Assembly (NCBI GenBank): GCA_001805615.1
Contig: MHGP01000073.1
Coordinates: 28,156 to 92,155 of the forward strand
Direction: 5' to 3'
From: Omnitrophica WOR_2 bacterium RIFCSPHIGHO2_02_FULL_48_11
GTDB taxonomy: Bacteria > Omnitrophota > Gorgyraeia > Zapsychrales > GWA2-47-8
DNA length: 64,000 nucleotides
The notes below the pieces were generated by a model. That model ran no database searches and was not told where the DNA came from. It saw only the letters and a program-made list of their open reading frames with translations. The first letter of the stretch is position 1. The number at the start of each line of letters is the position of its first letter. This document shows positions 1 to 64,000 of this stretch, one piece after another. Both the position numbers and the translations under genes were made by a program.

Positions 1-44
1 TTTACGACCAGGGCCGGTATGCGTTTAATTTTGCGCTTCCTTTT

Positions 45-506
45 TTGGGTATCAAGTTTGCGGGGTATGAAAAAATGACCTATGGCAAAAGGCAGTATGA
101 TATTTTAAAAGCGGTTAATATCCACGGCGTGCTGCTTTCCGAGCATCAGCAGAAATTTTTGCCGCTGCAGATGACCCTGAAGCCGGCCAAAACGTCATAT
201 AAGGTGAAAGAGGTCATTGAATTTGACGTGGAACTGAAGAATATCAGCGCGCATCATATGTATATTCACGAGATCAATGAAAACAGCCTGTACTGCCAAT
301 TCAATAATAAAGTATGGGGTATGCAAAGGCGGGGGGCGTCCGGGACCAAAGACGTTGTCATCAAATCCCAAGAATCCGTGCACCGGACGTTTTTGGGGGA
401 AGGGCTTAAAGCGCCCGGCCAGATAGACCTTTCCTGTACTTATAATATGAGTATAAAAGGGGTCAAGCCTTTTGCCAAACTCAGCGTTAAAGTCGTTAAC
501 GAATAG
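45..506 (+). CDS. hypothetical protein, probably 5'-truncated by the window edge
   Basis: ORF 45..506. The same frame stays open back to position 3, so the true start is probably upstream of the window. No recognisable motif. Confidence 0.5.
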   Translation: MGIKFAGYEKMTYGKRQYDILKAVNIHGVLLSEHQQKFLPLQMTLKPAKTSYKVKEVIEFDVELKNISAHHMYIHEINENSLYCQFNNKVWGMQRRGASGTKDVVIKSQESVHRTFLGEGLKAPGQIDLSCTYNMSIKGVKPFAKLSVKVVNE

Positions 507-693
507 ATCTTTTTCGTCCTCACCGCAGCATTTTTTTCCTCTTAACTTATTGATTCCTAATCATTTTCACGCCTCTTCCGGCCTTCTCTTTTGCCTTGTT
601 TACGACCATGAATTCTGTTGAAAATATCAACCTCTTATGATATGCTTAAGAACAAATTTTCGGAATAAAAATCGACTGATGAGCTATTTTTGA

Positions 694-767
694 GGGCCCA
701 TAGCTCAGTCGGTTAGAGCAGTTGACTCATAATCAATTGGTCCCTGGTTCGAGTCCAGGTGGGCCCA
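694..767 (+). tRNA. tRNA with anticodon CAU (elongator Met or lysidine Ile2)
   Basis: 74-nt cloverleaf read directly. Acceptor GGGCCCA/TGGGCCC, D-stem GCTC/GAGC, anticodon stem GTTGA/TCAAT with loop CTCATAA, T-arm CCTGG-TTCGAGT-CCAGG, discriminator A. CCA is not encoded. G1-C72 pairs, so it is not an initiator. Confidence 0.85.
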
Positions 768-777
768 GCTTAGCGTC

Positions 778-854
778 GGGCGTATAGCTCAGCTGGTTAG
801 AGCGCTGCCCTCACATGGCAGAGGCCGAGGGTTCGAGTCCTTCTATGCCCACCA
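778..854 (+). tRNA. tRNA-Val (anticodon CAC), CCA encoded
   Basis: Acceptor GGGCGTA/TATGCCC (one GU), D-stem GCTC/GAGC, anticodon stem CTGCC/GGCAG with loop CTCACAT, T-arm GAGGG-TTCGAGT-CCTTC, followed by ACCA. Confidence 0.85.
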
Positions 855-898
855 GATTTTAGGTTTTGGTTGACTTTATTGATAAAGGATAATGAGAC

Positions 899-1624
899 GT
901 GCCGCAGGTTTCCATTCGAGATCAAATTAAAAAGTTGCTAGAGCTTCAAAAACTCGACAAAGAAATTTTTGATTATAAAAAAGAATTGCAAGAAAAGCCT
1001 GCTTTGCTGAACGAGATCAAGGAGAAGTTCGAAGCCAAGAAGGCGGCACTCAAGGAGCTCGAGGACAAAGCCAAAGCGATCCAGCTCGACCGGAAAGCCA
1101 AAGAGCTGGATCTGAAGGCTAAAGAGGACGAGATCATCAAGGGCAACGCGCAGCTCTCCCAACTCAAGACCAACAAGGAATATACCGCCAAATTATCCGA
1201 AATCGAAACGCTCAAAGCCAGCAAATCTATTTTTGAAGAAAAAATATTAGCTTCCTATGATGAATCCGACACGATTAATGCTAAAATTGAAAAAGAAAAG
1301 GTCTTTATTGCCGAGCAAGAGAAGGCGTACTTAGTTCAGAAAAAGGACATTGAGGAGTCTCTGAAGCTCCTGGAAGATCGCGTGAAAGTCTTGGCGGGCC
1401 AGAGGAATCAGCTGTCGCCGGAGGTTGATAAAGAAATTTTGGTGCGGTATGAAAAAATTTTGGAAAAAAGGAGTGGGGTGGCTATTGTCCCGGTACAGAA
1501 TGAAGTCTGCGGCGGATGCTACATGAATGTCACCACCCACAGCGTGAACCAGATTAAGATGCATGATAAATTGATCATTTGCGAAATGTGCGCGCGGATT
1601 TTATATCTTGAGGATGATCTTTGA
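899..1624 (+). CDS. coiled-coil protein with C-terminal CxxC...CxxC zinc ribbon (COG1579-like)
   Basis: 241 aa. A long K/E-rich heptad region is followed by C-terminal CGGCY...CEMC. It is coupled to the rnhA start (ATGA-type overlap at 1621-1624). Confidence 0.7.
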   Translation: MPQVSIRDQIKKLLELQKLDKEIFDYKKELQEKPALLNEIKEKFEAKKAALKELEDKAKAIQLDRKAKELDLKAKEDEIIKGNAQLSQLKTNKEYTAKLSEIETLKASKSIFEEKILASYDESDTINAKIEKEKVFIAEQEKAYLVQKKDIEESLKLLEDRVKVLAGQRNQLSPEVDKEILVRYEKILEKRSGVAIVPVQNEVCGGCYMNVTTHSVNQIKMHDKLIICEMCARILYLEDDL

Positions 1625-2082
1625 TGAAGGTTTTGGAAATATTCACGGATGGGGCTTGCCGCGGGAATCCGGGGCCGGCGGCCGTCGGGATTGTCATTAA
1701 GGAGAACGGCAAGGTCATCAAAAGGATTTCCAAATCGATCGGGGAAGCCACCAACAATATCGCCGAATACACCGCTTTTATTTATGCCTTAAAAGAAGCT
1801 GCCGCGTTGAAAGCGCAGCAATTGAAGATCTGTACGGACAGTGAATTGCTTTATTATCAGTTGACCGGCACCTATCAGATCAAGAATGAAAATTTAAAAG
1901 CGCTCTTTGAAGAAGCTAAAGTTTTGGGAAAAAAATTTAAACATGTCGAAATTAAACGCATCCCCCGGGAGCAGAACCAGGATGCGGATAAATTAGCGAC
2001 GCAAGCTATCAAAAAAGAGCAGACCAAGGTGGTTGCCTCGGTGTTTCACACCGGGGAGGAAAGTCCGAGCTCCGCAGGATAA
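1621..2082 (+). CDS. rnhA: ribonuclease HI
   Basis: N-terminal TDGACRGNPGPAAVG, an internal ...EY.A...AL motif, and a C-terminal D-containing catalytic motif (QNQDADKLA). 153 aa, typical for RNase HI. The last ~22 codons overlap rnpB. Confidence 0.85.
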   Translation: MMKVLEIFTDGACRGNPGPAAVGIVIKENGKVIKRISKSIGEATNNIAEYTAFIYALKEAAALKAQQLKICTDSELLYYQLTGTYQIKNENLKALFEEAKVLGKKFKHVEIKRIPREQNQDADKLATQAIKKEQTKVVASVFHTGEESPSSAG

Positions 2083-2470
2083 TGTATCCCGGTAATGCGG
2101 GACGTTATTCAGCGGGTAGCGGGTAGAACCGCTAAACGCTGAGTAAAGGGATTTCCGCCATCCGCCAAAATTTGTGGCGGAGCGGACCCGCTAAGTTGTT
2201 TGGCGGGAGAGCTACAGTGACGATGCTTTACAGCTTATCGCTGTAAGGAGTGAAACGAGCAATCTCTACATGGAGCAAGGCCAAATAGGGAAAGACCTCC
2301 GTCGCTTTGCTTCGCAAAGCGAAGCAGCGGAGGGCGAGGTCATCCGCCTCGCCACTATTTCCGGGTAGGCCGCAAGAGTCAGGAGAGCAATCTCTTGAGT
2401 GAGTGGGATAACCGCCCATCATGCCTAAAACATCATGGGGTACATAACTCGGCTTATTGGTCTGCTCGTA
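2016..2470 (+). ncRNA. rnpB: RNase P RNA, bacterial type A
   Basis: P1 is GAGCAGACC (2017-2025) pairing with GGTCTGCTC (2459-2467). P3 hairpin CCTCGGTG-TTTCA-CACCGGGG. P4 5' strand is GGAGGAAAGTCCGAGCTCC. GGAGCAAGGCCAAATAGGG is identical to E. coli M1 RNA. 3' ACATAACTCGGCTTATTGGTC matches ACAGAACCCGGCTTATCGGTC. Ends are approximate to +/-5 nt. Confidence 0.85.
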
Positions 2471-2515
2471 AATATCGGCATACGCTTCAATAAAAATTAA
2501 TCAGGAGGAAGTTCG

Positions 2516-3265
2516 ATGTCAGGTCATTCAAAATGGGCTAAGATCAAACATAAAAAAGGCGCCACGGACGCCAAAAGAGGCGCGGCCTTCACCAAAATCA
2601 TCCGTGAAGTCACGGCGGCGGCCAAAGCGGGCGGCGGCGATCCGAATAAAAATCCGCGTTTGCGTACGGCTATTGCCCGGGCAAAGTTCATTAACATGCC
2701 CGGATCAAACGTCGAGAACGCGATTAAAAAAGGGACCGGAGAATTGCCGGGTGTTGTTTATGAAACAGTTCTTTTTGACGCCTATGGCCCGGGCGGCGTT
2801 GCCCTGCTCATCGAAGGCCTGACGGACAACAAGAACCGGACCACCGCGGAAGTGCGGAATATTCTTTCCAAAAAGAACGGCAGTCTCGCCGGTGCCGGCA
2901 GCACGGCCTGGATGTTCACCAAAAAAGGTTTTTTGTCCATCGAGAAAGATAAGATCAGCGAAGAAGAACTGATGAATATTGTTTTGGAGGCCGGGGCGGA
3001 TGATATTAAGTCCGACGGAAGTTCCTATGAAGTCACCTGTGATCCTTCCGTGTTCGAAGCGGTCAAGGCGGCCGTAGAAGCCAAAAAGATCGTCCCGGAA
3101 ACGGCAGAGATCACGATGCTTCCCAATTCGACGGTTAAAGTTCAAGGCGATGACGCCAAGAATGTTTTGACCCTTTTGGAATTTTTGGAAGAGCATGAAG
3201 ACGTGCAAGCCGTGCATGCCAATTTTGATATTTCCGAGGAAGATTTAGAAAAAGCCGCTGGTTAA
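2516..3265 (+). CDS. yebC: YebC/PmpR family DNA-binding transcriptional regulator
   Basis: N-terminal MSGHSKWAKIKHKKG, a YebC family signature. 249 aa. Confidence 0.9.
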   Translation: MSGHSKWAKIKHKKGATDAKRGAAFTKIIREVTAAAKAGGGDPNKNPRLRTAIARAKFINMPGSNVENAIKKGTGELPGVVYETVLFDAYGPGGVALLIEGLTDNKNRTTAEVRNILSKKNGSLAGAGSTAWMFTKKGFLSIEKDKISEEELMNIVLEAGADDIKSDGSSYEVTCDPSVFEAVKAAVEAKKIVPETAEITMLPNSTVKVQGDDAKNVLTLLEFLEEHEDVQAVHANFDISEEDLEKAAG

Positions 3266-3759
3266 TGATGAGAATTTTAGGGATCGATCCTGGATTAAGA
3301 GCCACCGGATATGGCTTCATCGATTTCGATGGGCAAAGAATTCAGAGCATTAAATTGGTCGAAACCGGGACCATTGAGCCAAAGCAAAAAGATCTGATAC
3401 AAAATAGAATCGGCAAGGTTTATAAATACCTCGATGAACTTCTGGCGGAACATAAGCCGGATGTGCTGGTCCTTGAAAAGTTGTATGCGCATTATAATCA
3501 CCCGGTCACGGCCTGCAAACTCGGCCATGTGCGCGGGGTGATTTGTCTTTTGTGCGCGCAGCGTAAAATTAAACTCGTCGAGCACAGCGTCAAACGGATC
3601 CGCATCGCCTTGGCCGGTAACGGGAATGCCTCAAAGCTGCAAACGCAGCAGGTGGTGGCGCATATGTTAAAGGTCGACCAAAAAAAATTGACCCTTGATG
3701 CGAGTGACGCGCTGGCTTTGGCGTTGGGATATGTGCATATTCACAGCCGATCGCTATGA
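3265..3759 (+). CDS. ruvC: crossover junction endodeoxyribonuclease RuvC
   Basis: ILGIDPGLRATGYG N-terminus, 164 aa, and the conserved yebC-ruvC-ruvA order. Confidence 0.9.
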   Translation: MMRILGIDPGLRATGYGFIDFDGQRIQSIKLVETGTIEPKQKDLIQNRIGKVYKYLDELLAEHKPDVLVLEKLYAHYNHPVTACKLGHVRGVICLLCAQRKIKLVEHSVKRIRIALAGNGNASKLQTQQVVAHMLKVDQKKLTLDASDALALALGYVHIHSRSL

Positions 3760-4391
3760 TTGTTAAACTCTCAGGCAAACTGATCCAGAAGGCAGAGCAG
3801 TCGTTAGTCCTTAATGTGCAGGGAGTGCATTACGAGATTTTGGTTCCGGCGTCGGTGTTGAGCCGTATCGACCAGCACGTCAACGCCGAGGGAAATGTCG
3901 ATCTGATCGTGTACCATTATTTTCAGATCAGTCCGAGCAGCGGGTTTCCGGTGATGGTGGGTTTTTTGAATGAGATCGAACGGGATTTTTTTCTGCAGTT
4001 TATAAAAGTTTCTGGGATCGGGCCGCGCGCGGCGATCAAGGCCTTGGAAAAACCCATTTCCGAAATTGCCACGGCCATTGAAGCAGGGGATCACAAGTCC
4101 TTGCAGGCCCTCCCGGGCATCGGCGTACAAAAGGCACGGGAAATCATTGCCAAGCTCCAGGGAAAAGTCGGCAAATACGGTCTGATTCAGGACAGAGGGA
4201 TCGTGGCCCGGCGCAGCGAGACCCAGCCGGTTCCGGATTGGCAGGAAGAAGCCCTGGAAGTCCTTTTGCAGTTGCAGTATAAACGTCCGGAAGCCATGGA
4301 TATGATGCAAAAAGCGTTACAGCGTTCGGGCGGGATTAAGACGGCGGAAGATTTATTAAACGAAATTTATAAACAGAGGATAAAAATATAA
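3756..4391 (+). CDS. ruvA: Holliday junction branch migration protein RuvA
   Basis: MIVKLSGKL...VLNVQGVHYEILVP N-terminus with HhH region GIGPRAAIKAL. 211 aa. Overlaps the ruvC stop. Confidence 0.85.
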   Translation: MIVKLSGKLIQKAEQSLVLNVQGVHYEILVPASVLSRIDQHVNAEGNVDLIVYHYFQISPSSGFPVMVGFLNEIERDFFLQFIKVSGIGPRAAIKALEKPISEIATAIEAGDHKSLQALPGIGVQKAREIIAKLQGKVGKYGLIQDRGIVARRSETQPVPDWQEEALEVLLQLQYKRPEAMDMMQKALQRSGGIKTAEDLLNEIYKQRIKI

Positions 4392-5263
4392 TGGATCAAT
4401 CATCGATCGAGCATGTTAAAGGCATTGTTGAGGCTCTGTTATTTGTCAATGAAAAGCCGGTGACCCTGCAGCAGATCAAAGAAGTCGCCGAAGGGGTGAC
4501 CGCCGGAGAATTGAAGCAGATCATTCAGAGCTTAAAAGACGAGCTTGAGCAGAAAAAAACCGGCATGCTGATCGTCGAAATCGCCGACGGTTATCAGATG
4601 CTGACGAATCCGTTGTATGCCGCTTATGTGCGGAGTTTTTATAAAACCCGTCATAAAGAGCGGTTGTCCAAACCGGCGTTGGAGACATTGGCGATCATTG
4701 CTTACAAGCAACCGGTGACCCGGGCTGACGTGGAGGTGATCCGCGGGGTGAATTCCGATGGTGTGATGGTGCACTTATTGAATAAAGAATTGATCAAGGC
4801 GATCGGCCGCAAAGATATCCCCGGACGGCCGTTTCTTTACGGATCGACAAAACAATTTTTGGAATATTTTGGTTTGAAATCTTTATTAGACTTACCCAAG
4901 TTAGAAGATTTCCCATCCCTGCAGCCGGCTCAGGCTCAGGCGCAGGCGGACAGTGCCGTAGCGGCTGTTGTGGAACAGCCAGTCGCAGCCCCGGCCCAAG
5001 CCGTACCGGACCAGGCGCCGGCAGTGGTAGAAGTTGCCGAGCAGCCGGCACAGCCGATTGACGCCTCCTCGCGTTTGGATGAACTGGAAAAAGAAAACCG
5101 CGATGATTTGCCGCTCATGGGAGAACCGAATTTAAAAGAAGCGATGGAAGAGATCTCTCAAGAAGAGAACCCTTCTGCCCCCGAAGATGAACCAGGTGAA
5201 TCGCGCTTGACCGACATTTTAGAAAAAGAATCAGAATTATCTTCCGACCAGGATAAGACCTAA
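4391..5263 (+). CDS. scpB: segregation and condensation protein B (ScpB) with Ala/Pro/acidic C-terminal extension
   Basis: IVEALLFVNEKPVTLQQI and ...GYQMLTNP... are ScpB winged-helix motifs. The C-terminal ~110 aa are low-complexity (AQAQA, PAV, acidic). Confidence 0.8.
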   Translation: MDQSSIEHVKGIVEALLFVNEKPVTLQQIKEVAEGVTAGELKQIIQSLKDELEQKKTGMLIVEIADGYQMLTNPLYAAYVRSFYKTRHKERLSKPALETLAIIAYKQPVTRADVEVIRGVNSDGVMVHLLNKELIKAIGRKDIPGRPFLYGSTKQFLEYFGLKSLLDLPKLEDFPSLQPAQAQAQADSAVAAVVEQPVAAPAQAVPDQAPAVVEVAEQPAQPIDASSRLDELEKENRDDLPLMGEPNLKEAMEEISQEENPSAPEDEPGESRLTDILEKESELSSDQDKT

Positions 5264-5265
5264 AC

Positions 5266-6321
5266 ATGAGTATCACCAGTCTCCGTAAAAGAATCGATGC
5301 CTTGGATAAAAAAATCGTCGCGCTTTTATGCGACCGCGCCGAGATCAGCCTTTTGATCGGGCAAGAGAAAGTGAGAAATAAAAAAGGCATATATTCTCCC
5401 GGCCGGGAAAAACAAGTGCTGCAGCACGTAGCTTCCCTCAATAAAGGCCCTGTCTCGACGGAAGCGCTGGAAGCCATTTACCACGAAATTATGTCCTCTT
5501 CGCTTTCGCTTGAAAAAATTAAAGATGTCGCCTATCTGGGCACCCAGGGATCGTTCACGCATTCCGCGGCTTTGAAAAAATTCGGTTCACAAATAGATTA
5601 TCAGCCCTGCACGACCATTCTGGAGGTGTTTCAGAAGGTGGAGCGCGGCGATTGTGATTATGGGGTCGTGCCGATCGAGAATTCGACGGAAGGAGCGGTC
5701 ACGCATACACTGGACATGTTCGTTGATTCGGACCTCAAGATCTGTGCGCAGATCCTTTGTCCGATCTCGCACAACCTTTTGTCCAAAACAAGTTTGGCAA
5801 AAATTAGAAAGATTTATTCAAATCCGCAGGTGTTCGGCCAGTGCCGCAATTGGCTGCTGGAACATTTGCCCCATGCCGGTAAAATCTGGGTTGATTCGAC
5901 GACCCTGGCCGCAGGGATGGCCGTGAAAGAAAAGAATTCCGCGGCCATTGCCTCCGCTTTGGCGGCGAAAGTTTATAAGTTGCCGATCCTGCATAGAAAT
6001 ATCCAGGACATTGCCAACAATACAACGCGTTTTTTGGTGATCGGCACGCAAGAGACCCCGCCGACGGGAAGCGACCGGACTTCGATACTGTTCTCCATCA
6101 AAGATAAGGTGGGTGCACTCTACGCCATGCTGACGCCGTTTTACAAAAATTGGATCAACCTTACCAAGATCGAATCGCGGCCTTCAAAAAAACGGGCTTG
6201 GGATTATTATTTCTTCGTGGACTTTGAAGGACATCGTTTGGACAGAAACGTGAAAAAGGCTCTTTCGAAATTGGAAGATATGTGCAAATATTTAAAAATT
6301 TTGGGTTCCTACCCGGTGTAA
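5266..6321 (+). CDS. pheA: bifunctional chorismate mutase / prephenate dehydratase (P-protein) with ACT domain
   Basis: N-terminal CM_2-type helix (LRKRIDALDKKIVALLCDRAEIS), PDT domain (VAYLGTQGSFTHSAA, ESRP) and a C-terminal ACT domain. Confidence 0.85.
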   Translation: MSITSLRKRIDALDKKIVALLCDRAEISLLIGQEKVRNKKGIYSPGREKQVLQHVASLNKGPVSTEALEAIYHEIMSSSLSLEKIKDVAYLGTQGSFTHSAALKKFGSQIDYQPCTTILEVFQKVERGDCDYGVVPIENSTEGAVTHTLDMFVDSDLKICAQILCPISHNLLSKTSLAKIRKIYSNPQVFGQCRNWLLEHLPHAGKIWVDSTTLAAGMAVKEKNSAAIASALAAKVYKLPILHRNIQDIANNTTRFLVIGTQETPPTGSDRTSILFSIKDKVGALYAMLTPFYKNWINLTKIESRPSKKRAWDYYFFVDFEGHRLDRNVKKALSKLEDMCKYLKILGSYPV

Positions 6322-6325
6322 TGGT

Positions 6326-7411
6326 ATGAAGACGATCGCCAACAGACATGTGTTGCGGGCAGAACCTTATGTCCCGGGAAAACCCATTGACGAAGTGAAG
6401 CGTGAATTAGGGTTAAAGCAAGTCATTAAACTGGCTTCTAACGAAAGTCCCTTTGCGCCTTCCCCCAAGGTCTTAAAGGCCATCGCTGCCGAGGCAAAGA
6501 ATCTCAACCGCTATCCCGACGGGCAGTGTTTTCTTCTGCGGCAGGAGCTCGCCAAGCGTCTCAAGGTCGCTCCGGAGCAAATCATTTTTGGAAATGGTTC
6601 CGATGAAGTCATCGTGATGGCGATTCGGGCTTTTATCGAGCCGGGCAATGAAGTGGTCATCGCCAAGCCGTCGTTTCTTATTTATGAGATCGCTGCCAAG
6701 CTGGCCGGGGCCAAGGTCAAGGCCGTTCCGTTGCGTAACGCGTTTTACGATTTGGACAGCATGAAGCGGGTCGTGACCGAAAAGACCAAAATGATTTTTA
6801 TCGGGAATCCGGACAACCCGGCCGGAACCTATGTCACACAAAGTGAGATTTTGGATTTCTTAAGCAACCTGCGCCGTGATATAGTTATTTTTTTCGATGA
6901 AGCCTATTTTGAATATGTGCTGGACAAGGATTATCCGGATACGCTGAAATTATTGAGCGATTATAAGAACATTATTGTGGCGCGGACGTTTTCGAAATTG
7001 TACGGCTTGGCGGGTTTGCGTATCGGTTACGGCATTGCCGATAAGGAAGTCGTCGAAATTTTAAATCGCGTACGGGAACCGTTCAATGTCAATTCCCTGG
7101 CGCAGGCGGCGGCCCTGGCGTGCTTGAAAGATCAGGCGTATTATCAGCGCATTGCCAAGTTTAGTCTGAAGGAAAAAAAGAATATTTATGCGGCTTTGGG
7201 AAAAATGGATGTCTTGTACCGGGAGAGTGCGACGAATTTTATCCTGGTTGAGGTGAAAAAAAATAGCAGTGAAGTGGCCCGGGAGATGTTGAAGCGCGGG
7301 GTCATTGTCCGGGATATGGCTCCCTGGGGGATGCGGTATTTTATCCGCATGACCATTGGGACAGGAAAAGAAAATAAGCGGTTTTTGCAGGTTTTGAAGG
7401 AGGTTTTATGA
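6326..7411 (+). CDS. hisC: histidinol-phosphate / aromatic aminotransferase (class II PLP)
   Basis: [18 protein letters not shown], a [10 protein letters not shown]-type PLP region with the lysine in FSKLYGLAG. Sits in the aromatic operon. Confidence 0.8.
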
Positions 7412-8424
7412 TCATCATTCTCAGGCCGGAAGCAACGGAACAACAGATCCAGCATATTATTGAAAAAGCCGAAAAATTAGGGCTGAAAGCCCATATCTCG
7501 CGCGGCGTCGAACGGACGATCATCGGATTTATCGGACCGGAAGATGTTTTGCGCAACACTCCTTTAGAAATTTTTCCGGGCGTGGACCGGGTCCTGCCGG
7601 TCTTGTCGCCGTATAAGCTTGTTTCGCGGGAATTTAAGAAAGAAGATACCATTGTCACCATCGGCAAAGACGTCAAGGTCGGCGGTAAAAAAGTTATTGT
7701 GGTCGCCGGCCCGTGCTCGATCGAAAGTTATGATTCCTTATTATCGCTGGCCGCCAAGGTGAAAAAGGCCGGGGCGACCGTTTTGCGCGGGGGAGCTTTT
7801 AAACCCCGGACATCCCCTTATGACTTTCAGGGGTTGGGGGAAGAAGGGTTGAAATATCTGGCCGAAGTAGGAAAAAAGGTGGGCATCGCCACCGTTACCG
7901 AAGTTATGGATCCGCGTGATGTGGGTTTGATCGCCCAATATGTGGATGTTTTTCAAATCGGGGCGAGGAACATGCAGAATTTTTCCTTGTTGAAGGAAGT
8001 CGGGATGACGCAAAAACCCGTGATCCTCAAACGCGGGATGAGTGCCACGATAAAAGATTTGTTGATGTCTGCGGAATACATTCTTTCGCAGGGGAATTTT
8101 AACGTGGTGTTATGCGAGCGGGGGATCCGTACGTTTGAAACAGCCACCCGCAACACGTTGGATATTAATGCCGTTCCCGTCGTAAAACAGCTATCTCATT
8201 TGCCGATTATCGTTGATCCAAGCCATGCCACCGGGCGTTGGGGATTGGTCCCCAGTGTGGCCAAGGCCGCGGTTGCCGCGGGATGTGACGGCTTGATGAT
8301 CGAGGTGCACGAAAATCCTGAAGAAGCACTTTCGGATGGACCACAGTCTTTGATTCCGGAAAATTTTAACAATCTCGTCAAGGATTTACGATTAATCGCC
8401 ACGGCTGTCTCACGGGAAATTTAG
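7408..8424 (+). CDS. aroF: 3-deoxy-7-phosphoheptulonate (DAHP) synthase, type I-beta with N-terminal regulatory domain
   Basis: An N-terminal ~75 aa ferredoxin-like regulatory domain is followed by a KDO8P/DAHP synthase core ([28 protein letters not shown]). Confidence 0.85.
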
Positions 8425-8462
8425 TTTAAGCCTCTATCGTTCACTTAACCAAGGAGCCAGCT

Positions 8463-9353
8463 GTGTTCGGACACATTTTTAAATCTTCTATGCCTTTGCG
8501 CACACCACTATTTCGCAGAATTTCCATCATCGGGGTCGGTTTGATGGGCGGGTCCTTAGGGCTTGCCATCAAAAAACAAAACATCGCGCGTGAGGTCGTG
8601 GGATTTTCCCATACCCCCGCTTCTCTCGCTTATGCCGTGGAGCATAAGATCATTGACCAGGCAGCCAGTGATTTAAAAACAGCCGTGCATAACGCGGACC
8701 TGGTGATCTTGGCCACGCCGGTAAAAACCATTGTCAATTTGCTGCCGATGCTGGCCCCGCACCTGAGCCGGTATTGCATTGTGACAGATGTGGGAAGCAC
8801 CAAGTCCTCGATTGTTCAGGCTGCTTTGAAAAATTTACCTTCGCATCAGATGTTTGTCGGCTCGCATCCCTTGGCGGGCTCGGAGAAAAAAGGTGCTTCG
8901 CACGCCAGTGCCGAGCTCTTTGAAGGGACGACGTGCATCATGACACCGACGGAGCAGACCAACCGTTTGGCCAAAGATAAACTGAAGCATTTTTGGACGA
9001 GTCTAGGCGCCCAAGTGAAATTTCTGCCGCCGGAACAGCACGATAAAATTTTGTCTTATGTCAGTCATCTTCCGCATTTGGTCGCGTACGCCGTGATCGA
9101 AGCGATCCCGGCAGAGCATTTGGAGTTCTCTGCCCAGGGGTTAAAAGATACAACGCGGATCGCATCCTCCTCGCCGCAGATGTGGAACGATATCTGCCTG
9201 GCGAATCCCAAGAATATCGTTAAGTCCCTGGATGAAGTCGTCAAAAATCTTTCGGCCATCCGCAAGATGATCATGACGAAAGATGAGCAGGGATTGAACG
9301 ATTATTTTCACAAATCCAAAACCAAACGAGATAGTCTTGAGAAGCGTGGGTAG
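8463..9353 (+). CDS. tyrA: prephenate dehydrogenase
   Basis: Rossmann ISIIGVGLMGGSLGLA and GSHPLAGSE motifs. The true start may be a few codons downstream of 8463. Confidence 0.8.
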   Translation: MFGHIFKSSMPLRTPLFRRISIIGVGLMGGSLGLAIKKQNIAREVVGFSHTPASLAYAVEHKIIDQAASDLKTAVHNADLVILATPVKTIVNLLPMLAPHLSRYCIVTDVGSTKSSIVQAALKNLPSHQMFVGSHPLAGSEKKGASHASAELFEGTTCIMTPTEQTNRLAKDKLKHFWTSLGAQVKFLPPEQHDKILSYVSHLPHLVAYAVIEAIPAEHLEFSAQGLKDTTRIASSSPQMWNDICLANPKNIVKSLDEVVKNLSAIRKMIMTKDEQGLNDYFHKSKTKRDSLEKRG

Positions 9354-10053
9354 GACTGTGCGAACAACGGTGGTCACAATCGACGGGCCAGCCGGAGCAG
9401 GAAAAAGCACGGTGGCCAAACAATTGGCCAAGCGGCTGCATTTTTCCTATCTTGATACCGGAGCGATGTACCGCGCGTTGACGCTCAAGGCCTTGCGGGC
9501 CAAAGTCAAGCTGGAAGATGAAAGCGCCCTGGTCGCGCTGGCAAAAAAAACTTCGATCGATTTTAAGGAAGACCCCCGCCAAGGTCTGCGTGTCCTCTTG
9601 GACGGGGAAGATGTTTCCGAAGCGATCCGCCAGGTGGAAGTGACGAATCAGACATTTTATATCGCCCGGGCGCCACGGGTGAGAGAGATCATGGTCGACT
9701 GGCAGCGTGAGATCGGCACGAAGCACAATGTCGTTGTGGAAGGAAGAGATATCGGGACCGTGGTGTTCCCGCAGGCCACGCATAAATTTTATTTGGACGC
9801 CAATTTTGAAGAACGGGCCCGCCGCAGGATCAAAGAATTAGAAGAAAAAGGGCAGAACGTCGAAGCCGAAAAATTAAAACAAGAACTCAAGGAACGCGAC
9901 ACCAAAGATATGACCCGGACCGCCGGCCCGCTGAAAAAAGCGGATGATGCTGTTTTTATTGATTCCACCGACCTGACCGCCGAGCAGGTGGTGGAGAAGA
10001 TGTCGGAACGTATTAAAGGTCACAAGGTCAGCGAGTCACAAGGTCGCAAGTAG
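9337..10053 (+). CDS. cmk: cytidylate kinase
   Basis: P-loop IDGPAGAGKSTVAK and DTGAMYRA motif. The C-terminal tail is encoded by a CACAAGGTC direct repeat. Confidence 0.85.
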   Translation: MRSVGRTVRTTVVTIDGPAGAGKSTVAKQLAKRLHFSYLDTGAMYRALTLKALRAKVKLEDESALVALAKKTSIDFKEDPRQGLRVLLDGEDVSEAIRQVEVTNQTFYIARAPRVREIMVDWQREIGTKHNVVVEGRDIGTVVFPQATHKFYLDANFEERARRRIKELEEKGQNVEAEKLKQELKERDTKDMTRTAGPLKKADDAVFIDSTDLTAEQVVEKMSERIKGHKVSESQGRK

Positions 10054-10108
10054 TTTTAAAGTTTCTATATGTGACGTGTGACATGGTGACTTTGTGACGG
10101 TGTAAGTT

Positions 10109-11899
10109 ATGGATAAATCACTCATTCGAAATTTTTCGATCATCGCGCATATTGACCACGGGAAATCAACCTTGGCGGACAGGCTTTTGCTTTTTTCCGG
10201 TGCCATCGACGAGCGAAAGTTCAAGAATCAACTGCTCGACGATATGGATTTAGAGCGGGAACGCGGCATCACGATCAAGGCCTCGGCCGTCCGTTTGGAT
10301 TATAAGGCGGATGACGGCAAAAATTATGTTTTTAACCTTATCGATACGCCGGGTCATGTTGATTTTACCTACGAAGTGGAAAAGTCGCTGCGCGCCTGTG
10401 AGGGCGCGCTCTTGGTGGTGGATGTTTCGCAGGGTGTCGAGTCGCAGACCGTGGCGAATTATTTTTTGGCGATCGATAACAATTTGGAAATTTTGCCGGT
10501 GATCAATAAGATCGATATTGTGAATGCCGATATCGATCTGGCGAAGAAGGAGATCGTTGAGGCGCTGGGTTTTAAGGAAAAGAATATCCAGCTTGTCTCG
10601 GCCAAAGAAGGTTTAGGCATCAAAGAACTTTTTGAGAAGATCGTTGATTTTATTCCGCCGCCGGAAGGCGACGAAGCCGCCCCGCTGCAGGCGTTTATCT
10701 TTGATATGAAGTACGATATTTATAAAGGCATTATCATTTATGTGCGGATCGTCAACGGATCGCTGCAGCCCGGGGTGCGTATCCGGATGATGCACATGAA
10801 TAAAGAATTTTCCATTGAGGAGGTCGGCGTTTTTCGTCCCGAAGCCGTGAAGGTGCAGGGATTATCCTGCGGGGAAGTCGGTTACCTGACCTGCAATATT
10901 CATGATCCGCAAGAGATCAAAGTGGGAGATACGATCACCGCTGTTGCCAATCCCACGGCCGAACCTCTTCCCGGGTACCGGCAGTTGAAACCGCTCGTCT
11001 TCTGCGGAGTTTATCCGGTCAATGCCGCGGATTTTATGAATCTGCGCCAGGCGATCGAGAAGCTGCGTCTGAACGACCCGAGTTTTGTCCACGAGCCGGA
11101 AACGTCCGAATCTTTCGGCCACGGGTTTCGCTGCGGTTTTTTGGGGCTTTTGCATATGGAAGTGGTTCAAGAAAGGCTGCAGCGGGAGTATGATTTAAAT
11201 CTTATTTTGACCACGCCCAACGTCGGGTACCGTATCGTCACCAAGGACAAAGGGGTCATTCAATTGGAAAATCCTTCGGAGCTGCCGGGGGCCGGCGACA
11301 TCGAAACCATCGAAGAGCCGTATCTGAAGGTGTCGATCTTAACCCCTGTCTCGTCGATGGACAAGGTGATGGAACTCGCCAAAGCGAAGCGCGGTATTTT
11401 TCAAAAAAGCGAATTCGTCTCGGACCGGATGCGGATCGTTTTTGATATCCCGCTCTCCGAGGTCATTGTGGATTTTAACGATCAGGTCAAATCCGTCACG
11501 CGTGGTTACGGCTCGATCGATTATGAATTCAAAGGCTATATGCCGGCGAGGATCGCCAAGCTGGATATCCTCATCAATGATAAAGTGTGCGATGCTTTTT
11601 CGTGCCTGGTGCACAAAGACCGGGCGTATGAAAAAGGGCTGGCCCTGGTCACAAAATTGAAAGAGCTGATCCCGCAGCAAATGTTTGAAGTGAAAATTCA
11701 GGCCAGCGCCGACGGAAGGATCATTTCCAGCGCCAAGGTGAAGGCCATGGGCAAGAATGTCACGGCCAAGTGCTACGGGGGGGATATTACCCGCAAACGC
11801 AAGCTCTGGGAAAAACAAAAAGAAGGCAAAAAGAAACTTAAGCAGATCGGCAATGTCGAGGTCCCGCAGGAAGCGTTCTTGGCGGCACTTAAGATATAA
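10109..11899 (+). CDS. lepA: translation elongation factor 4 (LepA)
   Basis: IRNFSIIAHIDHGKSTLADR G-domain, DTPGHVDF, NKID. 596 aa. Confidence 0.95.
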   Translation: MDKSLIRNFSIIAHIDHGKSTLADRLLLFSGAIDERKFKNQLLDDMDLERERGITIKASAVRLDYKADDGKNYVFNLIDTPGHVDFTYEVEKSLRACEGALLVVDVSQGVESQTVANYFLAIDNNLEILPVINKIDIVNADIDLAKKEIVEALGFKEKNIQLVSAKEGLGIKELFEKIVDFIPPPEGDEAAPLQAFIFDMKYDIYKGIIIYVRIVNGSLQPGVRIRMMHMNKEFSIEEVGVFRPEAVKVQGLSCGEVGYLTCNIHDPQEIKVGDTITAVANPTAEPLPGYRQLKPLVFCGVYPVNAADFMNLRQAIEKLRLNDPSFVHEPETSESFGHGFRCGFLGLLHMEVVQERLQREYDLNLILTTPNVGYRIVTKDKGVIQLENPSELPGAGDIETIEEPYLKVSILTPVSSMDKVMELAKAKRGIFQKSEFVSDRMRIVFDIPLSEVIVDFNDQVKSVTRGYGSIDYEFKGYMPARIAKLDILINDKVCDAFSCLVHKDRAYEKGLALVTKLKELIPQQMFEVKIQASADGRIISSAKVKAMGKNVTAKCYGGDITRKRKLWEKQKEGKKKLKQIGNVEVPQEAFLAALKI

Positions 11900-11903
11900 A
11901 CCC

Positions 11904-11968
11904 GATTTTGCAAAGCAAAATCCGCCCGTAGGGCCGCCGGGCAAAATCTCGAAGAGATTTTTGCGTTT
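11904..11968 (+). terminator. two tandem hairpins downstream of lepA (terminator-like)
   Basis: Hairpin 1 is GATTTTGC-aaa-GCAAAATC (11904-11922). Hairpin 2 is CAAAATCTC-gaa-GAGATTTTTG (11942-11963), which ends in a T-run. Confidence 0.4.
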
Positions 11969-12053
11969 AAGGCGGGGTTAATCCTGGTGTTTTGTGCGCA
12001 CAAATTTGTGTATGATTTCTGTCTGGGTATAAAATCCAGGATAAAGGAAAAAA

Positions 12054-12668
12054 ATGTTTAGAGCGATCGACAAATTTTTGACAAAAATTTTAGGTCCGAA
12101 GGATTCGGCGCTGCGCGAGTGGGTCGAGTCGATCTTTATCGCCGCTGTTATGGCGATCTTTATCCGCACTTTTATGATCCAGGCTTTTAAGATCCCCAGC
12201 GGTTCCATGCGCATGACTCTCTTGGAAGGCGACCGTCTGCTCGTCAATAAATTGCGCTATGGCCCGAAAATTCCTTTCACGAGTTATCGGTTGCCCGGCT
12301 TCGGCAGGCCGCAGCGCGGCGATATCATTGTGTTCGTCTATCCCGAAGATCCCGCGCGGGATTTTATCAAACGTTTGATCGCCTTAGGCGGAGAAACGGT
12401 TGAGATCCGCTACGGCGACATTTACATTGATGGCCAGCTGATTGAAGACCCACGTATCAATAACACGTATTACTATAACAAAGGAACGTACGGCGGGGTG
12501 GGAGAAAAGGTGAAAGTTCCGCCGGGCCATGTCTTTGTTCTTGGGGATAACAGCGCCTCCAGCCATGACAGCCGTTATTGGGGATTTGTTCCGGAAGGAA
12601 ATGTGGTCGGACGGGCCGAGCTGATTTACTGGCCGCTGAACCGTATGCGCTTATTGCTCCATTTTTAA
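12054..12668 (+). CDS. lepB: signal peptidase I
   Basis: An N-terminal TM is followed by the catalytic S in GSMRMTLLEGD, K in FIKRLI, and the GDNSASSHDSRYWGFVP box. Confidence 0.9.
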   Translation: MFRAIDKFLTKILGPKDSALREWVESIFIAAVMAIFIRTFMIQAFKIPSGSMRMTLLEGDRLLVNKLRYGPKIPFTSYRLPGFGRPQRGDIIVFVYPEDPARDFIKRLIALGGETVEIRYGDIYIDGQLIEDPRINNTYYYNKGTYGGVGEKVKVPPGHVFVLGDNSASSHDSRYWGFVPEGNVVGRAELIYWPLNRMRLLLHF

Positions 12669-12676
12669 GAAAACAT

Positions 12677-13042
12677 ATGCGGCAAACACATTATTTTTTG
12701 GTTATCGTCGGTCTGTTTTTTTTAGCAGGCTGCGCGACCGCTGCGTCTAAGAAGAATGCCGCAGAGACGGGATCTGCCGAGAGCGCGGCCGAAGTTTCCT
12801 CGGCGCTGCAAGCGGTGGTCGGGGCGGTCAGCGGACAACCAGTGGATGAAAAGGCCTTGCAGGATCTGGCGAGAGACATGAAAAAAGATCCGCAGACCGA
12901 GACAGCGGTCCAGTCCGTGACCGAGGCGTTGACCGGAGCGAACCGGGTGATCAAATACTGTCCGGTGGACGGGAAGCGTTTTGGCGGCAAGGTCGAAACC
13001 TGTCCGGAACACAATGTCCCGCTGAAAAAAATGGAAGAGTAA
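12677..13042 (+). CDS. small lipoprotein with C-terminal CPxDG...CPEH zinc-ribbon-like tail
   Basis: The start is re-picked at an internal ATG (12677). This gives MRQTHYFLVIVGLFFLAGC (lipobox LAGC) in place of a 33-codon extension that would overlap lepB. The C-terminus is YCPVDGKRFGGKVETCPEHNVPL. Confidence 0.6.
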   Translation: MRQTHYFLVIVGLFFLAGCATAASKKNAAETGSAESAAEVSSALQAVVGAVSGQPVDEKALQDLARDMKKDPQTETAVQSVTEALTGANRVIKYCPVDGKRFGGKVETCPEHNVPLKKMEE

Positions 13043-13043
13043 T

Positions 13044-13610
13044 ATGGGATTAACCTTTGCCAACAAAATAACGGTCGGAAGGATCCTGGCGGTCCCATTT
13101 TTTATCGCCGCGGTCTTGTATTATTCTCCGGAGCGTGATTATCTGCGCTATGCGGCCCTGGGGATATTTCTTTTTGCCGTGATCTCGGATGTGGTCGACG
13201 GATATATCGCCCGCACGCGGAATCAAAAGACGCGCGCCGGCGCCATCCTCGATCCGTTGGCGGATAAAATTCTCATCATCAGCGCGTTTCTCTCTTTATA
13301 CAAAATCGGCGTTTATTTCCCCGGGCCGGTGCCGGTGCAGTTCCCGATATGGCTGGTCGTCGCGGTCATCAGCCGGGACGTGACTTTGCTTCTGGGATCG
13401 ATGATCATCCATCTGGTTCGCGGAGAGTTCAACGTGAATCCTACCCGGTGGGGAAAGATCACCACATTTTTTCAGGTGTTTTGCGTGATCGGAGTCCTTT
13501 TGCAATGGCCGTTCTCGCTTATCCTCTGGAATGTCACGGTGGTCTTTACGGTCATCTCCGGAATCGGCTATATCCGGGACGGGATAAAAATTTTAAACGA
13601 AAATGTCTAA
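13044..13610 (+). CDS. pgsA: CDP-diacylglycerol--glycerol-3-phosphate 3-phosphatidyltransferase (CDP-alcohol phosphatidyltransferase family)
   Basis: DGYIAR...G...DPLADK CDP-alcohol transferase signature. Multi-TM, 188 aa. Confidence 0.85.
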   Translation: MGLTFANKITVGRILAVPFFIAAVLYYSPERDYLRYAALGIFLFAVISDVVDGYIARTRNQKTRAGAILDPLADKILIISAFLSLYKIGVYFPGPVPVQFPIWLVVAVISRDVTLLLGSMIIHLVRGEFNVNPTRWGKITTFFQVFCVIGVLLQWPFSLILWNVTVVFTVISGIGYIRDGIKILNENV

Positions 13611-14235
13611 CCAATTTATCATTGCGGTTGTGTTCAGTTATTTTTTAGGAGCGATCCCCACGGCCTATATTTTTGGCCGACTTTTAAAAGGGATCGATAT
13701 CCGTCAGCACGGCTCCGGGAACGTGGGTGCCACCAATGCGCTTCGCGTCTTGGGGAAGGGGCCGGGGGCGGCGGTGCTTTTGCTGGATATTTTTAAAGGC
13801 ACATTGGCCACAACGCTCGTGCCGGATGTTCTGGGATTAAACCAAATATGGCAGTATGTCGTCCTGGCGCTCACTGCTGTCGGTGGTCATAACTGGACGG
13901 TTTTTTTAAATTTTAAAGGCGGCAAGGGGATCGCCACCAGCCTCGGTGTTTTGATTGGTTTGGCGATCCAGATCGCTTCTATCCGGATCGTTTTGCTGGC
14001 TACGGTCGGTTCGTGGGCCGTGGTTTTTTTATTGAGCGGTTATGTTTCGCTGGCTTCGATCGTGGCCGCGGTCGTGCTGCCGCTCGTTATGGTTTTTACC
14101 CTGCAGCCTTTGGCTTTAACGATTCTCGGTGTCATCATTTGCCTCTCGGTTGTTCTGCGGCATCGTAACAACATCAAACGTCTCCTCAAAGGCGAAGAAT
14201 CGCGTGTCTTTTTTCCCTTCCAAAAACGTCCGTAA
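13603..14235 (+). CDS. plsY: glycerol-3-phosphate acyltransferase PlsY
   Basis: GSGNVGATNALR and FKGGKG signatures. Polytopic, 210 aa. Confidence 0.9.
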   Translation: MSNQFIIAVVFSYFLGAIPTAYIFGRLLKGIDIRQHGSGNVGATNALRVLGKGPGAAVLLLDIFKGTLATTLVPDVLGLNQIWQYVVLALTAVGGHNWTVFLNFKGGKGIATSLGVLIGLAIQIASIRIVLLATVGSWAVVFLLSGYVSLASIVAAVVLPLVMVFTLQPLALTILGVIICLSVVLRHRNNIKRLLKGEESRVFFPFQKRP

Positions 14236-14409
14236 TTTCCTGTCTGATTTTTTTGTTGTAACCCCTTATTTTGTTGAATGTTACAGTTTTGGAGCGCACA
14301 GAAAACGCTTTCTCAAAACGGCTTTGACCGTCTTGTTTCGGGGTTGACGGGTGTTATACTTTCAGCGTACGTAAGATAAAAGACTTACATTACGCAAAAA
14401 GGATAACCC

Positions 14410-14763
14410 ATGAGACAAGTTTTTTACCGCAAACGTCACTCTTTAAAAAATCGGCATAAAATGATGTCGATTTGCGAGACCTCCGATGAGCAGGATTGCA
14501 AAACATCGGTGCGAAAGCATTTTATTTACGTTGTCAGTAAAGAAGATAACATCGATCAAAACATCAACCCGCCACGGATTGATATCAAGAAGTACTTTAA
14601 TACCAAAACAAGGGAAGAGCGATTTCATTTTAGGGTCAAGGGATATTTTTATATCTCCCGCGAAGCGGCCCTCTTGAAAGTGCGCTTTTGCCACTCGCTC
14701 AAGATCAGTATTGTCTGGAAGTCCAAAGAGCTCTCCCCCAAAAAGTCAGTAACCCTGACTTAA
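14410..14763 (+). CDS. hypothetical basic protein (orphan, low GC)
   Basis: 117-aa ORF inside a 735-bp gap, about 40% GC against about 50% in the flanks. It is followed by a clean intrinsic terminator. No motif was recognised. Confidence 0.35.
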   Translation: MRQVFYRKRHSLKNRHKMMSICETSDEQDCKTSVRKHFIYVVSKEDNIDQNINPPRIDIKKYFNTKTREERFHFRVKGYFYISREAALLKVRFCHSLKISIVWKSKELSPKKSVTLT

Positions 14764-14788
14764 CATGCGTGCAAAAAATGGCACGCCT

Positions 14789-14825
14789 GACTAGCAGAAG
14801 GTTAAACTTCTGCTAGTCTTTTTTT
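14789..14825 (+). terminator. rho-independent terminator
   Basis: Perfect 12-bp stem GACTAGCAGAAG / CTTCTGCTAGTC with loop GTTAAA, followed by TTTTTTT. Confidence 0.8.
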
Positions 14826-14854
14826 ATGCTCCCCGCCCTCCTAAAATTATTGAA

Positions 14855-14889
14855 GAATCAATTTCCATAAAAAAACTTTGTGCTACAAT
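14855..14889 (+). promoter_or_regulatory. putative sigma70 promoter with extended -10 (TGcTACAAT)
   Basis: TGCTACAAT at 14881-14889. The -35 is weak. Lies upstream of the 14971 lipoprotein gene. Confidence 0.3.
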
Positions 14890-14970
14890 ACGATTGTTGC
14901 TGAAAATTTAAAATTTTGAACAACTTTAAAGTCGAATTTTCTATCATAACATTTCACAAAGGAGGACAAT

Positions 14971-15420
14971 GTGTCGGTAAGATTATTGATGCTTTTGGTT
15001 TTTGTTACGGCTTTCGCCGGGTGCGCCTCGACGCAAAAGACAAGTATGAGTCAGATGCAGATGCAGGTTGCCGACCTGGAAGGGCAGCTTGTGGATAAGG
15101 ACGACGAAATCGCTGACCTGCGTGACGAGCTTGACCGCGTGAGCCTGGAGCTGCAGAGGCGAGCCAGGGCGAACAGCTTCGAAGGAAAGTCGGGATCGGT
15201 CAGCAAAAAAGACGGTGCCATCATCCGCGTGGATGTGAGCGTGGGCCAGGTGCAGACCGCTCTGAAAAATGCCGGATATTATACCGGTACCGTCGACGGC
15301 AAATTGGGCGGGAACACCAAGAGTTCCATTGTTCAGTTTCAGAAAGACAACAACCTCAACGCCGACGGAGTTCTGGGGCGCAAGACCTGGGAGAAGTTAA
15401 AGCTTTATCTCGAAGAATAG
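14971..15420 (+). CDS. lipoprotein with coiled coil and C-terminal peptidoglycan-binding (PG_binding_1) domain
   Basis: GTG start after GGAGG. Signal with lipobox FAGC. A heptad region (LEGQLVDKDDEIADLRDELD) and C-terminal ...ALKNAGYYTGTVDGKLGGNTKSSIVQFQKDNNLNADGVLG... typical of a PG-binding domain. Confidence 0.7.
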   Translation: MSVRLLMLLVFVTAFAGCASTQKTSMSQMQMQVADLEGQLVDKDDEIADLRDELDRVSLELQRRARANSFEGKSGSVSKKDGAIIRVDVSVGQVQTALKNAGYYTGTVDGKLGGNTKSSIVQFQKDNNLNADGVLGRKTWEKLKLYLEE

Positions 15421-15424
15421 TTTT

Positions 15425-16237
15425 ATGTCGTTGCAGATCGTCAGTATCTTGGGATGTGGCTGGTTGGGGTTACCGCTGGCCCAGCATTTGTTGCAGCTGG
15501 GCTTCACGGTCAAAGGCTCCACAACCACCTACGCCAAGTTAGAAGTTCTCCGTCAAGTAGGGATCCTTCCGTATCTTATCCATTGTCATCCGGACATCAA
15601 AGGCAAAGACGTTGCGGAATTTTTTGCCAGCGATGTCCTTTTTTTGAATATTCCGTTCCGGCGCAGTCTGGAAAATCCGGCCTTCTACAAAGAACAGATC
15701 CAATCGGTCGTGCGGCATGTCGAGCGTTCCACCGTGGATTTTGTTATTTTTGCCAGCTCCACGTCGGTTTATCCGGAAACGGACGGCTGGGTCACCGAGG
15801 ACCAGGACATTCGTCCGGCGGATCCGCGCGGCCGCGTTCTCTGGGAGACCGAAAATCTTTTAAGGGAAAATCCGCAGTTTGCGACGACGATCCTGCGGTT
15901 TGCCGGGCTTTACGGCGGCGAACGGAAGATCGGCAATTTTCTCTCCGGCCAGAGCGAGGTGGCGGAGGCCGACAGTCCGGTCAATCTGGTGCACCGCGAC
16001 GATTGCCTGGCGATCGTGAGCCAGATCATCCAACAGAATATCCGGGCAGAAATTTTTAATGTCTGCTCAGACGGTCATCCGAAAAGGAAAGAGCTTTATA
16101 CCCGCGCGGCGCTGCATTTGGGGGCAACCTCGCCGACCTTTGCGGCGAGTCAAGGCACAAGGTTAAAAAAAGTCAGCAACCAAAAGCTCAAAGAAAAATT
16201 GTGCTATCAATTTTTGCATCCGGACCCGTTACAGTAG
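15425..16237 (+). CDS. NAD(P)-binding Rossmann-fold oxidoreductase (NAD-dependent epimerase/dehydratase-like)
   Basis: N-terminal ILGCGWLG dinucleotide-binding motif. 270 aa. The overlapping alternate-frame ORF 15454..16059 is Arg/Gly-rich junk. Confidence 0.6.
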   Translation: MSLQIVSILGCGWLGLPLAQHLLQLGFTVKGSTTTYAKLEVLRQVGILPYLIHCHPDIKGKDVAEFFASDVLFLNIPFRRSLENPAFYKEQIQSVVRHVERSTVDFVIFASSTSVYPETDGWVTEDQDIRPADPRGRVLWETENLLRENPQFATTILRFAGLYGGERKIGNFLSGQSEVAEADSPVNLVHRDDCLAIVSQIIQQNIRAEIFNVCSDGHPKRKELYTRAALHLGATSPTFAASQGTRLKKVSNQKLKEKLCYQFLHPDPLQ

Positions 16238-16876
16238 TGATTTTTTAGATAACGCCGACCATTGGTTGGTCTTAAGGTCAAGCTCGGAAAAAGCAAAATA
16301 ATTGTGGTTGGTGCGGATGTTTTGCAGAAATCCGGCGAGAGTGGTGGCGCGGGTTTTTTTGAGCTCGGCATTGTCGAACCAGAAGTAATGCTCGCCGGCT
16401 TTAAAGACGCAAATGGCATGGGCCTGGCGGTCCTTGCGGACCGCTAAAAAGCGCGGCTGGTAGCCTAAGACCTGTAAGACCTCGGCATTAAAAAAAGTGT
16501 AATCCTCGCAATCGCCCCGTTTTTTGCGGAGAGTTTCCTCGGGAGTCGCCCACTGATCTTTTTTCTCATCCTTTTTGTAATGAATATTTTCTTTCAGCCA
16601 GCGCGCATAATCTTCCAGCGAGTGGATGTTGTGGACTTGGATGAGGTTGATGATCTTAAAATCTACTGATTTGGGGCGGGAGATAAGAACGCCGTCTTTG
16701 TGTTTGATCTTTTCCTGCTGAATGCGAAGCCGTGCGGTGGGAAGTGAGGTTGCCTCAGCCGATGGGATCGTGAGCAGGCCCGTCGAGAAACAGCAAAAAA
16801 ACCCGCCCAGGACAATTTTCAGGAAGAGGGAGGAAGACAACTGTTGTGACGCTAAATATCTGATGGACATTTGCAA
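16229..16876 (-). CDS. secreted transglutaminase-like cysteine protease superfamily protein
   Basis: Signal peptide. RGDCEDYTFFNAEVL...HAICVF...FWFDN supplies the Cys, His and Asp of a transglutaminase-like core. Confidence 0.55.
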   Translation of the reverse strand: MQMSIRYLASQQLSSSLFLKIVLGGFFCCFSTGLLTIPSAEATSLPTARLRIQQEKIKHKDGVLISRPKSVDFKIINLIQVHNIHSLEDYARWLKENIHYKKDEKKDQWATPEETLRKKRGDCEDYTFFNAEVLQVLGYQPRFLAVRKDRQAHAICVFKAGEHYFWFDNAELKKTRATTLAGFLQNIRTNHNYFAFSELDLKTNQWSALSKKSLL

Positions 16877-16964
16877 CAGGCTTGATTAAAATGAATGATT
16901 CATAATTCTTAAAAATCGTTAGAGTAATTCTAGCAGTCTTAGTGCCCGAAAGAAACTATTTTTT

Positions 16965-17909
16965 ATGAAGAACTTTGTTTTGACCGTTACGCTCAATCCG
17001 GCGGTCGATGAAATCTTTAAGGTCAAGAAACACCGGACCGCCCCGGGATGGATTCTTGGCGAGCAGCGTTCGTGCGCCGGCGGAAAAGGGATCAATGTGG
17101 CGCGGGCCTTAACGCGTCTTGGGACACCCGTCGTGGCGACCGGCCTGCTGGGCGGCATAACCGGACAATTTATTGTTGAAGAACTGCGGCGCGAGAAGAT
17201 CAAAAACGATTTTGTTTCCTGTTGTGATCCTACTAGAACCAACGTGACCATTCTGGACGTCTCCCGGAATACCATGAACCGTTTGATGGAAGACGGCGCG
17301 CCGTTGTGCCGGCCTGACCTTGAAAAATTCAAAAAAAAATTTAAAGCCTTGCTCAAAAAAAGTTCATGGGTGGTTTTATCCGGCCGGATCCCTGGCGGAA
17401 CCGCAGAGACGATCTACCGCGATCTACTTCATCTTGCCCGACGGGAAAACGTAAAAACATTTCTGGACAGCCACGGCCGTGCTTTTTCGTTGGGGCTGCA
17501 GGCCAAGCCGTTATTTATTAAACCCAACAGCGAAGAGACCCAACATCTCCTGCGTCAGCGGCTCAACTCCCTGGAGAAATTAAAGAAGGCGATCCGTTAT
17601 TTTCTACGCCGGGACATCCCCTATGTTTTTGTGACCTTAGGCGCCAAGGGGGCTTTGGCCTCGGACGGCCGAGGGTTGTGGCTGGCCAGGCCGCCGCAGA
17701 TCAAATGCGTGAACGCGGTGGGCTGCGGGGATGCGTTCATCGCGGGATTTATCGCGGCTTTTGAAAAGCCTAAAGATTTTTTGGCAGCGTTTCGTCTGGC
17801 CGTGGCCGCCGGCACCGCCAATGCTTTGGGTTTGCAGCCGGGAGCCATTCATAAAAATATTGTTCACAAAATTGCGCAACAGGTTAAAATAGAGGCATTA
17901 AAATTTTAA
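16965..17909 (+). CDS. PfkB-family sugar kinase (1-phosphofructokinase / tagatose-6-P kinase-like)
   Basis: GGKGINVARAL and the C-terminal NAVGCGDAFIAGF motif of the PfkB family. Confidence 0.8.
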   Translation: MKNFVLTVTLNPAVDEIFKVKKHRTAPGWILGEQRSCAGGKGINVARALTRLGTPVVATGLLGGITGQFIVEELRREKIKNDFVSCCDPTRTNVTILDVSRNTMNRLMEDGAPLCRPDLEKFKKKFKALLKKSSWVVLSGRIPGGTAETIYRDLLHLARRENVKTFLDSHGRAFSLGLQAKPLFIKPNSEETQHLLRQRLNSLEKLKKAIRYFLRRDIPYVFVTLGAKGALASDGRGLWLARPPQIKCVNAVGCGDAFIAGFIAAFEKPKDFLAAFRLAVAAGTANALGLQPGAIHKNIVHKIAQQVKIEALKF

Positions 17910-17928
17910 TAACGAAACGGAGAGACGT

Positions 17929-18585
17929 ATGGTTCCCTATGATGCAACGTTGTATGATGAGAAAAAACAGAAAAAAATCCCGGATGTCTTAAGCGATACT
18001 TTGCGCGAACAGCTTTTGCAGTACGCTAAGGATTTTAAAACCTCCTGGGTCAACCTGGGGCAGCATTTATATTCTGTCTGGCGGGACAAGTTGTATTACA
18101 CCTGGGGTTACGAAAAATTTGAAGATTACACGCAGGAAGAGCTGGGGATGCAGAAGCCCCTGGCGATCAAACTACTCAAAACGTATTTTTTCCTGGAGCA
18201 GGAGGAGCCGGCGTATCTTAAGGAAGAATTTGCGCAGACGCGGTCGCCGGTCGCGGTGCCCGGTTACGAAGCCGTCAATTTTTTGCGCTTGGCGAAAAAC
18301 AATAAAGAGTTGAACAAAAGCGATTATATAAAATTTAAAAAAGATATTTTCGAGAACGGGAAAGATGTCGCTTTGATCCGCAAGGATCTGGTCGCGCTCA
18401 TGAAAGAACGTAAGGTCGTGGATCCCGAGGAAGAGCGCGATAAACGCAGCGAGCTGACCGTGCGCAAACTGCTTAATGCGATCCGTTCGTTCCAAAAAGA
18501 CGCGGAATCTTTAAAATTACTGCCGGCGGATTTGATCAAAGAAGCTACAGGCCTGATGAAAAAATTAGAGGAACAGATCGCTTAA
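17929..18585 (+). CDS. hypothetical protein
   Basis: 218 aa, charged and helical. No motif recognised. Immediately upstream of the HExxH/ATP-grasp pair. Confidence 0.5.
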   Translation: MVPYDATLYDEKKQKKIPDVLSDTLREQLLQYAKDFKTSWVNLGQHLYSVWRDKLYYTWGYEKFEDYTQEELGMQKPLAIKLLKTYFFLEQEEPAYLKEEFAQTRSPVAVPGYEAVNFLRLAKNNKELNKSDYIKFKKDIFENGKDVALIRKDLVALMKERKVVDPEEERDKRSELTVRKLLNAIRSFQKDAESLKLLPADLIKEATGLMKKLEEQIA

Positions 18586-18614
18586 AAAATTTTTCAAAAC
18601 AGCGGGGGAGACGA

Positions 18615-19682
18615 ATGGAAATAGAAAATTTTTCTTCAACGAACATTTATGGCCCCATTGATCTCAATACGATCTCGGAGGAGCGGCTGCTCAATCTCCA
18701 CATCCGCGACCTGCCGATCACCATTGAAGGCACCTGGCTGGAAGGGTGCATCAGCGAACTCTCCCGCGAACTGCAGTCCAAGGGGATCGTCTTCCGGCCT
18801 TCCTGTTATCTCGCCGACGAATGGCTCACCCCGCAGAACGAAACGGTCATCGGTATTCCTTTTTATCTGGCGCATCCGCGGCTCACGGCGTTGGAACGCA
18901 AGATGATGCTCGAGGCCGAAGGGGAAGGCCAGAATTGGTGCATGAAACTCCTGCGCCACGAAACCGGGCACGCGATCTGTTACGCTTACAATCTCCACAA
19001 ACGTAAGAAATGGCAAAAACTTTTCGGTTCACCATCGGAAGATTACGGCGATACCTTCCGCTTCCGGCCGTACAGCAAGAATTTTGTCCGTCATCTGGAC
19101 GGCAATTACGCGCAGTATCATCCCGACGAAGATTTTGTCGAGACCTTTGCGGTCTGGTTCACCCCGGGGCTTGACTGGCGGACACAGTATAAAGGCTGGG
19201 GCGCGTTCGAAAAACTGCAGTACGTCGATGATCTCATGCAGGAGATCAATGGCCAGCCGCCGCTGGTCAAAAACCAGCAGAAATTTTGGCGCTTATCCAC
19301 GCTGAAGATAACGCTGGCGAATTATTACCGCAAAAAGCGCGAGTACCGCGCTGAAGACTTTCCGGATTTTCACGATGCCGGTTTAAAAAAGATCTTTGCC
19401 GAATCCAAACTGGATGTCCAAACGCTCCCGTTGGCTTCGGATCTTTTGGAAAAATATCACCGCGAGATCGTCAAGAGCGTCAATTTTTACACCGGCGAAA
19501 AAAAATATATCATCAATCAGCTGATCAAAACGACCCAAAAACGCTGTCAGGAACTGAAGCTGGTGGCCGTCGACCCGGAGCCGGTCGTGATCCTGCGGAC
19601 GACCAGTTACGTGACGGCGCTGGTCATGAACTATCTCTATACGGGCTGGTTCCGCGGCGAGAAAAATAAAAGGAAAAAATGA
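18615..19682 (+). CDS. hypothetical protein with HExxH (HETGH) putative zinc-binding motif
   Basis: 355 aa. LLRHETGHAICYAYNL contains HExxH. It overlaps the downstream ATP-grasp start by 4 nt (ATGA). Confidence 0.55.
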   Translation: MEIENFSSTNIYGPIDLNTISEERLLNLHIRDLPITIEGTWLEGCISELSRELQSKGIVFRPSCYLADEWLTPQNETVIGIPFYLAHPRLTALERKMMLEAEGEGQNWCMKLLRHETGHAICYAYNLHKRKKWQKLFGSPSEDYGDTFRFRPYSKNFVRHLDGNYAQYHPDEDFVETFAVWFTPGLDWRTQYKGWGAFEKLQYVDDLMQEINGQPPLVKNQQKFWRLSTLKITLANYYRKKREYRAEDFPDFHDAGLKKIFAESKLDVQTLPLASDLLEKYHREIVKSVNFYTGEKKYIINQLIKTTQKRCQELKLVAVDPEPVVILRTTSYVTALVMNYLYTGWFRGEKNKRKK

Positions 19683-20704
19683 AAAAGAAGTTAAAAGTTT
19701 TGCTGTTGTTCAGCAGCCCCTACCAAAAGCCGCGCGGCTACGATTACAAAGAAGAGATGGCTGACCCGGAGAATATGTACACGGAGAAGGACGTGCTGGA
19801 GGCGCTGCAGGCCAACGGGTATGAGGTGCGGATTCTAGGGATCCATAACGATACGACCCCGTTGTTTGAAGAGATCAAGGAATTCCCGCCGGATGTGATC
19901 TTTAATATGGTGGAGGTCTTTCAGGACAAGGCGCATCTGGACAAAAATATCGCCGCGATCCTGGAGATGCTCAACATTCCGTACACCGGGGCCTCGACGG
20001 GAAGTTTATTTTTATGCAACAACAAGGCCTTGAGCAAAAAGATCCTGAGTTTCCACCGCATCAAGGTGCCGTGGTTCTATACGTTTTACCGCGGCAAAAA
20101 AGTCTGGCTTCCCAAAAAGATGAAACTCCCCGTGGTCATCAAGCCTTTGTGCGAAGAAGCCTCTCGGGGGATCTCGCAGGCCTCGGTCGTGGACAATAAG
20201 GAAGCTTTTATCGAGCGCATCAAATTCATTCACGATAATATGAACATGGATGCGATCGCCGAAGAATATGTCGAAGGCCGTGAACTGTACGTGAGCGTTT
20301 TGGGCAGTAAAAAATTAACGGTTTTTCCGCCGCGCGAGCTGAAGTTCGGCCAGCTTCCCGAAGATGAACCGCGCATTGCCACGTATAAGGCCAAATGGGA
20401 CGACGATTACCGCGACCGCTGGGGCATCAAAAGTGTTTTTCCGGGCAAACTCGCCGACGGTGTGGAGGAAGAGATTACCGATGTCTGCAAACGGGCTTTC
20501 CGGGCGCTGGATTTGGACGGTTATGTGCGTTTTGATATCCGCGTCACTTCCGAGGGAAAAGTTTATATCATCGAGCCTAACGCCAACCCGTGCATCGCCC
20601 GGATCGATGAAATGGCCCAATCCGCGGGCAAGATCGAAATGGCGTACGAAGAACTCATCCGCAAGATCATCCTAACGGCTTTTCAACGGACCACGACAAG
20701 GTAG
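19679..20704 (+). CDS. ATP-grasp ligase, D-Ala-D-Ala ligase-like family
   Basis: VVIKP (Lys), EEYVEGRELYVSVLG, YKAKWDDDY, and IIEPNANP (Mg-binding E/N). The N-terminal pre-ATP-grasp domain resembles Ddl. Confidence 0.8.
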   Translation: MKKKLKVLLLFSSPYQKPRGYDYKEEMADPENMYTEKDVLEALQANGYEVRILGIHNDTTPLFEEIKEFPPDVIFNMVEVFQDKAHLDKNIAAILEMLNIPYTGASTGSLFLCNNKALSKKILSFHRIKVPWFYTFYRGKKVWLPKKMKLPVVIKPLCEEASRGISQASVVDNKEAFIERIKFIHDNMNMDAIAEEYVEGRELYVSVLGSKKLTVFPPRELKFGQLPEDEPRIATYKAKWDDDYRDRWGIKSVFPGKLADGVEEEITDVCKRAFRALDLDGYVRFDIRVTSEGKVYIIEPNANPCIARIDEMAQSAGKIEMAYEELIRKIILTAFQRTTTR

Positions 20705-20706
20705 CG

Positions 20707-21951
20707 ATGACGATAGAAAAACTCATTCAATTTGTCAGCAACAATTTTGAGATACTTGTCTGGTTCAATGCGACCTGGGTCGCGTGCCTGGTCATTATCT
20801 GGGTGCTGGTCAAGATCCAGGTTGTCTCCAATTACAAACCGCGGACCTTGATCCCCGGGGTGATGCTGTTTCTGGTTACTGTGGGGCAAATAGCGATGAT
20901 CTTTTTGTCCGGCTATATTTACTGGCTGAATTACCAGCACAAAAGCGCCGAAACTTTCGGCCAGCGGCTTACCCCGACGACGAACTGGGTCAAAGAGGAC
21001 CTGGTGATCTATTTTATTTCCGATAAAAGTCTGCTTTCCATCAACGCCAACGGCGCGAATAAAAGGGAAATTTTTCAGGCGCCGGACAAGATCCGGGAAT
21101 ACCATTTTTCGCCGGACGGAAGGTTCCTGGTGATCGTCACCGAGCGGGAGCTGCATTTGTTTCACCGGGATTCGCGGCAGAGTGTCTTGATCGACTCTAT
21201 TCCCGCGTCGGATCCGGCCTTGCAGCTGAACGGTGTCATCGGCCGGGTCAGCTGGTCCCCGGACAGCGGGAAGTTCTGCTATGAAGTGGCCAAGTGGTCT
21301 AAGGTGTCTTCGCACACCCAATTTAATATTTATGATCTGAAAAGCAAAGAGAAGCATCCGCTGCACAAACTGGCCCAAAAGATCCCGTCTTTGTATTGGG
21401 ATATGGCCGGCGAGAATCTTTACTTTTTTAAATCCGAATCCATGGATACCTCGCGTTACCCGTATCCGCACAAGATCAAGATCTGCAAAATTCCGCTGGC
21501 GACATTCGAGGTGGAGATAGTGGCAGAGATCCTCACGAAAGAAATGGACATTGCGCGGCTGGATGTCGAGGCCCGCGGCATCAAGCTTTTTTGGGAGGGC
21601 GCCAAGTTTTCTTTCAACCGTTCCGGCCCGCGGGATTATGACTGGGTTTCGGACACGGGGTCGCGGCTGGGCATCGACGCGGATGACTTTCTCTATTATA
21701 TTAAGAACCGCTGGTGGCGGAAGCGGCTGTTTCGCGTGCCGCGCGTTCCTTTTCCGGGCGAATTTAAGCGTTATCAGTTTGAGGGAGGGATCCTTTCGGT
21801 GGGACACCTGCGCTGGCTGCCGGGCAGCCGTTATGTGATCATGGGACACAGCACCCACGGGATCTTGATTCTGGAGCCAGGGACAGGCAGGATCGGACGC
21901 CTGACCAATACCCCCGGATATACGTTTGGGTGGTATCAACCGATCCAGTAG
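20707..21951 (+). CDS. membrane-anchored WD40/PD40-like beta-propeller protein (TolB-like repeats)
   Basis: Two N-terminal TM helices, then FSPDGRFLVIV, WSPDSGKF and LYWDMAGENLYF repeats. The co-extensive minus-strand ORF is judged spurious. Confidence 0.7.
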   Translation: MTIEKLIQFVSNNFEILVWFNATWVACLVIIWVLVKIQVVSNYKPRTLIPGVMLFLVTVGQIAMIFLSGYIYWLNYQHKSAETFGQRLTPTTNWVKEDLVIYFISDKSLLSINANGANKREIFQAPDKIREYHFSPDGRFLVIVTERELHLFHRDSRQSVLIDSIPASDPALQLNGVIGRVSWSPDSGKFCYEVAKWSKVSSHTQFNIYDLKSKEKHPLHKLAQKIPSLYWDMAGENLYFFKSESMDTSRYPYPHKIKICKIPLATFEVEIVAEILTKEMDIARLDVEARGIKLFWEGAKFSFNRSGPRDYDWVSDTGSRLGIDADDFLYYIKNRWWRKRLFRVPRVPFPGEFKRYQFEGGILSVGHLRWLPGSRYVIMGHSTHGILILEPGTGRIGRLTNTPGYTFGWYQPIQ

Positions 21952-22073
21952 AATGTTGTTCGGTTGGGGCTACGCAGCCCGTTTCGTTGGCCGTTCAAGG
22001 GCGACGTGTTTTGACGAAAACCGTTGTCGAATGCCGAAACGACTATCGTAACCTTAGCCTGGGACGATGAATT

Positions 22074-22274
22074 TTGAAAGGAGCTTTCATGGAATCTTCC
22101 AATCCGCTTAAAAAACCTAAAAGCGATTATCAGGAAACGATCGACGTGATCCAATCCAATACTTCGGGCGTCGGGATCGATCCGCAGTACACGCACGCGA
22201 TCATTATTGAATTTTTGAAGCAAATTTCCGGCCGTTTGGACCGGTTGGAAAAAATCGTCAACGAGAAAAGGTAA
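22074..22274 (+). CDS. small hypothetical protein
   Basis: 66-aa ORF after AGGAG. No motif recognised. Confidence 0.3.
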   Translation: MKGAFMESSNPLKKPKSDYQETIDVIQSNTSGVGIDPQYTHAIIIEFLKQISGRLDRLEKIVNEKR

Positions 22275-22294
22275 GGCAAGGGCATTGTTTTGTA

Positions 22295-22323
22295 TTGACA
22301 AACAAAGCCTTTTTGCCATAATA
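22295..22323 (+). promoter_or_regulatory. sigma70-type promoter (TTGACA-N16/17-CATAATA)
   Basis: TTGACA at 22295-22300 and CATAAT about 16 nt downstream. Lies upstream of the SPOR gene. Confidence 0.5.
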
Positions 22324-22375
22324 CAAACCAGTGAAAGATTTTTAATTTTTTAAGAAAATTCGGAGGGGAACTTTT

Positions 22376-22972
22376 ATGGGAAGCGAAAAAAATCAATGGA
22401 TGTTATGGGTGATTGTCATAGGGGTGGTGATTGTTACGCTGATCGCCTTCAATTATCACGGCGATAAATCAGACACGATCCCTTTAAGTGAAATTTTTCC
22501 GGAAGAGGTAGTTGCGACCGAAGACCAGAATATTGAATATGAGTTTGTGGACGGTCCGCAGGCGCAAGCCCCGGCAGCCGCGGCTCCGGTTGCGGCGGCG
22601 AACGTAAAACCGGCTGCGGCCAAACCGGCCCCCTCAAAGTTTAACGCGGCAGCTGTCTCGGCCAGGGCGCTTCAGCCGGCAGTGACTCCGGGACCGGCCA
22701 CGGTGACGGCACCGGCAGCCCCGGTCGTAAGCGGCGACTATTCGATCCAGGTGTTGTCGTCCAAGGACAAAGCTGCCACCGAGAAATCTTTAGGAAAAGT
22801 CCAAGCCAAAGGCCATGCGGCGTATATCGTGACCCGGGATATGGGTGAAAAAGGGACCTGGTATCGGGTGAATGTGGGACCGTTTCAGACAAAGGCGCAG
22901 GCGGATGAATATTTGCCCAAGGTGCAGGCGGATTACAAAGACAGTTTTGTCATCGGCGGCAAAAAGAAATAA
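22376..22972 (+). CDS. SPOR-domain cell-division protein (FtsN/DedD-like)
   Basis: One TM, an Ala/Pro-rich linker, and a C-terminal SPOR domain (YSIQVLSSKDKAATEKSL...GTWYRVNVGPFQTKAQA). Confidence 0.8.
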   Translation: MGSEKNQWMLWVIVIGVVIVTLIAFNYHGDKSDTIPLSEIFPEEVVATEDQNIEYEFVDGPQAQAPAAAAPVAAANVKPAAAKPAPSKFNAAAVSARALQPAVTPGPATVTAPAAPVVSGDYSIQVLSSKDKAATEKSLGKVQAKGHAAYIVTRDMGEKGTWYRVNVGPFQTKAQADEYLPKVQADYKDSFVIGGKKK

Positions 22973-22995
22973 AATAGATAAAGGAGTATAAAGTT

Positions 22996-23289
22996 ATGCG
23001 ACATTTTTTAGTTTTAGCGATGCTGGTTGTGTTAACGGCAGGCTGCTCAACCGCCACAAAAGGCGCGGCGGTGGGTGCTATCGGCGGCGGCGCGTTAGGC
23101 GGGATCATCGGCAACCAGTCCGGTAATGCCGGGACAGGAGCGGCGATCGGCGCGGCAGCCGGGGCTATTACGGGGATCATCGTTGCCGAAAAAATGGCTG
23201 ATAAATTTTGTCCGGTTTGCGGTGCGACCTACAATACCAACGACCAGTTCTGCCCGAAGGACGGGACGGAGCTCAAAGAAAAACAATAA
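22996..23289 (+). CDS. glycine-zipper lipoprotein with C-terminal CxxC...CPxDG zinc ribbon
   Basis: Lipobox LTAGC. A G/A-rich glycine zipper (GAIGGGALGGIIGN...). C-terminal FCPVCGATYNTNDQFCPKDGTEL. Confidence 0.7.
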   Translation: MRHFLVLAMLVVLTAGCSTATKGAAVGAIGGGALGGIIGNQSGNAGTGAAIGAAAGAITGIIVAEKMADKFCPVCGATYNTNDQFCPKDGTELKEKQ

Positions 23290-23397
23290 TAAGTTATCGG
23301 CTATCAGTCGTCAGCTATCAGCTTTACTTGCTGCAAGTAGGAATTAATGGTTTTTGCTGAAGGCTGAAGGCTGTAAGCTGAAAGCCAAATAAAAATT

Positions 23398-23601
23398 TTG
23401 CAATCTAATATCCGTACCATTCTGCGTTGGTTCCATCTTACTGTCGGATTGCTTCTTCTCTGCTACATCTATTCGCCATTTTCGCAATACCTCGCCTTTC
23501 AAATTTTTGTCAAATTCATCGCGATCCCGCTGGTCGTTCTCTCGGGATTGTGGATTTGGAAGTTCGCGGCGTTTAATAAGTTTTTCAAGATTGGGTTTTG
23601 A
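23398..23601 (+). CDS. small membrane protein (hypothetical)
   Basis: 67-aa ORF with two hydrophobic helices. Preceded by low-complexity repeats. Confidence 0.3.
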   Translation: MQSNIRTILRWFHLTVGLLLLCYIYSPFSQYLAFQIFVKFIAIPLVVLSGLWIWKFAAFNKFFKIGF

Positions 23602-23683
23602 AAACCGTTGGAGGATGTGACTCACGAGAAACGGAGATTTATTTAAATAGCATTTTGCTCGAAATCAGAAGGGCGAAGAGGGT

Positions 23684-24010
23684 ATGTGGATGATTGAAGG
23701 ACTTTTAGCAATTTTGTTTTATATTGTGGGAGTCTGTGCGTCGCTAAAAATAAAATCTTTTTTGGAAATCCCAATAAAAGACTCGAGACTCCCCAATTTA
23801 AAATTACATGTATTAGTTTTGGTCATTTTGTTCTTATTTTTTTGGAATCATCTTTTCTCGAATAATAAAAATCTAGTGCTTTTTTCTGTTTTTTTATTAT
23901 GGGGACCTTATCCCCAGTCTTCATATCAGAAATTCGAGAATGTTTTCAAGTCGATAAGAAGAGGCTTGATACAATTAGATCTTTGGTCATTATATTGGCT
24001 TTCCCATTAA
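23684..24010 (+). CDS. hypothetical membrane protein (AT-rich island), possibly the 5' part of a frameshifted gene
   Basis: 108-aa multi-TM ORF in a region of clearly lower GC than the flanks. It overlaps the next ORF by 112 nt in another frame. There is a T7 homopolymer at about 23887. Confidence 0.35.
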   Translation: MWMIEGLLAILFYIVGVCASLKIKSFLEIPIKDSRLPNLKLHVLVLVILFLFFWNHLFSNNKNLVLFSVFLLWGPYPQSSYQKFENVFKSIRRGLIQLDLWSLYWLSH

Positions 24011-24666
24011 CTTTAGGCCTTCTTAAGGATGTGGCATCTAAGAATAAAGACATAGAAAGGGATATTGGTAATGTCGTTGAGCGCATTGATAATTTAAAGC
24101 AAGATGCCAAGTCAGATAAGTTGTATTATAGCAGTCTTGTAAAAGCAAAGAATGAAACAATGGATACACTTGAACGAAGCTATTTTGAGAAAAGAATCCT
24201 ATCTTTCCAGCTATATTTTTTAAATACCGAGGATTTTGTTAAAAAAATACCTTTGTGTAAACCCAATGTCAATTGCACTGAATATGAAACGGAACAGTTT
24301 AACAATATAGAAAGTATTTATGATCAGAGAGAGCACTCGTTATGGGTTACAAAGGCCAAGGTGGCGTACTTGCTGCGATTTACTACAAGTGAGGTGCTTA
24401 AAAAAACCAATGAGGTGTCAGGGAGAAATCTTGATTGGGAAAAAATTATTGGCGCTTTATTAGATAGAATGACATCTAGGGAGGAATTTCTCGTGGTTAG
24501 TAAAACCGCATTGGATTCATTTAGAAGTTTAGTTCCAGACTTTAAGAGGATATCTCCAGTTCCAAGCAAAGAGAATCCAGCTACCGTATTTGACTTTGAT
24601 GAGGCTATAGCGTATTGGAATAATAACAAGAATTTAATTCTTAGTAGACTAAAAGCGGTGCCATGA
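23899..24666 (+). CDS. hypothetical protein (AT-rich island)
   Basis: 255-aa ORF with one N-terminal hydrophobic segment. No motif recognised. Followed by the AAAGAATGGTCTGATTTTTTT 3' motif. Confidence 0.45.
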   Translation: MGTLSPVFISEIRECFQVDKKRLDTIRSLVIILAFPLTLGLLKDVASKNKDIERDIGNVVERIDNLKQDAKSDKLYYSSLVKAKNETMDTLERSYFEKRILSFQLYFLNTEDFVKKIPLCKPNVNCTEYETEQFNNIESIYDQREHSLWVTKAKVAYLLRFTTSEVLKKTNEVSGRNLDWEKIIGALLDRMTSREEFLVVSKTALDSFRSLVPDFKRISPVPSKENPATVFDFDEAIAYWNNNKNLILSRLKAVP

Positions 24667-24694
24667 AAGAATGGTCTGATTTTTTTAAGATATT

Positions 24695-24780
24695 GGAGAA
24701 ATAAGAATGGGTTCATCCGGCTTTAATTTTGTTATCACCTGGGGATTCTTGGGATTGGGACTGGGAATTCTTTTGGTCAT
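24695..24780 (+). repeat. 86-bp direct repeat, copy 1 (RBS plus the first 24 codons of a small membrane protein gene)
   Basis: GGAGAAATAAGAATGGGTTCATCCGGCTTTAATTTTGTTATCACCTGGGGATTCTTGGG[A/C]TTGGGACTGGGAATTCTTTTG[G/A]TCAT. 84 of 86 nt are identical to 25918..26003. Confidence 0.9.
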
Positions 24781-24838
24781 AAAAAGGGGTCAAGTCCCTT
24801 TTTCCTTTTTAATGAGCATTGGGAGGGAGGAGCGATGA
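24707..24838 (+). CDS. 43-aa single-TM peptide (truncated paralog of 25930..26229), or a coupled upstream ORF or pseudogene fragment
   Basis: MGSSGFNFVITWGFLGLGLGILLVIKRGQVPFSFLMSIGREER. Its stop overlaps the ATG of the downstream MORN gene (ATGA). Confidence 0.35.
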   Translation: MGSSGFNFVITWGFLGLGLGILLVIKRGQVPFSFLMSIGREER

Positions 24839-25758
24839 ACTTTAAAAAAGTTTATATCCAATTCTTTATGGTGTTTGCTTTTTGCTTGGCGGTCAGTCAT
24901 TCTGCATCTGCCCTCTGTGGTCGTTTCGGGGATGACCAGATGGATGATTTTCTCGAGGCGGACATCGTTGTCATAGGGCAGGCTTCCGGCGTGACCAAGA
25001 CGAGTGATCATTACGCTTCTACCACTCAGGGAGCACGATTCAAGATCGTTGAGATTTTGAAAGGAAACGCTCGCGGGACGATCACGGCCTACCGTTTTGA
25101 ATGCAGTGGCCATTCATTTCAAGAAGGCGGTGGGTACATTATTTTTGCCGTCAAAAATAAGCAGGGCGGTTATGATGTCCGGCAGGCCTCGCCGGCCGCT
25201 GGGGAGTCTTATAATGAACAAATGGAGTCCCCAAAATCCGCTGAAAGTAAACTTTCCGAACTCCGGAATATCTCGCAGTTTTATAAAAAGGTCATTCTCG
25301 CCAATGGCGACGGACAGATGCAGACGCATTACGACAGCGGACAGGTCAAGGTTGAGAGGAATTACAAAAAAGGCAAGCTTGACGGTGATTACCAGGTTTT
25401 TTTCCCGAACGGGCAGGTCAAAGGCCGGGTGCATTACGTCGCCGGGACGAAGGATGGAGGATCCAGCTGGTATTATGAAACCGGCAAGGAGTGGTACATG
25501 TGCTCTTATAAGGAAGGCTACGAGGACGGGGTCTGCAAACTGTTTGACCAAAACACCGGTCAGGTCGTGGTCGAAAGGACCTTTCGCGGGGGCGAAGAGA
25601 TGGGGGTGGTCTATTACAAAAACACTGGAAAGCTGGAGTACAGAGATGTGCTCAATGCCTCTGGGGGCTATGACCGGACCTATTATGATGAAAAGGGATC
25701 AGTGACCCGCACGGTCTCCGATTATGCTAAGCCGCAGCCCAAGGTAAAGAACCGCTAA
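24835..25758 (+). CDS. secreted MORN-variant (YwqK-family) repeat protein
   Basis: Signal peptide. The C-terminal half has about five repeats of the form G..k.y..nGq..G..h.Y...g (YDSGQVKVERNYKKGKLDGDYQVFFPNGQVKGRVHY...). Confidence 0.7.
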   Translation: MNFKKVYIQFFMVFAFCLAVSHSASALCGRFGDDQMDDFLEADIVVIGQASGVTKTSDHYASTTQGARFKIVEILKGNARGTITAYRFECSGHSFQEGGGYIIFAVKNKQGGYDVRQASPAAGESYNEQMESPKSAESKLSELRNISQFYKKVILANGDGQMQTHYDSGQVKVERNYKKGKLDGDYQVFFPNGQVKGRVHYVAGTKDGGSSWYYETGKEWYMCSYKEGYEDGVCKLFDQNTGQVVVERTFRGGEEMGVVYYKNTGKLEYRDVLNASGGYDRTYYDEKGSVTRTVSDYAKPQPKVKNR

Positions 25759-25814
25759 GAGATTTTTGGGGTTGCAAAAAAAAGGGACGATTTTATTTTA
25801 GATTTCCAAAGAAA

Positions 25815-25835
25815 GGGTCTGAGCTGACCCCTTTT
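25815..25835 (+). terminator. weak hairpin within the recurring 3' motif
   Basis: GGGTC-tgagct-GACCC then CTTTT, embedded in AAAGAAAGGGTCTGA. This is the third occurrence of the AAAGAAnGGTCTGA 3'-flank motif. Confidence 0.3.
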
Positions 25836-25917
25836 AAAAAATTAGGAAAATAATTTAGAGGAAATCCCGCGGCGCGCAAAAGCGCACTTGGGACGATGCA
25901 AAATCCGCGTCGAAAAC

Positions 25918-26003
25918 GGAGAAATAAGAATGGGTTCATCCGGCTTTAATTTTGTTATCACCTGGGGATTCTTGGGCTTGGGACTGGGAATTCTTTTGAT
26001 CAT
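25918..26003 (+). repeat. 86-bp direct repeat, copy 2
   Basis: See copy 1. This copy begins the intact 100-aa gene. Confidence 0.9.
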
Positions 26004-26229
26004 CGCTTTGTTGTGGTGTCGTGATGTTAACCGGAAGTTAAACTACATTTTGATGCGGATCTATAAGTTCGGTAGCGATAAAGGAAAAGAGGATAACGAT
26101 CTTAATTCAGTTGAGCATCGTCCCGTTGCCGGCACGGGCAAGGCTGTCTCACCGTTAGTTGCCGTTGGTATTATCATCGGCGCGATCATTCTTTTATTTT
26201 TAGTGCCGCTCTGGCTCATCAACAGATAA
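25930..26229 (+). CDS. small two-TM membrane protein
   Basis: ATG at 25930 with RBS GGAGAAATAAGA. MGSSGFNFVITWGFLGLGLGILLIIALLW... and a second TM at the C-terminus. 100 aa. Confidence 0.6.
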   Translation: MGSSGFNFVITWGFLGLGLGILLIIALLWCRDVNRKLNYILMRIYKFGSDKGKEDNDLNSVEHRPVAGTGKAVSPLVAVGIIIGAIILLFLVPLWLINR

Positions 26230-26306
26230 TTCCTAAAGAAATGGTCTGATTTTTTGCCGATTTTCTGGAGCGATTTGCCCGGGAGAGTGTGTCTAGGTAT
26301 GTCCCG

Positions 26307-26335
26307 TTGACAAATTTTAGGCCAGAGATTATACT
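26307..26335 (+). promoter_or_regulatory. consensus sigma70 promoter TTGACA-N17-TATACT
   Basis: TTGACA at 26307-26312, a 17-nt spacer, and TATACT at 26330-26335. It drives the PEP-CTERM gene. Confidence 0.6.
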
Positions 26336-26397
26336 TGCGCTATTGTTTGGGGGTAAATATTTTAAGATCACAAAAAATTATTCACGAGGAGAGAGTC

Positions 26398-27045
26398 ATG
26401 AAGGCGATACAAAAGGTTTTGGTCGGATTTTTAGTAAGCTTGGCGGTGCTTGTTGTACCGCAAAAAGCGCAGGCGATCGTTGTTTTTGATAATACAGAAA
26501 ATTTTTTTACATCAGGCAGTTATCTGCTGATGACCCAGGGAGCCCCTTTTGATTTTGATAATGATCAGGCTGCAGGGTTCACAGTCACAGGCGGATCTTA
26601 TGCGCTGAACTCGATAGAACTTCCGGTGACTTTTTCTCAGGGTCCTAACGAATTTGATCTTTGGCTGGTAAATGATAACGGAGGTCAGCCCGGCAGTCTT
26701 TTGGAGAGCTTTCATTTCAGCAATCCTCCGGAAGGAACGTATTATACTTGGTTGACCGCAAACTCGGCATCTAACCCGGTGCTCAACGACGGCAATTTGT
26801 ATTGGGTCGTCGGTTCTGCGACCGGACCGGATGCGGTTATCGGCTGGAATGTGAGCCGTACAAATGGATATGCGGCGCATACCGCAGAGGACGGAAACGG
26901 GTGGCATGTAGGTTCTGACTGGAATCGGGGCGCCTTTCGCGTCACCGGAAGTGAACCTGGCCAAGCGCCTGTCCCCGAACCGGCCACGTTATCTTTATTC
27001 GGTGCCGGGTTAGCCGGATTCTTGTTGCGCAGACGTAAAAAGTAA
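26398..27045 (+). CDS. PEP-CTERM sorting-domain secreted protein
   Basis: The start is re-picked at 26398 after GAGGAGAGAG. Signal peptide ...PQKAQA. The C-terminus is PVPEPATLSLFGAGLAGFLLRRRKK, i.e. a PEP motif, a TM helix and a basic tail. Confidence 0.8.
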   Translation: MKAIQKVLVGFLVSLAVLVVPQKAQAIVVFDNTENFFTSGSYLLMTQGAPFDFDNDQAAGFTVTGGSYALNSIELPVTFSQGPNEFDLWLVNDNGGQPGSLLESFHFSNPPEGTYYTWLTANSASNPVLNDGNLYWVVGSATGPDAVIGWNVSRTNGYAAHTAEDGNGWHVGSDWNRGAFRVTGSEPGQAPVPEPATLSLFGAGLAGFLLRRRKK

Positions 27046-27129
27046 ATTTGTAGGAAATAATTTTTGTAACGTAAAAGAGGCGATTTCATGATCATGAAAT
27101 CGCCTCTTTTCATTTATTGTTTTTTTTAT

Positions 27130-29100
27130 TTAATATAACGCGGCGCCATCTTTGCAAATACATTCTGAGGTACAGAGTTTTGTGGTCGGACAGCCATCCG
27201 GAACATTTTTTGGATCGCATTGTTCCCCCGGATCCATCCTACCGTTACCGCATTTACTCACGCACATACACCCGACACATTCTTTATTAGGGTCGGCGCA
27301 AAGTTGAGCTGGAAGTTTAGTCGTATCGCACTGCGGTTTTTCAGTCAATTGCTTACTATTCATTTTGCAATAATAAGCAGGGTTAGGGATACACTGACAA
27401 AAAACATCGCATATTTTAACCGGATCTGTAGGATTAGCCGGATTGCACTCCGCGTCGTTTTGGCACTGCGGTTCTCTATAAGTAGCATTTTTTCTACAAA
27501 GATAAGGGGGTGGCGGGCCTTCTGTCTCTGTGATCGCCGGGGGTATTTCGTTTGTCGCTGGAGGAGTCGGAGTAGTGTAGGTTATAGTAATATCCGTCTG
27601 GGGCGGCGGACGTAAAGTTTCATTCGACCCCCCGCCAATGACACATTTGAATGCACAAGTATGATAGGCCTTTAACATCAACGGCAGATTTAAATAAAAT
27701 TTGGTATGCGTGTCCGGCCCGGCAAAAAGATGCTCAGCCTTGCTTCCCTCTACCGGATTATTTTGCGACGGCCCGGAAAGGACTCCGTCGCCGGATTGAA
27801 AGTTTGCATCCGTCGTGTACCAATGCACCACCTTAACCGACTCTGGACGTTTATAAGGACCGAATCCATCAGTCACTTCCTGCCATGGTTTAAAAGACAG
27901 GAACCAATTGATCATGGTCGTAATGGCGCTGCCCATGGGATACTTATTTCCCAAAGAATTGAATCCATCAAAGGATTTGCCTAAAAGCGGTGTCGCATAG
28001 GTGTGCACACGGATAGGCATATTGAATTCTTTGACCACACTGTCTAATTTTGAAGCGGCTTTTGCGGCGACGACACCGCCAAAACTCCATCCGACGACGG
28101 CGATTTCTCTATAAGGCCTGATCTGCATCGGGTCTATGTTCTTCAGGCTCTCCCTTATAAATGTGACTAACTTGTCAGAGATCTCGTCCGAAACTTCGTT
28201 TCCCTCCCACGGAAACAGGACAAAATCAAAGCACGACATGCTTTCTGTCTGCGTAGCCCATGCGACAAAATCTTTCCAAGCGGTCGCATCGTTGCCTAAT
28301 CCCGTGATAAAAACAACCAGAACCATGCAATTTTTTCCGTTTGTACCGTAATTAAATTTACCCGGCACGCCAAAAAACGGCACTCTTCCCAAGGTATCCG
28401 GGGGCAGTTTAAATTTATTAAGGTCATCGCTATAAATTTTATTGCTTAGCGCAATGCTTCCCGGCGGAAGACCCATAAGCGATTCCAAAGTTTTGAAATG
28501 TTCCTGCTCCTTGACCGGAAGCTGACTTGAGGCAACAAAAACCCCCAACCCGTTAGGATGGATGGCCATAAATTTTCCAGGATTACTCACATCGGGAATG
28601 ATGATGTTTTCCGGGACTATGTAAGCGAGAATCAATGTCCCGGTCACATCGTAAACCACATAATAATTTCCAAATCGTTTTTCGAGCCGATCCCAGCGAA
28701 GAGCATTATTATAAGGAAGGGCACAATCCCCCTGGCAAGGACCTACCGCAGGGAACATTTCTACGTGGGCAGGAACCGCCTTCGTAAGATAAGGGCCGGT
28801 CGTGATTTTAATGAGCGGCTGGAGGGGTAAATAATCTTTCTTATTCTTAAAACTTATTTCATAAAAATCGCTGAAATATCTGACGGTAACCGTGTCGTCC
28901 GGAGATCCGTTAGGGTCCCTGATCTCGACCGTTGTCCCGTAATCGAAAACCCCACCGTTGACCGTTTCTTTCCAGTCATAGCGGTGAACGTAAGGGGTAA
29001 TATCCCAAGGATTGTCTTTGAGAATGGTTTGTGCGTGGGCGGCGGGAATACTAAGGATAAAAAGAAAACAGGTCAGAACGGTCAATTTCTTAAAATACAT
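27130..29100 (-). CDS. secreted alpha/beta-hydrolase (lipase/esterase GxSxG) with Pro/Thr linker and C-terminal Myxococcus-type cysteine-rich repeats
   Basis: Signal MYFKKLTVLTCFLFILSIPAAHA. Nucleophile elbow VVGWSFGGVVAA. PT-rich linker TITYTTPTPPATNEIPP. The C-terminal ~130 aa hold about 24 Cys, including CGNGRMDPGEQCDPKN (the CGxGxxxxGExCD repeat signature). Confidence 0.7.
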   Translation of the reverse strand: MYFKKLTVLTCFLFILSIPAAHAQTILKDNPWDITPYVHRYDWKETVNGGVFDYGTTVEIRDPNGSPDDTVTVRYFSDFYEISFKNKKDYLPLQPLIKITTGPYLTKAVPAHVEMFPAVGPCQGDCALPYNNALRWDRLEKRFGNYYVVYDVTGTLILAYIVPENIIIPDVSNPGKFMAIHPNGLGVFVASSQLPVKEQEHFKTLESLMGLPPGSIALSNKIYSDDLNKFKLPPDTLGRVPFFGVPGKFNYGTNGKNCMVLVVFITGLGNDATAWKDFVAWATQTESMSCFDFVLFPWEGNEVSDEISDKLVTFIRESLKNIDPMQIRPYREIAVVGWSFGGVVAAKAASKLDSVVKEFNMPIRVHTYATPLLGKSFDGFNSLGNKYPMGSAITTMINWFLSFKPWQEVTDGFGPYKRPESVKVVHWYTTDANFQSGDGVLSGPSQNNPVEGSKAEHLFAGPDTHTKFYLNLPLMLKAYHTCAFKCVIGGGSNETLRPPPQTDITITYTTPTPPATNEIPPAITETEGPPPPYLCRKNATYREPQCQNDAECNPANPTDPVKICDVFCQCIPNPAYYCKMNSKQLTEKPQCDTTKLPAQLCADPNKECVGCMCVSKCGNGRMDPGEQCDPKNVPDGCPTTKLCTSECICKDGAALY

Positions 29101-29382
29101 GAGGCTCCTTTAGGTATAAATATTTCTTAAAAGATATCACATAAAGTATAGTCTATAAAGGAGCCATTGGATATACAGAAAGGGTGTTTTGGGGAAACCG
29201 CTTTCTTCATTCGGTTCAATAAAAAATTCTGCGCCAGAGATGAGGCTCAGGATTATCTTCCGCATAAATCTGGACTAAAAGAAAGAATTGAATATAATAA
29301 AGATTATTAAGCAGCAGAATCCCCTGCCATAAATGAGGCAAGTGATAATACTACATTCGCATCGTAAGAAAGGGGAATCGCA

Positions 29383-29637
29383 TTGGCAAAATTGACGCTG
29401 GACCTGCATGAGATCTTTAATAAAGGGCGCGACATTGACCGCAGCCTGAACGATATCATCAACGAAGCCGTCGCAAAACGGATCACGCTCCTGGAGATCA
29501 TCCCGGGCAAGGGAAGCGGCCAGCTCAAGAAGAACGTGCTGCGGTTCTTGGACCAGAAACATATCCGTGCGCTGTATCATCGGATCGAGAAGGACGACAA
29601 GAATTTCGGACGTATTTTTGTGCATTTCAGATTTTGA
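29383..29637 (+). CDS. stand-alone Smr-domain protein
   Basis: TTG start after AAAGGGGA. LTLDLHE (LDLHG-like) and IIPGKGSG (the Smr xTGKG motif). 84 aa. Confidence 0.55.
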   Translation: MAKLTLDLHEIFNKGRDIDRSLNDIINEAVAKRITLLEIIPGKGSGQLKKNVLRFLDQKHIRALYHRIEKDDKNFGRIFVHFRF

Positions 29638-29827
29638 GAGAAAAGGAGAGGGGGGGTATGCGGCTTGGAAAATTGAGTGCGCGTCCCCGGAAATCTGAAA
29701 CTCAAATTAAAATATGACCCCGAAGAAAGATTTCAGAGCGAATGGTACCGCTATTATAAGACGATGTTTTCGGGATGGATGAGTAAGTTCATTCAGGGGA
29801 AGGACTTTAAATAAAAGGAGAAAGAAA

Positions 29828-30892
29828 ATGCTGTATCTTAAGGTAAGAAACATCACTATTTTAATTTTTGTTTTTCTTGTTGCTTCTGGAAATGGCCGGA
29901 GCGAGGCTGACCTGTTGATGTCGGATTTGTCCTTAGCCGCTGAAGCGGGCGTGGGGAGCAATTTGCGCGGATTATCTGGGGCAGCGGAAATGTTTGCCAA
30001 CGCCAATCAAGGCCGCTATCCGGCGAGTATTTCCGATTTGGTCAGTGCCAATCCACCGTATCTTTTTGAAGATTGTTGCGGTAAGACCATCGAAGGGTTT
30101 CAATATTCCTGTAATTTTTCGCCGAAAGGATATGAATTCACCGCAACAGCCGTCGATAGTCAAAAGTTCGGTCCAAGAATTTTTAAAGCTGCGACCGGTC
30201 AGCAGATGACCGGCCCGGAAATGAAGATGGTCAATGATCCTAAATACGGTTCTAAACCGGCGTACCAATATCTTTTTGTTTCAGACAATAAAAGTTTTAC
30301 AAAGAAAGCTATGGCTAACGGCGTTGCGATTGTTTATTTTGGGTTTGATGAAAATACTCCCTTTGAAGAAACTCAAAAATATCTTAAGTCCGGAACCATT
30401 CAAGACATTTATGATATGGACAATATGATAAGAGAATATGCTAATAAAAACGGCTATGCGTTTATCTATGAGGCCATCCAGTGTCAGTGCAATGAAGAGG
30501 ATATTACCCATGACCTTAGGGAATATTTATATAAAGCCAAATATAAGAAAGATCGCCCTATTCAGGTAGATGGGGTCCAGGTGAGAAATGACGCTCAGGG
30601 GCAAAGGGTCGAGACGTCATTTATGAACAATAAGAAAAACGGGCCGGAAAAGACGTATTATGATACCGGTGAGTTATATGAAGAAAAGAATTATAAGGAC
30701 GGAAATTATGATGGTATCTTTAAACAATATTATAAGGACGGAACCCTGATGGCTGAGTACCATTTTAAGAATGGCGAATCTGCGGGGGAAACAAGAACGT
30801 ATTATGAAGATGGAAAATTGCGGTCGGTTACCGGGAGCAGACCTGACGGAGGCACGGTGATATACGACCGTGAAGGCAATGTGCGTCAATAA
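29828..30892 (+). CDS. secreted protein with C-terminal MORN-variant (YwqK-family) repeats
   Basis: Signal peptide. The C-terminal third has repeats KTYYDTGELYEEKNYKDGNYDGIFKQYYKDGTLMAEYHFKNGESAGETRTYYEDGKL. The N-terminal two thirds are unassigned. Confidence 0.65.
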   Translation: MLYLKVRNITILIFVFLVASGNGRSEADLLMSDLSLAAEAGVGSNLRGLSGAAEMFANANQGRYPASISDLVSANPPYLFEDCCGKTIEGFQYSCNFSPKGYEFTATAVDSQKFGPRIFKAATGQQMTGPEMKMVNDPKYGSKPAYQYLFVSDNKSFTKKAMANGVAIVYFGFDENTPFEETQKYLKSGTIQDIYDMDNMIREYANKNGYAFIYEAIQCQCNEEDITHDLREYLYKAKYKKDRPIQVDGVQVRNDAQGQRVETSFMNNKKNGPEKTYYDTGELYEEKNYKDGNYDGIFKQYYKDGTLMAEYHFKNGESAGETRTYYEDGKLRSVTGSRPDGGTVIYDREGNVRQ

Positions 30893-30920
30893 GGACAATC
30901 AAGGACAATCATGGACAATC
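30891..30920 (+). repeat. 10-bp tandem repeat (AAGGACAATC x2 + ATGGACAATC)
   Basis: It spans the 29828 gene stop and the ATG of the KH gene. Confidence 0.8.
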
Positions 30921-31174
30921 TTAAAATATCCGTACTATTAGAGCGCGACGATTTTAAAATGGAGATCATCGGCCGCGACGCCAGAAATATACGCTGTTTT
31001 GAACAGGAAACAGGCGTTAAGGTTGTCATTGATGATACGCCGCAGCGGGTTTTTCTTGTCGGTACGGATCTGCCGAGCTTAGAGAACGCGCGGCGTATTA
31101 TGGAGAAACTTGTCCGGGATAAAAAAATAACCGAGGCTAAGATCAAAGAGTATAAGAAATTGTGTAGTGAGTGA
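30911..31174 (+). CDS. small KH-domain RNA-binding protein
   Basis: IIGRDARNIRCFEQETGVKVVID resembles a KH GxxG segment with a degenerate motif. 87 aa. Confidence 0.5.
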   Translation: MDNLKISVLLERDDFKMEIIGRDARNIRCFEQETGVKVVIDDTPQRVFLVGTDLPSLENARRIMEKLVRDKKITEAKIKEYKKLCSE

Positions 31175-31323
31175 AAGGGCAGCTTAGCAGAGACATTACC
31201 CTCAAAATATTCCCTTAATATTCCCCTTTTTGTTTCCTCTCTTGAGAACTTTCTTGCAAACGTTTTCTTGTCGGACGCCTTCCCCCCTTGTTACCCTCAA
31301 TTTTATAGATTAAGCTTTTAATA

Positions 31324-31410
31324 TAGAGACGAAAGGGCAAACCTGTCGAGAGACAGGGACGCAAAGCCACGTGGCCCCGATGTAACGTCGGGGTGGCCGG
31401 GCTACCGAAA
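31324..31410 (+). promoter_or_regulatory. c-di-GMP-I (GEMM) riboswitch aptamer
   Basis: GGGCAAACC-UGUC-GAGA-GACA-GGGACGCAAAGCC ... GGGCUACCGA. The core GGGCAAACC, the GNRA-capped P2 and GACGCAAAGCC are identical to the Vibrio Vc2 aptamer. The 3' GGGCUACCGA matches Vc2 GGGUUACCGA. Confidence 0.75.
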
Positions 31411-31449
31411 ATAATCAACAAACCAAAGGTAGGCCGGTTTTTTATTTTT
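31397..31449 (+). terminator. candidate expression-platform terminator overlapping the aptamer 3' strand
   Basis: CCGGGCTACC (31397-31406) pairs with GGTAGGCCGG (31428-31437) with one mismatch across a 21-nt loop. It is followed by TTTTTTATTTTT. The 5' arm is part of the aptamer. Confidence 0.45.
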
Positions 31450-31460
31450 GGAGGGTCAGA

Positions 31461-33962
31461 GTGAAGGATAAATTTCAATATAATGATTTTCGTATTTACG
31501 GGTTACTATTTTTTGCTCTCAGCGTTTCTCTTATATTTCTCCCAACCCCTATCTTTGCCGAAGCACAACTTAAAATTACAAACGAAGGAACACTCTATAT
31601 AAGTGCCGATAACGACGCTGATAAATTTTTTGCTCTGGGATACGGTTATGCTAAGGCCATGCCGGACAGATTGGGGGCCAAGATAGCCCGGGACTGCAAC
31701 TATAGCCGTCATGAAAATGGACAAAACTACAACATTTTAAATGGGGTGGCCTATCTCTATCGACCCCCGGCGGTCGATTTTGACGAACGTGGAAGGCTAT
31801 TGCCGATCCCCAGCGGAAAGATGCCCACACCGGTTATGGTTGATATGGCCCGTCATTTTGACGGCACGTGTCAGGATATGGAGGAAGTCTGGAATTCTCT
31901 GAGCGTTGAGCAGCGAAATCATTTTAGCAATTTGGCTGCCGGTTATAATTATTATTTCGAAACAAACTGGACTGCAGGAGACGCAGTTGCTGTCAAATAC
32001 CCATTTTTGCAAAATTTTAAAGGAGCTGAACTTAACCCAAAAATCCTCCCCTTTGAAGGACCAGGCTTTCAATCTCTGTATGAGTGGAAGACATTAATAG
32101 AGATTGTACAAAACCCCCCTAAAAATTATAAGGAGGCTGTACAGCTGCAAAATTCTCAGCCGATCTATGCCACGGCTTCTTTTAATTCTCACCTCAATGG
32201 CCCGTCTCTGGCCAAGGACACTCTGGCGGTCAATTTTGGGTCAATCCATGTGCCCATGTATAGCCAAGGTCAGGTCGTAACTGTAGCCATTTCTGATGAG
32301 GATCCCATTACCGGAGAAGTCAAACGTACAATGGTCGGTGGAGCGGTCGAATTAACTTTACCGACTATCTTTAGTAAATGGGACGAGTTGGGGAAGGGGA
32401 CATCCTTGAATGTCGTTGCAAAAAATTTGCAAATACCAACCATCTACGCCATCAAAATCCCACGGGGATCGTTGACTCAGTATATTGATCCTCTAAGTGG
32501 CCGATCCGTCCCGTATGAAACGAAAATTTATACCTTTAGGACCGGAAATGGAAAGGCCTATACCCGCACGGTTAAAAAAGTTCCTGGTTTCGGTAAAGTC
32601 TTTCATATCGGTTCGGATTACGCATTGACCTTTCATAAAGATGTTCAAAAGGATCTCTGGGGGTTATTTACTCATGAACTTTATACTGCTGAAAATACGG
32701 CTGCGGCGGTCCGCAAGGCCTTTCAGGATAGACAGGGGAACCCTCTGGTTAGCGGATTTACCTTCACGGCGGTTCATGTTGACTCCCATAATCCTATTTC
32801 TTCCAGCACCGGAACAGCGTACAGCGTTGGTTTTGTTCCCCGGTTTAATAATCCTAATAAAGTGACGGAGTTAATTCTGGCTAAGCGCGATAAAATTTTG
32901 CCGGCTAATGTGGACACCCAAGCTAAAGGCATCTTGTCTTTAAATGAAATTCAAACGATCCTCGCTCCGGGAGAAGTGGGTCCGATGGTGAATGGGAATA
33001 CGCCTTTATCAACTGTTTTAGGTCATAAGCAGCAATATTTGCATCCAAAAAATTCCGAGATTTCTTACCCTCTCCATTACGGGGGGGTCACCGAACCTTT
33101 TGAAAGAGGACATTCCATAACAGGAAAGGTCCTCACGGAACGATTGGTCAAAAAGGGAGATGTGACCTGCGATGATTACTTTACAGGCGTGGTGGATAGT
33201 TACGATAATGTGACCTTAAGGGATTCTTTAAAAATTTATTATTCTGCGATAGAAAAGTATGGCATGGCTCTCGTCAATGATTCAGCGCCCAAGGCATGGA
33301 TTATGGGGACTTTATTGGATGCCGTTATGCATTATTGGGATTTTCAGGCCAGAGGAGACGATCCCTTGGCGGCGGTGTTCGGGGTTTTTTATTACCTCCT
33401 GGATAAAGAAATTTCAAATCTGCAAAACACTGATCCCGCTTTAGCTGCTGAACTGAAAGAATTTCTGGGGGCTTCCGTTATCATGGCAGAGACCGGTTCT
33501 GAACCTTCGCTTTCTTTTGAAGCGGCAAAAATTATCACCGATAAAATTATTGATTCCGTTGATACCCTCATTCAATCCGGTTGGAGAAAATTAGCGGACA
33601 TGCAACAAACTTGCTTTTGGAGTCAAGACGATAAAGGTTATAAGTTAGAATGCTACCCGTTCGACCGAGGTTCCAACGGGCCCAACGCCAATGGTGCGGG
33701 TTGGGATCCGGTCGCCAGAAAATTCACCCGTGGCGGCGGCAACCAATTTCCCATCTTTTCTTGCTATACCAAAGATGGGCTCAAAGTGAAATATCAGAAC
33801 AATATCAGCGGTTGGACCCTGGGCTCCGGCCCGGCGGCCCATACCGCCAGGAATTTCGCTCAAGGCGTCTGGAGTGAATTCAATGAATTTGAGCACGTGC
33901 CGCCCGCAGAAGTCATTTTTGAGAAAAACTTTGGGCATTCCCGCCAACCGGTTCTCCCATAG
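31461..33962 (+). CDS. large secreted protein of unknown function (833 aa)
   Basis: GTG start after GGAGGG. N-terminal signal/TM (YGLLFFALSVSLIFLPTPIFAEA). No motif recognised across 800 aa. Confidence 0.7.
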   Translation: MKDKFQYNDFRIYGLLFFALSVSLIFLPTPIFAEAQLKITNEGTLYISADNDADKFFALGYGYAKAMPDRLGAKIARDCNYSRHENGQNYNILNGVAYLYRPPAVDFDERGRLLPIPSGKMPTPVMVDMARHFDGTCQDMEEVWNSLSVEQRNHFSNLAAGYNYYFETNWTAGDAVAVKYPFLQNFKGAELNPKILPFEGPGFQSLYEWKTLIEIVQNPPKNYKEAVQLQNSQPIYATASFNSHLNGPSLAKDTLAVNFGSIHVPMYSQGQVVTVAISDEDPITGEVKRTMVGGAVELTLPTIFSKWDELGKGTSLNVVAKNLQIPTIYAIKIPRGSLTQYIDPLSGRSVPYETKIYTFRTGNGKAYTRTVKKVPGFGKVFHIGSDYALTFHKDVQKDLWGLFTHELYTAENTAAAVRKAFQDRQGNPLVSGFTFTAVHVDSHNPISSSTGTAYSVGFVPRFNNPNKVTELILAKRDKILPANVDTQAKGILSLNEIQTILAPGEVGPMVNGNTPLSTVLGHKQQYLHPKNSEISYPLHYGGVTEPFERGHSITGKVLTERLVKKGDVTCDDYFTGVVDSYDNVTLRDSLKIYYSAIEKYGMALVNDSAPKAWIMGTLLDAVMHYWDFQARGDDPLAAVFGVFYYLLDKEISNLQNTDPALAAELKEFLGASVIMAETGSEPSLSFEAAKIITDKIIDSVDTLIQSGWRKLADMQQTCFWSQDDKGYKLECYPFDRGSNGPNANGAGWDPVARKFTRGGGNQFPIFSCYTKDGLKVKYQNNISGWTLGSGPAAHTARNFAQGVWSEFNEFEHVPPAEVIFEKNFGHSRQPVLP

Positions 33963-34058
33963 CCGATTTCTATCCTGCCGAAAAAAACATTGCCAAACTG
34001 TTTTAGAATAGGTATAATCACACCCTAATAAATCCTGACTGAAATAAATCTTTAAATT

Positions 34059-35702
34059 ATGAATCCCGTAGCTACTCCATCTTCGCTTGAACAATTCCTG
34101 CAAAATGTCGGCATTAAGCAGTGGAAAAATCTTTTTTACAATTTATCCTACGATGAACTCTTTAAGCACGAAACCGATCCCGCGTTAGAAGGGTATGAGC
34201 GGGGCACGGTTACGACCTCCGGCACGGTGGCTGTCGATACCGGCAAGTTCACCGGCCGTTCTCCCAAAGACAAATATATCGTTGATGAACCGACCTCGCG
34301 GACCAATGTGTGGTGGGCGGATGATGCCTGTGCCGGTTCGGACAACAAACACCTTTCCGCTGAGGCCTGGCAGCATCTCAAGGATATTTCCGTCAAACAG
34401 CTGAACGGGAAAAAATTGTACGTCATGGACGGTTTTTGCGGGACAAATCTGCAAACGCGGATGAGCGTACGGTTGGTGACGGAAGTGGCCTGGATGGCGC
34501 ACTTTTTTAAGAACATGTTTATCCGTCCGACGGCCGAAGAGTTGAAGAATTTTAAGCCCGACTGGACGATCCTGAACGCCTGCAAGACATCCTGCCAGGA
34601 TTTTGCCAAATACGGTCTGCGTTCCGAAGTCTTCGGCGCCTTCCACATCGCCGAGCGGATGACCGTGATCGGCGGCACCTGGTACGGCGGAGAAATCAAA
34701 AAAGGTATTTTTTCCATCATGAATTATTTTTTGCCGCTCAAAGGCATCGGCGCCTTCCATTGCTCGGCGAACATGGGCAAAGACGGCGATACGGCGCTCT
34801 TTTTCGGCCTTTCCGGGACCGGTAAAACTACGCTTTCAACCGATCCTAAGCGCGCGTTGATCGGTGACGATGAGCACGGTTGGGACAATGACGGTGTTTT
34901 TAATTTTGAAGGCGGATGTTATGCCAAATGTATCGGACTGACCCGCGAGCGCGAACCGGACATCTTTGACGCGATCCGCCGCGACGCGCTTTTGGAAAAC
35001 GTTGAGGTCGATGCGAACGGCCAAGTCGATTTCAATTCCAAGAAAAAAACGGAAAATTCCCGCGTCTCTTATCCGCTGAACCATATTGCCAATATTGTTA
35101 AGCCGGTTTCCAAGGGCGGTCATCCGAAGCATATTATTTTTCTTACCTGCGATGCGTTCGGGATCCTGCCGCAAATCTCCAAACTGACCAAAGAACAGGC
35201 GATGTATCATTATTTAAGCGGGTACACCGCCAAAGTCGCGGGCACCGAACTCGGCGTCACCGAACCCAAGGCTGCGTTTTCGTCATGTTTCGGGCAGGCG
35301 TTCTTGCTGGTGCATCCGACCAAGTATGCGGATATTTTAGGGAAGAAGATGGATGAGCACGGCTCGCAGGCGTATCTGATCAATACCGGCTGGTATAAAG
35401 GAAAGTACGGTGTCGGCCAGCGGATCCCCTTAGTTGAGAACCGCCGCGCGATCGATGCGGTCTTTAACGGGGCCTTTGATAAGGCGGAATTCGAAACGCT
35501 GCCGATTTTTAATTTGAAATTCCCCAAAACCCTCCCCGGCGTCGATCCGCAAACCCTGCACCCGCGCGATTCCTGGCCCAACAAAGAAGAATATGACCAG
35601 ATGATCCGCAAACTCGCGCAGATGTTCAGTGACAACTTTAAAAAATTTGAAACGACCGAAGAAGGCCGCATCCTCGCTGCGGCTGCCGGACCCAAATTAT
35701 AA
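34059..35702 (+). CDS. pckA: phosphoenolpyruvate carboxykinase (ATP)
   Basis: [19 protein letters not shown] and kinase-1a [12 protein letters not shown]. 547 aa. Confidence 0.9.
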
Positions 35703-35748
35703 AAAGCAGAAGACCTTACCAAAAATTATTTTAACCTAAAGAGATCCT

Positions 35749-36030
35749 ATGGCCAGAGCCAGCGCAAGACATATCCTCGTTGCTACCGAAGCAGAATGTT
35801 TAAGATTAAAGGATGAAATCGCCGCCGGTAAAAAATTTGCCGATGTGGCCAAGCAGCATTCCAAATGTCCTTCCGGTAAAAAGGGCGGAGAGTTGGGAGA
35901 ATTCTCGCGCGGCCAAATGGTGCCGGAATTTGACCGGGTGGTTTTTCAGGAGGAAGTCGGCAAAGTTCATGGGCCGATCAAGACACAGTTCGGTTTTCAC
36001 CTGGTGGAGATCACCAAGCGGGTAGATTGA
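35749..36030 (+). CDS. ppiC: parvulin-type peptidyl-prolyl isomerase (PpiC/Par10)
   Basis: ARHILV..., GGELGEFSRGQMVPEFD and GFHLVEI. 93 aa. Confidence 0.85.
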   Translation: MARASARHILVATEAECLRLKDEIAAGKKFADVAKQHSKCPSGKKGGELGEFSRGQMVPEFDRVVFQEEVGKVHGPIKTQFGFHLVEITKRVD

Positions 36031-36065
36031 TGTCAGAACGGGATTAAAAATTTTTAAATTATTTA

Positions 36066-36094
36066 TTGACATCAGATAACAATTCGTTTATACT
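36066..36094 (+). promoter_or_regulatory. consensus sigma70 promoter TTGACA-N17-TATACT, leaving a ~125-nt cold-shock 5'UTR
   Basis: TTGACA at 36066-36071 and TATACT at 36089-36094. cspA starts at 36225. Confidence 0.6.
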
Positions 36095-36224
36095 TTTATT
36101 AACAATTAAGTAGCAAGTAAGGTAGAAGAAATCACTAGCCGTAAGGTGTGTAGGTCAATCGCCTTGCGGTTTTTTCTTTTATGTGTACTTACTTGCAAAT
36201 ATTATTTAAAGGAGGTTTCAAGAA

Positions 36225-36425
36225 ATGGTTAAAGGAACAGTGAAGTGGTTCAACAATCAAAAAGGCTACGGATTTATTACACCCGAATCAGGCAAAGATG
36301 TTTTCGTGCATCATAGCGCGATTCAGGGTGACGGATATAAATCGCTGACCGATGGTCAAGCGGTTGAGTTCGAAATTACCCGTGGACCAAAAGGTGAACA
36401 AGCCACCAACGTTGTAAAACTATAA
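36225..36425 (+). CDS. cspA: cold-shock protein (CspA family)
   Basis: [15 protein letters not shown] (RNP1) and VFVHHSAI (RNP2). 66 aa. Confidence 0.95.
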
Positions 36426-36457
36426 CAACGAAGGTAGGTTCATGGTTGATTGATTGG

Positions 36458-36493
36458 GAAGAGGGGCAGACTCTTTTAGGGTTGCCCCTCTTC
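36458..36493 (+). terminator. stable hairpin after cspA (terminator-like, no U-tract)
   Basis: Perfect 10-bp stem GAAGAGGGGC / GCCCCTCTTC with a 16-nt loop, then CTTACG. Confidence 0.4.
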
Positions 36494-36546
36494 TTACGTA
36501 AGCTCACCGTTGAGTGAGTATAAAATTTTTTAAGGAGGAAGTTTAA

Positions 36547-37740
36547 TTGAGTTTTTATAATCTAGGTATTGCTCCAAAGCTAATCGAGATGATGGAACGT
36601 CTCAAATTTAAGATCGCAACCCCTATTCAGCACAAGGCTATTCCTTTGGCGCTGGAGGGAAAAGATATTATTGGCATCGCCCAGACCGGGACTGGAAAGA
36701 CCATGGCCTTCGCGATCCCGATGATTCAGCAGCTTGCCCAAAACAAAAATCATGCCTTAGTGCTCGTGCCGACCCGTGAGTTAGCCCTGCAGGTTGAGGA
36801 AAGTATTCGTAAGATAGCCACGCCGTTTAATATCCGGACAGTTTCTTTGATCGGCGGAGAGCCGATTCAAAATCAGCTGCGGTCTTTGCAAAAGAGTCCA
36901 CGTGTGCTGATCGCCACTCCGGGCCGGTTATTGGATTTGATGGAACAAAAGAAAGTGCGTCTCAATGACGTGAATATTTTGGTCCTGGATGAAGCCGATC
37001 GTATGTTGGATATGGGATTTGCTCCCCAGATCGATGAAATTTTAAGATCCGTGCCCAAGGACCGGCAGACCATGCTTTTTTCGGCAACGATGCCGGCAGA
37101 AATTATGCGGATGGCGACGTCCCATATGAAAATTCCGATTCAGGTGGAAATGGCTCCGACCGGGACAACCGCGGAGCGGGTCACGCACGAATTGTTCATC
37201 GTCCAGCAAGAAATGAAAAGGGAATTGTTAGGAAAAATATTGGTCAAATTTCGTGGTTCGGTTCTGCTCTTTTGCCGTACCAAAATGGGCGCTAAACGGA
37301 TCACCAGTGCCTTGCGCCATTTAGGGCATAGTGCCGCAGAGATCCATTCGGACCGCTCGCTTGCGCAGCGCCGGCAGGCCTTGGAAGGATTCAAATCCGG
37401 AAAACACCGCGTGCTTGTCGCGACGGACATTGCTTCCCGCGGGATCGATGTGAAGGGGATTGAATTGGTGGTTAATTATGACCTTCCTGACCAGGCAGAA
37501 AATTATGTGCATCGCATCGGCCGTACCGGCCGGGCCGGATCTCCTGGCCACGCGATCTCATTTGCCAGGCCGGATCAGCGCGGTGATGTGAGCAGTATCG
37601 AACAGTTGATCAAGACCACGCTGCCGATTTCGCAACATCCGGATCTTCCAGTGATGGATTTTAATAAACCACAAAATGTCTTCAGCTTTAACCGTTACCG
37701 CCCGCAACGCGGCGGAAGAAGTAGACGCGGCCGCAGATAA
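36547..37740 (+). CDS. DEAD-box ATP-dependent RNA helicase with Arg-rich tail
   Basis: TTG start. Q-motif. AQTGTGKT, PTRELA, DEAD, SAT, HRIGRTGR. The C-terminus is RPQRGGRSRRGRR. Confidence 0.9.
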   Translation: MSFYNLGIAPKLIEMMERLKFKIATPIQHKAIPLALEGKDIIGIAQTGTGKTMAFAIPMIQQLAQNKNHALVLVPTRELALQVEESIRKIATPFNIRTVSLIGGEPIQNQLRSLQKSPRVLIATPGRLLDLMEQKKVRLNDVNILVLDEADRMLDMGFAPQIDEILRSVPKDRQTMLFSATMPAEIMRMATSHMKIPIQVEMAPTGTTAERVTHELFIVQQEMKRELLGKILVKFRGSVLLFCRTKMGAKRITSALRHLGHSAAEIHSDRSLAQRRQALEGFKSGKHRVLVATDIASRGIDVKGIELVVNYDLPDQAENYVHRIGRTGRAGSPGHAISFARPDQRGDVSSIEQLIKTTLPISQHPDLPVMDFNKPQNVFSFNRYRPQRGGRSRRGRR

Positions 37741-37765
37741 GTCATCCATTAAAGAGCTAGCTGTC

Positions 37766-38362
37766 ATGTCACAGAATCGCAAGGTCACAAGCAAAAGTTT
37801 GAAAAGACGCTGCGCCTGGGTGCCGGAGGGCGACGCTCTTTATGCGAAATATCATGACACGGAATGGGGCGTGCCGGTCTATGCCGATCAGACGATTTTT
37901 GAATTTCTTGTCTTGGAATCCGCGCAGGCCGGCTTGAGCTGGGTCATCGTTTTACGCAAACGTGAAAATTATCGCAAGGCCTTTGCCAAGTTTGACCCCA
38001 AAAAGGTCGCGCGGTTCACGCCCCAACACGTTACCAAACTTTTACAGAATTCCGGGATCATCCGCAACCGCGCCAAGATCGAGGCCACCATCAATAACGC
38101 GCGGTGTTTTCTTCAGGTGCAAAAAGAATTCGGAACGTTCGCGAAGTATATTTGGAGTTTTGTCTCCGGTAAGCCGCGGTGTAACCGATTCAAAAGCCTC
38201 AAAAATCTTCCCGCCAAGACCCCGCAGGCCGAGGCCTTAAGCCTTGACCTTAAAGCGCGCGGCTTCAAATTCCTTGGGCCCACAGTTATTTATGCCCACA
38301 TGCAAGCCACCGGCATGGTCAATGACCACACCATAGATTGCTTCCGCTATAAAGAGGTTTAG
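37766..38362 (+). CDS. tag: DNA-3-methyladenine glycosylase I
   Basis: The start is re-picked at 37766 to avoid overlapping the helicase. YHDTEWGVP, FEFLVLESAQAGLSW and C...HxxxC zinc-site residues. Confidence 0.85.
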   Translation: MSQNRKVTSKSLKRRCAWVPEGDALYAKYHDTEWGVPVYADQTIFEFLVLESAQAGLSWVIVLRKRENYRKAFAKFDPKKVARFTPQHVTKLLQNSGIIRNRAKIEATINNARCFLQVQKEFGTFAKYIWSFVSGKPRCNRFKSLKNLPAKTPQAEALSLDLKARGFKFLGPTVIYAHMQATGMVNDHTIDCFRYKEV

Positions 38363-38506
38363 GGCTGGTTTAGCGATAAATTTAACATAAGATACTGCAG
38401 TAAAATGAGTTAAGTAGTAAGTGTTATTACGTAGGTTTCTCCGTATATCCGCGCATAGACTTAACGTCAAAGGGCATCTACACTTTTAATAAGGGAGGTG
38501 ATAACA

Positions 38507-38644
38507 ATGTCCAATATCATTGCATTTGTGAAAACATATGCTATGCCTAAGAGTATAGGGGAATGGATTTTTGTTATCTTTATGACCTTTGTCTGTATCG
38601 CCACAGTCATTTTCTTGATCCAGGGTTATCTTACGGTCAATTAA
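38507..38644 (+). CDS. 45-aa hydrophobic peptide (hypothetical)
   Basis: ATG 8 nt after AAGGGAGGTG. MSNIIAFVKTYAMPKSIGEWIFVIFMTFVCIATVIFLIQGYLTVN. Below the ORF-track length cutoff. Confidence 0.35.
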   Translation: MSNIIAFVKTYAMPKSIGEWIFVIFMTFVCIATVIFLIQGYLTVN

Positions 38645-38696
38645 TACCCGTTGAAAGAATTTTTTCTCCTGCGTTAAGACTTTTCCATTTCCTCTC

Positions 38697-38724
38697 TTTA
38701 CCAATTCCGCTTTTGTGCTAAAAT
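38697..38724 (+). promoter_or_regulatory. putative sigma70 promoter TTTACC-N16-TGcTAAAAT
   Basis: Extended -10 TGCTAAAAT at 38716-38724 and -35 TTTACC at 38697-38702. It would drive the DsbA-like to YyaL array. Confidence 0.4.
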
Positions 38725-38773
38725 AAAATCTAAATTAAACCCCTCGTTGTGCTAATCATTTCTGGAGATCAGT

Positions 38774-39421
38774 ATGTCTAAGAAAATTCAGCCGAAGAGA
38801 AATTCTAAAAAGATTTTTACCGTTATTTTGATCCTTGCTGTCGTAGCGGTTATCTTAGGGGTGCAGTGGTATTTGCAGTCGTCCCGCTCGCTCTCGCAAG
38901 GGGTGTCCTCCCGGGCCAAGGGAACCCCCGGCGCCGCCATTCATATCGTCGAGTATATTGACTTTGAATGTCCGGCATGTGCCACCGGAGCCAAAAAATT
39001 AAAAGAATACGTGGCCATGTATCCTGAGAAAATTTATTTGGAAATGCGTTATTATCCTCTTTTGAATATTCACCCGCATGCCCTGCACGCCGCTCGTTAC
39101 GCCCAATGTGCCGCTCAGCAGGGAAAATTTTGGCCGCTGCACGATCTCTTGATCGAGCGGCAAGGGCAGTGGCAATCTCTTATCAATGCCGACCCGGTTT
39201 TTATGCAGATGGCCCAAGAAGTGTCTTTGGACATGAACTCCCTCGAGGTATGCCTGCAGGATGAAAAAACCGTCAAGCTGATCCTTGAGGAGAGGGACAA
39301 GGGGAGTTCGTTAGGCGTTCAATCCACCCCGACATATTTTATTAATGAAAAAATGGTCGTTGGGGTTAAATCATTAACCGATATGCTGCAGCCGCTTCTA
39401 GAAAATGGACAAAATAAATAA
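38774..39421 (+). CDS. membrane-anchored DsbA-like thiol:disulfide oxidoreductase (thioredoxin fold, CPAC)
   Basis: N-terminal TM. IDFECPACATGAKKLKEY active site. Confidence 0.75.
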   Translation: MSKKIQPKRNSKKIFTVILILAVVAVILGVQWYLQSSRSLSQGVSSRAKGTPGAAIHIVEYIDFECPACATGAKKLKEYVAMYPEKIYLEMRYYPLLNIHPHALHAARYAQCAAQQGKFWPLHDLLIERQGQWQSLINADPVFMQMAQEVSLDMNSLEVCLQDEKTVKLILEERDKGSSLGVQSTPTYFINEKMVVGVKSLTDMLQPLLENGQNK

Positions 39422-39863
39422 CTTCGGTGTTATCGCACGGATCCTGCTCGGGACAATTTTTGTCGTCTCGGGTGCGGAAAAACTTCTTAGTCCCTACCAA
39501 AATTTTCTTTATGTCATCCAAAATTATCAGCTAATCGGCCCGCCTCTGGACGAATGGGTCGCCCGGATCTTTCCATGGATCGAATTTTTGCTGGGATTGT
39601 TCTGCCTTTTGGGTCTGTGGCTGACGCGGTCTTTGGAAGGGATCCTGGTTATCGTGACGGTTTTTATCGGCGTTGTCGGACAGGCCCTGATCCGCGGCTT
39701 GCCGATCGACGAATGCGGTTGCTTTGGCAGCCTTGTTTCGCTTCCCTTGCAGGGAGTGATCATCGTGGATAGCTGCCTGTGGCTGTTAACGTCCTGGCTG
39801 CTTTTCCCCGGCGCTAAGGCTTCGCGTTTCAGTCTCGACGAGTATTTTTCAAAAAATTCATAA
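39405..39863 (+). CDS. MauE/DoxX-like membrane protein with CGCFG motif
   Basis: Four predicted TM helices and DECGCFGS, characteristic of the MauE / DoxX-like family. It overlaps the upstream gene by 17 nt. Confidence 0.6.
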   Translation: MDKINNFGVIARILLGTIFVVSGAEKLLSPYQNFLYVIQNYQLIGPPLDEWVARIFPWIEFLLGLFCLLGLWLTRSLEGILVIVTVFIGVVGQALIRGLPIDECGCFGSLVSLPLQGVIIVDSCLWLLTSWLLFPGAKASRFSLDEYFSKNS

Positions 39864-39874
39864 TCTTAAACGAT

Positions 39875-41395
39875 ATGGCTTTGAGAGTTAAGAGAACACT
39901 GCGGATCCGGGGTTTATTTTTATTTTTCTTGATCGCTATGACTTCTTTTGCCTTTAGCCAGCCGGAAATCAAAGAACCCAATGTCAGCGGGCAGTTTTAT
40001 GACGCTGATCCTAAGCGTTTGTCCCGCATGGTGGATGAGTTCCTGAGCCTGGCCTCCGTCCCGCAGAAAGACAAAAGAATAGAAATGATCATTGCTCCGC
40101 ACGCCGGGTATGTGTATTCCGGGGCCGTAGCCGGATACAGTTTTAAGGCGGCCAGTCAAGGAAAATATAAAACAGTGGTGATCGTCGCCCCGAGTCATTT
40201 TTACGAATTTGACGGTGTTTCGATCTGGAAAGAGGGGGGATTCAAAACGCCTTTAGGGGTGGTGGCGGTGGATCAAGATTTTACGGAAAAATTGATCGGC
40301 CGAAATGCAAAATTTTCTTTTGACGCCGCGGCGTTCGATCGGGAACATTCCCTCGAAGTGGAAATTCCTTTTTTGCAAAGAACGTTTAGTGATTTTAAAA
40401 TTGTGCCGGTGGTGATGGGCCAGGCGACGTTTCAGACGTGCGAGGCCTTTGCCGCAGCGCTCAAAGAGGTGATCGGTGACCGGGAAGATGTGCTGATTGT
40501 CATCAGCACGGATCTGTCCCATTACCACGATTATGACCTTGCCCGGGAGATGGACCATCGCACTTTGGCGGCCGTCAAAATAGGCAATGCCCAAGAATTG
40601 TGGAAACAGTGCCGCTTGGGAACAATGGAGATGTGCGGTTTTATTCCGGTGACAACCGCGCTTTTATACGCTCAGCTCAAGGGATTGAACGATGTGGAAA
40701 TTTTGCGGTATGCCAACTCCGGGGATGTGACCGGAGACCGCGGCCGGGTAGTCGGGTATTCGTCGGTGATCTTTTATGAGGGAACAGAGAAGACCCCTGT
40801 GGATAAAAAAGCCGCAGCAGAAGTTCCTGCCCAGGCCGGGTCGTTCACGCAAGAGCAAAAAAAGCGGCTGCTTGAGATCGCGCGCGGCACCATCGAAGAG
40901 TATGTGCGCACCGGCAAGAAAGTGGAAGTTTCGGAAACAGACCCGCGCCTTCTCAGGGAAGAAGGGGCGTTCGTGACCATCCATCGGCAAGGCCAGCTGC
41001 GCGGCTGCATCGGGAACATTATCGGACAGGGGCCGCTTTATCTCACCGTGCGTAATATGGCCATCGCGGCCGCCTCGGAAGATCCGCGGTTTCCGCCGGT
41101 CAGCGAAGCAGAGTTAAAGGATCTTGAGGTGGAAATTTCCGTCTTGTCGCAGCCCAGGCCCGCTAACAGTATTAAGGAGATTACCATGGGAGTACACGGG
41201 GTGATCGTCAAGAAAGGATTTCATGGCGGGGTTTTTTTGCCGCAGGTGGCGACCGATACCGGCTGGAGCCGGGACGAATTCCTCTCTCAGCTGTGCGAGC
41301 AGAAAGCCGGATTGCCGCGCGATTGCTGGAAAGATCCCAGAACGCGGTTGGAAATTTTTACGGCGGAAGTTTTCTCGGGAAAAGACGTAAAATAA
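39875..41395 (+). CDS. Memo-like / AMMECR1 fusion protein with N-terminal signal peptide
   Basis: The N-terminal half has MIIAPHAGYVYSGAVAGY and VIVAPSHF (Memo/extradiol-dioxygenase class III-like). The C-terminal half has FVTIHRQGQLRGCIGNIIG...ASEDPRF (AMMECR1). The first 30 aa (LRIRGLFLFFLIAMTSFAFSQP) look like a signal peptide. Confidence 0.8.
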   Translation: MALRVKRTLRIRGLFLFFLIAMTSFAFSQPEIKEPNVSGQFYDADPKRLSRMVDEFLSLASVPQKDKRIEMIIAPHAGYVYSGAVAGYSFKAASQGKYKTVVIVAPSHFYEFDGVSIWKEGGFKTPLGVVAVDQDFTEKLIGRNAKFSFDAAAFDREHSLEVEIPFLQRTFSDFKIVPVVMGQATFQTCEAFAAALKEVIGDREDVLIVISTDLSHYHDYDLAREMDHRTLAAVKIGNAQELWKQCRLGTMEMCGFIPVTTALLYAQLKGLNDVEILRYANSGDVTGDRGRVVGYSSVIFYEGTEKTPVDKKAAAEVPAQAGSFTQEQKKRLLEIARGTIEEYVRTGKKVEVSETDPRLLREEGAFVTIHRQGQLRGCIGNIIGQGPLYLTVRNMAIAAASEDPRFPPVSEAELKDLEVEISVLSQPRPANSIKEITMGVHGVIVKKGFHGGVFLPQVATDTGWSRDEFLSQLCEQKAGLPRDCWKDPRTRLEIFTAEVFSGKDVK

Positions 41396-41406
41396 AAATT
41401 ATCCTT

Positions 41407-41859
41407 ATGAAATTGCGCGATACCGTCATCACGATTTTTGTCATCCTCTGGCTGGCCGTATTCAACTACGAATCTATTCACCGGTATTATCTGGAACCTT
41501 GGCTGAAGCGGCCGCTGCCTAAAATGAAACTGCTTTTCCCTCCGGCCGGGTGGATCATGTTTTACAATGTCGAAGATGATTACGGCTATGCGCAAATTTA
41601 CGGGGTCAATGTCGACGGCGTTCAGGAGATCGATCCGCACGAGATCTTGGCTACGCGGACCATCGGGTTCGACAATATCCACCGGAATGTTCTTTTGGTC
41701 GTTTTTGGCGAGGCCATGCCGGGGCAGGTGTGCCGGTTCTTGGAACGCAAATTCCCGGAATTTGATAATTTTTTGATCACGGCGGCGCAGTATCCTTCGC
41801 TGACGCAGACCCCGCATAAAAAACTCCAGCGGGTGTTGTATCAGTGCAAGGAAAAGTGA
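41407..41859 (+). CDS. small membrane protein, candidate SdpA-like partner of the HTTM protein
   Basis: The start is re-picked at 41407. 150 aa with an N-terminal TM (VITIFVILWLAVF). Separated by 11 nt and 15 nt from its neighbours. The SdpA analogy is inference from size and position only. Confidence 0.5.
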   Translation: MKLRDTVITIFVILWLAVFNYESIHRYYLEPWLKRPLPKMKLLFPPAGWIMFYNVEDDYGYAQIYGVNVDGVQEIDPHEILATRTIGFDNIHRNVLLVVFGEAMPGQVCRFLERKFPEFDNFLITAAQYPSLTQTPHKKLQRVLYQCKEK

Positions 41860-41874
41860 GGCTAAGTCCTATTT

Positions 41875-43167
41875 ATGAATAAAATTTGGCACACATTGTT
41901 CCTGGAAGAGCGTCCCTCGGTGAGCCTCTCATTATTCCGGATCGCGGTCGCCATCACCGTCGGCGCCCACGTCATTCCGACATTATGGAACCTGCCGGAC
42001 AATTATTACGCCACCGCGCTTAAAACTTTTAATTTTGATTTTTTCCCTGTACAGCTCATTGAGCTTGTTCAGCGCAGCTCGGACCAGACGGTCTTGTTCT
42101 TTGTTATTGTCTTTTATGTTTTTTGGTTCTTTTTCCTGATCGGATTGTTCAGCCGGTTGAGCTGCATCCTGATGACCCTGGCCGGGTATTATTTTTATGC
42201 GTTGAATTCGCTGCATGTCGGGACCTTGTCTTGGGATATCTTGCTGGTCACGCTTTTTCTCATGTGCTTGACACCGTATCACGGCGACTATTTTTCCGTC
42301 GATGCCGTGCGGCGGGGGGATGCGGGAAGCTACAAGCGAAAGCGGCCGTTCTTTCTGCAGCGGTTGCTGCAGATCCAGATCGCTTCGACATTTTTTTATA
42401 CGGCGCTTTATAAGATCACCGGCACCGGCAACTGGATCAGCGGCAATCCTATTTATTATCTGATGAATTATCCGCCGGCGGGTGTCACCAAATGGTTCCT
42501 GCTGCGGGATTTTTTTATGGACAAGCCCGGCCTTTGCTATGCGGCGGGCCTCTTGATCCTGATCATTGAAATTTCGATGCCGGTCTTATTGTTCTGGCGA
42601 CGCACCCGGATGTCGGCGATTTATGTGGGGTGCTTTTTTCATCTCGTCCTCATTTTAACGCTGGATGTGCCGGCGATCTTCTTTTTTCTCTTCCCGCCGC
42701 AACTGTTGTTATTCATCAACCCGGAAAATATCGTGCGTTGGATCGAACAGAAGCGCCGGGCTAACGCGCAGGCTCCGCAGAGTCAGCTTATCTACGACGG
42801 GCATTGCCAATTTTGCCGGCGCAGCGTACAACAGCTGCAGGTCATGGATTTATTCCATACGCTTAAAATGGTGGACTTCCAGTCGACCAGTCATTTGGAG
42901 GCATTGCATCCTGAGCTGAGCAAGGAGCGCTGTGCCAGCCAGCTCCATTTGCTTGAACCCGACCGAACATTGTACGGAGGATTTGCGGTCTTTCGGCGGC
43001 TGTGCCTTATCCTGCCGATGCTGTATCCGTTCATATTGCTGTTTTATTTTCCGGGCTCGGGGATCGTCGGTCCGTTCGTCTATCGCTGGGTCGCGCAAAA
43101 CCGGTATCTTTTTCATTTCAATAAAACCTGCAAAGACAATGCCTGCTTTTTGGGGCATGGAAAATAA
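41875..43167 (+). CDS. HTTM-domain (vitamin K-dependent gamma-carboxylase / SdpB-like) membrane protein fused to C-terminal DCC/DUF393 thiol-disulfide oxidoreductase domain
   Basis: About 300-aa polytopic N-terminus with an HTTM-like pattern (LSLFRIAVA..., multiple aromatic TM helices). The C-terminus is LIYDGHCQFCRRSVQ...LYGGFAVFRRL, which is the DCC-family DGxCxxC signature. Confidence 0.7.
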   Translation: MNKIWHTLFLEERPSVSLSLFRIAVAITVGAHVIPTLWNLPDNYYATALKTFNFDFFPVQLIELVQRSSDQTVLFFVIVFYVFWFFFLIGLFSRLSCILMTLAGYYFYALNSLHVGTLSWDILLVTLFLMCLTPYHGDYFSVDAVRRGDAGSYKRKRPFFLQRLLQIQIASTFFYTALYKITGTGNWISGNPIYYLMNYPPAGVTKWFLLRDFFMDKPGLCYAAGLLILIIEISMPVLLFWRRTRMSAIYVGCFFHLVLILTLDVPAIFFFLFPPQLLLFINPENIVRWIEQKRRANAQAPQSQLIYDGHCQFCRRSVQQLQVMDLFHTLKMVDFQSTSHLEALHPELSKERCASQLHLLEPDRTLYGGFAVFRRLCLILPMLYPFILLFYFPGSGIVGPFVYRWVAQNRYLFHFNKTCKDNACFLGHGK

Positions 43168-43253
43168 AAGAAATTGCTGACGGCTTTTTGTATTGTGATA
43201 AGATAGCGGTGTTTAAAAATACGACACAAAATTATGCAAGGTGGGGGTTTTCA

Positions 43254-43934
43254 ATGCGTCTGTTGCGATTATATTCTATTTTTATGATCATTTTTTGCTT
43301 GAGCGGGCCTGCCGTCGCCGATGAGGTTCCCGTCGCCGATGAGGTCTCCGAAAAGGCGCTCCAGGAATTTCAACGCTCATATCGTAAAGAAAAAAAACAG
43401 CAAGCGAAGGACGTGCGCAAGCAAGAAAAGGCGGAGCACAAAGCGGCTTTGCGGGAGGAGAAACGCGCCCGCAAACAAGAACGCCTGGAGAGTAAAAAAG
43501 CTAAAAAAGCAGCCCGGGTTCCGAAAAAACAAAAGCCTCAGGTGACAAAAGTTAAACCGCCAAAAAAAACAAAGGCGTTGGCTAAAAAGAAAATCGCTAA
43601 TGAGCAAAAGCAGCAGCGCAAGAAAATATCGCAGGGGCGGCAGTCGGAGTGGGACCGGCAGGTAAAGCAAAAACAAAAAGAAATCAGCCAGCAGCGTGCC
43701 AAGATCAAGAAGGAAATGACCGATGGGATAGAGCCGCTGTATCAAGACGCGGTGCGGGAATATAAAGCCAAGAATTATGCTATGGCGGAAGAAATATTTT
43801 TAGAAATCGATCAGCTCATGCCGGACTACCGGCAGACCAAGGATTATTTGAGCCGCCTGGGATCGCAGCCGGAGCTAGGGGTGTCCCGCGGCCGGCACGG
43901 TATTGTTTCCGACGCCCTGGACAGTATCCCTTAA
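43254..43934 (+). CDS. secreted K/E/R-rich coiled-coil protein with helical C-terminal domain
   Basis: The start is re-picked at 43254. Signal MRLLRLYSIFMIIFCLSGPAVA. Tandem VADEVPVADEVSE duplication. A 150-aa lysine-rich block. Confidence 0.6.
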   Translation: MRLLRLYSIFMIIFCLSGPAVADEVPVADEVSEKALQEFQRSYRKEKKQQAKDVRKQEKAEHKAALREEKRARKQERLESKKAKKAARVPKKQKPQVTKVKPPKKTKALAKKKIANEQKQQRKKISQGRQSEWDRQVKQKQKEISQQRAKIKKEMTDGIEPLYQDAVREYKAKNYAMAEEIFLEIDQLMPDYRQTKDYLSRLGSQPELGVSRGRHGIVSDALDSIP

Positions 43935-43942
43935 GAGAGTTT

Positions 43943-44284
43943 ATGAAATATTTAAAATTTTTCATTCTTTTGGCAATCTTAAGCACCGCCGGAACGTCTT
44001 GGGCTATCCCGGCGTCCAAGATCGAGCTGAGCTATGATCCGGGAAAAAAGATCTTGCATACGAAAGTCAGCCATGTCACCCAGCGCAATCGCAAGCATTA
44101 TATCCGCTCCATCATTGTTTATAAAAACGATCAGGAAGTCAAATCTTTGCATTATGTCGTGCAGGAAAAGTCTTCCGGGGTGGAGGAGGATATCCCTCTG
44201 GAAGCCAATAAAGATGAAGTGATCCGTGTCAAAGCCCAATGCACGGAATCCGGCCCGAAAGAAGAAACGCTCGTCATCCCTTAA
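43943..44284 (+). CDS. small secreted protein (hypothetical)
   Basis: Signal peptide ...TSWA. 113 aa. No motif recognised. Confidence 0.5.
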
Positions 44285-46413
44285 TGACTCACCCGCACAC
44301 CAATCGTCTTATTCACGAAAAAAGTCCGTATCTTTTACAGCATGCGCATAATCCGGTGGATTGGTATTCCTGGGCAGCGGAGGCCTTTGCCAAGGCCAAG
44401 AAAGAAGATAAACCGATCTTTCTTTCCATCGGATATTCGACTTGCCATTGGTGTCATGTCATGGAACATGAATCCTTTGAGAACGAAGAGATCGCCCAGG
44501 TTTTGAATGAACATTTTGTTCCGGTCAAAGTGGACCGGGAAGAGCGGCCGGATTTGGATAATGTGTATATGACGGTCGTCACGGCGTTGACGGGGAGCGG
44601 GGGATGGCCGCTGTCGGTTTTTCTTTCACCGGATAAAAAGCCGTTTTACGGCGGAACGTATTTTCCGCCGCAGGCCCGGTGGGGCGCTCCCGGATTTAAA
44701 GATGTGTTGCTTTCCATTCACAACAGCTGGCAGACGCAGAAACAAGAAATTTTGAAATCCGGCGAAGCCATCACCCAGGCTTTGCAAGAACGTTCGGGGG
44801 CGCGGCGGGTCGAGAAGATTGATTTGAACGCCCAGCTGCTGCGCGGAGGTTATCAGGATTTGGCGGCTAACTATGATCCGCGTTACGGCGGGTTCGGCGA
44901 GTCACCGAAGTTTCCGATGGGGCACAGCTTGTCATTTTTGCTGCGGTATGGGAACCGTTTCGCGGAACCGCAGGCGCTTGCGATGGTCGAAAAGACGCTC
45001 ACGGCTATGGCCCAGGGCGGCATGTATGATCAATTGGGCGGAGGGTTTCACCGGTACTCGACGGATCGCATTTGGCAGGTCCCGCATTTTGAAAAAATGC
45101 TTTATGATCAAGCGATCCTGGCAAAAATATATCTGGAAGCGTATCAGGCCACGAGGGATGAATTCTATCGCCGCATTGCCGCAGAGATTTTAGACTATGT
45201 CCTGCGGGACATGCATTCGCCCGCGGGGGGATTTTTTTCAGCGGAAGATGCGGACAGTCTTGAATCGGCCGGGGGCACGGAAAAAAAAGAAGGCGTTTTT
45301 TATGTGTGGCCCGAAAGCGAGATCAGGACCATCCTGAGCAGCGAGGAAGCGGATATTTTTTGCGCTCATTTTGGGATCGAAAAGAACGGCAATGCGCAGT
45401 TTGATCCGCACGGTGAATTTGCCGGAAAGAATATTATTTTTGTCGCGCATTCTCTGGAGGAAGCCGCCCAGAAATTTCAAAAGGTTCCGGCGGATGTCGA
45501 GTGGATCATCCGGCAGGCTAAGAAAAAATTATATGCCGTGCAGACTCAGCGGCCGCGGCCGCACCTCGATGATAAAATTCTGGTCGATTGGAATGGTTTG
45601 ATGATCGCGAGTTTTGCGACGGCGTATTCTCTGCTGGGGGAAAAACGTTATCTGACAGCGGCCCAGCAGGCGGCTGATTTTATTTTGCAGAAATTGGTTA
45701 ACCGGGAAGGGCGGTTGCTGCACCGGTTTCGCGACGGTGAGGCGGCGATCTTGGGGACGATCGAAGATTATGCCTTTTTTATCCACGGCCTGATCGATCT
45801 TTATCAGGCAAATTTTGAAGTGAAATATTTTCAGGAAGCGATGCGTCTAACAGAAGAGATGCTGCGTTTGTTTTGGGATGAGCCGCAGGGAGGATTTTTC
45901 TTTACAGCGTTGGACAGTGAGACATTGCTGTTTCGCCAAAAAGAGGTTTATGACGGCGCGATCCCCTCGGGAAATTCCGTGGCGGCGTTAGATTTGATCC
46001 GCCTAGCCCGCATGACGGGGAACGGGGATTTTGAAGCAAAGGCCGCGGCGCTTTTTCAATTTTTCGGTGCGGAACTTATGCAGCGGCCCAGCGCGTATAC
46101 GCAATTGTTCAGTGCTTTAAATTTTGCCTTAGGTCCTTCCCGGGAGATCGTTATTGCGGCGGATCGCCTGGAAGATCCTGCGGCACAGGAGATGCTCAAG
46201 GCAAGCCGGGCGGTTTTTTTGCCGAACACCGTGCTTTTGGCCCGCACGACGCATGATAAAAAACTGGCTGATCTCCTGCAGCTGGCCCCTTTTCTTAAAG
46301 AACAGCCCCCCATGAACGGCCAGCCGACCGCTTACGTCTGCGAGAATCATGTCTGCCGGCTCCCTACGAATTCGCCTGAGCAGTTTAAAAAACTTTTGCA
46401 GAGCGGGCCTTAA
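44284..46413 (+). CDS. thioredoxin-domain (DUF255) protein with (alpha/alpha)6 N-acylglucosamine-2-epimerase-like domain (YyaL / SSP411 family)
   Basis: The start is re-picked at 44284 (TAATG overlap). [20 protein letters not shown] is the thioredoxin-like CxxC of DUF255. The C-terminal ~450 aa form a six-hairpin fold family. Confidence 0.8.
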
Positions 46414-46479
46414 TCTTTTGCGGTTGACAAAGCCCTGCCCCCCTCTTAAAATAGAAAAAGTTTAGAGGTCCCTTATAAT

Positions 46480-46902
46480 ATGATTTCCTACTTTTTTTAT
46501 ATTTTAATTATCGTTGTATTTTGCCTACCGATCGGCGGATTTCTTCTCAATTCTAAAGAAACCGATCCGTTCCAGCTTTATAAAACCATGGTAGGAGATA
46601 GAAATTTCTTTAAGGAAAATTCTGAACATCAGCAATCCCTGTCGGAACAGAGGCGGGACACCAGGTATCTGATGGAAAGAGTGAAAGACAGTCAGCGGTT
46701 GGCCAGGATGCAGCAGCAAGACCAGGGAAGAAAACTGGAGAGACTGCGGGAAGAGCAGCGCAGCCGGCAGCGGCAGGCGCTTAACAGCAGCCAGGCTGCA
46801 GCGCGGCAAGCGCAAGATTTGATACGCCAGCAGCAGGAAAGAAGCCGGGACCTTAATAACCGTTATAAAGATTTGATGGCCGCGCGACGGTCGATGCGCT
46901 AA
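46480..46902 (+). CDS. membrane-anchored Q/R-rich coiled-coil protein (hypothetical)
   Basis: One N-terminal TM, then a Q/R/E-rich helical region. Confidence 0.5.
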   Translation: MISYFFYILIIVVFCLPIGGFLLNSKETDPFQLYKTMVGDRNFFKENSEHQQSLSEQRRDTRYLMERVKDSQRLARMQQQDQGRKLERLREEQRSRQRQALNSSQAAARQAQDLIRQQQERSRDLNNRYKDLMAARRSMR

Positions 46903-46910
46903 GGCGGAAT

Positions 46911-48770
46911 ATGCGAAACCTTATCATAGCTTTATTGATCATATTTATTCTCGCGGTGATTTTTTTTGCTGCGGCTTTTATTTTTTTGAAAACAGTCGAT
47001 ATCAACAAGTTCAAATCGCAGATCATCACGCAATTAGAGACGGCCGTGGGGCGCGAGGTCGGCATTCAAGACATGGCCTTTTCGTTCTCTTTTCGAAAAG
47101 GCATTGTCCTGAAGGTGAGCGGTTTGACGATTGCCAACGATCCGGGAGAGACCGAGAAGAATTTTCTGGAGGTTGAACATATCAATATTGATGTGGATTT
47201 CATGGTTTTGCTCCGGGAGCGCCGGATTTTAGTTAAAAATGTTGAAGTGAATTCTCCCCGGATCGTCCTCATCCGTTCAGCGGCAGGAGTCCTTAACGTT
47301 CAGACCCTCGGTCAGCCGTCCGCTTCGGCCGACCCCTCCACCGATCAGCTTTCCCCAAGCGCGATAGCGGCAAAGGGGGAGGCGTCCGCAAATAAAAAAG
47401 ATTTTGACCTTGGCGCGTTGCCGGCGGTCTTGGTCAAATCGATCGGTTTGCATGACGGGAAACTCCTTTATATCGACCGGGCTTTAAAGCCGGGACTCTC
47501 GGTCGCGATTTCCATGATCGATGTGCAGGTGACAAATTTTTCTCTCAAGGACAAATTTCATTTCTCGGTCGCGGCAGCGGTCTTGGGAAAACAGCAGAAC
47601 ACCAACATCAATGGCAGTGCTCAGCTGGATTTGCGGAATCTGCAGGCCCGCTTGGACGACACCAGGATTGCCGTCAATTTGTCGGCGGTGCTTCCGGAAG
47701 AAGTCCTCAAAGTAAGTCCGGCCATGGAGAATTTTAAAATTGTCAGGCAATGGCACGGGATGCTTGATGTGACCTTAAATCAAATGGCCGCTGGAGCTAA
47801 GGGGCTGATGGTTTTATCGCTTGATGGGCAGCTGAAAAACGGCGGGGTGAGTGTCGATGTTTTGGCTAAGCCCGTGGAAAATTTTAACGTCATTTTTAAT
47901 GCCAACGAGTCTGATTTTATAGTCAGAAATTATGCGCTGAATATCGGTACCGGAAAAATTTTCGGAGAAGCAAAGGTCGCTGGTTATCTCAAGGAGGCCA
48001 ATTTCAGTTTGGCGGTTAATTTAGAAAAAGTCAAAATTGAAGAAGTGCATGATATGTCGACCCTGCCGGTGAAGGGGCAAGGAAATGTTTTTGGTCAGTT
48101 TAAAGCCCAGTCGCGCGGGCTGGAACCGCAGGCCTTTTTGCAATCGTTGACGGCGGACGGCTCCGCCGAAGTCCGCGGGGGAAAGTTTTTGGACCTTAAT
48201 GTGTTGGGTCTGGTTTTGGATAAACTTGGGGTTGTGCCGCCGCTCGCCGATGTGACTGAGAAGATCCAAGCCAACCTTTCCGAAAAATACCGCTGGGTTT
48301 TGCGGCAAAAAGATACCAATTTTCAAAAGATCCAATTTGATATCAAAGTGGAAAATCAAACCGCGCACCTCACGCGGGCGGATATTCAGGCAGAGGGATT
48401 TGGGATCGCCGCGAGCGGCACGTGCGATTTCAATCAAAACCTCCATCTGGAATCAGCTTTTGCCATGGCCAAAGATTTATCGATGGAGATGGGGACAGCG
48501 GTTTCCGAGTTGGAACTGCTGTTTGATAACGAAGGTCAGATTTATATTCCTTTCACCACGTACGATGGGCCGGCCGCGCAGGTGAAGATGTTCCCGGACC
48601 CGGCTTATTTGACAAAGCGGATCGTCGTCAATAGGGGGAAAGAGGAACTGCAAAAATTGATTGATAAAGCCCTCGGCAATGACGAGACGGACGGTCAGCC
48701 TTCCTCTGGCGAAGAGAAGCCGGCGGAGGAAAAAATCATCGGGGATATTCTCGATGCCATTTTTCATTAA
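46911..48770 (+). CDS. AsmA-family outer-membrane biogenesis protein
   Basis: N-terminal TM plus an AsmA N-terminal region. 619 aa, beta-rich. Confidence 0.65.
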   Translation: MRNLIIALLIIFILAVIFFAAAFIFLKTVDINKFKSQIITQLETAVGREVGIQDMAFSFSFRKGIVLKVSGLTIANDPGETEKNFLEVEHINIDVDFMVLLRERRILVKNVEVNSPRIVLIRSAAGVLNVQTLGQPSASADPSTDQLSPSAIAAKGEASANKKDFDLGALPAVLVKSIGLHDGKLLYIDRALKPGLSVAISMIDVQVTNFSLKDKFHFSVAAAVLGKQQNTNINGSAQLDLRNLQARLDDTRIAVNLSAVLPEEVLKVSPAMENFKIVRQWHGMLDVTLNQMAAGAKGLMVLSLDGQLKNGGVSVDVLAKPVENFNVIFNANESDFIVRNYALNIGTGKIFGEAKVAGYLKEANFSLAVNLEKVKIEEVHDMSTLPVKGQGNVFGQFKAQSRGLEPQAFLQSLTADGSAEVRGGKFLDLNVLGLVLDKLGVVPPLADVTEKIQANLSEKYRWVLRQKDTNFQKIQFDIKVENQTAHLTRADIQAEGFGIAASGTCDFNQNLHLESAFAMAKDLSMEMGTAVSELELLFDNEGQIYIPFTTYDGPAAQVKMFPDPAYLTKRIVVNRGKEELQKLIDKALGNDETDGQPSSGEEKPAEEKIIGDILDAIFH

Positions 48771-48778
48771 ATTTTTTT

Positions 48779-49285
48779 ATGAAGAATTTTAAATTCAAAG
48801 GTAAAATTATTACTGTTACGCGAAAGCGGACGCGCCTGCCCAACGGTTATATGGCGGATATGGATTTCGTCGTGCACCCCGGGGCGGTCTTGATCGTGCC
48901 TTTTGTAAATCCGCAGGAAATTTTGATGCTGCGGCAGTATCGGCCGGTCATTGGAAAATATCTTTATGAACTACCGGCCGGGACTTTAAAGATAAAGGAA
49001 AATGTCCTCTCCTGCGCCCGGCGGGAATTGAATGAAGAAACAGGGTACACGGCTAAAAAACTCTCCTTGCTGGGAAAAATTTATCCGGTCCCCGGGTATT
49101 CGACCGAGATCATTTCTATCTACGAAGCTTTTGAACTCAAGGAAAAGGCGATGCCAAAAGAGCCGGACGAAGTGATCCAAGTGCATCGTTTTAAAAAATC
49201 ACGCGTGCTAAAAATGTTTAAACGCGGCCATATCCGCGATGCCAAAACGATCTGTGCCTTGGCCTTCTGCGGCTGGCTGAACTAA
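48779..49285 (+). CDS. NUDIX hydrolase (ADP-ribose pyrophosphatase-like)
   Basis: Nudix box G...ELPAGTLKIKENVLSCARRELNEETGY. Confidence 0.8.
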   Translation: MKNFKFKGKIITVTRKRTRLPNGYMADMDFVVHPGAVLIVPFVNPQEILMLRQYRPVIGKYLYELPAGTLKIKENVLSCARRELNEETGYTAKKLSLLGKIYPVPGYSTEIISIYEAFELKEKAMPKEPDEVIQVHRFKKSRVLKMFKRGHIRDAKTICALAFCGWLN

Positions 49286-49315
49286 TTTAAGAATATCAAA
49301 TGAGGGAACGTTGAA

Positions 49316-49807
49316 ATGAAAGAACAGTATCTCTGTTTAGCGGATGATGTCAAATTGGGAAAGAACGTGAAACTTTCCAAGTTTATCAATTTGTACGGCT
49401 GTACCATCCAGGACAATACCAAAATTGGGGCTTTTGTAGAAATTCAAAAGGGTGCGGTTATCGGGAAAAATTGTAAAATTTCTTCGCATACGTTTATTTG
49501 CGAGGGGGTCATCATCGCGGACGGGTGCTTTATCGGGCATTCGGTGGTTTTTATCAATGACAATAGCCCCCAGGCGGTCAACGAAAAAGGGATTTTAGAG
49601 AACGAAAAAGAGTGGAAACCGCGGTTTGTCAAAACAAAAGTAGGGCAGCGCGTCTCTATCGGAAGCAATGTTACGATTTTGGGGGATATCACGATCGGGG
49701 ACGGTGCGATGATAGGAGCCGGGAGCGTTGTTACGAAACATGTTCCTGCCAAAGAGGTTTGGGTCGGGAATCCGGCCCGATTTTTGCGTAAAATCACCGA
49801 AAAATAG
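49316..49807 (+). CDS. hexapeptide-repeat (LbH) acetyltransferase
   Basis: Repeated [LIV]G..... hexads (IGAFVEI, IGKNCKI, IADGCFIG, IGSNVTI, IGDGAMIG). Confidence 0.8.
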   Translation: MKEQYLCLADDVKLGKNVKLSKFINLYGCTIQDNTKIGAFVEIQKGAVIGKNCKISSHTFICEGVIIADGCFIGHSVVFINDNSPQAVNEKGILENEKEWKPRFVKTKVGQRVSIGSNVTILGDITIGDGAMIGAGSVVTKHVPAKEVWVGNPARFLRKITEK

Positions 49808-49983
49808 AGCTTTTTTCCAGCCAAAATCTCCAGAAGGCCATTTTAGAAAATTTCTTGTCATTTTAACTTGAGCGGGGTATACTTATGTCCCAAGTGAAAT
49901 TCTGCAAGAGTTTATTGACTCATCCGGGCTTTTGCTATTCGCCTGCGCAGGAAATACATATTGAAGAAAAGGAGTAACTGAAA

Positions 49984-50964
49984 ATGAACTGGGATTCAAA
50001 AAGTGCCGTCAGTGAACTGCGGCGAGCCTTAAGAGTTAAAGAAAATTTGCCGGTCCGTTGGTCCACTGATGATGGTGAAAAAGGCGAGGGCAAGGTATTA
50101 AATATCAGCGCGTCAGGTCTGCTTTTGGATACCAATCGGGATTTTTCTCCCATCGAGCAAGCTGCCTTTTCCCTGGAATCGATAGCCTACGACAACGGTC
50201 AATTTCTTCCTAAAGCAGGGCGACTTGTTTGGTCCAAGAGTCAGGGGGCCCGCAATAACCGTTTATGCGGGATCGAATTTGTTCAGCCGGAAGAAAAAGT
50301 TATTTCTCATTTACGGGAAAGAGTCCAAGCGGGTATTACCAAGACCGCCAATGCCCGCCGGACAAGAAGTCTTGTCGGAAGTATTTTATTCGTTATCATG
50401 GCGGGTTTAACCATCTTTGCCGCCTATCAGTACAATGAAAATTACCGCAACATTGAAAACATCAATCAAGTTTTAACCTCGGCTTACGAACAACAGGCGT
50501 CATTGTCCAAGCATTATGCCGATGAATTGGGTATTACCAAGACATTATTGGCCGATGCCGAAAGAGATCTGGAAGCAGCCAGGCAGGAAAACGCCCAGCT
50601 TCAGGAATTGATCGGTGCTAAAGACGGTGAAATCGCTCAGAATAAAGTTATGATCGATCAGTTGACTGCCGAAGTCAAAACGATCAAAGAGCGTTTGCGC
50701 ATTCTGGAAGGCGATGTGGTCAGCATGCAAGAAGGACGATCCACGATTGCTATCTATAAAGAGAAAGTCCATAAAGTTAAAGTAAAGATCCATGAATTCA
50801 AACAGCAGGCGCAGGCCGTTAAGGTCGCCGCACAAAAAGAGCGGGATCGGATCGCCATGGCGTTGGGGAATAACGGGTATTTTACAAAAGGCGGAAAACC
50901 TTACAATCCAAATTATTCCGCACCGGCGAAAGGCGTTGAAATCAACGTTGAGTTCGTTAAATAA
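49984..50964 (+). CDS. PilZ-domain c-di-GMP receptor with TM helix and long coiled coil
   Basis: RRALR (the RxxxR motif) and NISASGLLL (the D/NxSxxG motif). A TM follows at SILFVIMAGLTIFAAY, then a 200-aa coiled coil. Confidence 0.7.
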   Translation: MNWDSKSAVSELRRALRVKENLPVRWSTDDGEKGEGKVLNISASGLLLDTNRDFSPIEQAAFSLESIAYDNGQFLPKAGRLVWSKSQGARNNRLCGIEFVQPEEKVISHLRERVQAGITKTANARRTRSLVGSILFVIMAGLTIFAAYQYNENYRNIENINQVLTSAYEQQASLSKHYADELGITKTLLADAERDLEAARQENAQLQELIGAKDGEIAQNKVMIDQLTAEVKTIKERLRILEGDVVSMQEGRSTIAIYKEKVHKVKVKIHEFKQQAQAVKVAAQKERDRIAMALGNNGYFTKGGKPYNPNYSAPAKGVEINVEFVK

Positions 50965-51044
50965 TTCCTTGTGACATTCGTTTTAATAGAAAAAAGGCAA
51001 CTGGAAACGGTTGCCTTTTTTATTTCTGCCCATATAATGGATTT

Positions 51045-51800
51045 GTGCCTTCCTTTGAGAAATCTAACCGGACACTTTCGTTTTTAGGAACAGACATTCC
51101 TTATACGCTGACCCGCTCGGCGGAGCGCCGGAGCCTGGTGGTGAAAATTGAGGAAACCGGCCAGGTGCGCGTTTTGGCGCCGGCTAGGTTAGCCGAAGCG
51201 GTCATTTTCCGTTTTCTTAAGCAAAAGGCACATTGGATCCGCCGCAAGACCATTGAGGTCAAAGACCGGCAGCAGTATCTCAGTCAGCGGGTTTTTGCTG
51301 CCGGGCAAGAGTTTTTATTTTTAGGGCAAAAATTCAGGATCGAGATCGAAGAAACGGCTGCTTCCCGGGCGAAAGTGACATTTGACGGAAACCGGTGGAC
51401 AGTGCGCTTACCGGAGACGGTGTCAGCGGAAGGACAGCAGCATCACATCCGTTCTCAAATGATCCGCTGGTATAGAGAGCAAGCCAAAGAAATTTTGGGC
51501 GGCCGAGTTTGGCACTACGGCCGGATCATGGCTGTGCAGCCTCAGACTATTGCTATCCGGACCCAGCGCCGGATCTGGGGAAGCTGTGATTACCGCCAAA
51601 AAAGTGTTCGTTTGAATTGGCAGATCGTTATGGCGCCGCTTGCGGTGATCGACTATGTCGTTGTCCACGAATTATGCCACCTTACGGTTCCGAATCATTC
51701 CCGGCGTTTTTGGCAGAAGGTCGCCCAGGTGATGCCGGATTATCAAAAGCGGCAGAAATGGCTCAAAGACAATGCCTTGGATTTGGTGCTCCCCCGATGA
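51045..51800 (+). CDS. YgjP/DUF45 (M48-like) metal-dependent hydrolase
   Basis: VVHELCHLTVPNHSRRFW is the HExxH...NHs signature of the YgjP family. GTG start. Confidence 0.75.
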   Translation: MPSFEKSNRTLSFLGTDIPYTLTRSAERRSLVVKIEETGQVRVLAPARLAEAVIFRFLKQKAHWIRRKTIEVKDRQQYLSQRVFAAGQEFLFLGQKFRIEIEETAASRAKVTFDGNRWTVRLPETVSAEGQQHHIRSQMIRWYREQAKEILGGRVWHYGRIMAVQPQTIAIRTQRRIWGSCDYRQKSVRLNWQIVMAPLAVIDYVVVHELCHLTVPNHSRRFWQKVAQVMPDYQKRQKWLKDNALDLVLPR

Positions 51801-52015
51801 TTACTGAGGTCAAAGTGATCCCACAAGCTAAGAAAAATTCCATCAAGCAAGAAGCCGGACTTTGGAAAGTTTATCTGACCGCCCCGGCGTTGGAGGGTAA
51901 GGCGAATGCGGCCTTAGTGGAATCTTTGGCGGAACATTTTTGTGTCAAAAAGAGCCGGATTCAGATAATAAAAGGATTGAAATCGCGTAAAAAAACAATT
52001 ATGATAAATGCCTAA
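51797..52015 (+). CDS. YggU/DUF167 family protein
   Basis: The start is re-picked at 51797 (ATGA overlap). VKVIPQAKKNSI...LTAPALEGKANAALVESLAEHFCVKKSRIQIIKGLKSRKK matches the family pattern. Confidence 0.7.
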   Translation: MITEVKVIPQAKKNSIKQEAGLWKVYLTAPALEGKANAALVESLAEHFCVKKSRIQIIKGLKSRKKTIMINA

Positions 52016-52151
52016 TTATTGACCTTTGTACAACCAAGGATATAAGGAAGTCAATACCAGGTCTTTTCTTCTAGATGACAAAGGTCTAATACTGGTTTCC
52101 ACAATTGTTATTGGTAAGGAAAAGACCAGTAAGACTATAGGGGAGGTTTCT

Positions 52152-52601
52152 ATGCTGCAAGATCAAATTGATAATGATTATAAAAAAGCGATGCTTGAGA
52201 AAAATCAGGTCAAATCTTCGACCGTGAGCTTTTTGCGGGCGCAGATAAAGAATGTGATCATTGATAAAAAAACGGACAAACTGCCGGATGTCGAGGTGAT
52301 CGCCATTATCAAAAAACAGGTCAAGCAGCGTCAGGATTCTATCGAACAGTTCGGGAAAGGCGGACGCACGGACTTGGTGGAAAAGGAAAAGGCCGAATTA
52401 AATATTTTACTGAGTTATCTGCCGGCTGAAATGTTGGAGACGGATTTAAAGGGTATCGTTGAGGCCGCGGTGAAAGAAGCTCAGGCGACCGGCGTGAAGG
52501 ACATGGGTAAGGTCATGAAAGTCCTGTTGCCTCAAGTCGCCGGGAAAGCGGACAGCAAGCGCGTCAGTGACCTCGTCAAAGAAATATTGTCTCGCATGTA
52601 A
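52152..52601 (+). CDS. GatB/YqeY-domain protein
   Basis: The start is re-picked at 52152 after GGGAGG. Helical 149 aa with ...DLVEKEKAELNILLSYLPA... typical of YqeY. Confidence 0.65.
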   Translation: MLQDQIDNDYKKAMLEKNQVKSSTVSFLRAQIKNVIIDKKTDKLPDVEVIAIIKKQVKQRQDSIEQFGKGGRTDLVEKEKAELNILLSYLPAEMLETDLKGIVEAAVKEAQATGVKDMGKVMKVLLPQVAGKADSKRVSDLVKEILSRM

Positions 52602-52652
52602 CAGGGAAGCATTTGCCCCGCCCGCCTTTAGTGAAAATATAAGGGAATAATC

Positions 52653-53444
52653 ATGCTAAAAAAGAAGCGGTTATGGGTTGCTTTACTTTTGGCGGCCCTT
52701 CTGGTCGGCGGTTTATTGCTTTGGACATCGCAGCGTTATGTCGTTCCGATTGTTATGTATCATAGTATCCAGGATACCGCCCAGCTTCAATTGCAGAATG
52801 CGGTGACCACCAGCCCCAAATTTTTCAGATACCATTTGGATTTTTTGAAGAAAAATAAATATAATGTTATCACGGTTGACGAGCTGGTGAGCGGTATCCA
52901 GGCCGGAAAACACTTCCCGCGCCGTACGGTCGTGATTACTTTTGACGATGGGTTCCTGGATAATTACACGCAGGCCTTTCCCATCCTTAAAGAATACCGG
53001 TATCCGGCCGCGATGTTTGTGATCGCTAAATATATCGGCAAAAAAGAACACGTGCGCTGGAACCAGGTCGTGGAAATGGTACAAAGCGGGCTTATCACGA
53101 TCGGCAGTCACTCGTATACGCATGCGTACTTGCCGGAAATCCCGCCGGAACAGCAGTCAGAAGAGATCGTTAAGAGTAAAGAAGTTTTAGAGGCAAGAAT
53201 AGGCCGGCCGGTGGATTATTTTACCTATCCCGTCGGAGGGTTCAACGCGCAGATCAGCGAGTTAACGGCTCAGGCCGGGTATAAGGGCGCGTTCACCACC
53301 AACCGGGGATATAACCGTTACAATAAAAATGTTTACGCTTTAAAGCGCATCCGTCTCTCGGATAAGGATAATTCGGATACGATCCTCTGGTTTAAACTTT
53401 CCGGATTTTATAATCTTTTCCGGTCCGAGAAGCCGTCCGAATAA
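52653..53444 (+). CDS. polysaccharide deacetylase (NodB-homology) family protein, membrane anchored
   Basis: N-terminal TM, and VVITFDDGFLDNY, the NodB motif 1. Confidence 0.8.
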   Translation: MLKKKRLWVALLLAALLVGGLLLWTSQRYVVPIVMYHSIQDTAQLQLQNAVTTSPKFFRYHLDFLKKNKYNVITVDELVSGIQAGKHFPRRTVVITFDDGFLDNYTQAFPILKEYRYPAAMFVIAKYIGKKEHVRWNQVVEMVQSGLITIGSHSYTHAYLPEIPPEQQSEEIVKSKEVLEARIGRPVDYFTYPVGGFNAQISELTAQAGYKGAFTTNRGYNRYNKNVYALKRIRLSDKDNSDTILWFKLSGFYNLFRSEKPSE

Positions 53445-53467
53445 ACGGACGTATTGATTGGTAAGTC

Positions 53468-56400
53468 ATGGCTAAGACCGCAAAAATAAAATATTCTCTC
53501 GATGGACAAGGCTGCTTTGTCATCGAAAATTATAATCAAGCCAAACCTTTCAGCAATTTTTTCCCAGGGATCGCCGGTTTGTGGGGCATTCCGATGTGGG
53601 TGTTTTATGTTAATCGCGGCCAAGGCATTGCCAGTTTCGGTACCCATGGAAAGGACAAATCGCTGGTCGAGTTTCAACCCGCCAATAAAGCCTACCGCTT
53701 GACCTCGCTGCAGGGCTTTCGAACGTTTTTAAAATTAACCTCCGGCAGTAAAAAAATATTCTGGGAACCTTTTCAGAATCATTCCGGCGTTTCCGGTTTC
53801 AAGACGAAACAGGTCATGCGCATCACTTCGCATGATTTGACGATCGAAGAGGAGAATGCTTTCTTAGGTATCGGGGTCCGGGTGAATTATTTTACTCTGC
53901 CCCAAGAACCGTTGGCCGCGCTTATCCGGCGCGTGACGATCATTAATTTGGGAAGAAAAAAATGGAATGTTGAGCTGGTTGACGGGTTGCCCGTCTTTTT
54001 TCCCTATGGGCTCAATGACTGGGCGGCCAAGAATATGTCCCGGACCGTTGAGGCCTGGGTCAATGTGCGCGGGGTGGACAAGAAAACTCCCTATTATCAT
54101 TTGCGGGCCGAGGTCGCCGATACCCCGCAGGTCAAACACATCAAAGAAGGAAATTTTTATTTTAGTTTTGAAAAAGACGGCGCCAAGGCCAAACTGCTTG
54201 AGCCCATTGTTGAGGCGGCCTGTGTTTTTGGCAGCGTCTTGGATTTTGTTCAGCCGGAAACTTTTATGAATGCCGCAAAATTTCAGGTGCCGCGCACCCA
54301 GCAGACCAGCAACCGGACCCCTGCAGCGATGAGTTTCAGCCGTTTTTCATTAGGGGGCCGTGAAGAAAAGACTTTTATCGCGGCGGCGGGGTTTGCTCAC
54401 AGCGAGGCGCAGTTGAGCCAATTTGCCGCCCAGGCCCTCCGGCAGGATTTTGTCGCCCAAAAGGCCGCAGAGAATAAAGCGGTCGTCGAAGAAGTAAAAC
54501 ATTTTGCTTTCACCCGGAGTTCTTCCCCGGAGTTCGATCTGTATTGCCAGCAGACATTCTTGGACAATGTCTTGCGCGGCGGGCTGCCGGTTTCTTTGAA
54601 AACAGGAGAAGGGGTGGCGGCCTTTAATGTTTTTAGCCGTAAGCACGGTGACCTGGAACGGGATTATAATTGGTTTGTCCTGGCGCCGACCTATTTCTCG
54701 CAAGGCAACGGCAACTACCGCGACGTCAACCAAAACCGGCGCAATGATGTTTGGTTCAACGCCGATGTGAAAGAAAATCATATCGTCAATTTCCTCAGCC
54801 TGATCCAGGCGGATGGATATAATCCGCTGGTGGTCAAGGGAATGACTTTTTCCGTGGGCCAGGCGTCCCGGGCCGAGGCAGTGCTCAAAGAATTGTGTGC
54901 CGGTGAGGTTTCGGCGCATCTTAAAGAAATGTTGGTGAAAGGTTTTCAGCCCGGAGAATTGCTGCAGGCCGTTGAGCAGGAGGGGATCAAGCTTAAGATT
55001 TCGTTAAAAGATTTTTTGAGCAAGATCTTGGGCGTATCGCAGAAACATGAATCCGCGGATCACGGTGAGGGTTTTTGGACAGACCATTGGACGTATAATA
55101 CCGATCTTTTGGAAAGTTTTGTGGCGGTTTATCCGGATCAGTTCGCCGCTCTCTTGCTGGAGAAGAAAGTTTTTAGTTTTTATTTTAATTCCCATTATGT
55201 CCTGCCCCGCGACCATCGGTATATCCTGACCGCTCACGGTGTCCGGCAGTATCATTCGGTGCACAACGATCCCAAAACAACCAAAGCCGCCGAGCGCGGG
55301 CACAAACTGCACACTAAGCACGGGGAGGGTGAGGTTTACCACACGCATCTCTTGGCCAAGTTGGTGTGCTTGTTGGCCAACAAGGCCGCCACCCTTGATC
55401 CCAGCGGTATCGGGGTTGAGATGGAAGCGGATAAACCCAATTGGTATGATGCCTTAAACGGCCTGCCCGGCCTGGTCGGTTCTTCCATTTCCGAGACATT
55501 CGAGATCAAGCGTCTTGCGGTATTTTTGCTCAATGCGTTGGAGCAGGCGGCGTTCAGCGAAAAACAAAAGATCTCTATTTTTATTGAATTATATAATTTT
55601 GTGACGGAATTGAAAAATGTTTTGGCTTCGGCCACAGAGCCTTTGGATTATTGGTCGCGAGCGAATGAAGCCAAAGAGCATTACCGTTTTCATACCCGTG
55701 CCGGCATCGAAGGCGCGGAAAAAGACATGACCATCGCCGAGTTGAAAGAATTTTTGAAATTGATCGTCCAAAGAACAAGCCAGGGCACTGCCGCGGCCAA
55801 AGACCGGGCGGGCCTGTATCCGACCTATTTTTATCATGAGATAACGGATTATCAGAAAATGGACCGTCTGCATGCGCCGGGTGTGCCGTATGTTAAGCCG
55901 CTCAAATTTCGTCGGCAGCAGTTGCCTTTATTCCTGGAAGGGTTTGTGCATGCGTTGCGGGTGGCGGAGAATGTTCCTGAGGCCCGCGCGCTTTACCAGG
56001 GTGTCCGGCGGAGCCCGCTTTTTGATAAAAAATTGGCGATGTATAAAGTGAATGCCCAGCTGGCGGAGGCGACGGAAGAAATCGGGCGCGCGCGTATTTT
56101 TCCGCCCGGATGGCTGGAGAATGAGTCGATCTGGCTGCACATGGAATACAAATTTTTATTGGAACTTCTGCGTTGCGGTTTGTACGAAGAGTTTTATGAA
56201 AATTTCAATAAAGCGCTGATCCCTTTTTTAAAGCCGGAACAGTACGGCCGCAGCACCCTGGAGAGCTCTTCGTTCATTGTGAGCAGCATCCATGAAGACG
56301 CGTCGCTGCATGGGCAGGGGTTTGTCGCGCGCCTCTCGGGTAGCACGGCAGAATTCTTGCATATGTGGCTCTGGATGAACCTCGGGAAACAACCGTTCCG

Positions 56401-56713
56401 CCTGAGCCGCGACGGCCAATTGACCTTAACGCTCGCACCGGCACTGCCGGGCTGGCTGTTCAGCGAGAAAGCGGTTAAGGAATTCCCTAAAAATTCTTAT
56501 GCCTTTAATCTTTTCGGCACGACGCGGGTCGTTTATCACAATCCTAAACGAAAAAATACTTTCGGTCAAAACAGCGGCGTGATCAAACGCATCAGTCTTA
56601 CGTATCCGGGGCGGAAAAATCCGGTCATGCTCTCTTCCGCGACGATCCCTGCTCCGTATTCCCACGAGATCCGCGATCGAAAAGTCGAGCGGATCGATGT
56701 GGAATGGGAATAG
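53468..56713 (+). CDS. GH94-like glycoside phosphorylase superfamily protein (1081 aa)
   Basis: The N-terminal NY...FSNFFPGIAG pattern resembles cellobiose phosphorylase (PWINYLG..FFSL). GNGNYRDVNQNRRND matches the catalytic-region G.G..RD.NQ motif of GH94 enzymes. Family assignment is tentative. Confidence 0.55.
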   Translation: MAKTAKIKYSLDGQGCFVIENYNQAKPFSNFFPGIAGLWGIPMWVFYVNRGQGIASFGTHGKDKSLVEFQPANKAYRLTSLQGFRTFLKLTSGSKKIFWEPFQNHSGVSGFKTKQVMRITSHDLTIEEENAFLGIGVRVNYFTLPQEPLAALIRRVTIINLGRKKWNVELVDGLPVFFPYGLNDWAAKNMSRTVEAWVNVRGVDKKTPYYHLRAEVADTPQVKHIKEGNFYFSFEKDGAKAKLLEPIVEAACVFGSVLDFVQPETFMNAAKFQVPRTQQTSNRTPAAMSFSRFSLGGREEKTFIAAAGFAHSEAQLSQFAAQALRQDFVAQKAAENKAVVEEVKHFAFTRSSSPEFDLYCQQTFLDNVLRGGLPVSLKTGEGVAAFNVFSRKHGDLERDYNWFVLAPTYFSQGNGNYRDVNQNRRNDVWFNADVKENHIVNFLSLIQADGYNPLVVKGMTFSVGQASRAEAVLKELCAGEVSAHLKEMLVKGFQPGELLQAVEQEGIKLKISLKDFLSKILGVSQKHESADHGEGFWTDHWTYNTDLLESFVAVYPDQFAALLLEKKVFSFYFNSHYVLPRDHRYILTAHGVRQYHSVHNDPKTTKAAERGHKLHTKHGEGEVYHTHLLAKLVCLLANKAATLDPSGIGVEMEADKPNWYDALNGLPGLVGSSISETFEIKRLAVFLLNALEQAAFSEKQKISIFIELYNFVTELKNVLASATEPLDYWSRANEAKEHYRFHTRAGIEGAEKDMTIAELKEFLKLIVQRTSQGTAAAKDRAGLYPTYFYHEITDYQKMDRLHAPGVPYVKPLKFRRQQLPLFLEGFVHALRVAENVPEARALYQGVRRSPLFDKKLAMYKVNAQLAEATEEIGRARIFPPGWLENESIWLHMEYKFLLELLRCGLYEEFYENFNKALIPFLKPEQYGRSTLESSSFIVSSIHEDASLHGQGFVARLSGSTAEFLHMWLWMNLGKQPFRLSRDGQLTLTLAPALPGWLFSEKAVKEFPKNSYAFNLFGTTRVVYHNPKRKNTFGQNSGVIKRISLTYPGRKNPVMLSSATIPAPYSHEIRDRKVERIDVEWE

Positions 56714-56771
56714 TTTTTTTGCGATGGCAAACGGTTAAATATATTTAAAAAATTTCTACAAAAGGCTATTT

Positions 56772-57413
56772 ATGTTCGACGGAAAATCGATTTTTGAAAT
56801 TATTCATAAAGGCGGTTTTGTGATGTATGTTTTGATCGCTTGCTCGGTCGTGTCTTTGACCGTGGTGGTGGACCGGCTGATGTATTACAGCAAAAAATCG
56901 AAAGTAAAGCTGGCGGACTTTATGCAAAGGATCCGTTCCGAGCTGCAAAAAAACCGGCTCCCGCACGCGATTGAAATTTGCCATAAGACCGATACCCCGT
57001 TTGCTAAGGTGGCCCGCGCGGGGTTGCATCTGCATGGCCACAGTGAAAAAATGATCTCGGAAGCCATGCAGCGTGAAATTCTTATCGAGAGCATCAAACT
57101 GGAACGCTTCACCAGCATTATCGGCACCATCGGCAGCACTGCGGTTTATATCGGCCTCTTGGGGACGGTGCTTGGGATCATGCGCGCGTTCCATGACATC
57201 ACGCTCAAAGGGAGCGGCGGCATCAGCGTGGTGATCGGCGGGATTTCCGAGGCGTTGATTTCAACGGCCGCCGGTCTTGTGGTGGCGATCCCCGCGGTCA
57301 TTTTTTACAATTTTTTTATCCGCAAGATTGATAATTTTGTCGCCGAGATGGAACTGTGCGCTTCGGAATTAGTTGATCTTTTGTGCGTGAGTACACATGA
57401 AAAGACGCTCTAG
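56772..57413 (+). CDS. MotA/TolQ/ExbB proton-channel protein
   Basis: Three TM helices and a conserved IGLLGTVLGI segment. Confidence 0.85.
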   Translation: MFDGKSIFEIIHKGGFVMYVLIACSVVSLTVVVDRLMYYSKKSKVKLADFMQRIRSELQKNRLPHAIEICHKTDTPFAKVARAGLHLHGHSEKMISEAMQREILIESIKLERFTSIIGTIGSTAVYIGLLGTVLGIMRAFHDITLKGSGGISVVIGGISEALISTAAGLVVAIPAVIFYNFFIRKIDNFVAEMELCASELVDLLCVSTHEKTL

Positions 57414-57819
57414 AAGCCAAAGATTAGTCGCGGAAATCAATATTACCCCCTTCACGGATGTTATCCTGGTTATCTTGATCATCTTTATGGGGGCGACACC
57501 CTTATTGGTCGAATCAAGTCTCGCGATCAACCTTCCCAAATCCTCGACCCTGCAGCAGCCTCCGCAGGATGTGTATTTAATGATCAATGCCAGCGGTGAT
57601 GCGGTTCTGGAAAATACCCAATATAGCCTGCGCTTCGATTTAGGCGTCCTTAAGTTCAAGCTGGCTGATCTTGCCAAGCGATCTCCGGATCTTTCGATTG
57701 TGATCCATGGGGATAAAGATGTGAAATATGATTTTGTTATCAAGGTCATAGACCTGGCCTCCCAAGCCGGGATCAAACATATTGTTTTGGCGACCGAATT
57801 CGTCCCTGGAAAAAAATAA
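57397..57819 (+). CDS. ExbD/TolR biopolymer transport protein
   Basis: EINITPFTDVILVILIIFM and the family size. Overlaps the exbB stop. Confidence 0.85.
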   Translation: MKRRSRSQRLVAEINITPFTDVILVILIIFMGATPLLVESSLAINLPKSSTLQQPPQDVYLMINASGDAVLENTQYSLRFDLGVLKFKLADLAKRSPDLSIVIHGDKDVKYDFVIKVIDLASQAGIKHIVLATEFVPGKK

Positions 57820-57850
57820 ACAACACCACCCCTAACGAAAGGATCATGAA

Positions 57851-58402
57851 ATGTTAACGAAATTATGCTTAATCAACTTAGTCGCGCTCAATTTGATGGC
57901 GTTTTTTTGCGGGAGTATATCGGCCGACGAGAAAACGACGGTCGTCTTAGAAACGAATCAGGGTAAGATTGAGATCGAATTATTTCCCGCTGTTGCGCCC
58001 AAGGCGTGTGAAAATTTTCTGGGCCTTATCAAAAAAGGGTATTACGACGGGATTGTATTTCATCGCGTTATTAAAAATTTCATGATTCAGGGCGGCGACC
58101 CGACCGCGACCGGCATGGGCGGAGACAGCCTGTGGGGAAAACCGTTTGAAGATGAGGTCTCCTCCAGCCTGGGATTCGATCAGCCGGGAATTTTGGCCAT
58201 GGCCAATGCCGGCCCCAGCACCAACGGCAGCCAATTCTTTATTACCACGGCCGCGACCCCCTGGCTCAATATGAAGCATACGATTTTTGGAAAAGTGGTC
58301 AGCGGTTATGATGTTGTGCAGAAAATTGAAAATGCAAAGACCGGGTATGGCGATAAACCCGTCGAAGACCAAAGAATCATCAAGGCTTATTTAAAGAAAT
58401 AA
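57851..58402 (+). CDS. ppiB: periplasmic cyclophilin-type peptidyl-prolyl isomerase
   Basis: Signal peptide. FHRVIKNFMIQGGD, LAMANAGPSTNGSQFFIT. Confidence 0.9.
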   Translation: MLTKLCLINLVALNLMAFFCGSISADEKTTVVLETNQGKIEIELFPAVAPKACENFLGLIKKGYYDGIVFHRVIKNFMIQGGDPTATGMGGDSLWGKPFEDEVSSSLGFDQPGILAMANAGPSTNGSQFFITTAATPWLNMKHTIFGKVVSGYDVVQKIENAKTGYGDKPVEDQRIIKAYLKK

Positions 58403-58408
58403 CTGCCT

Positions 58409-58909
58409 ATGTCCGAATCCGAACAGTCGCTGCAAAAAATTCATCCGCGGTATCTTGATGTTCCTATTCTTTTGGCAGTTTCGCTGGTACTGCTGGGGTT
58501 TGGATTGTTCTTGCCGGTCATCACGCTCAAGGAACTGGTCTTCTGGAAACATACGTTTTCGGTCTTAAGCGGGATCAGCAGCCTGGTCGATGAGGGACAT
58601 TATTTTTTGGGTATCGTTATATTTTTGTTCTCCATTGTTTTTCCTTTTATCAAGCTTGGAATGCTTTTTGCTTTATGGTTCGGCAGATTGGCACAGTGGC
58701 AGCGGGAGAAATATATTCATTGGTTAGGAGCGATAGGGAAATGGTCGATGCTGGATGTTTTTGTGGTGGCCATCACCATTGTGATCGCCAAACTTTCAGG
58801 TTTCGCCAGTGCCCAACCGCAGATAGGGCTGTATTTTTTTGGATCCTCGATCTTGTTGGCCATGTTGGTCACCGTGAGGATAGAAAGGCTTATTGCAGAA
58901 GAGCATTAA
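58409..58909 (+). CDS. PqiA-like integral membrane protein
   Basis: Four TM helices and a SMLDVFVVAI motif. Single-domain size. Confidence 0.5.
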   Translation: MSESEQSLQKIHPRYLDVPILLAVSLVLLGFGLFLPVITLKELVFWKHTFSVLSGISSLVDEGHYFLGIVIFLFSIVFPFIKLGMLFALWFGRLAQWQREKYIHWLGAIGKWSMLDVFVVAITIVIAKLSGFASAQPQIGLYFFGSSILLAMLVTVRIERLIAEEH

Positions 58910-58922
58910 GAAAGCCAGCCGC

Positions 58923-59453
58923 ATGTCGTTGTGCAGCCGAAAATTTTTATATCAGGTCCTGGGTATTTTGTTTTGTTCCTTGGCGCTCACCAGTGCTTTT
59001 GCCGAGGAGCCGCCGCCTCTGAGTTCCAATTGCCCGCAGACTTTTGCCGCAACCGGGAAGTGCCCGAGAGAGATTTGCGATTACGGTTGTTTCACCGTGA
59101 CGGAAGACGGCGCAGGATGTTTGATGGCGTGCAGAGAGAAGCCGTGTATTTTTATTAAGAATCAGTTTTGTCCGGCGGACCGCTGCCAAATCCTAAAAAG
59201 CTGCGACGATACGGAAATTTGTTATTATAAATTTAAAGGTGATTCGCCGGCCTGCGGCACCATCGGTTATAACGGCCAAGACGCGCAGTGCTGTTCCGGC
59301 CTTGTCAAACGCTGCGGCGTGGATCTGCTGGACGGCAGCTGCAACATGTCCGGCAAGAATTCCATCTACGCCGTTCCTTCCTGTATTCCCTGCGGAAACC
59401 GTATCTGTGATCAATTCGAAAATAAATGCAATTGCCCGGAAGATTGCGGGTAG
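58923..59453 (+). CDS. small secreted cysteine-rich protein (30 Cys)
   Basis: The start is re-picked at 58923. Signal ...LTSAFA. C-terminal CGNRICDQFENKCNCPEDCG echoes the CGxGxxxxGExCD repeat of the 27130..29100 hydrolase. Confidence 0.65.
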   Translation: MSLCSRKFLYQVLGILFCSLALTSAFAEEPPPLSSNCPQTFAATGKCPREICDYGCFTVTEDGAGCLMACREKPCIFIKNQFCPADRCQILKSCDDTEICYYKFKGDSPACGTIGYNGQDAQCCSGLVKRCGVDLLDGSCNMSGKNSIYAVPSCIPCGNRICDQFENKCNCPEDCG

Positions 59454-59456
59454 GTG

Positions 59457-60623
59457 TTAGGGCAGCAGTTTTAGAATGCACAGCGCGGCGCGATTGATGG
59501 CGCCCGGCCCGCCGAGAGAATTTTTGACTTTCAACAATTCCGCTTTCATTTCCGCGACACGGAGCTCATTGGTGAAAATATTTTTTAATTCTTGGGCGAT
59601 CTTGGGGCCGGTGGCTTCGTGCTGAATGCATTCGGGGACAATTTTTTTGCCGGCGACGACATTGGCCATGGCAATGTGGGGGATCTTGACAAGTTGTTTG
59701 GCGAGCCAATAGGTCAAAGGCGCGGTTTTATAAACAACCACCATCGGCTTGTTGAGGATGGCGGTCTCCAGCGTGGCGGTCCCGGAGGCCACCATGCACA
59801 CTTCCGCGGCATTGATGCCGTCATAGGTCTGGTTGTCGACGATCTTCAGCGGCAGCGAGACGGCACGTAACGAGGTCATCAAATTCTTTCTGAAATATTT
59901 TTGGAGCGATTCGGAAGAAATGGTCGGCGCCTTAAGAAGCAAGAATTGGATCCTGCCGGAAAATTCTCGGTTCAAGATGTCGGCCGCTTCGAGCATGGGC
60001 GGTAAAAGGTTCTCGATCTCTTTGGGCCGGGACCCGGGGAGGATGCCGATGGTGAGCTTATCGGCGGGCAGCCCCAAGGATCGTAAGAATTCCTGTTTTG
60101 GTTTTTGAACTTTTATCGTATCGATCAGCGGATGGCCGACGAATTCCACATCCAGCCCGCGTTCGGCGTAGAATTTTTTTTCGAATTCGAAGAGCACCAG
60201 CATTTTATCAACATGCGTTTTGATAAATTCCACGCGGTTTTCTTTCCAGGCCCAGACCTGGGGGCTCACGTAGTAAATCACCTGCACGTTATGTTTTTTC
60301 AGTTCCCGGGTGAGGCGTAAATTAAAACCGGGATAATCGACGAGGATCACGGTGCGCGCCTTTGTTTCTTTCACTTTAGCCAGGATCAAGTGAAAGATCC
60401 GGCGGAATTCGCTGAAATGTTTTAAAACTTCAACAAAACCTACCACGGCGATCTTGGTTAGATCTTCATAAAGCTTCACCCCGGCTCTTTGCATTTGCGG
60501 TCCGCCGACACCCGAAAAAATCAGCCGGGGGTCGCGTTCGCGCAGGGTTGCCACGAGGTGGGCCGCATGCATATCGCCGGAGGCTTCACCGGCGACGATG
60601 ATGATATGTTGAGGAGAAGACAT
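59457..60623 (-). CDS. lpxB: lipid-A-disaccharide synthase
   Basis: N-terminal IIIVAGEASGDMHAAHLV and SGVGGPQM. Confidence 0.9.
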   Translation of the reverse strand: MSSPQHIIIVAGEASGDMHAAHLVATLRERDPRLIFSGVGGPQMQRAGVKLYEDLTKIAVVGFVEVLKHFSEFRRIFHLILAKVKETKARTVILVDYPGFNLRLTRELKKHNVQVIYYVSPQVWAWKENRVEFIKTHVDKMLVLFEFEKKFYAERGLDVEFVGHPLIDTIKVQKPKQEFLRSLGLPADKLTIGILPGSRPKEIENLLPPMLEAADILNREFSGRIQFLLLKAPTISSESLQKYFRKNLMTSLRAVSLPLKIVDNQTYDGINAAEVCMVASGTATLETAILNKPMVVVYKTAPLTYWLAKQLVKIPHIAMANVVAGKKIVPECIQHEATGPKIAQELKNIFTNELRVAEMKAELLKVKNSLGGPGAINRAALCILKLLP

Positions 60624-60714
60624 AATTAAAATTCAAAATTTAGAAATCAAAAGGTAAAATTGCGGAGTCGCTGTGCGACACATTAGTTTTGACTTTTTAT
60701 TTTTGACTTTTGCG

Positions 60715-61659
60715 TTATTTTTTTATCGTCATCTTCCGGTGTTCTTCCATTAATCGCGTGATGTCCAGCGCGACCTTGAGGGCTTCACGGCCTTCGATCC
60801 CGGAGACGAGAGGTTTTTTATTGTCGCGCACACAATCGATGAAAGCTTCCAACTCTTTTTTGAGGGGTTCCTCTTTTTCAATAGGGAGGGCATGTTTAAG
60901 AATCATCGGGCCGACCCGCTTGTAGATCTTGGCTTCCTGGTTCATATAATCGAGAGAAATGTAGGAATTTTTTGTAAAAATGCGGATCTTGCGCATCGGA
61001 TCTTCCGAAACCCGGCTGGCGGTCAAATTGCACACGCAGCCGTTCTCCAGAACGATACGGACACTGGCGATATCCTCGAGTTTCGTGAGCACCTGAATGC
61101 CGACGGCGTGAATGCTTTTGATCGGTGCGGAGTTGAGCCCCAGGATGATATCGATATCGTGGATCATCAGGTCCATGACGACGCCGATATCGAGAGAGCG
61201 GTTGGGGAACTTGTTGAGGCGGTGGCATTCGATAAACAGCGGATCGCGGGCAAAATGCTTGATGCTTTCAAAGGCGGAATTGAAGCGTTCCACGTGGCCG
61301 ACCTGTAATTTTAAATTTTTGGGGCGCGCGAGGTCGATCAGCTGGTCGGCCTCCGCCAGCGTGTAGGTGATCGGCTTTTCGACAAAGGTATGCACATTGT
61401 TTTCTAAAAAGAATTTGGCGATGGCAAAATGCGCCACCGTCGGAACGCAGATATTGACGGCTTCGACTTTGCCGAGGAGGTCTTTATAATTTTTGTAAAA
61501 GGGGATATGGTAATGGCTGGCGAGCCGCTGGGTGCGATCGGCCTGAATATCGCAAACCCCCACCAGGTTGACCTTGGCAGAGATCTGTTCGGTATAAACC
61601 TTAAGATGCCGGGCCCCCAGATGGCCGATACCGATGATGGCGGTGTTTATTCTTTTCAT
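60715..61659 (-). CDS. Gfo/Idh/MocA-family NAD(P)-dependent oxidoreductase (possible UDP-GlcNAc 3-dehydrogenase GnnA-like)
   Basis: The start is re-picked at MKRINTAIIGIGHLGARH (Rossmann). 314 aa. Adjacent to lpxB. Confidence 0.75.
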   Translation of the reverse strand: MKRINTAIIGIGHLGARHLKVYTEQISAKVNLVGVCDIQADRTQRLASHYHIPFYKNYKDLLGKVEAVNICVPTVAHFAIAKFFLENNVHTFVEKPITYTLAEADQLIDLARPKNLKLQVGHVERFNSAFESIKHFARDPLFIECHRLNKFPNRSLDIGVVMDLMIHDIDIILGLNSAPIKSIHAVGIQVLTKLEDIASVRIVLENGCVCNLTASRVSEDPMRKIRIFTKNSYISLDYMNQEAKIYKRVGPMILKHALPIEKEEPLKKELEAFIDCVRDNKKPLVSGIEGREALKVALDITRLMEEHRKMTIKK

Positions 61660-61909
61660 AATGTCACCAGGGCACCAGGACACAAAGTCACCCGTAGTAA
61701 AAACTGGTGACTCGGTGACATTGTGGCTTGGTGACCTTTGCAATAGTAACAAAGACCTCGACAAAAGTCAATCGCTATGCTAATATCCGCCTACGCTAAA
61801 TGCTTAAAATATGCGTTTAGCTTCGGCGGATTATTCGGCGAAGTTGAACGTTAAAACACTTCAACGAAGACGAATATCCGCTTTACTCTTTTAATATTAA
61901 TAGTCTATT

Positions 61910-63703
61910 ATGCAGAATTATCTCAGACTGCTCAGTTTTTTGAAACACCATAAAAGGATCTTCCTCCCGGCGGTCTTTTTTATGGGCATTTCGTCATTGT
62001 TTGAAGGCATTCAATTTTCTCTCTTGGTGCCTTTGACCGATATCCTTTTTACCCACAAGAAAGTCGTTGTCCCCCCCGAAGCCCCGGCCTTTATCGGGAC
62101 CATCGTCGGTTATGTCAACAGCATTGATTCTGAAACTCTTTTCAAATTCCTTATCGCCGCGGTGGCGGGACTGATCCTGGTCAAAAATTTTGTGACGTTT
62201 TGGTATGGTTACCTGATGAACGACCTTTCCCAGCGGATCATGCGGGATATCCGCGACCAGCTTTATGCCAAGATCCAGAATCTTTCTCTGGATTATTTCA
62301 GCAAAAAGCGGGGCGGAGAATTGATCTCGCGGATCACCAACGATGTCTTGCTGATCGAAAATGCCACGTCCTACGGTGTCACCGATCTGTTCCGGCAGAC
62401 CTTTACGGTATTGGTTTTTGTCATCATTGCTTTTGCTATTCATCCCAAAGCGGCTTTTATTGTTTTCTTTATTTTGCCTTTAGTGGCGGTGCCGATGAGC
62501 CAGATCGGCCGGCGGCTGCGCAAATTGGCGAAGAGCTCTCAGGAGAGGATGGCGGATATCAATACGCTTTTGCTGGAGACGATCTCCGGGGTCAAGGTGG
62601 TGAAGGCGTTCTGTACCGAGGATTATGAGATCGACCGGTTCAAAAGGCAAAATTTTGATTTTTATAAGATCCGCATGAAATCCATCAAGCGTATCCTCTT
62701 AATTTCGCCGGCGACGGAGATCTTGGGGTTCTTCTGCGGGATCGTGATCATTTTATGGCTGGGCCGTCAGGTCATGGACCAGCATCTTTCCTTCGGTGTT
62801 TTTACCCTTTTTATGGGGTCCATCATGTCGATCATCAGCCCGATAAAAAAATTGGGCAATGTGAACGCTATTACCCAGCAGGCGTTGGCGGCGAGTGAAC
62901 GCATTTATGATGTTTTGGATGCCAAGATCACGGTCATGGAAAAACCGAAAGCGTCATTCTTGCCGGTCTTAAGGAATAAGATCACTATCGAAAATGTTTC
63001 TTTCCAATACGACGAGGAATCGGGAGGGGTTCTGCAGGATATCAATTTAGAAATAAAATGCGGCGAGCTGGTGGCGGTGGTCGGCCCGACGGGGACCGGG
63101 AAATCAACGCTGGTGAATCTTATCCCGCGTTTTTATGACTCGACCCAGGGGGCGGTCCGGTTTGACGGGGTAAACGTGCGGGATGTCACCTTTGCGTCGC
63201 TGCGGGGGCAGATCGGGATTGTGACTCAGGAAAATATTCTTTTTAATGACACGGTGCAGGCCAACATCAGTTACGGGTACCGCAAAGCCACCCAAGCAGA
63301 GATTGAGGAGGCGGCGCGGAAGGCCTTCGCGCACCAATTTATCATTAAAATGCCGCAAGGTTATGAAACATTTATCGGCGACCGGGGCTTTAGGCTTTCC
63401 GGCGGCGAAAAGCAGCGCATTGCGATCGCCCGGGCGATCCTTAAGAATCCGCCGATCTTAATCCTGGATGAAGCCACGTCCCAATTGGATTCGGAGTCGG
63501 AAAAATTTGTGCAAGAGGCCTTGGATAAACTGATGCAGGGGCGCACCGTCATTGCCATCGCCCACCGGCTTTCGACGATCAAAAAGGCCAATAAAATTGT
63601 CGTTTTAGAGCATGGGCGTATTGTCGGTTTGGGAACCCATGATGAACTGTTGGAGACGTGTGCGCTTTATCAGCGATTGTACGAAACGCAGTTCAATATG
63701 TAA
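61910..63703 (+). CDS. msbA: lipid A export ABC transporter permease/ATPase
   Basis: Six-TM exporter domain plus an NBD with GPTGTGKST, LSGGEKQRIAIARA and ILILDEATS. Confidence 0.9.
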   Translation: MQNYLRLLSFLKHHKRIFLPAVFFMGISSLFEGIQFSLLVPLTDILFTHKKVVVPPEAPAFIGTIVGYVNSIDSETLFKFLIAAVAGLILVKNFVTFWYGYLMNDLSQRIMRDIRDQLYAKIQNLSLDYFSKKRGGELISRITNDVLLIENATSYGVTDLFRQTFTVLVFVIIAFAIHPKAAFIVFFILPLVAVPMSQIGRRLRKLAKSSQERMADINTLLLETISGVKVVKAFCTEDYEIDRFKRQNFDFYKIRMKSIKRILLISPATEILGFFCGIVIILWLGRQVMDQHLSFGVFTLFMGSIMSIISPIKKLGNVNAITQQALAASERIYDVLDAKITVMEKPKASFLPVLRNKITIENVSFQYDEESGGVLQDINLEIKCGELVAVVGPTGTGKSTLVNLIPRFYDSTQGAVRFDGVNVRDVTFASLRGQIGIVTQENILFNDTVQANISYGYRKATQAEIEEAARKAFAHQFIIKMPQGYETFIGDRGFRLSGGEKQRIAIARAILKNPPILILDEATSQLDSESEKFVQEALDKLMQGRTVIAIAHRLSTIKKANKIVVLEHGRIVGLGTHDELLETCALYQRLYETQFNM

Positions 63704-63803
63704 GAGAGTTCTTTGAGCTTATTGGGTTCGTTGCGTTTATTGAGTTTGTGGTCTTCAACTCAATGAACCCAACAAACGCTATAAACCCTGTCGAAAATAG
63801 GGG

Positions 63804-63832
63804 TTGCAAAAAAAAAGATTATTGGGTATACT
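63804..63832 (+). promoter_or_regulatory. consensus sigma70 promoter TTGCAA-N17-TATACT with no obvious downstream ORF
   Basis: TTGCAA at 63804-63809, a 17-nt spacer, and TATACT at 63827-63832. The 160 nt downstream to the window end contain stops in all forward frames. Confidence 0.45.
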
Positions 63833-64000
63833 ACTGCAACAATTTGGCTGGTTGGTTATAACTTTTGGAAAAGTGGAAGGGTTTAACCGCCGGTTCCTCT
63901 TCTTCTGACAAGGGTTAGGAGCGGAGCTGAAATTAAGACTGTAAAATACTTATGTTCACTTGGCGAAGGTATTCCCATAAGTGTCGGAGTAGTAGGGAGG

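Follow-up and report, generated by a model that had tools for sequence, protein, structure and literature searches.

When two genes that overlap by a few nucleotides code for a putative metallohydrolase and an ATP-grasp ligase, and neither lies among peptidoglycan genes, the question arises as to what the two enzymes do together. We have found such an arrangement in Omnitrophica WOR_2 bacterium RIFCSPHIGHO2_02_FULL_48_11, in a stretch of 64,000 nucleotides of contig MHGP01000073.1 that was analyzed as a whole (hereafter the window). On its forward strand a 355-amino acid HExxH zincin (gene 1, 18615–19682; open reading frame list, Pfam, AF2 model and homologue alignments) precedes a 341-amino acid ATP-grasp amide ligase with the Ddl fold (gene 2, 19679–20704; Pfam, NCBIfam, PDB profile search and AF2/Foldseek), both frames lying exactly where the original prediction had placed them. 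The sequence at the junction reads ATGA (19679–19682, forward strand), in which the TGA stop codon of the zincin (19680–19682) runs over the ATG of the ligase (19679–19681). A Shine-Dalgarno-like GGGGGAG (18604–18610, forward strand) is found 4 nt 5' of the zincin ATG, which itself lies 29 nt beyond the stop codon of the preceding gene, and an AAGGA lies just 5' of the ligase start codon. Only 2 nt separate the end of the pair from the downstream gene.

The zincin was assigned to Peptidase_Mx (PF15887), an uncharacterised zincin family, with a score of 31.7 bits against a Pfam gathering threshold of 27, the match covering only residues 112–182. The same model was matched by all 40 members of a set of diverse homologues (best E-value 1.4e-11), nine of which also matched Peptidase_Mx1 (PF15890) and three the ATLF model. 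The HETGH at residues 115–119 (H115, E116 and H119; 18957–18971, forward strand) did not vary in 31 close and 40 distant homologues, and it is the predicted zinc-binding and catalytic motif of gene 1. Across the 40 sequences, which come from many phyla, H115, E116, H119, D173 and E176 were invariant. The last two are located in the HPDEDFVETFAVW helix (residues 169–181; 19119–19157, forward strand; alignments and AF2 model), in and around which Q167, P170, D173, E176 and F178 show no variation across phyla. Either E176 or E172 on this helix is the probable, putative third zinc ligand, and the ExxF pattern of the helix is one that we take to be comparable to the lethal-factor/MtfA-type motif. 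The AF2 model (pLDDT 77) shows an N-terminal alpha/beta catalytic domain (approximately residues 20–200), a helical C-terminal domain of about 150 residues (approximately 200–343) and a disordered tail rich in K and R. Foldseek comparisons with this model gave as top match 4l7a, a putative zinc metallopeptidase of Bacteroides, with weak E-values (0.65–1). The anthrax lethal factor was recurrent among the structural matches (probability up to 0.85, E about 1, some 120–160 residues), and the matches that a profile search found among PDB sequences were marginal. The alternative of a merely helical protein does not hold, given the family membership and the invariant motif, and gene 1 is predicted to be a catalytically competent HExxH zinc hydrolase. 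Neither a signal peptide nor a membrane segment was found in the sequence of either protein, and the predicted location of the zincin is the cytoplasm. We have also considered the zincin C-terminus as a substrate of the ligase, but the tail shows no conservation between phyla, and for this reason the idea was dropped.

The ligase matches PF07478 (Dala_Dala_lig_C), PF02655 and PF13535 in Pfam, and its best solved relative is Ddl whether judged by sequence, profile or fold. The AF2 model (pTM 0.81) matched Ddl structures (Foldseek E 1e-19, TM 0.68), with the flexible lid loops in the same places, while in the PDB profile search Ddl was followed by L-amino-acid ligase, PurD, biotin carboxylase and CphA. 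The residues were mapped onto the sequence of E. coli DdlB, with all its landmark residue numbers correct. All the ATP- and Mg-binding residues are kept, as had been anticipated: K116, K155, E195, E202, K239, R284, D286, E299 and N301 are equivalent to K97, K144, E180, E187, K215, R255, D257, E270 and N272 of DdlB, respectively. The residues in contact with D-Ala, in contrast, are replaced (in DdlB numbering, S150 by A161, Y216 by W240, G276 by C305 and S281/L282 by D310/E311). A comparison of 30 sequences from many phyla showed that the family conserves an acidic [DE][DE] pair, K239-W240, R284-D286-R288 and E299-N301-N303, of which R288 and N303 are additional invariant residues relative to Ddl; the remodelled substrate pocket comprises A161, W240, R288, N303 and D310-E311. 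The N-terminal part differs as well. The Ddl N-domain model (PF01820, Dala_Dala_lig_N) found no match in the Pfam search, and after strand 1 a variable insertion of approximately 20 residues takes the place of the Ddl GGxSxE motif. The Glu of this motif (E15) binds the amino group of the first D-Ala in Ddl, and the position aligned to it is not conserved here. The curated Ddl models NF002378 and TIGR01205 gave 125.3 and 107.4 bits against cut-offs of 243 and 245.65, and the ligase fell still further under the cut-off of the remaining Ddl/Van models of NCBIfam. Nevertheless, its best 25 NCBIfam matches were all Ddl/Van models, with no RimK model among them. On these sequence features gene 2 would represent a sister family of the D-Ala-D-Ala ligase rather than Ddl itself, which agrees with the original prediction in separating it from a housekeeping Ddl. 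The window holds no second Ddl-like gene.

The association of both genes goes far beyond this genome and far beyond chance. Starting from the zincin, the ligase was located directly 3', in the same order and on the same strand, in 78 of 82 genome loci belonging to at least 10 phyla; starting from the ligase, the zincin was 5' of it in 69 of the 71 informative metagenome loci. We measured the junction in 76 related loci. An overlap of 4 nt or 1 nt was found in 33 and a gap of 1–5 nt in another 23, tight junctions adding up to 56 of 76, and these, together with the ATGA of the window, bear out the translational coupling that had been proposed. The pairwise identity matrices of zincin and ligase were correlated with r = 0.92, a value that none of 999 Mantel permutations reached. 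The pair is spread over the PVC superphylum, Acidobacteriota, Myxococcota, Bdellovibrionota, Nitrospirota and others, the family being present also in Alphaproteobacteria, and it is carried by an Omnitrophota genome of only 1.27 Mb; its inheritance looks vertical. No fusion of the two genes was detected, the long frames being out-of-frame over-extensions. There are a few exceptions. Three zincin loci have no adjacent ligase, and one close relative (L085, with a ligase 79% identical) has no adjoining zincin gene; zincin and ligase are thus separable, at least in position. No replacement ligase appeared at the zincin loci that lack it. A secreted M28 peptidase takes the place of the ligase at two loci (L054 and L067), and at another (L161) a ligase without zincin is adjoined by an M28 peptidase. 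These M28 proteins have not been counted as partners because all three have signal peptides.

We have looked for other genes that might belong to the same system. In the window the pair has as neighbours a 218-amino acid protein without family match and a 414-amino acid protein with weak PD40/Tricorn-like beta-propeller matches, and nearby there is a transglutaminase-like protein on the opposite strand (16229–16876; Pfam), all of them present as first described. These three are common only to the loci of the closest relatives, and Pfam searches of the neighbouring genes, about 75 on the upstream and about 75 on the downstream side, found no family recurring in more than three loci. They are local neighbours and lie outside the system. 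All-against-all clustering of the neighbours kept only zincin and ligase, with no third conserved gene, and no transporter, exporter, epimerase or other pathway gene was conserved near them. As had been noted for this locus, mur or ddl genes were absent from the window, and also from the conserved neighbours over approximately 160 loci. The genomic settings are housekeeping contexts of many kinds. Neither protein matched a PADLOC defence model or PHROGs. Zincin and ligase are, in short, a self-contained and conserved two-gene module that is passed on as one unit.

What the module does can be proposed with some caution. Like Ddl, the ligase would first convert a carboxylate into its acyl phosphate, which would then be joined to an amine in an amide bond, its substrates being presumably other than D-Ala plus D-Ala. 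The site corresponding to S281/L282, by which Ddl grips the incoming D-Ala at its carboxylate group, is invariably acidic, and therefore the amine partner is probably cationic, a prediction based on the homology mapping to Ddl only; a diamine or polyamine, a residue of the Lys, Orn or Arg type, or a basic peptide might fit. Translational coupling would keep zincin and ligase at a constant ratio, the two would probably form a complex, and the hydrolase would cleave the amide bond made by the ligase or a close relative of that bond; that both act on the same bond is what we consider most likely. Their substrate would be a small molecule or a peptide rather than a protein. We tentatively prefer, at somewhat less than an even chance, a cytoplasmic ligase and hydrolase, likely in a complex, that make and break a single amide bond, the substrate being encoded outside the locus. 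Such a pair could control how much of a small amino-acid or peptide conjugate is present, or how long it becomes, its building blocks likewise being encoded outside the locus, with the same make-and-break logic as cyanophycin synthetase/cyanophycinase or RimK/RimB. The suggestion that the pair adds and trims amino acids is in this respect a reasonable analogy.

A difficulty for this make-and-break reading is that a ligase and a hydrolase expressed together constitutively on one bond would amount to a futile ATP cycle unless regulated, which favours consecutive rather than opposite steps: the zincin would free an amine or carboxylate block and the ligase would join it to another acceptor in salvage or biosynthesis, for example in the recycling of cell-wall or other peptides. 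No futile cycle arises in such a pathway; coupled genes in a strict order, here with the hydrolase in first place, are what enzymes of successive steps typically show, and the varied housekeeping contexts in which the pair occurs are compatible with it. However, no pathway gene of the kinds listed above is conserved nearby, mur or recycling genes do not adjoin the pair at any locus, and the sequences point to no particular precursor, so we regard it as possible at about one chance in a few. The lack of linked small-molecule pathway genes would suit protein tagging. In that case a target protein would receive one amino acid or several from the ligase, either at its C-terminus or on the side chain of a Lys, and the zincin would remove the tag or process the target, after the models of RimK and S6, tubulin tyrosine ligase and carboxypeptidase, or pupylation and depupylation. 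Lethal-factor/MtfA-type zincins act on proteins or peptides, the acidic second-substrate site of the ligase could take a Lys, and the extra helical domain of 150 residues and the basic disordered tail of the zincin might serve such a role. Yet Ddl, the closest relative of the ligase, is a small-molecule enzyme and the lid loops over a small pocket are kept; RimK models are missing from the best 25 NCBIfam matches, no conserved target gene adjoins the pair and the C-terminus of the zincin shows no conservation between phyla, all of which makes tagging rather unlikely. Slightly less probable again is its most ambitious form, a new bacterial system in which a Ddl-derived ATP-grasp enzyme tags cellular proteins and a dedicated zincin erases the tag; if true, bacteria would have in it their own counterpart to the tyrosination/detyrosination of tubulin, or to pupylation.

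Cell-wall chemistry of the conventional kind fits the data poorly. The closest solved relatives are Ddl and VanA, some sources label the homologues D-alanine-D-alanine ligase, and VanA/VanX is a precedent for a cassette of ligase and zinc-dipeptidase; the ligase could accordingly be imagined to make D-Ala-D-Ala or D-Ala-D-X, either as housekeeping Ddl or in Van-type remodelling, with the zincin as D,D-dipeptidase or carboxypeptidase. Against this stand the scores of 125 and 107 bits where curated Ddl models demand 243 and 246, the absent Dala_Dala_lig_N match, the replaced D-Ala contacts with the carboxylate-binding Ser/Leu now acidic, a zincin unrelated to VanX/M15 and the absence of VanH or mur/dcw neighbours. 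Moreover, the family is present in Myxococcota, Alphaproteobacteria, Acidobacteriota and others, groups in which a canonical ddl is known from dcw clusters. We consider this explanation very improbable. Even less credible, and hardly worth more than mention, is a RiPP or graspetide-like cluster in which the zincin removes the leader of a precursor, or else anti-phage defence. Graspetide loci do include combinations of ATP-grasp enzymes and metallopeptidases (PMC8939145). Here, though, the intergenic gaps at both sides of the pair are too small for a precursor ORF, there is neither a conserved neighbour, small or large, nor an exporter, and the ligase groups with Ddl and not with graspetide ligases. 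The empty PADLOC and PHROGs searches speak against defence, and the apparently vertical inheritance, even in the 1.27-Mb genome, against both.

Full-text searches of the literature gave no account of the pair, nor did PMC8939145, with an earlier mention in Iyer et al. (2009) being possible. A homologue search from a member of the Bdellovibrionales recovered only MAG proteins with generic names. In databases the zincin is a putative zinc-binding metallopeptidase and the ligase an ATP-grasp domain-containing protein or, wrongly, a D-alanine-D-alanine ligase. This label can mislead attempts to reconstruct the cell wall from PVC and candidate-phylum genomes, and correcting it is therefore useful in itself. 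The two-gene unit is found coupled and intact in thousands of genomes of at least 10 phyla, and offers the search for new enzymes a compact and well-defined target, two soluble proteins with a testable prediction, that one joins a carboxylate to a cationic amine and its partner hydrolyses the product. A metabolite or a protein modification that is new, and widespread in environmental bacteria, might come to light in this way.

Compared with known systems, the ligase has in common with Ddl and VanA the three-domain ATP-grasp fold, the ATP/Mg and acyl-phosphate residues and the positions of the lid loops. It differs in an identity to Ddl of about 20–25%, in reaching half of the curated Ddl cut-offs, and in never being found in a mur/dcw setting in the loci examined, being paired instead with a zincin. 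From RimK/LysX-type ligases it is set apart by having Ddl/Van models as its best matches. The zincin, in turn, has the HExxH helix and downstream acidic helix of Peptidase_Mx and Peptidase_Mx1, although only its core, residues 112–182, fits the Pfam model, the conserved N-terminal region and the helical C-terminal domain being peculiar to it. It is also cytoplasmic by prediction, whereas the Peptidase_Mx1 proteins are SusCD-associated lipoproteins of Bacteroides (PDB 4l7a and 9urd). Anthrax lethal factor and MtfA (M34/M90) likewise combine HExxH with a Glu on a later helix, in an E-x-F-A-type motif, but the resemblance is weak and limited in extent, as the structural matches indicated. In the VanH-VanA-VanX cassette the ligase is accompanied by an M15 D,D-dipeptidase and a D-lactate dehydrogenase; here its partner is a zincin of Peptidase_Mx, and the neighbours include no conserved dehydrogenase. 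Cyanophycin synthetase/cyanophycinase, RimK/RimB, PafA/Dop and VanA/VanX all place an ATP-dependent amide ligase beside a hydrolase for the same type of bond, the make-and-break design proposed for this module too. Unlike in them, the ligase is Ddl-like and not of the RimK, CphA or GS-like type, the hydrolase is a Peptidase_Mx zincin instead of a serine, aspartic or M15 peptidase, and the two genes are more tightly coupled and present in far more phyla.

We have identified both genes of the original prediction in the ORF listing and in the sequence, the gene of the HExxH protein, hereafter the zincin (18615-19682, + strand, 355 aa), and the ATP-grasp ligase gene (19679-20704, + strand, 341 aa). 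The TGA of the former and the ATG of the latter overlap as ATGA, with AAGGA immediately 5'. The zincin ATG is located 29 nt past the stop codon of the upstream gene, with GGGGGAG 4 nt 5' of it, and the downstream neighbour starts 3 nt beyond the ATP-grasp stop.

The pair is kept together across genomes. A scan from the zincin side, with one genome per species, gave at least 528 relatives, and we analyzed the best 80 loci together with 2 found earlier. In 78 of the 82, the gene directly downstream and on the same strand codes for an ATP-grasp homolog (36-71% identical); one of the four exceptions is a record ending at the zincin gene. From the ligase side, we took as informative the 71 of 80 metagenome loci with at least 400 nt upstream, and 69 of them had a zincin there. 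According to record titles, in which MAG labels may be wrong, the carriers include Omnitrophota (one a complete 1.27-Mb chromosome), Planctomycetota, Verrucomicrobiota, Lentisphaerae/Kiritimatiellia, Acidobacteriota, Myxococcota, Bdellovibrionota, Alpha- and Gammaproteobacteria, Nitrospirota, Gemmatimonadota, Methylomirabilales and Dormibacterota. Over 76 junctions we counted 28 overlaps of 4 nt, 5 of 1 nt and 23 gaps of 1-5 nt, and no zincin-ligase fusion was found. The pairwise identity matrices of both proteins (73 loci) correlated with r = 0.92, a value reached by none of 999 Mantel permutations, which fits co-inheritance, although a high value would be expected from shared species phylogeny by itself. 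One contig with a gammaproteobacterial label, Nevskiaceae (L013, JBEIOK010000001.1), has a pair that resembles the Omnitrophota versions (52% and 60% identity) much more than those of other Proteobacteria (about 43% and 41%), through either horizontal transfer or a binning error perhaps.

Few loci have a single partner. The ligase most similar to that of the window (79% identity) is found in a metagenome contig (Ga0265297_10002889, L085:2186-4020), where local synteny is preserved in the order pfkB, 228-aa protein, ligase, LexA and propeller. LexA has been inserted downstream of the ligase, and the zincin gene is absent, with just 128 nt at its expected place, as if it had recently been lost or relocated. 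In another metagenome locus, L161, a calcineurin-like phosphoesterase takes the zincin's place, with a 4-nt overlap with the ligase start, and an M28 peptidase follows the ligase (L161:4202-6076). A secreted M28 peptidase also follows the zincin, where the ligase is expected, in two Acidobacteria (L054:7295-8773, with a PA domain, and L067:about 1560-2936). These three loci each lack one partner, and M28 was found in none of the other ~158. All three M28 peptidases have signal peptides, and for this reason we do not count them as part of the system.

Nothing beyond the zincin and the ligase belongs to the module. All-against-all ORF clustering of the 82 loci revealed no third conserved gene, these two being the only ones in more than 7 loci, and Pfam scans of ~75 upstream and ~75 downstream immediate neighbours, many of them in convergent or divergent orientation, detected no family that recurs beyond 3 loci. 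The pfkB, 218-aa, 414-aa beta-propeller and SPOR protein genes of the window recur in the closest relatives only, and the transglutaminase-like protein, pointed out originally as a nearby gene, recurs in none. In a different bacterium the pair, again with a 4-nt overlap, is located between GT4 glycosyltransferase and CBS/oxidoreductase genes. The 414-aa protein (20707-21951, +) carries a membrane segment at its N-terminus and gives weak matches to PD40/Tricorn-like beta-propellers; the 418-aa ORF antisense to it (20683-21939, -) is probably spurious.

Elsewhere in the window, three ORFs (27130-29100, -; 31461-33962, +; 53468-56713, +) code for 656, 833 and 1081 aa with no Pfam match at E<=1e-5. 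A PEP-CTERM-tailed secreted protein (26335-27045, +) and two MORN-repeat-variant proteins (24835-25758 and 29828-30892, both +) are found in a region where GC is lower (0.43-0.46) and short unannotated ORFs are numerous. There are also two domain fusions, HTTM with a DCC1-like thiol-disulfide oxidoreductase (41875-43167, +) and Memo with AMMECR1 (39875-41395, +), followed by a DUF255/thioredoxin-DsbH protein (44239-46413).

The first gene codes for a real zincin of an uncharacterised family, probably an active one. Pfam Peptidase_Mx (PF15887, described as a "putative zinc-binding metallo-peptidase") matches residues 112-182 only, its 31.7 bits lying above the gathering score (27), and an NCBIfam model of SusCD-associated zinc metallohydrolase lipoproteins matches faintly. 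A word-indexed search retrieved more than 7,700 homologs, and an exhaustive one against 50%-identity representatives 2,019 clusters at E<=1e-3, of which 541 reach E<=1e-30. In an alignment of 31 close homologs, all share H115, E116, H119 and the helix H169-P-D-E-D-F-x-E-T-F-A-x-W. Across 40 representatives of many phyla (32-52% identity) R114, H115, E116, H119, Q167, P170, D173, E176 and F178 are invariant; among 40 diverse homologs, PF15887 matched all 40, Peptidase_Mx1 9 and the anthrax lethal-factor domain 3. The AF2 model (pLDDT 76.9) has an alpha/beta N-terminal part, with the HExxH helix at 106-124 and the second ligand helix at 170-182, a helical C-terminal domain and a disordered tail (341-355). 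PDB sequence and profile searches gave no solid match and Foldseek weak ones only, the best being 4l7a, a putative zinc metallopeptidase of Bacteroides (E 0.65), and anthrax lethal factor (probability up to 0.85). The zincin is predicted to be cytoplasmic, since its sequence contains neither signal peptide nor membrane segment. In a multi-phylum alignment, Omnitrophota zincins end in YTGxFRG and a disordered Lys/Arg-rich tail (window 19640-19679), and many from other phyla in a short sequence resembling G-[RH]-[HY]-R-[IV]-x-[LM].

The second gene codes for a Ddl-like ATP-grasp enzyme, as expected, that stands beside rather than within Ddl. Pfam detected Dala_Dala_lig_C (86 bits) and generic ATP-grasp domains, with no match to the Ddl N-terminal domain, and the best NCBIfam Ddl models scored 125 and 107 bits, about half of their curated cut-offs (243 and 246). 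Among solved structures those of Ddl are nonetheless the nearest, whether judged by sequence (3r23, 1.7e-16), by family profile (3.6e-37, with VanA next and, far below, an L-amino-acid ligase, PurD, biotin carboxylase and CphA) or by fold (AF2 model with pLDDT 79.8 and pTM 0.81; Foldseek to 3i12, E 1e-19, TM 0.68, 20% identity). Residues were mapped to the E. coli DdlB sequence, all landmark residues falling at their published numbers. On this mapping the ATP/Mg and acyl-phosphate residues are retained (K97, K144, E180, E187, K215, R255, D257, E270 and N272), whereas the D-alanine-contacting ones are altered (S150→A161, Y216→W240, G276→C305, S281→D310 and L282→E311). The enzyme therefore looks catalytically competent and yet is predicted not to be a D-Ala-D-Ala ligase. 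In 30 family members from many phyla, K239-W240, R284-D286-R288 and E299-N301-N303 show little or no variation, and positions 310/311 are Asp/Glu-Asp/Glu in all 30. In place of the N-terminal GGxSxE motif of Ddl there is a variable insertion of ~20 residues. The acidic pair falls at the site that in Ddl binds the incoming amino acid by its carboxylate, and the amine partner may therefore be positively charged.

Both enzymes are soluble and keep their catalytic residues, and their genes stand in strict order, hydrolase then ligase, are translationally coupled, have been co-inherited over very long evolutionary distances and have no dedicated substrate gene beside them. From this we infer that the two form a module, probably as a complex, and that its substrate would be one already present in all carriers. 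In this module the ligase would join a carboxylate, through an acyl phosphate as in Ddl, to a probably cationic amine, and the zincin would cleave the resulting amide or a closely related one. With moderate confidence, we propose a make-and-break pair acting on a small amino-acid or peptide conjugate. A sequential salvage pathway would avoid a futile cycle, and we regard it as a possible though less probable reading; a protein-tagging and tag-erasing system appears more doubtful still. A Van-like or housekeeping Ddl role is largely excluded, as the ligase falls outside Ddl in the membership tests. The least probable is a RiPP or defence system, which the genomic context excludes: the window has no space for a precursor-peptide ORF beside the pair, and neither protein had PADLOC or PHROGs matches.

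An ATP-grasp ligase beside a peptidase is a known theme. For this combination, with its tight coupling and phyletic breadth, we found no description in the literature searched, which did not extend to the amidoligase survey of Iyer et al. (2009). The pair is an unknown that is clean, widespread and accessible to experiment, and the recurring annotation of the ligase homologs as "D-alanine-D-alanine ligase" is corrected. The zincin is a member of Peptidase_Mx, a family without known function, and the ligase of the ATP-grasp superfamily, in a sister group of Ddl that is distinct from it. The make-and-break pair proposed here would act like cyanophycin synthetase and cyanophycinase, or like RimK and RimB.

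Follow-up and report, generated by a model that had tools for sequence, protein, structure and literature searches.

The locus and its genomic setting

The whole stretch of DNA analysed here, 64 kb long and referred to below as the window, carries a gene for an orphan secreted protein of 833 amino acids whose leader holds a c-di-GMP-I (GEMM-I) aptamer and, overlapping its 3′ side, an alternative hairpin followed by a U-tract (Table 1). The aptamer has the same orientation as the gene and ends 51 nt upstream of it, and the gene is served by a strong ribosome-binding site.

Table 1 Positions of the features discussed, in coordinates of the window
Feature	Position	Strand	Basis or detail
tRNA	694-767		Rfam scan
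tRNA	778-851		Rfam scan
PEP-CTERM protein gene	26335..27045		within the ~11-kb segment
Alpha/beta hydrolase gene, 656 aa	27130..29100	-	within the ~11-kb segment
Possible weak promoter, TTGTTA-17-TAAGCT	31288..31316	+	hexamer scan, 7/12 matches; start would be ~31323-31325
c-di-GMP-I (GEMM-I) aptamer	31327..31410	+	Rfam clan CL00126 match and minimum-energy fold
G20-equivalent	G31336	+	model-consensus alignment
P2 (P1a) arm	31337..31362	+	covariance-model alignment and minimum-energy fold
A47-equivalent	A31363	+	sequence and alignment; conserved G there in the RF03167 consensus
P3 (P1b) arm, short G+C-rich hairpin lacking the 11-nt tetraloop receptor	31365..31403	+	alignment and fold
A91, C92 (C31405) and P1 3′ strand (C31406, G31407)	31404..31407	+	sequence and alignment
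Alternative terminator hairpin, putative	31396..31438	+	fold, pair list verified
U-tract UUUUUUAUUUUU (T6-A-T5)	31438..31449	+	directly after the hairpin, beginning at its last stem position
Shine-Dalgarno GGAGG (31450-31454), 6-nt spacer, GTG start (31461)	31450..31463	+
Orphan secreted protein gene, 833 aa	31461..33962	+	ORF, GTG start
pckA promoter, near-consensus sigma-70-type, TTGCCA-17-TATAAT	33990..34018		11/12 matches
Parvulin-type PPIase gene	35749..36030
DEAD-box helicase gene	36547..37740
Methyladenine glycosylase gene	37676..38362
PilZ protein gene	49984..50964		Pfam PF07238, E 3.7e-10

For the analysis of synteny, pckA neighbourhoods were taken from 80 genomes. The pckA gene of the window is 86% identical to that of the MAG L002 (deposited as 'uncultured Planctomycetales') and ~63-75% identical to those of the other loci kept, which come mostly from Candidatus Omnitrophota MAGs. 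The window is most probably DNA of an Omnitrophota-like member of the PVC group. L002 is collinear with the window on both flanks (17929-22972, pckA and 38774-41395), and for ~11 kb of the window (22972..34059) the syntenic site of L002 (L002 4702..6001) offers no equivalent. This segment has a G+C content of 0.38-0.49, compared with about 0.49-0.54 in most of the flanks. Besides the riboswitch-orphan pair it contains two MORN-repeat genes, the PEP-CTERM and hydrolase genes, Smr and KH genes and two ORFs, of 255 aa and 113 aa, that match no family; neither an integrase nor a tRNA boundary was seen in it. A riboswitch is present in none of the 11 syntenic loci of relatives, and no homologues of the MORN, KH and orphan genes were found at such loci. 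Given that the segment is missing in L002 and that none of the 11 loci has a riboswitch, the cassette is lineage-specific.

A second difference from L002 lies 3′ of pckA (35749..38362), where the three genes for the parvulin-type PPIase, the DEAD-box helicase and the methyladenine glycosylase are absent from L002; the glycosylase gene is present in another of the loci (L077).

The putatively regulated gene and its transcription unit

The N-terminus of the 833-aa protein bears a Sec-type signal peptide, with an n-region rich in K and R, the hydrophobic stretch IYGLLFFALSVSLIFL and a cleavage-like site between IFA and EA. An exhaustive HMMER search of 1.84 billion representative proteins returned only the protein itself, and a word-indexed search of 5.8 billion clusters only a copy of the same protein on a JGI contig of 6.5 kb. 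The description of the product as an orphan secreted protein, given in an earlier note made from the sequence of this locus, is thus borne out. In Pfam, a sub-threshold match to Penicil_amidase involves only the N-terminal 30 residues (19.4 and 16.1 bits, below the cut-off of 21.3), and the GYG..PD.L motif behind it also gives a match of about the same weakness to a TPM-phosphatase chain; an acylase identity was therefore rejected. Indeed, the Pfam and PDB matches of the orphan are sub-threshold, mutually inconsistent and restricted to the first ~60 mature residues, while its C-terminal 610 aa match no family and a search of NCBIfam returned nothing. The single-sequence AlphaFold2 model, with a mean pLDDT of 33.8, is unusable.

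The possible promoter before the aptamer is weak, and a stricter promoter scan returned none on the + strand before the aptamer. Downstream of the KH gene that precedes the leader, the terminator scan found no canonical terminator. As there is neither a convincing promoter before the aptamer nor a terminator after the KH gene, polymerase coming from the MORN/KH genes may read through into the leader, and the switch would then be a conditional gate within an operon. The near-consensus promoter of pckA indicates that the organism uses E. coli-like hexamers, which makes the weakness of the promoter before the riboswitch more notable. At the other end of the unit, a weak hairpin and a T-rich stretch overlap the stop codon of the 833-aa gene; the regulated unit is probably this gene alone.

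A 9-nt direct repeat, AATATTCCC, stands in two copies 2 nt apart (31206..31225) in the spacer that separates the KH gene from the aptamer, and is followed by a T-rich run. The motif occurs three times in the window, a count reached in 10 of 100 shuffles and hence not significant by itself, and the repeat could be a protein-binding site or nothing.

Detection and fold of the aptamer

All 64 kb were scanned with the covariance models of Rfam 15 (4227 families, gathering thresholds), yielding four matches: an RNase P RNA, two tRNAs and one riboswitch. The riboswitch match extends over the full model length (1-80) with a score of 59.5 bits and an E of 1.6e-11. The earlier note had proposed a c-di-GMP-I riboswitch at this place and had named such a scan as its check; the result is positive, within clan CL00126. 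The best-scoring model, and hence the Rfam label, is c-di-GMP-I-GGC (RF03167, gathering score 59). Another member of the clan also scored above its own gathering score at this site and was masked by clan competition; we infer it to be RF01051 (gathering score 35). Folded alone, the 84-nt aptamer has an energy of -38.6 kcal/mol (z -4.05), as good a value being found in none of 200 dinucleotide shuffles, and both P2 and P3 appear in the minimum-energy and in the centroid structure of the isolated RNA. The riboswitch feature is real, far beyond chance.

The motifs on which the proposal had been built, GGGCAAACC (31335-31343), GGGACGCAAAGCC (31356-31368) and GGGCUACCGA (31399-31408), lie where the note had placed them. 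P2 is formed by CCUGUC-GAGA-GACAGG and a GC/GC closing pair: 31342-31347 pair with 31352-31357, and G31337 and C31338 with C31362 and G31361, respectively. Fold and alignment agree on its CUGUC/GACAG stem and on the GNRA tetraloop GAGA at 31348-31351, so that the GNRA-capped P2 claimed for this leader is confirmed. The foldability of P1 and P3, which had been named as a point on which the proposal could fail, was upheld in part. P3 is present in the minimum-energy fold, whereas P1 could have 2 bp only (C31330 and G31331, its 5′ strand, with G31407 and C31406, respectively) and is absent from the energy-minimised folds. The covariance model marks mismatches in its own P1 register; the register given here was taken from relatives that share the CGAAAG junction.

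In the Vc2 aptamer, c-di-GMP is contacted by G20, A47 and C92 (PMC4744006; PMC5888326), G20 being the base that contacts G-alpha (PMC5888326, PMC4744006). The leader studied here has equivalents of all three, C31405 being the equivalent of C92, which is assigned as the Watson-Crick partner of G-beta. The equivalents of C44 and G83, the partners of the interhelical Watson-Crick pair, are C31360 and G31396, which stand at the aligned positions as base identities read from the model alignment. Like Vc2 (RF01051), the RNA has two arms, a GNRA-capped P2 and the core GGCAAACC...GGGACGCAAAGCC...UACCGA. It differs from Vc2 in its P3, which is short, rich in G+C and devoid of the 11-nt GAAA-tetraloop receptor, in its J1/2 junction (CGAAAG), which has one nucleotide less, a trait shared by a subset of relatives, in its P1 of only 2 bp, and in its host, an uncultured Omnitrophota-like bacterium. 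Judged by its sequence, the leader has all the testable features that define the c-di-GMP-I class; of the remaining two, P1 is very short and the C44-G83 tertiary pair is represented by its bases.

Ligand class

The RF03167 label raises the question of which ligand the aptamer would recognize. The 'GGC' of the family name presumably refers to the bases at positions 20, 47 and 92, a reading in line with the model consensus. With this family our RNA shares the short-P3 scaffold (AGCCACG.GGNC ... GCCGGGCU). It departs from the model at two places at which the model has a conserved G: position 47, which directly follows the P2 closing pair and aligns to A31363, and position 91, which precedes C92 and aligns to A31404. 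Both adenines are the base identities of Vc2. In a scan of metagenome contigs for the scaffold pattern, in which either A or G was permitted at position 47, all 121 matches had A. Moreover, when 20 of these A47 aptamers were run through Rfam as controls (loci L084-L141), 19 received RF03167, at 61-80 bits, and the only one labelled RF01051 was the one with a long, receptor-bearing P3. The label therefore follows the short-P3 scaffold, which wins the clan competition, and not a change in the binding pocket. It is thus assigned to ordinary short-P3 A47 aptamers, and automated annotations of 'variant' riboswitches appear unreliable unless the binding-site bases (position 47) are checked.

Two alternatives to c-di-GMP recognition have to be weighed against these data. 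The RNA might be a true GGC variant with an altered pocket, and possibly a different or unknown ligand, as RF03167 is indeed the top Rfam model, at 59.5 bits against its gathering score of 59; with A and not G at positions 47 and 91, with A47 in every one of the scaffold matches and with the same label on nearly all of the A47 controls, we hold this to be very improbable. The aptamer might also sense 3′,3′-cGAMP (c-AMP-GMP), or both cGAMP and c-di-GMP promiscuously, since the GEMM-Ib aptamers of Geobacter, for example Gs1761, have the same fold, the Rfam models do not separate the two, and a single G20A change enables Vc2 to bind cGAMP (PMC7288161). What speaks against it is the base at 31336, a G where GEMM-Ib has an A (A14 of Gs1761, the equivalent of G20) (PMC5888326), and recognition of cGAMP is accordingly improbable, if a little less so than an altered GGC pocket. 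Because the Vc2 contact bases are present and the cGAMP-specifying position holds G and not A, c-di-GMP is the expected ligand. By its binding-site bases the RNA is a canonical c-di-GMP-I aptamer, and it would bind c-di-GMP.

Several metagenome contigs contain two c-di-GMP-I aptamers each: L110 (215-299 and 365-497), L124 (96-176 and 653-735), L133 (871-945 and 947-1008) and L142 (1210-1245 and 1373-1408). In three of them the copies lie close together and share a strand, those of L133 being immediate neighbours. Tandem arrangements have already been described for the c-di-GMP-I class (PMC12452182).

The predicted expression platform

The 5′ arm of the alternative hairpin, GCCGGGCUACC (31396-31406), lies within the aptamer, and its 3′ arm is GGUAGGCCGGU (31428-31438). 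When CCGGGCUACC (31397-31406) is set against GGUAGGCCGG (31428-31437), 9 of the 10 positions are paired. The stem comprises ~10 bp, including a terminal G.U, with one G.G mismatch (31401/31433), and encloses an A-rich loop of 21 nt (31407-31427); the hairpin has a dG of -17.9 kcal/mol and a z of -3.16. Folding revealed no further good partner for GGUAGGCCGG on the 5′ side of the U-tract. A simple terminator scanner did not call the hairpin, as it accepts loops of 3-8 nt only and the loop of 21 nt exceeds this limit. The terminator overlapping the aptamer that had been predicted from the sequence is therefore found as far as the shared pairing and the T-run are concerned, with the qualifications of a G.G mismatch, which the prediction had left out, and of an unusually long loop.

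Terminator and aptamer have 11 nt in common, namely the equivalent of G83, the basal 3′ strand of P3, A91, C92 and the first nucleotide of P1. Since the 5′ arm of the terminator is made of aptamer nucleotides, the hairpin and a ligand-competent aptamer are mutually exclusive, which is the design of a transcriptional ON switch. The arrangement had been called consistent with a c-di-GMP ON switch, and the 11 shared nucleotides supply this ON logic from the sequence, ligand binding and the direction of regulation being predictions in both cases. The placement of a terminator 5′ arm inside the 3′ strand of the aptamer recurs in some related aptamers, most clearly in L128 and L182.

The energies of the competing states depend on the length of the transcript. 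In RNA that reaches to the U-tract, the energy is -47.0 kcal/mol for the terminator state and -38.6 kcal/mol for the aptamer state, a difference of 8.4 kcal/mol in favour of the terminator, so that the switch would be OFF by default and the energy of ligand binding would be needed to turn it ON. In a transcript 20 nt longer, the aptamer combined with a helix between the A-rich loop and the U-tract reaches -52.7 kcal/mol, compared with -49.9 kcal/mol for the terminator fold. With this slight preference for the aptamer, the outcome must depend on co-transcriptional kinetics, and a kinetic decision is usual in transcriptional riboswitches. GGAGG is unpaired in both main states, and no translational component is therefore seen; in the longer fold, the A-rich/U-rich helix reaches into the Shine-Dalgarno sequence as far as its second G.

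Proposed mechanism and its rivals

We consider it likely that the leader of this lineage-specific secreted-protein gene contains a canonical class I c-di-GMP riboswitch that works as a transcriptional ON switch. When no ligand is bound, 31396-31406 would pair with 31428-31438, and the hairpin together with the U-tract would stop the polymerase 12-20 nt short of the start codon. In the presence of c-di-GMP, the ligand would be held by G20 (31336), A47 (31363) and C92 (31405), and the junction of P1 and P3 would be locked; the bound aptamer would then withhold the 5′ arm of the terminator, and the polymerase would read through into the 833-aa gene. Several points count against this reading. As the gene is an orphan and the 11 syntenic loci have no riboswitch, there is no orthologous leader by which to judge the conservation and covariation of the platform. 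The long loop and the mismatch, which escaped the scanner, the 2-bp P1, the slightly more stable aptamer fold of the longer transcript, the lack of a convincing promoter and the lack of GGDEF, EAL and HD-GYP motifs in the window also weigh against it.

Even with a real aptamer, the platform could be something other than a ligand-gated terminator: it could act on translation or on RNA stability, be of the OFF type, or consist of an aptamer followed by the terminator of the MORN/KH operon. A loop of 21 nt and a mismatch are unusual in a terminator, the standard scan did not call the hairpin, there is no clear promoter between the KH gene and the aptamer, and the helix of the longer fold touches the Shine-Dalgarno sequence. 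Furthermore, how Vc1 and Vc2 themselves work is not settled (PMC4744006). However, a free-standing terminator would not be expected to have a 3′ arm complementary to the strand of the ligand pocket, a complementarity that marks a switch; in an OFF switch, terminator and bound aptamer would have to exist together, which the shared nucleotides make impossible; and an effect on translation fits poorly with a Shine-Dalgarno sequence that is free in both main states. We therefore regard another kind of platform as unlikely, while giving it more weight than any of the other alternatives. That the whole element resembles a riboswitch by chance, or is a decayed relic without function, is harder still to maintain. 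Its score is barely above the threshold of RF03167, its P1 is weak and it has no orthologue, yet an E of 1.6e-11 was obtained with the whole window against 4227 families, the bases of the binding site and of the tertiary contact are all intact, a matching terminator arm is present, and the element sits at the expected distance before a gene of the same orientation with a strong ribosome-binding site. A relic is the least credible of all the explanations considered here. The ON switch thus remains our preferred reading.

Relation to known switches and significance

The nearest known counterpart of the RNA is the canonical c-di-GMP-I riboswitch, with Vc2 of Vibrio cholerae as its prototype. Riboswitches of this class are common, and ON switches that use a terminator are known from the leaders of secreted-protein genes; many GEMM-Ib riboswitches of Geobacter, too, are ON switches that work by a terminator and precede genes for secreted or surface proteins. 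A close functional analogue of our locus is the Vc1 riboswitch upstream of gbpA, in which a class I c-di-GMP aptamer also precedes the gene of a secreted protein and exerts positive control over the surface-colonisation factor GbpA of V. cholerae (PMC4744006). Unlike Vc1, which has no recognisable terminator or anti-Shine-Dalgarno sequence (PMC4744006), the leader described here has an explicit overlapping terminator, and the protein that follows it is unrelated to GbpA and has no assigned function.

The switch is conceptually not new but a fresh example of a well-known device. As the leader is compact, with the 5′ arm of the terminator lying wholly in the aptamer and no separate anti-terminator, it offers a clean minimal construct for work in vitro. 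Its interest lies also in providing a regulatory clue, that is, high c-di-GMP and a sessile or attached way of life, to a genuine orphan from a poorly understood uncultured lineage. We propose tentatively, as a possibility that we put below even chances, that the secreted protein without detectable relatives is recently acquired or fast-evolving and is gated by a c-di-GMP ON switch, in a variable segment of lower G+C that is rich in surface and secreted genes (MORN-repeat, PEP-CTERM, hydrolase). If this were true, the orphan would be a new c-di-GMP-induced factor of the surface, of adhesion or of host interaction, and the riboswitch a functional handle on a protein that cannot otherwise be annotated.

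Other c-di-GMP components and RNAs of the window

The PilZ gene that the earlier note had pointed out in the window is real: besides its Pfam match, both binding motifs are intact, RxxxR as RRALR (residues 13-17) and [D/N]xSxxG as NISASG (residues 40-45). The PilZ domain is followed by a transmembrane helix and a coiled coil of ~150 aa, which suggests a membrane-anchored c-di-GMP receptor. The intact motifs indicate that the organism uses c-di-GMP. The gene lies 18.5 kb from the switch, and no functional link between the two is evident or could be demonstrated. No GGDEF, EAL or HD-GYP motifs were found in the 64-kb window, and a literature search for a link between Omnitrophota and c-di-GMP riboswitches returned none, the only matching work being on ComFB.

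Among the other RNAs, the RNase P RNA is of the bacterial type A (2016..2472, 138 bits). It lacks a 43-nt segment of the model and has large insertions relative to it, with about 99 nt in the place of 10 in the model and an extra hairpin near 2300-2335.

Follow-up and report, generated by a model that had tools for sequence, protein, structure and literature searches.

Do eight closely packed genes in an Omnitrophota genome form a single biochemical system, and what would such a system do? The locus lies in a 64,000-nt stretch of DNA (the window) from Omnitrophica WOR_2 bacterium RIFCSPHIGHO2_02_FULL_48_11. A first-pass annotation had taken the genes (g1–g8; Table 1) for a candidate extracytoplasmic protein-maturation array behind its own putative promoter, in which an HTTM membrane enzyme would act on exported substrates together with several disulfide relay partners.

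The locus in the window

Coordinates and spacing of the eight + strand genes are as that annotation gave them, judged from the ORF calls. The listed ORF of g4 begins at GTG 41293, and its ATG at 41407 yields the 150-aa product called in public assemblies; g6 has an alternative start at TTG 43188, and the 709-aa product of g8 is the same as in the gene call checked. The shared strand is almost uninformative, because nearly all genes of the 64-kb window lie on the + strand, with GC skew positive along its whole length. The genes are indeed tightly spaced, and what this spacing means depends on conservation in other genomes, which covers g1–g5 only. The promoter proposed for the array survives as a weak site 5' of g1 that matches 9 of 12 consensus positions, and gains nothing from its surroundings: 14 promoter-like sites were found in the region against 9.7 ± 3.1 expected, which is no enrichment.

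Table 1. Coordinates of the eight genes and of the promoter-like site, counted from the first base of the window.
Feature	Coordinates	Strand	Description
Putative promoter-like site	38697-38724	+	TTTACC, 16 nt, TAAAAT, with TG; ~50 nt 5' of g1
g1	38774-39421	+	ORF
g2	39405-39863	+	ORF; 17-nt overlap with g1
g3	39875-41395	+	ORF; 11-nt gap after g2
g4	41407-41859	+	ORF from ATG; 11-nt gap after g3
g5	41875-43167	+	ORF; 15-nt gap after g4
g6	43254-43934	+	ORF; 86-nt gap after g5
g7	43943-44284	+	ORF; 8-nt gap after g6
g8	44284-46413	+	ORF; 1-nt overlap with g7

Conservation across Omnitrophota

Eighty species-level Omnitrophota loci were compared, with the loci evaluable for each gene as its denominator. 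In 77 of 78 loci g4 lies directly 5' of g5, and g3 adjoins this pair in 66 of 73; ten of these carry g3 on the opposite strand, all of them without g1–g2, and g3 is found beside g4–g5 in two further arrangements, convergent and divergent. Upstream, g1 is present in 52/66 loci and g2, always paired with g1, in 53/67. Some 14 loci that retain g4–g5 are missing g1–g2, and about seven have neither g1–g2 nor g3 inside 10 kb of g4–g5. The flanks are far more variable, with 15 different immediate upstream neighbours of g1, while the gene downstream of g5 is FtsW in 20 loci (accompanied by pilus genes), g6 in 16 and other genes elsewhere. The conserved or inspected neighbour families in the 80 loci are housekeeping ones such as NAD kinase, an aldo-keto reductase, PckA, MalQ and FtsW.

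Within 10 kb of the core, g6 is found in 12/69 loci by tblastn (17 per cent; 18 loci by clustering), g7 in 16/68 (24 per cent) and g8 in 19/58 (33 per cent), which makes them no commoner there than the housekeeping neighbours AsmA (18/49) and NUDIX (11/43), and the downstream block therefore looks like subclade synteny. Two of the 19 loci with g8 hold it in non-canonical spots, upstream on the same strand in L082 and 8 kb downstream on the opposite strand in L058. Given that g6–g8 are only occasional, the unit appears to be a five-gene operon, g1–g5, conserved across Omnitrophota and ending where the sole large gap (86 nt) separates g5 from g6. The expectation that orthologous loci would keep the array together is borne out for g1–g5 as a block and fails for g6, g7 and g8, and with it goes the proposed partnership of the two small secreted proteins, g6 and g7.

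The probable thiol-oxidation pair and the Memo–AMMECR1 fusion

The g1 protein matches Pfam Thioredoxin_4 (2.4e-22) and DSBA (3.5e-15) and has a single N-terminal membrane helix preceded by six Lys/Arg. It carries the active site CPAC and a second conserved cysteine pair, C112/C160, and at least 95 per cent of 51 orthologues retain each of C66, C69, C112 and C160; it is predicted to be a membrane-anchored periplasmic DsbA-like thioredoxin. Its neighbour g2 matches Pfam MauE (3.4e-21; 76 bits against a cut-off of 27), with DoxX also above cut-off, and has four helices and a CGCFG loop; at least 95 per cent of 48 orthologues share C104-G-C106-F-G, K26 and E60. It is likely a DsbB-like reoxidant of g1 that hands electrons to quinone.

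The active site and putative quinone contacts of MauE are a CXC followed by Phe-Gly, a helix-1 Lys and a helix-2 Glu (bioRxiv 10.64898/2026.03.05.709764). The same features recur in the MauE domain of g2, as CGC with Phe-Gly, K26 and E60, and g1 supplies the exported, membrane-anchored DsbA-like CxxC partner, such that the two carry every sequence feature of a DsbA/MauE oxidative-folding pair. MauE homologues substitute for DsbB in E. coli via the CXC site, beside which quinone has been docked, and MauE has been proposed as a general DsbB substitute, the replacement in vivo being shown only for proteins of Caldithrix and Desulfatibacillum; Omnitrophota go unnamed in the main text of the preprint (bioRxiv 10.64898/2026.03.05.709764). 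Whereas the known pair stands alone, the Omnitrophota pair is embedded in an operon with three more genes. With MauE described as a generalist and g1–g2 missing from the loci counted above, the link of the pair to the other operon genes may be loose.

The third gene encodes a Sec-type signal peptide followed directly by a Memo domain and then an AMMECR1 domain (Pfam 1.4e-65 and 3.6e-57; TIGR04336 for Memo, 287 bits against a cut-off of 26; TIGR04335 for AMMECR1, 189 bits against 99). A signal-like N-terminal segment is present in 61/61 orthologues, and the metal ligands H76, H158, H216 and C254 are conserved along with an LRGCIG motif, which marks g3 as an exported Memo–AMMECR1 fusion. In scoring far above the cut-offs for the A (AMMECR1) and B (Memo) proteins, and in keeping the metal ligands and LRGCIG, g3 resembles the AmmeMemoRadiSam system, whose radical SAM member is TIGR04337. 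It differs in that the A and B proteins are fused into one, that the fusion bears a conserved signal peptide, and that the Omnitrophota loci inspected are without a neighbouring radical SAM gene: no CxxxCxxC-bearing ORF of that kind occurs in the 64-kb window, one alternative-frame ORF being disregarded, and none was found among the conserved or inspected neighbour families of the 80 loci. A periplasmic g3 could not directly use a cytoplasmic radical SAM enzyme, and the role of g3 is a guess because this usual partner of Memo and AMMECR1 is absent.

A putative HTTM–DCC enzyme and its upstream partner

Residues 16–281 of g5 match Pfam HTTM (51.0 bits against a cut-off of 27.7; E 2e-13), and a DCC1-like match follows (73 bits against 27.8; E 5.8e-20). 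When its AF2 model (pLDDT 81.5) is compared with the PDB by Foldseek, human GGCX accounts for every one of the best 15 matches (probability 1.00; E 3.8e-6 to 5e-4), with ~300 aligned columns and a TM-score of ~0.5 on the query. Profile and structure matches back both the HTTM and the DCC assignment, and the other domain calls of the first-pass annotation are likewise upheld by Pfam or NCBIfam above curated cut-offs; the motifs CPAC (g1), CGCFG (g2) and DGxCxxC (g5) are real and conserved. The model gives g5 a GGCX-type membrane-domain fold, to which a DCC CxxC domain is attached.

Residues K180, W187, H256, D308, G309, C311, C314, C377, C419 and C424 of g5 are invariant, also against Firmicutes homologues. 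The K180/W187 pair, invariant in 20 Omnitrophota and two Firmicutes HTTM-DCC sequences (the latter at ~20 per cent identity), fits the Lys189/Trp195 pair of the Melghirimyces protein (bioRxiv 10.64898/2026.08.19.745780). By its invariance and helix position, Lys180 may be the counterpart of GGCX Lys218, and we infer that it lies on the outward-facing end of helix five, with the active site opening to the periplasm. The DCC domain comes after eight helices with a positive-inside pattern and is therefore probably cytoplasmic.

The product of g4 is single-pass, with one N-terminal helix, and matches no Pfam or NCBIfam family. Invariant residues are W15, FPPxG (44–48), H78, D89, R93, C109 and C147, and the lowest-confidence stretches of its AF2 model (pLDDT 76.5), at 44–46 and 84–92, coincide with strongly conserved motifs. 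The g4 family stands apart and is narrow, 1.84 billion representative proteins yielding 47 clusters and no more. The alpha/beta domain of g4 faces the periplasm and two of its cysteines are an invariant pair; g4 is the obligate upstream partner of g5 and probably its second subunit.

Related two-gene systems

AlphaFold 3 models of DUF5819 with HTTM-DCC proteins give a GGCX-like complex with a menaquinol pocket (bioRxiv 10.64898/2026.08.19.745780). A single-pass accessory gene followed by HTTM-DCC also occurs on B. thuringiensis pCT83 and on a Virgibacillus plasmid, and Ralstonia retains the order of accessory and HTTM with DCC as a separate adjacent gene; the Firmicutes HTTM-DCC loci have small hypothetical proteins and an S8 peptidase upstream. 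The likeness to g4–g5 lies in an accessory protein that is anchored by a single N-terminal membrane helix, has its domain on the outside and is encoded directly before HTTM-DCC, in the invariant Lys, Trp, DGxCxxC and C-terminal Cys common to g5 and the Firmicutes proteins, and in the GGCX-like fold of both g5 and the preprint models. The accessory proteins themselves differ: that of Firmicutes measures 220–232 aa against the 150 of g4, and g4 lies outside Pfam DUF5819, with no match among 22 orthologues even at E ≤ 10, whereas the two plasmid accessory proteins (Bacillus, Virgibacillus) do score at E ~1e-27. Comparison of g4 by hhalign gives probabilities of 2.8 and 0.8 per cent, and all that aligns is the helix together with a Y-[LM]-x-P-[LW]-[FL]-K motif immediately behind it. 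The Firmicutes loci also differ in being on plasmids, beside small proteins and a peptidase, and in being without Memo–AMMECR1 and DsbA/MauE.

The SdpA/SdpB pair of B. subtilis, which serves SDP toxin maturation, likewise comprises a small accessory gene and then an HTTM membrane protein. The Omnitrophota proteins score far under those family cut-offs, with g5 at 21 bits against 178 for SdpB (TIGR04033; E 1.9e-4) and no SdpA match for g4, and no SdpC-like precursor is conserved among the inspected neighbours of the Omnitrophota loci. SdpB is not known to carry a DCC fusion.

A further parallel is the vertebrate vitamin K cycle, formed by GGCX, VKOR and a thioredoxin-like partner. In Omnitrophota a single operon encodes a carboxylase homologue, whose membrane domain folds like that of GGCX, and a quinone-linked thiol oxidase, MauE filling the DsbB/VKOR-type role in which thiol oxidation is coupled to quinone; MauE and VKOR are not known to be homologous. 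In other respects the two differ: g5 has ~18 per cent identity to GGCX, lacks the GGCX lumenal clamp domain (for which g4 may substitute) and has an added DCC domain, and the operon is without a known Gla-type substrate.

Proposed mechanism

There is some reason to see in g1–g5 a quinone-coupled, periplasm-facing modification machine arranged like a bacterial vitamin K cycle, a tentative reading to which we give slightly less than an even chance. Under this proposal g4 and g5 would form a split GGCX-like enzyme, g4 contributing one more membrane helix and a domain in the periplasm, parts that GGCX unites in a single chain. Cysteines in exported proteins, among them probably the invariant pair of g4, would be oxidised by DsbA and MauE, with membrane quinone being reduced to quinol in the process. 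This quinol would be spent by the HTTM domain, probably with O2, on strong-base or oxygenation chemistry at a periplasmic substrate that g4 and the metal-binding Memo–AMMECR1 protein would present or co-process, and returning the oxidised quinone to its reduced state would fall to the cytoplasmic CxxC of DCC. The substrate is not encoded in the operon, where no gene for one is conserved.

A bolder version, which we regard as improbable, is a self-contained bacterial vitamin K cycle in which MauE/DsbA would charge the quinol, g4 and HTTM as a split GGCX homologue would put it to a novel modification in the periplasm (for example carboxylation, or other chemistry of carbanion or oxygenation type), Memo–AMMECR1, exported and independent of radical SAM, would be co-catalyst or substrate, and the cytoplasmic DCC, perhaps fed by DUF255 where present, would recycle the quinone. 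If true, it would be the first biochemical context for the Memo, AMMECR1 and DCC families, and GGCX-type chemistry would be coupled to oxidative protein folding in bacteria. As for the presumed novelty of the array, the DsbA/MauE pair and the pair of accessory protein and HTTM-DCC are each already in 2026 preprints; their combination with an exported Memo–AMMECR1 fusion was not found described, nor was any link of Memo–AMMECR1 to an HTTM enzyme found in the literature.

Alternative explanations

The same proteins might act on a lipid, with HTTM-DCC/g4, MauE and Memo–AMMECR1 epoxidising, ring-modifying or recycling an outer-leaflet isoprenoid quinone or other lipid in the absence of any protein substrate. 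HTTM has been modelled, and MauE docked, with isoprenoid quinone by others, and conservation extends to no gene for a precursor peptide or a substrate, either inside or beside a core with gaps of 11–15 nt and varying flanks. Memo–AMMECR1 gene contexts were also reportedly tied to aliphatic isoprenoid modification by Burroughs and colleagues (2019, J Biol Chem). The small proteins and S8 peptidase beside the Firmicutes homologues point the other way, as does the resemblance of the periplasmic g4 domain to a substrate-binding add-on. The HTTM enzymes known to have been characterised, GGCX and the SdpB system among them, act on peptide-linked substrates, and on balance lipid modification seems rather unlikely. 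Still less probable is that a generalist DsbA/MauE, Memo–AMMECR1 and g4/HTTM-DCC are independent modules joined by synteny and without a common task. A general DsbB substitute would suit such an arrangement, as would the loci in which g4–g5 stand without g1–g2 or without g3 as well, but the order and tight spacing of the block are kept while both flanks change repeatedly, and plain drift would not keep g3 beside g4–g5 in convergent and divergent arrangements.

Two further readings are each very unlikely. That all eight genes make one extracytoplasmic maturation system, in which g6 and g7 would be the substrates or partners and DUF255 one more participant in the relay, accords with their packing in this genome, with the close coupling of g6–g7–g8 (Table 1), and with the presence of g8 near the core in L082 and L058, which is estimated to exceed chance. 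This reading is, however, largely refuted by the counts, the eight genes not being conserved together in relatives and g6–g8 being as frequent as AsmA and NUDIX; FtsW and pilus genes directly follow g5 in 20 loci, and g8 is without an export signal. A system like SdpAB, which would process or export a secreted peptide toxin whose gene lies at another site in the genome, would share the two-gene layout, could draw on the weak SdpB match of g5, and recalls the small hypothetical proteins and S8 peptidase upstream of HTTM-DCC in Firmicutes. That match lies far below the family cut-off, g4 resembles neither SdpA nor DUF5819, and precursor or immunity genes are not conserved nearby in the inspected loci; unlike the plasmid-borne Firmicutes loci, the cassette sits amid housekeeping genes and is conserved across the 80 sampled Omnitrophota species.

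GGCX chemistry requires O2 and quinone. The capacities to make quinone and to respire oxygen are patchily distributed in Omnitrophota, an observation that counts against a GGCX-type reading.

Occasional neighbours

The g6 protein has an N-terminal hydrophobic segment, 54 Lys/Arg in the remaining 205 residues and no Pfam or NCBIfam family; among orthologues the Lys-rich part varies in length and a C-terminal helical motif is conserved. It is predicted to be a secreted or membrane-anchored Lys-rich protein, a facultative neighbour outside the core. The 113-aa g7 product has a signal-like N-terminus and, in the window copy, no Pfam or NCBIfam family above curated cut-offs (Desulfoferrodox at 15.8 bits, below the cut-off of 22.2). 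Nine of 12 orthologues match Pfam Desulfoferrodox weakly (best E 1.5e-4), and H44, H52 and C100 are invariant, which weakly suggests a secreted, desulfoferrodoxin-like (superoxide-reductase-like) protein, again a facultative neighbour.

The Pfam match of g8 to Thioredox_DsbH/DUF255 is strong (6.8e-81), its C-terminal part is (alpha/alpha)6-like, and topology prediction finds no signal peptide and no membrane segment. It appears to be a cytoplasmic YyaL-type thioredoxin-domain protein, loosely tied to the core and at most a facultative cytoplasmic thiol donor. The extracytoplasmic relay of the first-pass annotation is thus only half borne out: it fits g1, g3, the g4 domain and the cysteine loop of g2, all placed in the periplasm, while topology rules put g8 and the DCC domain of g5 in the cytoplasm.

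A conserved five-gene core

The eight plus-strand ORFs (g1–g8) that the first-pass annotation had read as one candidate extracytoplasmic thiol-redox/HTTM maturation system were recovered by ORF calling with the spacing it described: g1 and g2 overlap by 17 nt and g7 and g8 by 1 nt, with gaps of 11, 11 and 15 nt up to g5, 86 nt between g5 and g6 and 8 nt between g6 and g7, figures that rest on start codons matching public gene calls. Every domain it named was also found with Pfam and NCBIfam, in which g4, g6 and g7 matched no family; an Rfam search gave no RNA element in or beside the array. All eight genes do share a strand, but this carries little weight: nearly all genes of the window lie on the plus strand and GC skew is uniformly positive, so that such an arrangement is expected. 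Across 1–64000, only three or four genes lie on the minus strand, the skew is positive in every 2-kb bin, and the window is probably within one replichore, on the leading strand. The promoter-like site proposed upstream is weak, and such sites show no enrichment.

Conservation was assessed in 80 loci, one per species-level genome, each with a g5 relative at 48–82% identity and spanning at most 10 kb either side of it; all are Omnitrophota-type MAGs, some labelled Planctomycetales or Elusimicrobia. The window proteins were mapped onto these loci, and all ORFs of the loci were clustered. The claim of a single conserved unit holds for g1–g5, which are kept together in relatives, but not for g6–g8, which occur in a minority of loci and as a canonical block behave like subclade synteny.

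Gene families and conservation across the compared loci
Gene	Pfam/NCBIfam families	Evaluable loci with gene	Arrangement
g1	DSBA, Thioredoxin_4	52/66	always paired with g2
g2	MauE, DoxX	53/67	always paired with g1, upstream of g3
g3	Memo, AMMECR1	66/73	adjacent; 10 loci in other arrangements
g4		77/78	directly upstream of g5
g5	HTTM, DCC1-like
g6		12/69
g7		16/68
g8	DUF255	19/58	2 in other arrangements
AsmA		18/49	housekeeping neighbour
NUDIX		11/43	housekeeping neighbour

Ten loci without g1–g2 still have a full-length g3 fusion beside g4–g5 but encode it on the other strand, in convergent or divergent orientation, a proximity that is hard to explain without selection. The flanks are variable: 15 different genes immediately precede g1 (PckA and MalQ most often), and g5 is followed by FtsW and pilus genes in 20 loci, by g6 in 16 and by others elsewhere, the flanking names having been assigned by eye from sequence. 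The operon boundary is the 86-nt gap after g5. Apparent g4–g5 fusions of 505–582 aa in four GC-rich loci were rejected as frame artefacts of ORF calling. The window itself is from an Omnitrophota MAG, and a truncated g5 copy, identical over 70% of the query, is deposited under Omnitrophica WOR_2 bacterium RIFCSPHIGHO2_01_FULL_48_9.

A putative disulfide-forming pair beside a carboxylase-like protein

The DsbA-like g1 is anchored at its N-terminus and its CPAC is invariant; the MauE protein g2 is a four-helix protein in which a CGCFG loop, Lys26 and Glu60 are all invariant. MauE proteins from Caldithrix and Desulfatibacillum substitute for DsbB in E. coli, for which their CXC motif is needed; Phe-Gly follows this motif, and a conserved Lys and Glu of helices 1 and 2 lie beside the docked quinone (bioRxiv 10.64898/2026.03.05.709764). 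All of these sequence features are present in g2, and g1–g2 is, as judged from these residues, a member of this recently described general disulfide-forming pathway.

The AlphaFold model of g5 (pLDDT 81.5) has a fold like that of human gamma-glutamyl carboxylase (GGCX), which accounts for all of the best 15 PDB entries at a probability of 1.00; profile sequence searches of PDB gave nothing useful, so the link comes from fold comparison only. Lys180 and Trp187 are invariant, and Firmicutes HTTM-DCC proteins, at ~20% identity, carry them too, together with DGxCxxC, Cys377 and a C-terminal CX4C. With eight helices and positive loop charges that alternate from side to side, both the N-terminus and the DCC domain would be cytoplasmic, and Lys180 is predicted at the periplasmic end of helix 5.

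The upstream neighbour of g5, g4, is made up of one N-terminal helix followed by a domain of ~120 aa in which two Cys are invariant, and belongs to a narrow family (47 clusters among 1.84 billion representative proteins) for which there is no Pfam model. The least confident stretches of its model coincide with strongly conserved motifs, which would fit an interface with a partner. A related arrangement has been reported in a Firmicute, where adjacent DUF5819 and HTTM-DCC1-like genes are predicted by AlphaFold 3 to encode a GGCX-like complex in which the DUF5819 helix replaces a GGCX helix and the DUF5819 domain sits where GGCX has its clamp (bioRxiv 10.64898/2026.08.19.745780). The order of accessory gene then HTTM-DCC recurs on B. 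thuringiensis and Virgibacillus plasmids, and a split, proteobacterial version with three separate genes (accessory, HTTM, DCC) is carried by the Ralstonia solanacearum PSI07 megaplasmid, where the accessory protein is single-pass, has 190 aa and matches no Pfam family, the HTTM protein has 295 aa and the DCC1-like protein 150 aa. The Ralstonia module sits after a beta-lactamase-family gene in a region without annotation in the plasmid table.

DUF5819 and g4 share position and architecture, but any homology is below detection. The g4 profile gave neither DUF5819 nor SdpA in Pfam at E up to 10, hhalign probabilities of at most 3% against two DUF5819 proteins and the Ralstonia accessory protein, and nothing useful in PDB; the likeness is limited to a short motif past the membrane helix. 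We therefore treat g4 as a putative functional analogue of DUF5819, or a homologue diverged past detection. A 204-aa protein in the representative library (P0403) joins g4, from its helix to FLFPP, to g5 from after its own FLFPP through the whole DCC domain; this chimera might have arisen by deletion between these short repeats or through misassembly, and shows LFLFPP to be common to g4 and g5.

An exported Memo–AMMECR1 fusion

The g3 protein scores far above the NCBIfam cut-offs for AmmeMemoRadiSam proteins A and B, and retains the Memo metal ligands and the AMMECR1 LRGCIG motif. Its N-terminus in 61 of 61 orthologues runs from positive charge through a hydrophobic stretch to small residues, with the Memo domain directly after, and by this signal peptide g3 is exported. 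The AmmeMemoRadiSam system likewise has proteins A and B, whereas g3 is exported and fused and has no radical SAM gene in the searched loci: none occurs in the 64-kb window, where CxxxCxxC appears only in one alternative-frame ORF, and those neighbour families of the 80 loci that are conserved or were inspected yielded no partner either. Two clusters considered for this part were rejected on reading their sequences by eye: one, adjoining g3 in convergent loci, reads as NAD kinase, and the other as an aldo-keto reductase. Such a fusion challenges the assumption of an invariably cytoplasmic three-part system. The best 120 matches to g3 were all Omnitrophota orthologues, which says nothing on other phyla.

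Memo–AMMECR1 and DsbA/MauE are absent from the B. thuringiensis, Virgibacillus, Ralstonia and preprint loci, and a full-text literature search for HTTM together with AMMECR1 gave no match. Two modules of the operon were already described in 2026; no description was found of the operon combination, the exported fusion lacking a radical SAM partner or the new g4 family.

Proposed mechanism and alternatives

Five-gene conservation, the domain identities, the fold of g5 and the signal peptide of g3 are firm, and our confidence is much higher in this anatomy than in the chemistry, all of which we infer. In the proposed scheme, DsbA and MauE would oxidise exported cysteines and reduce membrane quinone, and g4 and g5 would together make up a single enzyme whose site at Lys180 opens to the periplasm; there quinol, probably with O2, would be spent on substrate modification. 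Both g4 and g3 might help to bind or process the substrate, although the role of g3 is a guess, and the cytoplasmic DCC CxxC would recycle the quinone. The proposed scheme follows the logic of the vertebrate VKOR–GGCX cycle, here in one operon; we hold this overall picture to be the most likely one, at slightly under even odds.

The leading rival is that the HTTM target is a quinone or lipid and not a protein. Quinone and oxygen metabolism is patchy across Omnitrophota, which is a weakness of the quinol/O2 scheme. Three further readings are less likely than a quinone or lipid target. One is mere synteny of independent modules, against which the opposite-strand g3 loci speak for selected proximity. 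Another is the full eight-gene system, of which a five-gene core with a mixed, not wholly extracytoplasmic, predicted topology is supported; the g8 family recurs near g4–g5 in two arrangements other than that of the window (in L082 it precedes the pair on the same strand, separated from it by an aldo-keto reductase gene, and in L058 it is 8 kb downstream on the opposite strand), which by rough estimate is above chance, so that a loose functional tie of g8 to the core is possible. An SdpAB-like toxin system would share the small accessory protein beside an HTTM protein, and g4 lacks a detectable SdpA relationship.

To our knowledge, Memo, AMMECR1 and DCC are widespread from bacteria to humans with no agreed biochemical function, and bacterial HTTM proteins are barely characterised. 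That all of them share a conserved operon with an enzyme only recently recognised as disulfide-forming provides a concrete co-expression set, the host organisms themselves being uncultured. A quinone-reducing thiol oxidase and a carboxylase homologue paired at the gene level mirror vertebrate VKOR–GGCX, and this analogy hints that such coupling may be older and broader than blood clotting.

Other features of the window

The small secreted g7 protein and its orthologues in L005–L084 bear a weak likeness to desulfoferrodoxin (superoxide reductase): PF01880 is matched, weakly, by 9 of the 12 orthologues, the best at E 1.5e-4, and three residues, His44, His52 and Cys100, are invariant. A periplasmic relative with a partial set of the usual iron ligands would be unusual. 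The 411-nt gap upstream of g1 holds a hydrophobic ORF of 45 aa that has a strong ribosome-binding site (GGGAGGTG) and that a public assembly annotates as a gene; it was excluded from the operon because it is conserved in 0 of the 80 loci. Rfam also places a c-di-GMP-I-GGC riboswitch aptamer (RF03167) a short way upstream of an 833-aa ORF without a confident Pfam family; the aptamer scores 59.5 bits, the gathering score being 59.

Coordinates of the features discussed
Feature	Sequence	Position	Strand	Remark
g1–g8 array	window	38774–46413	+
g7	window	43943–44284	+
45-aa ORF	window	38508–38645	+
RF03167 aptamer	window	31327–31410	+
833-aa ORF	window	31461–33962
tRNA-Met	window	694–767
tRNA-Val	window	778–854
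RNase P RNA class A	window	2016–2472		138 bits
MORN-repeat protein	window	24835–25758	+
MORN-repeat protein	window	29828–30892	+
Protein with PEP-CTERM sorting signal	window	26335–27045	+
1081-aa ORF	window	53468–56713	+	no Pfam family
Split accessory/HTTM/DCC module	L087 (Ralstonia megaplasmid)	5033–6972
DUF255 arrangement	L082	about 6630–11270
DUF255 arrangement	L058	about 18120
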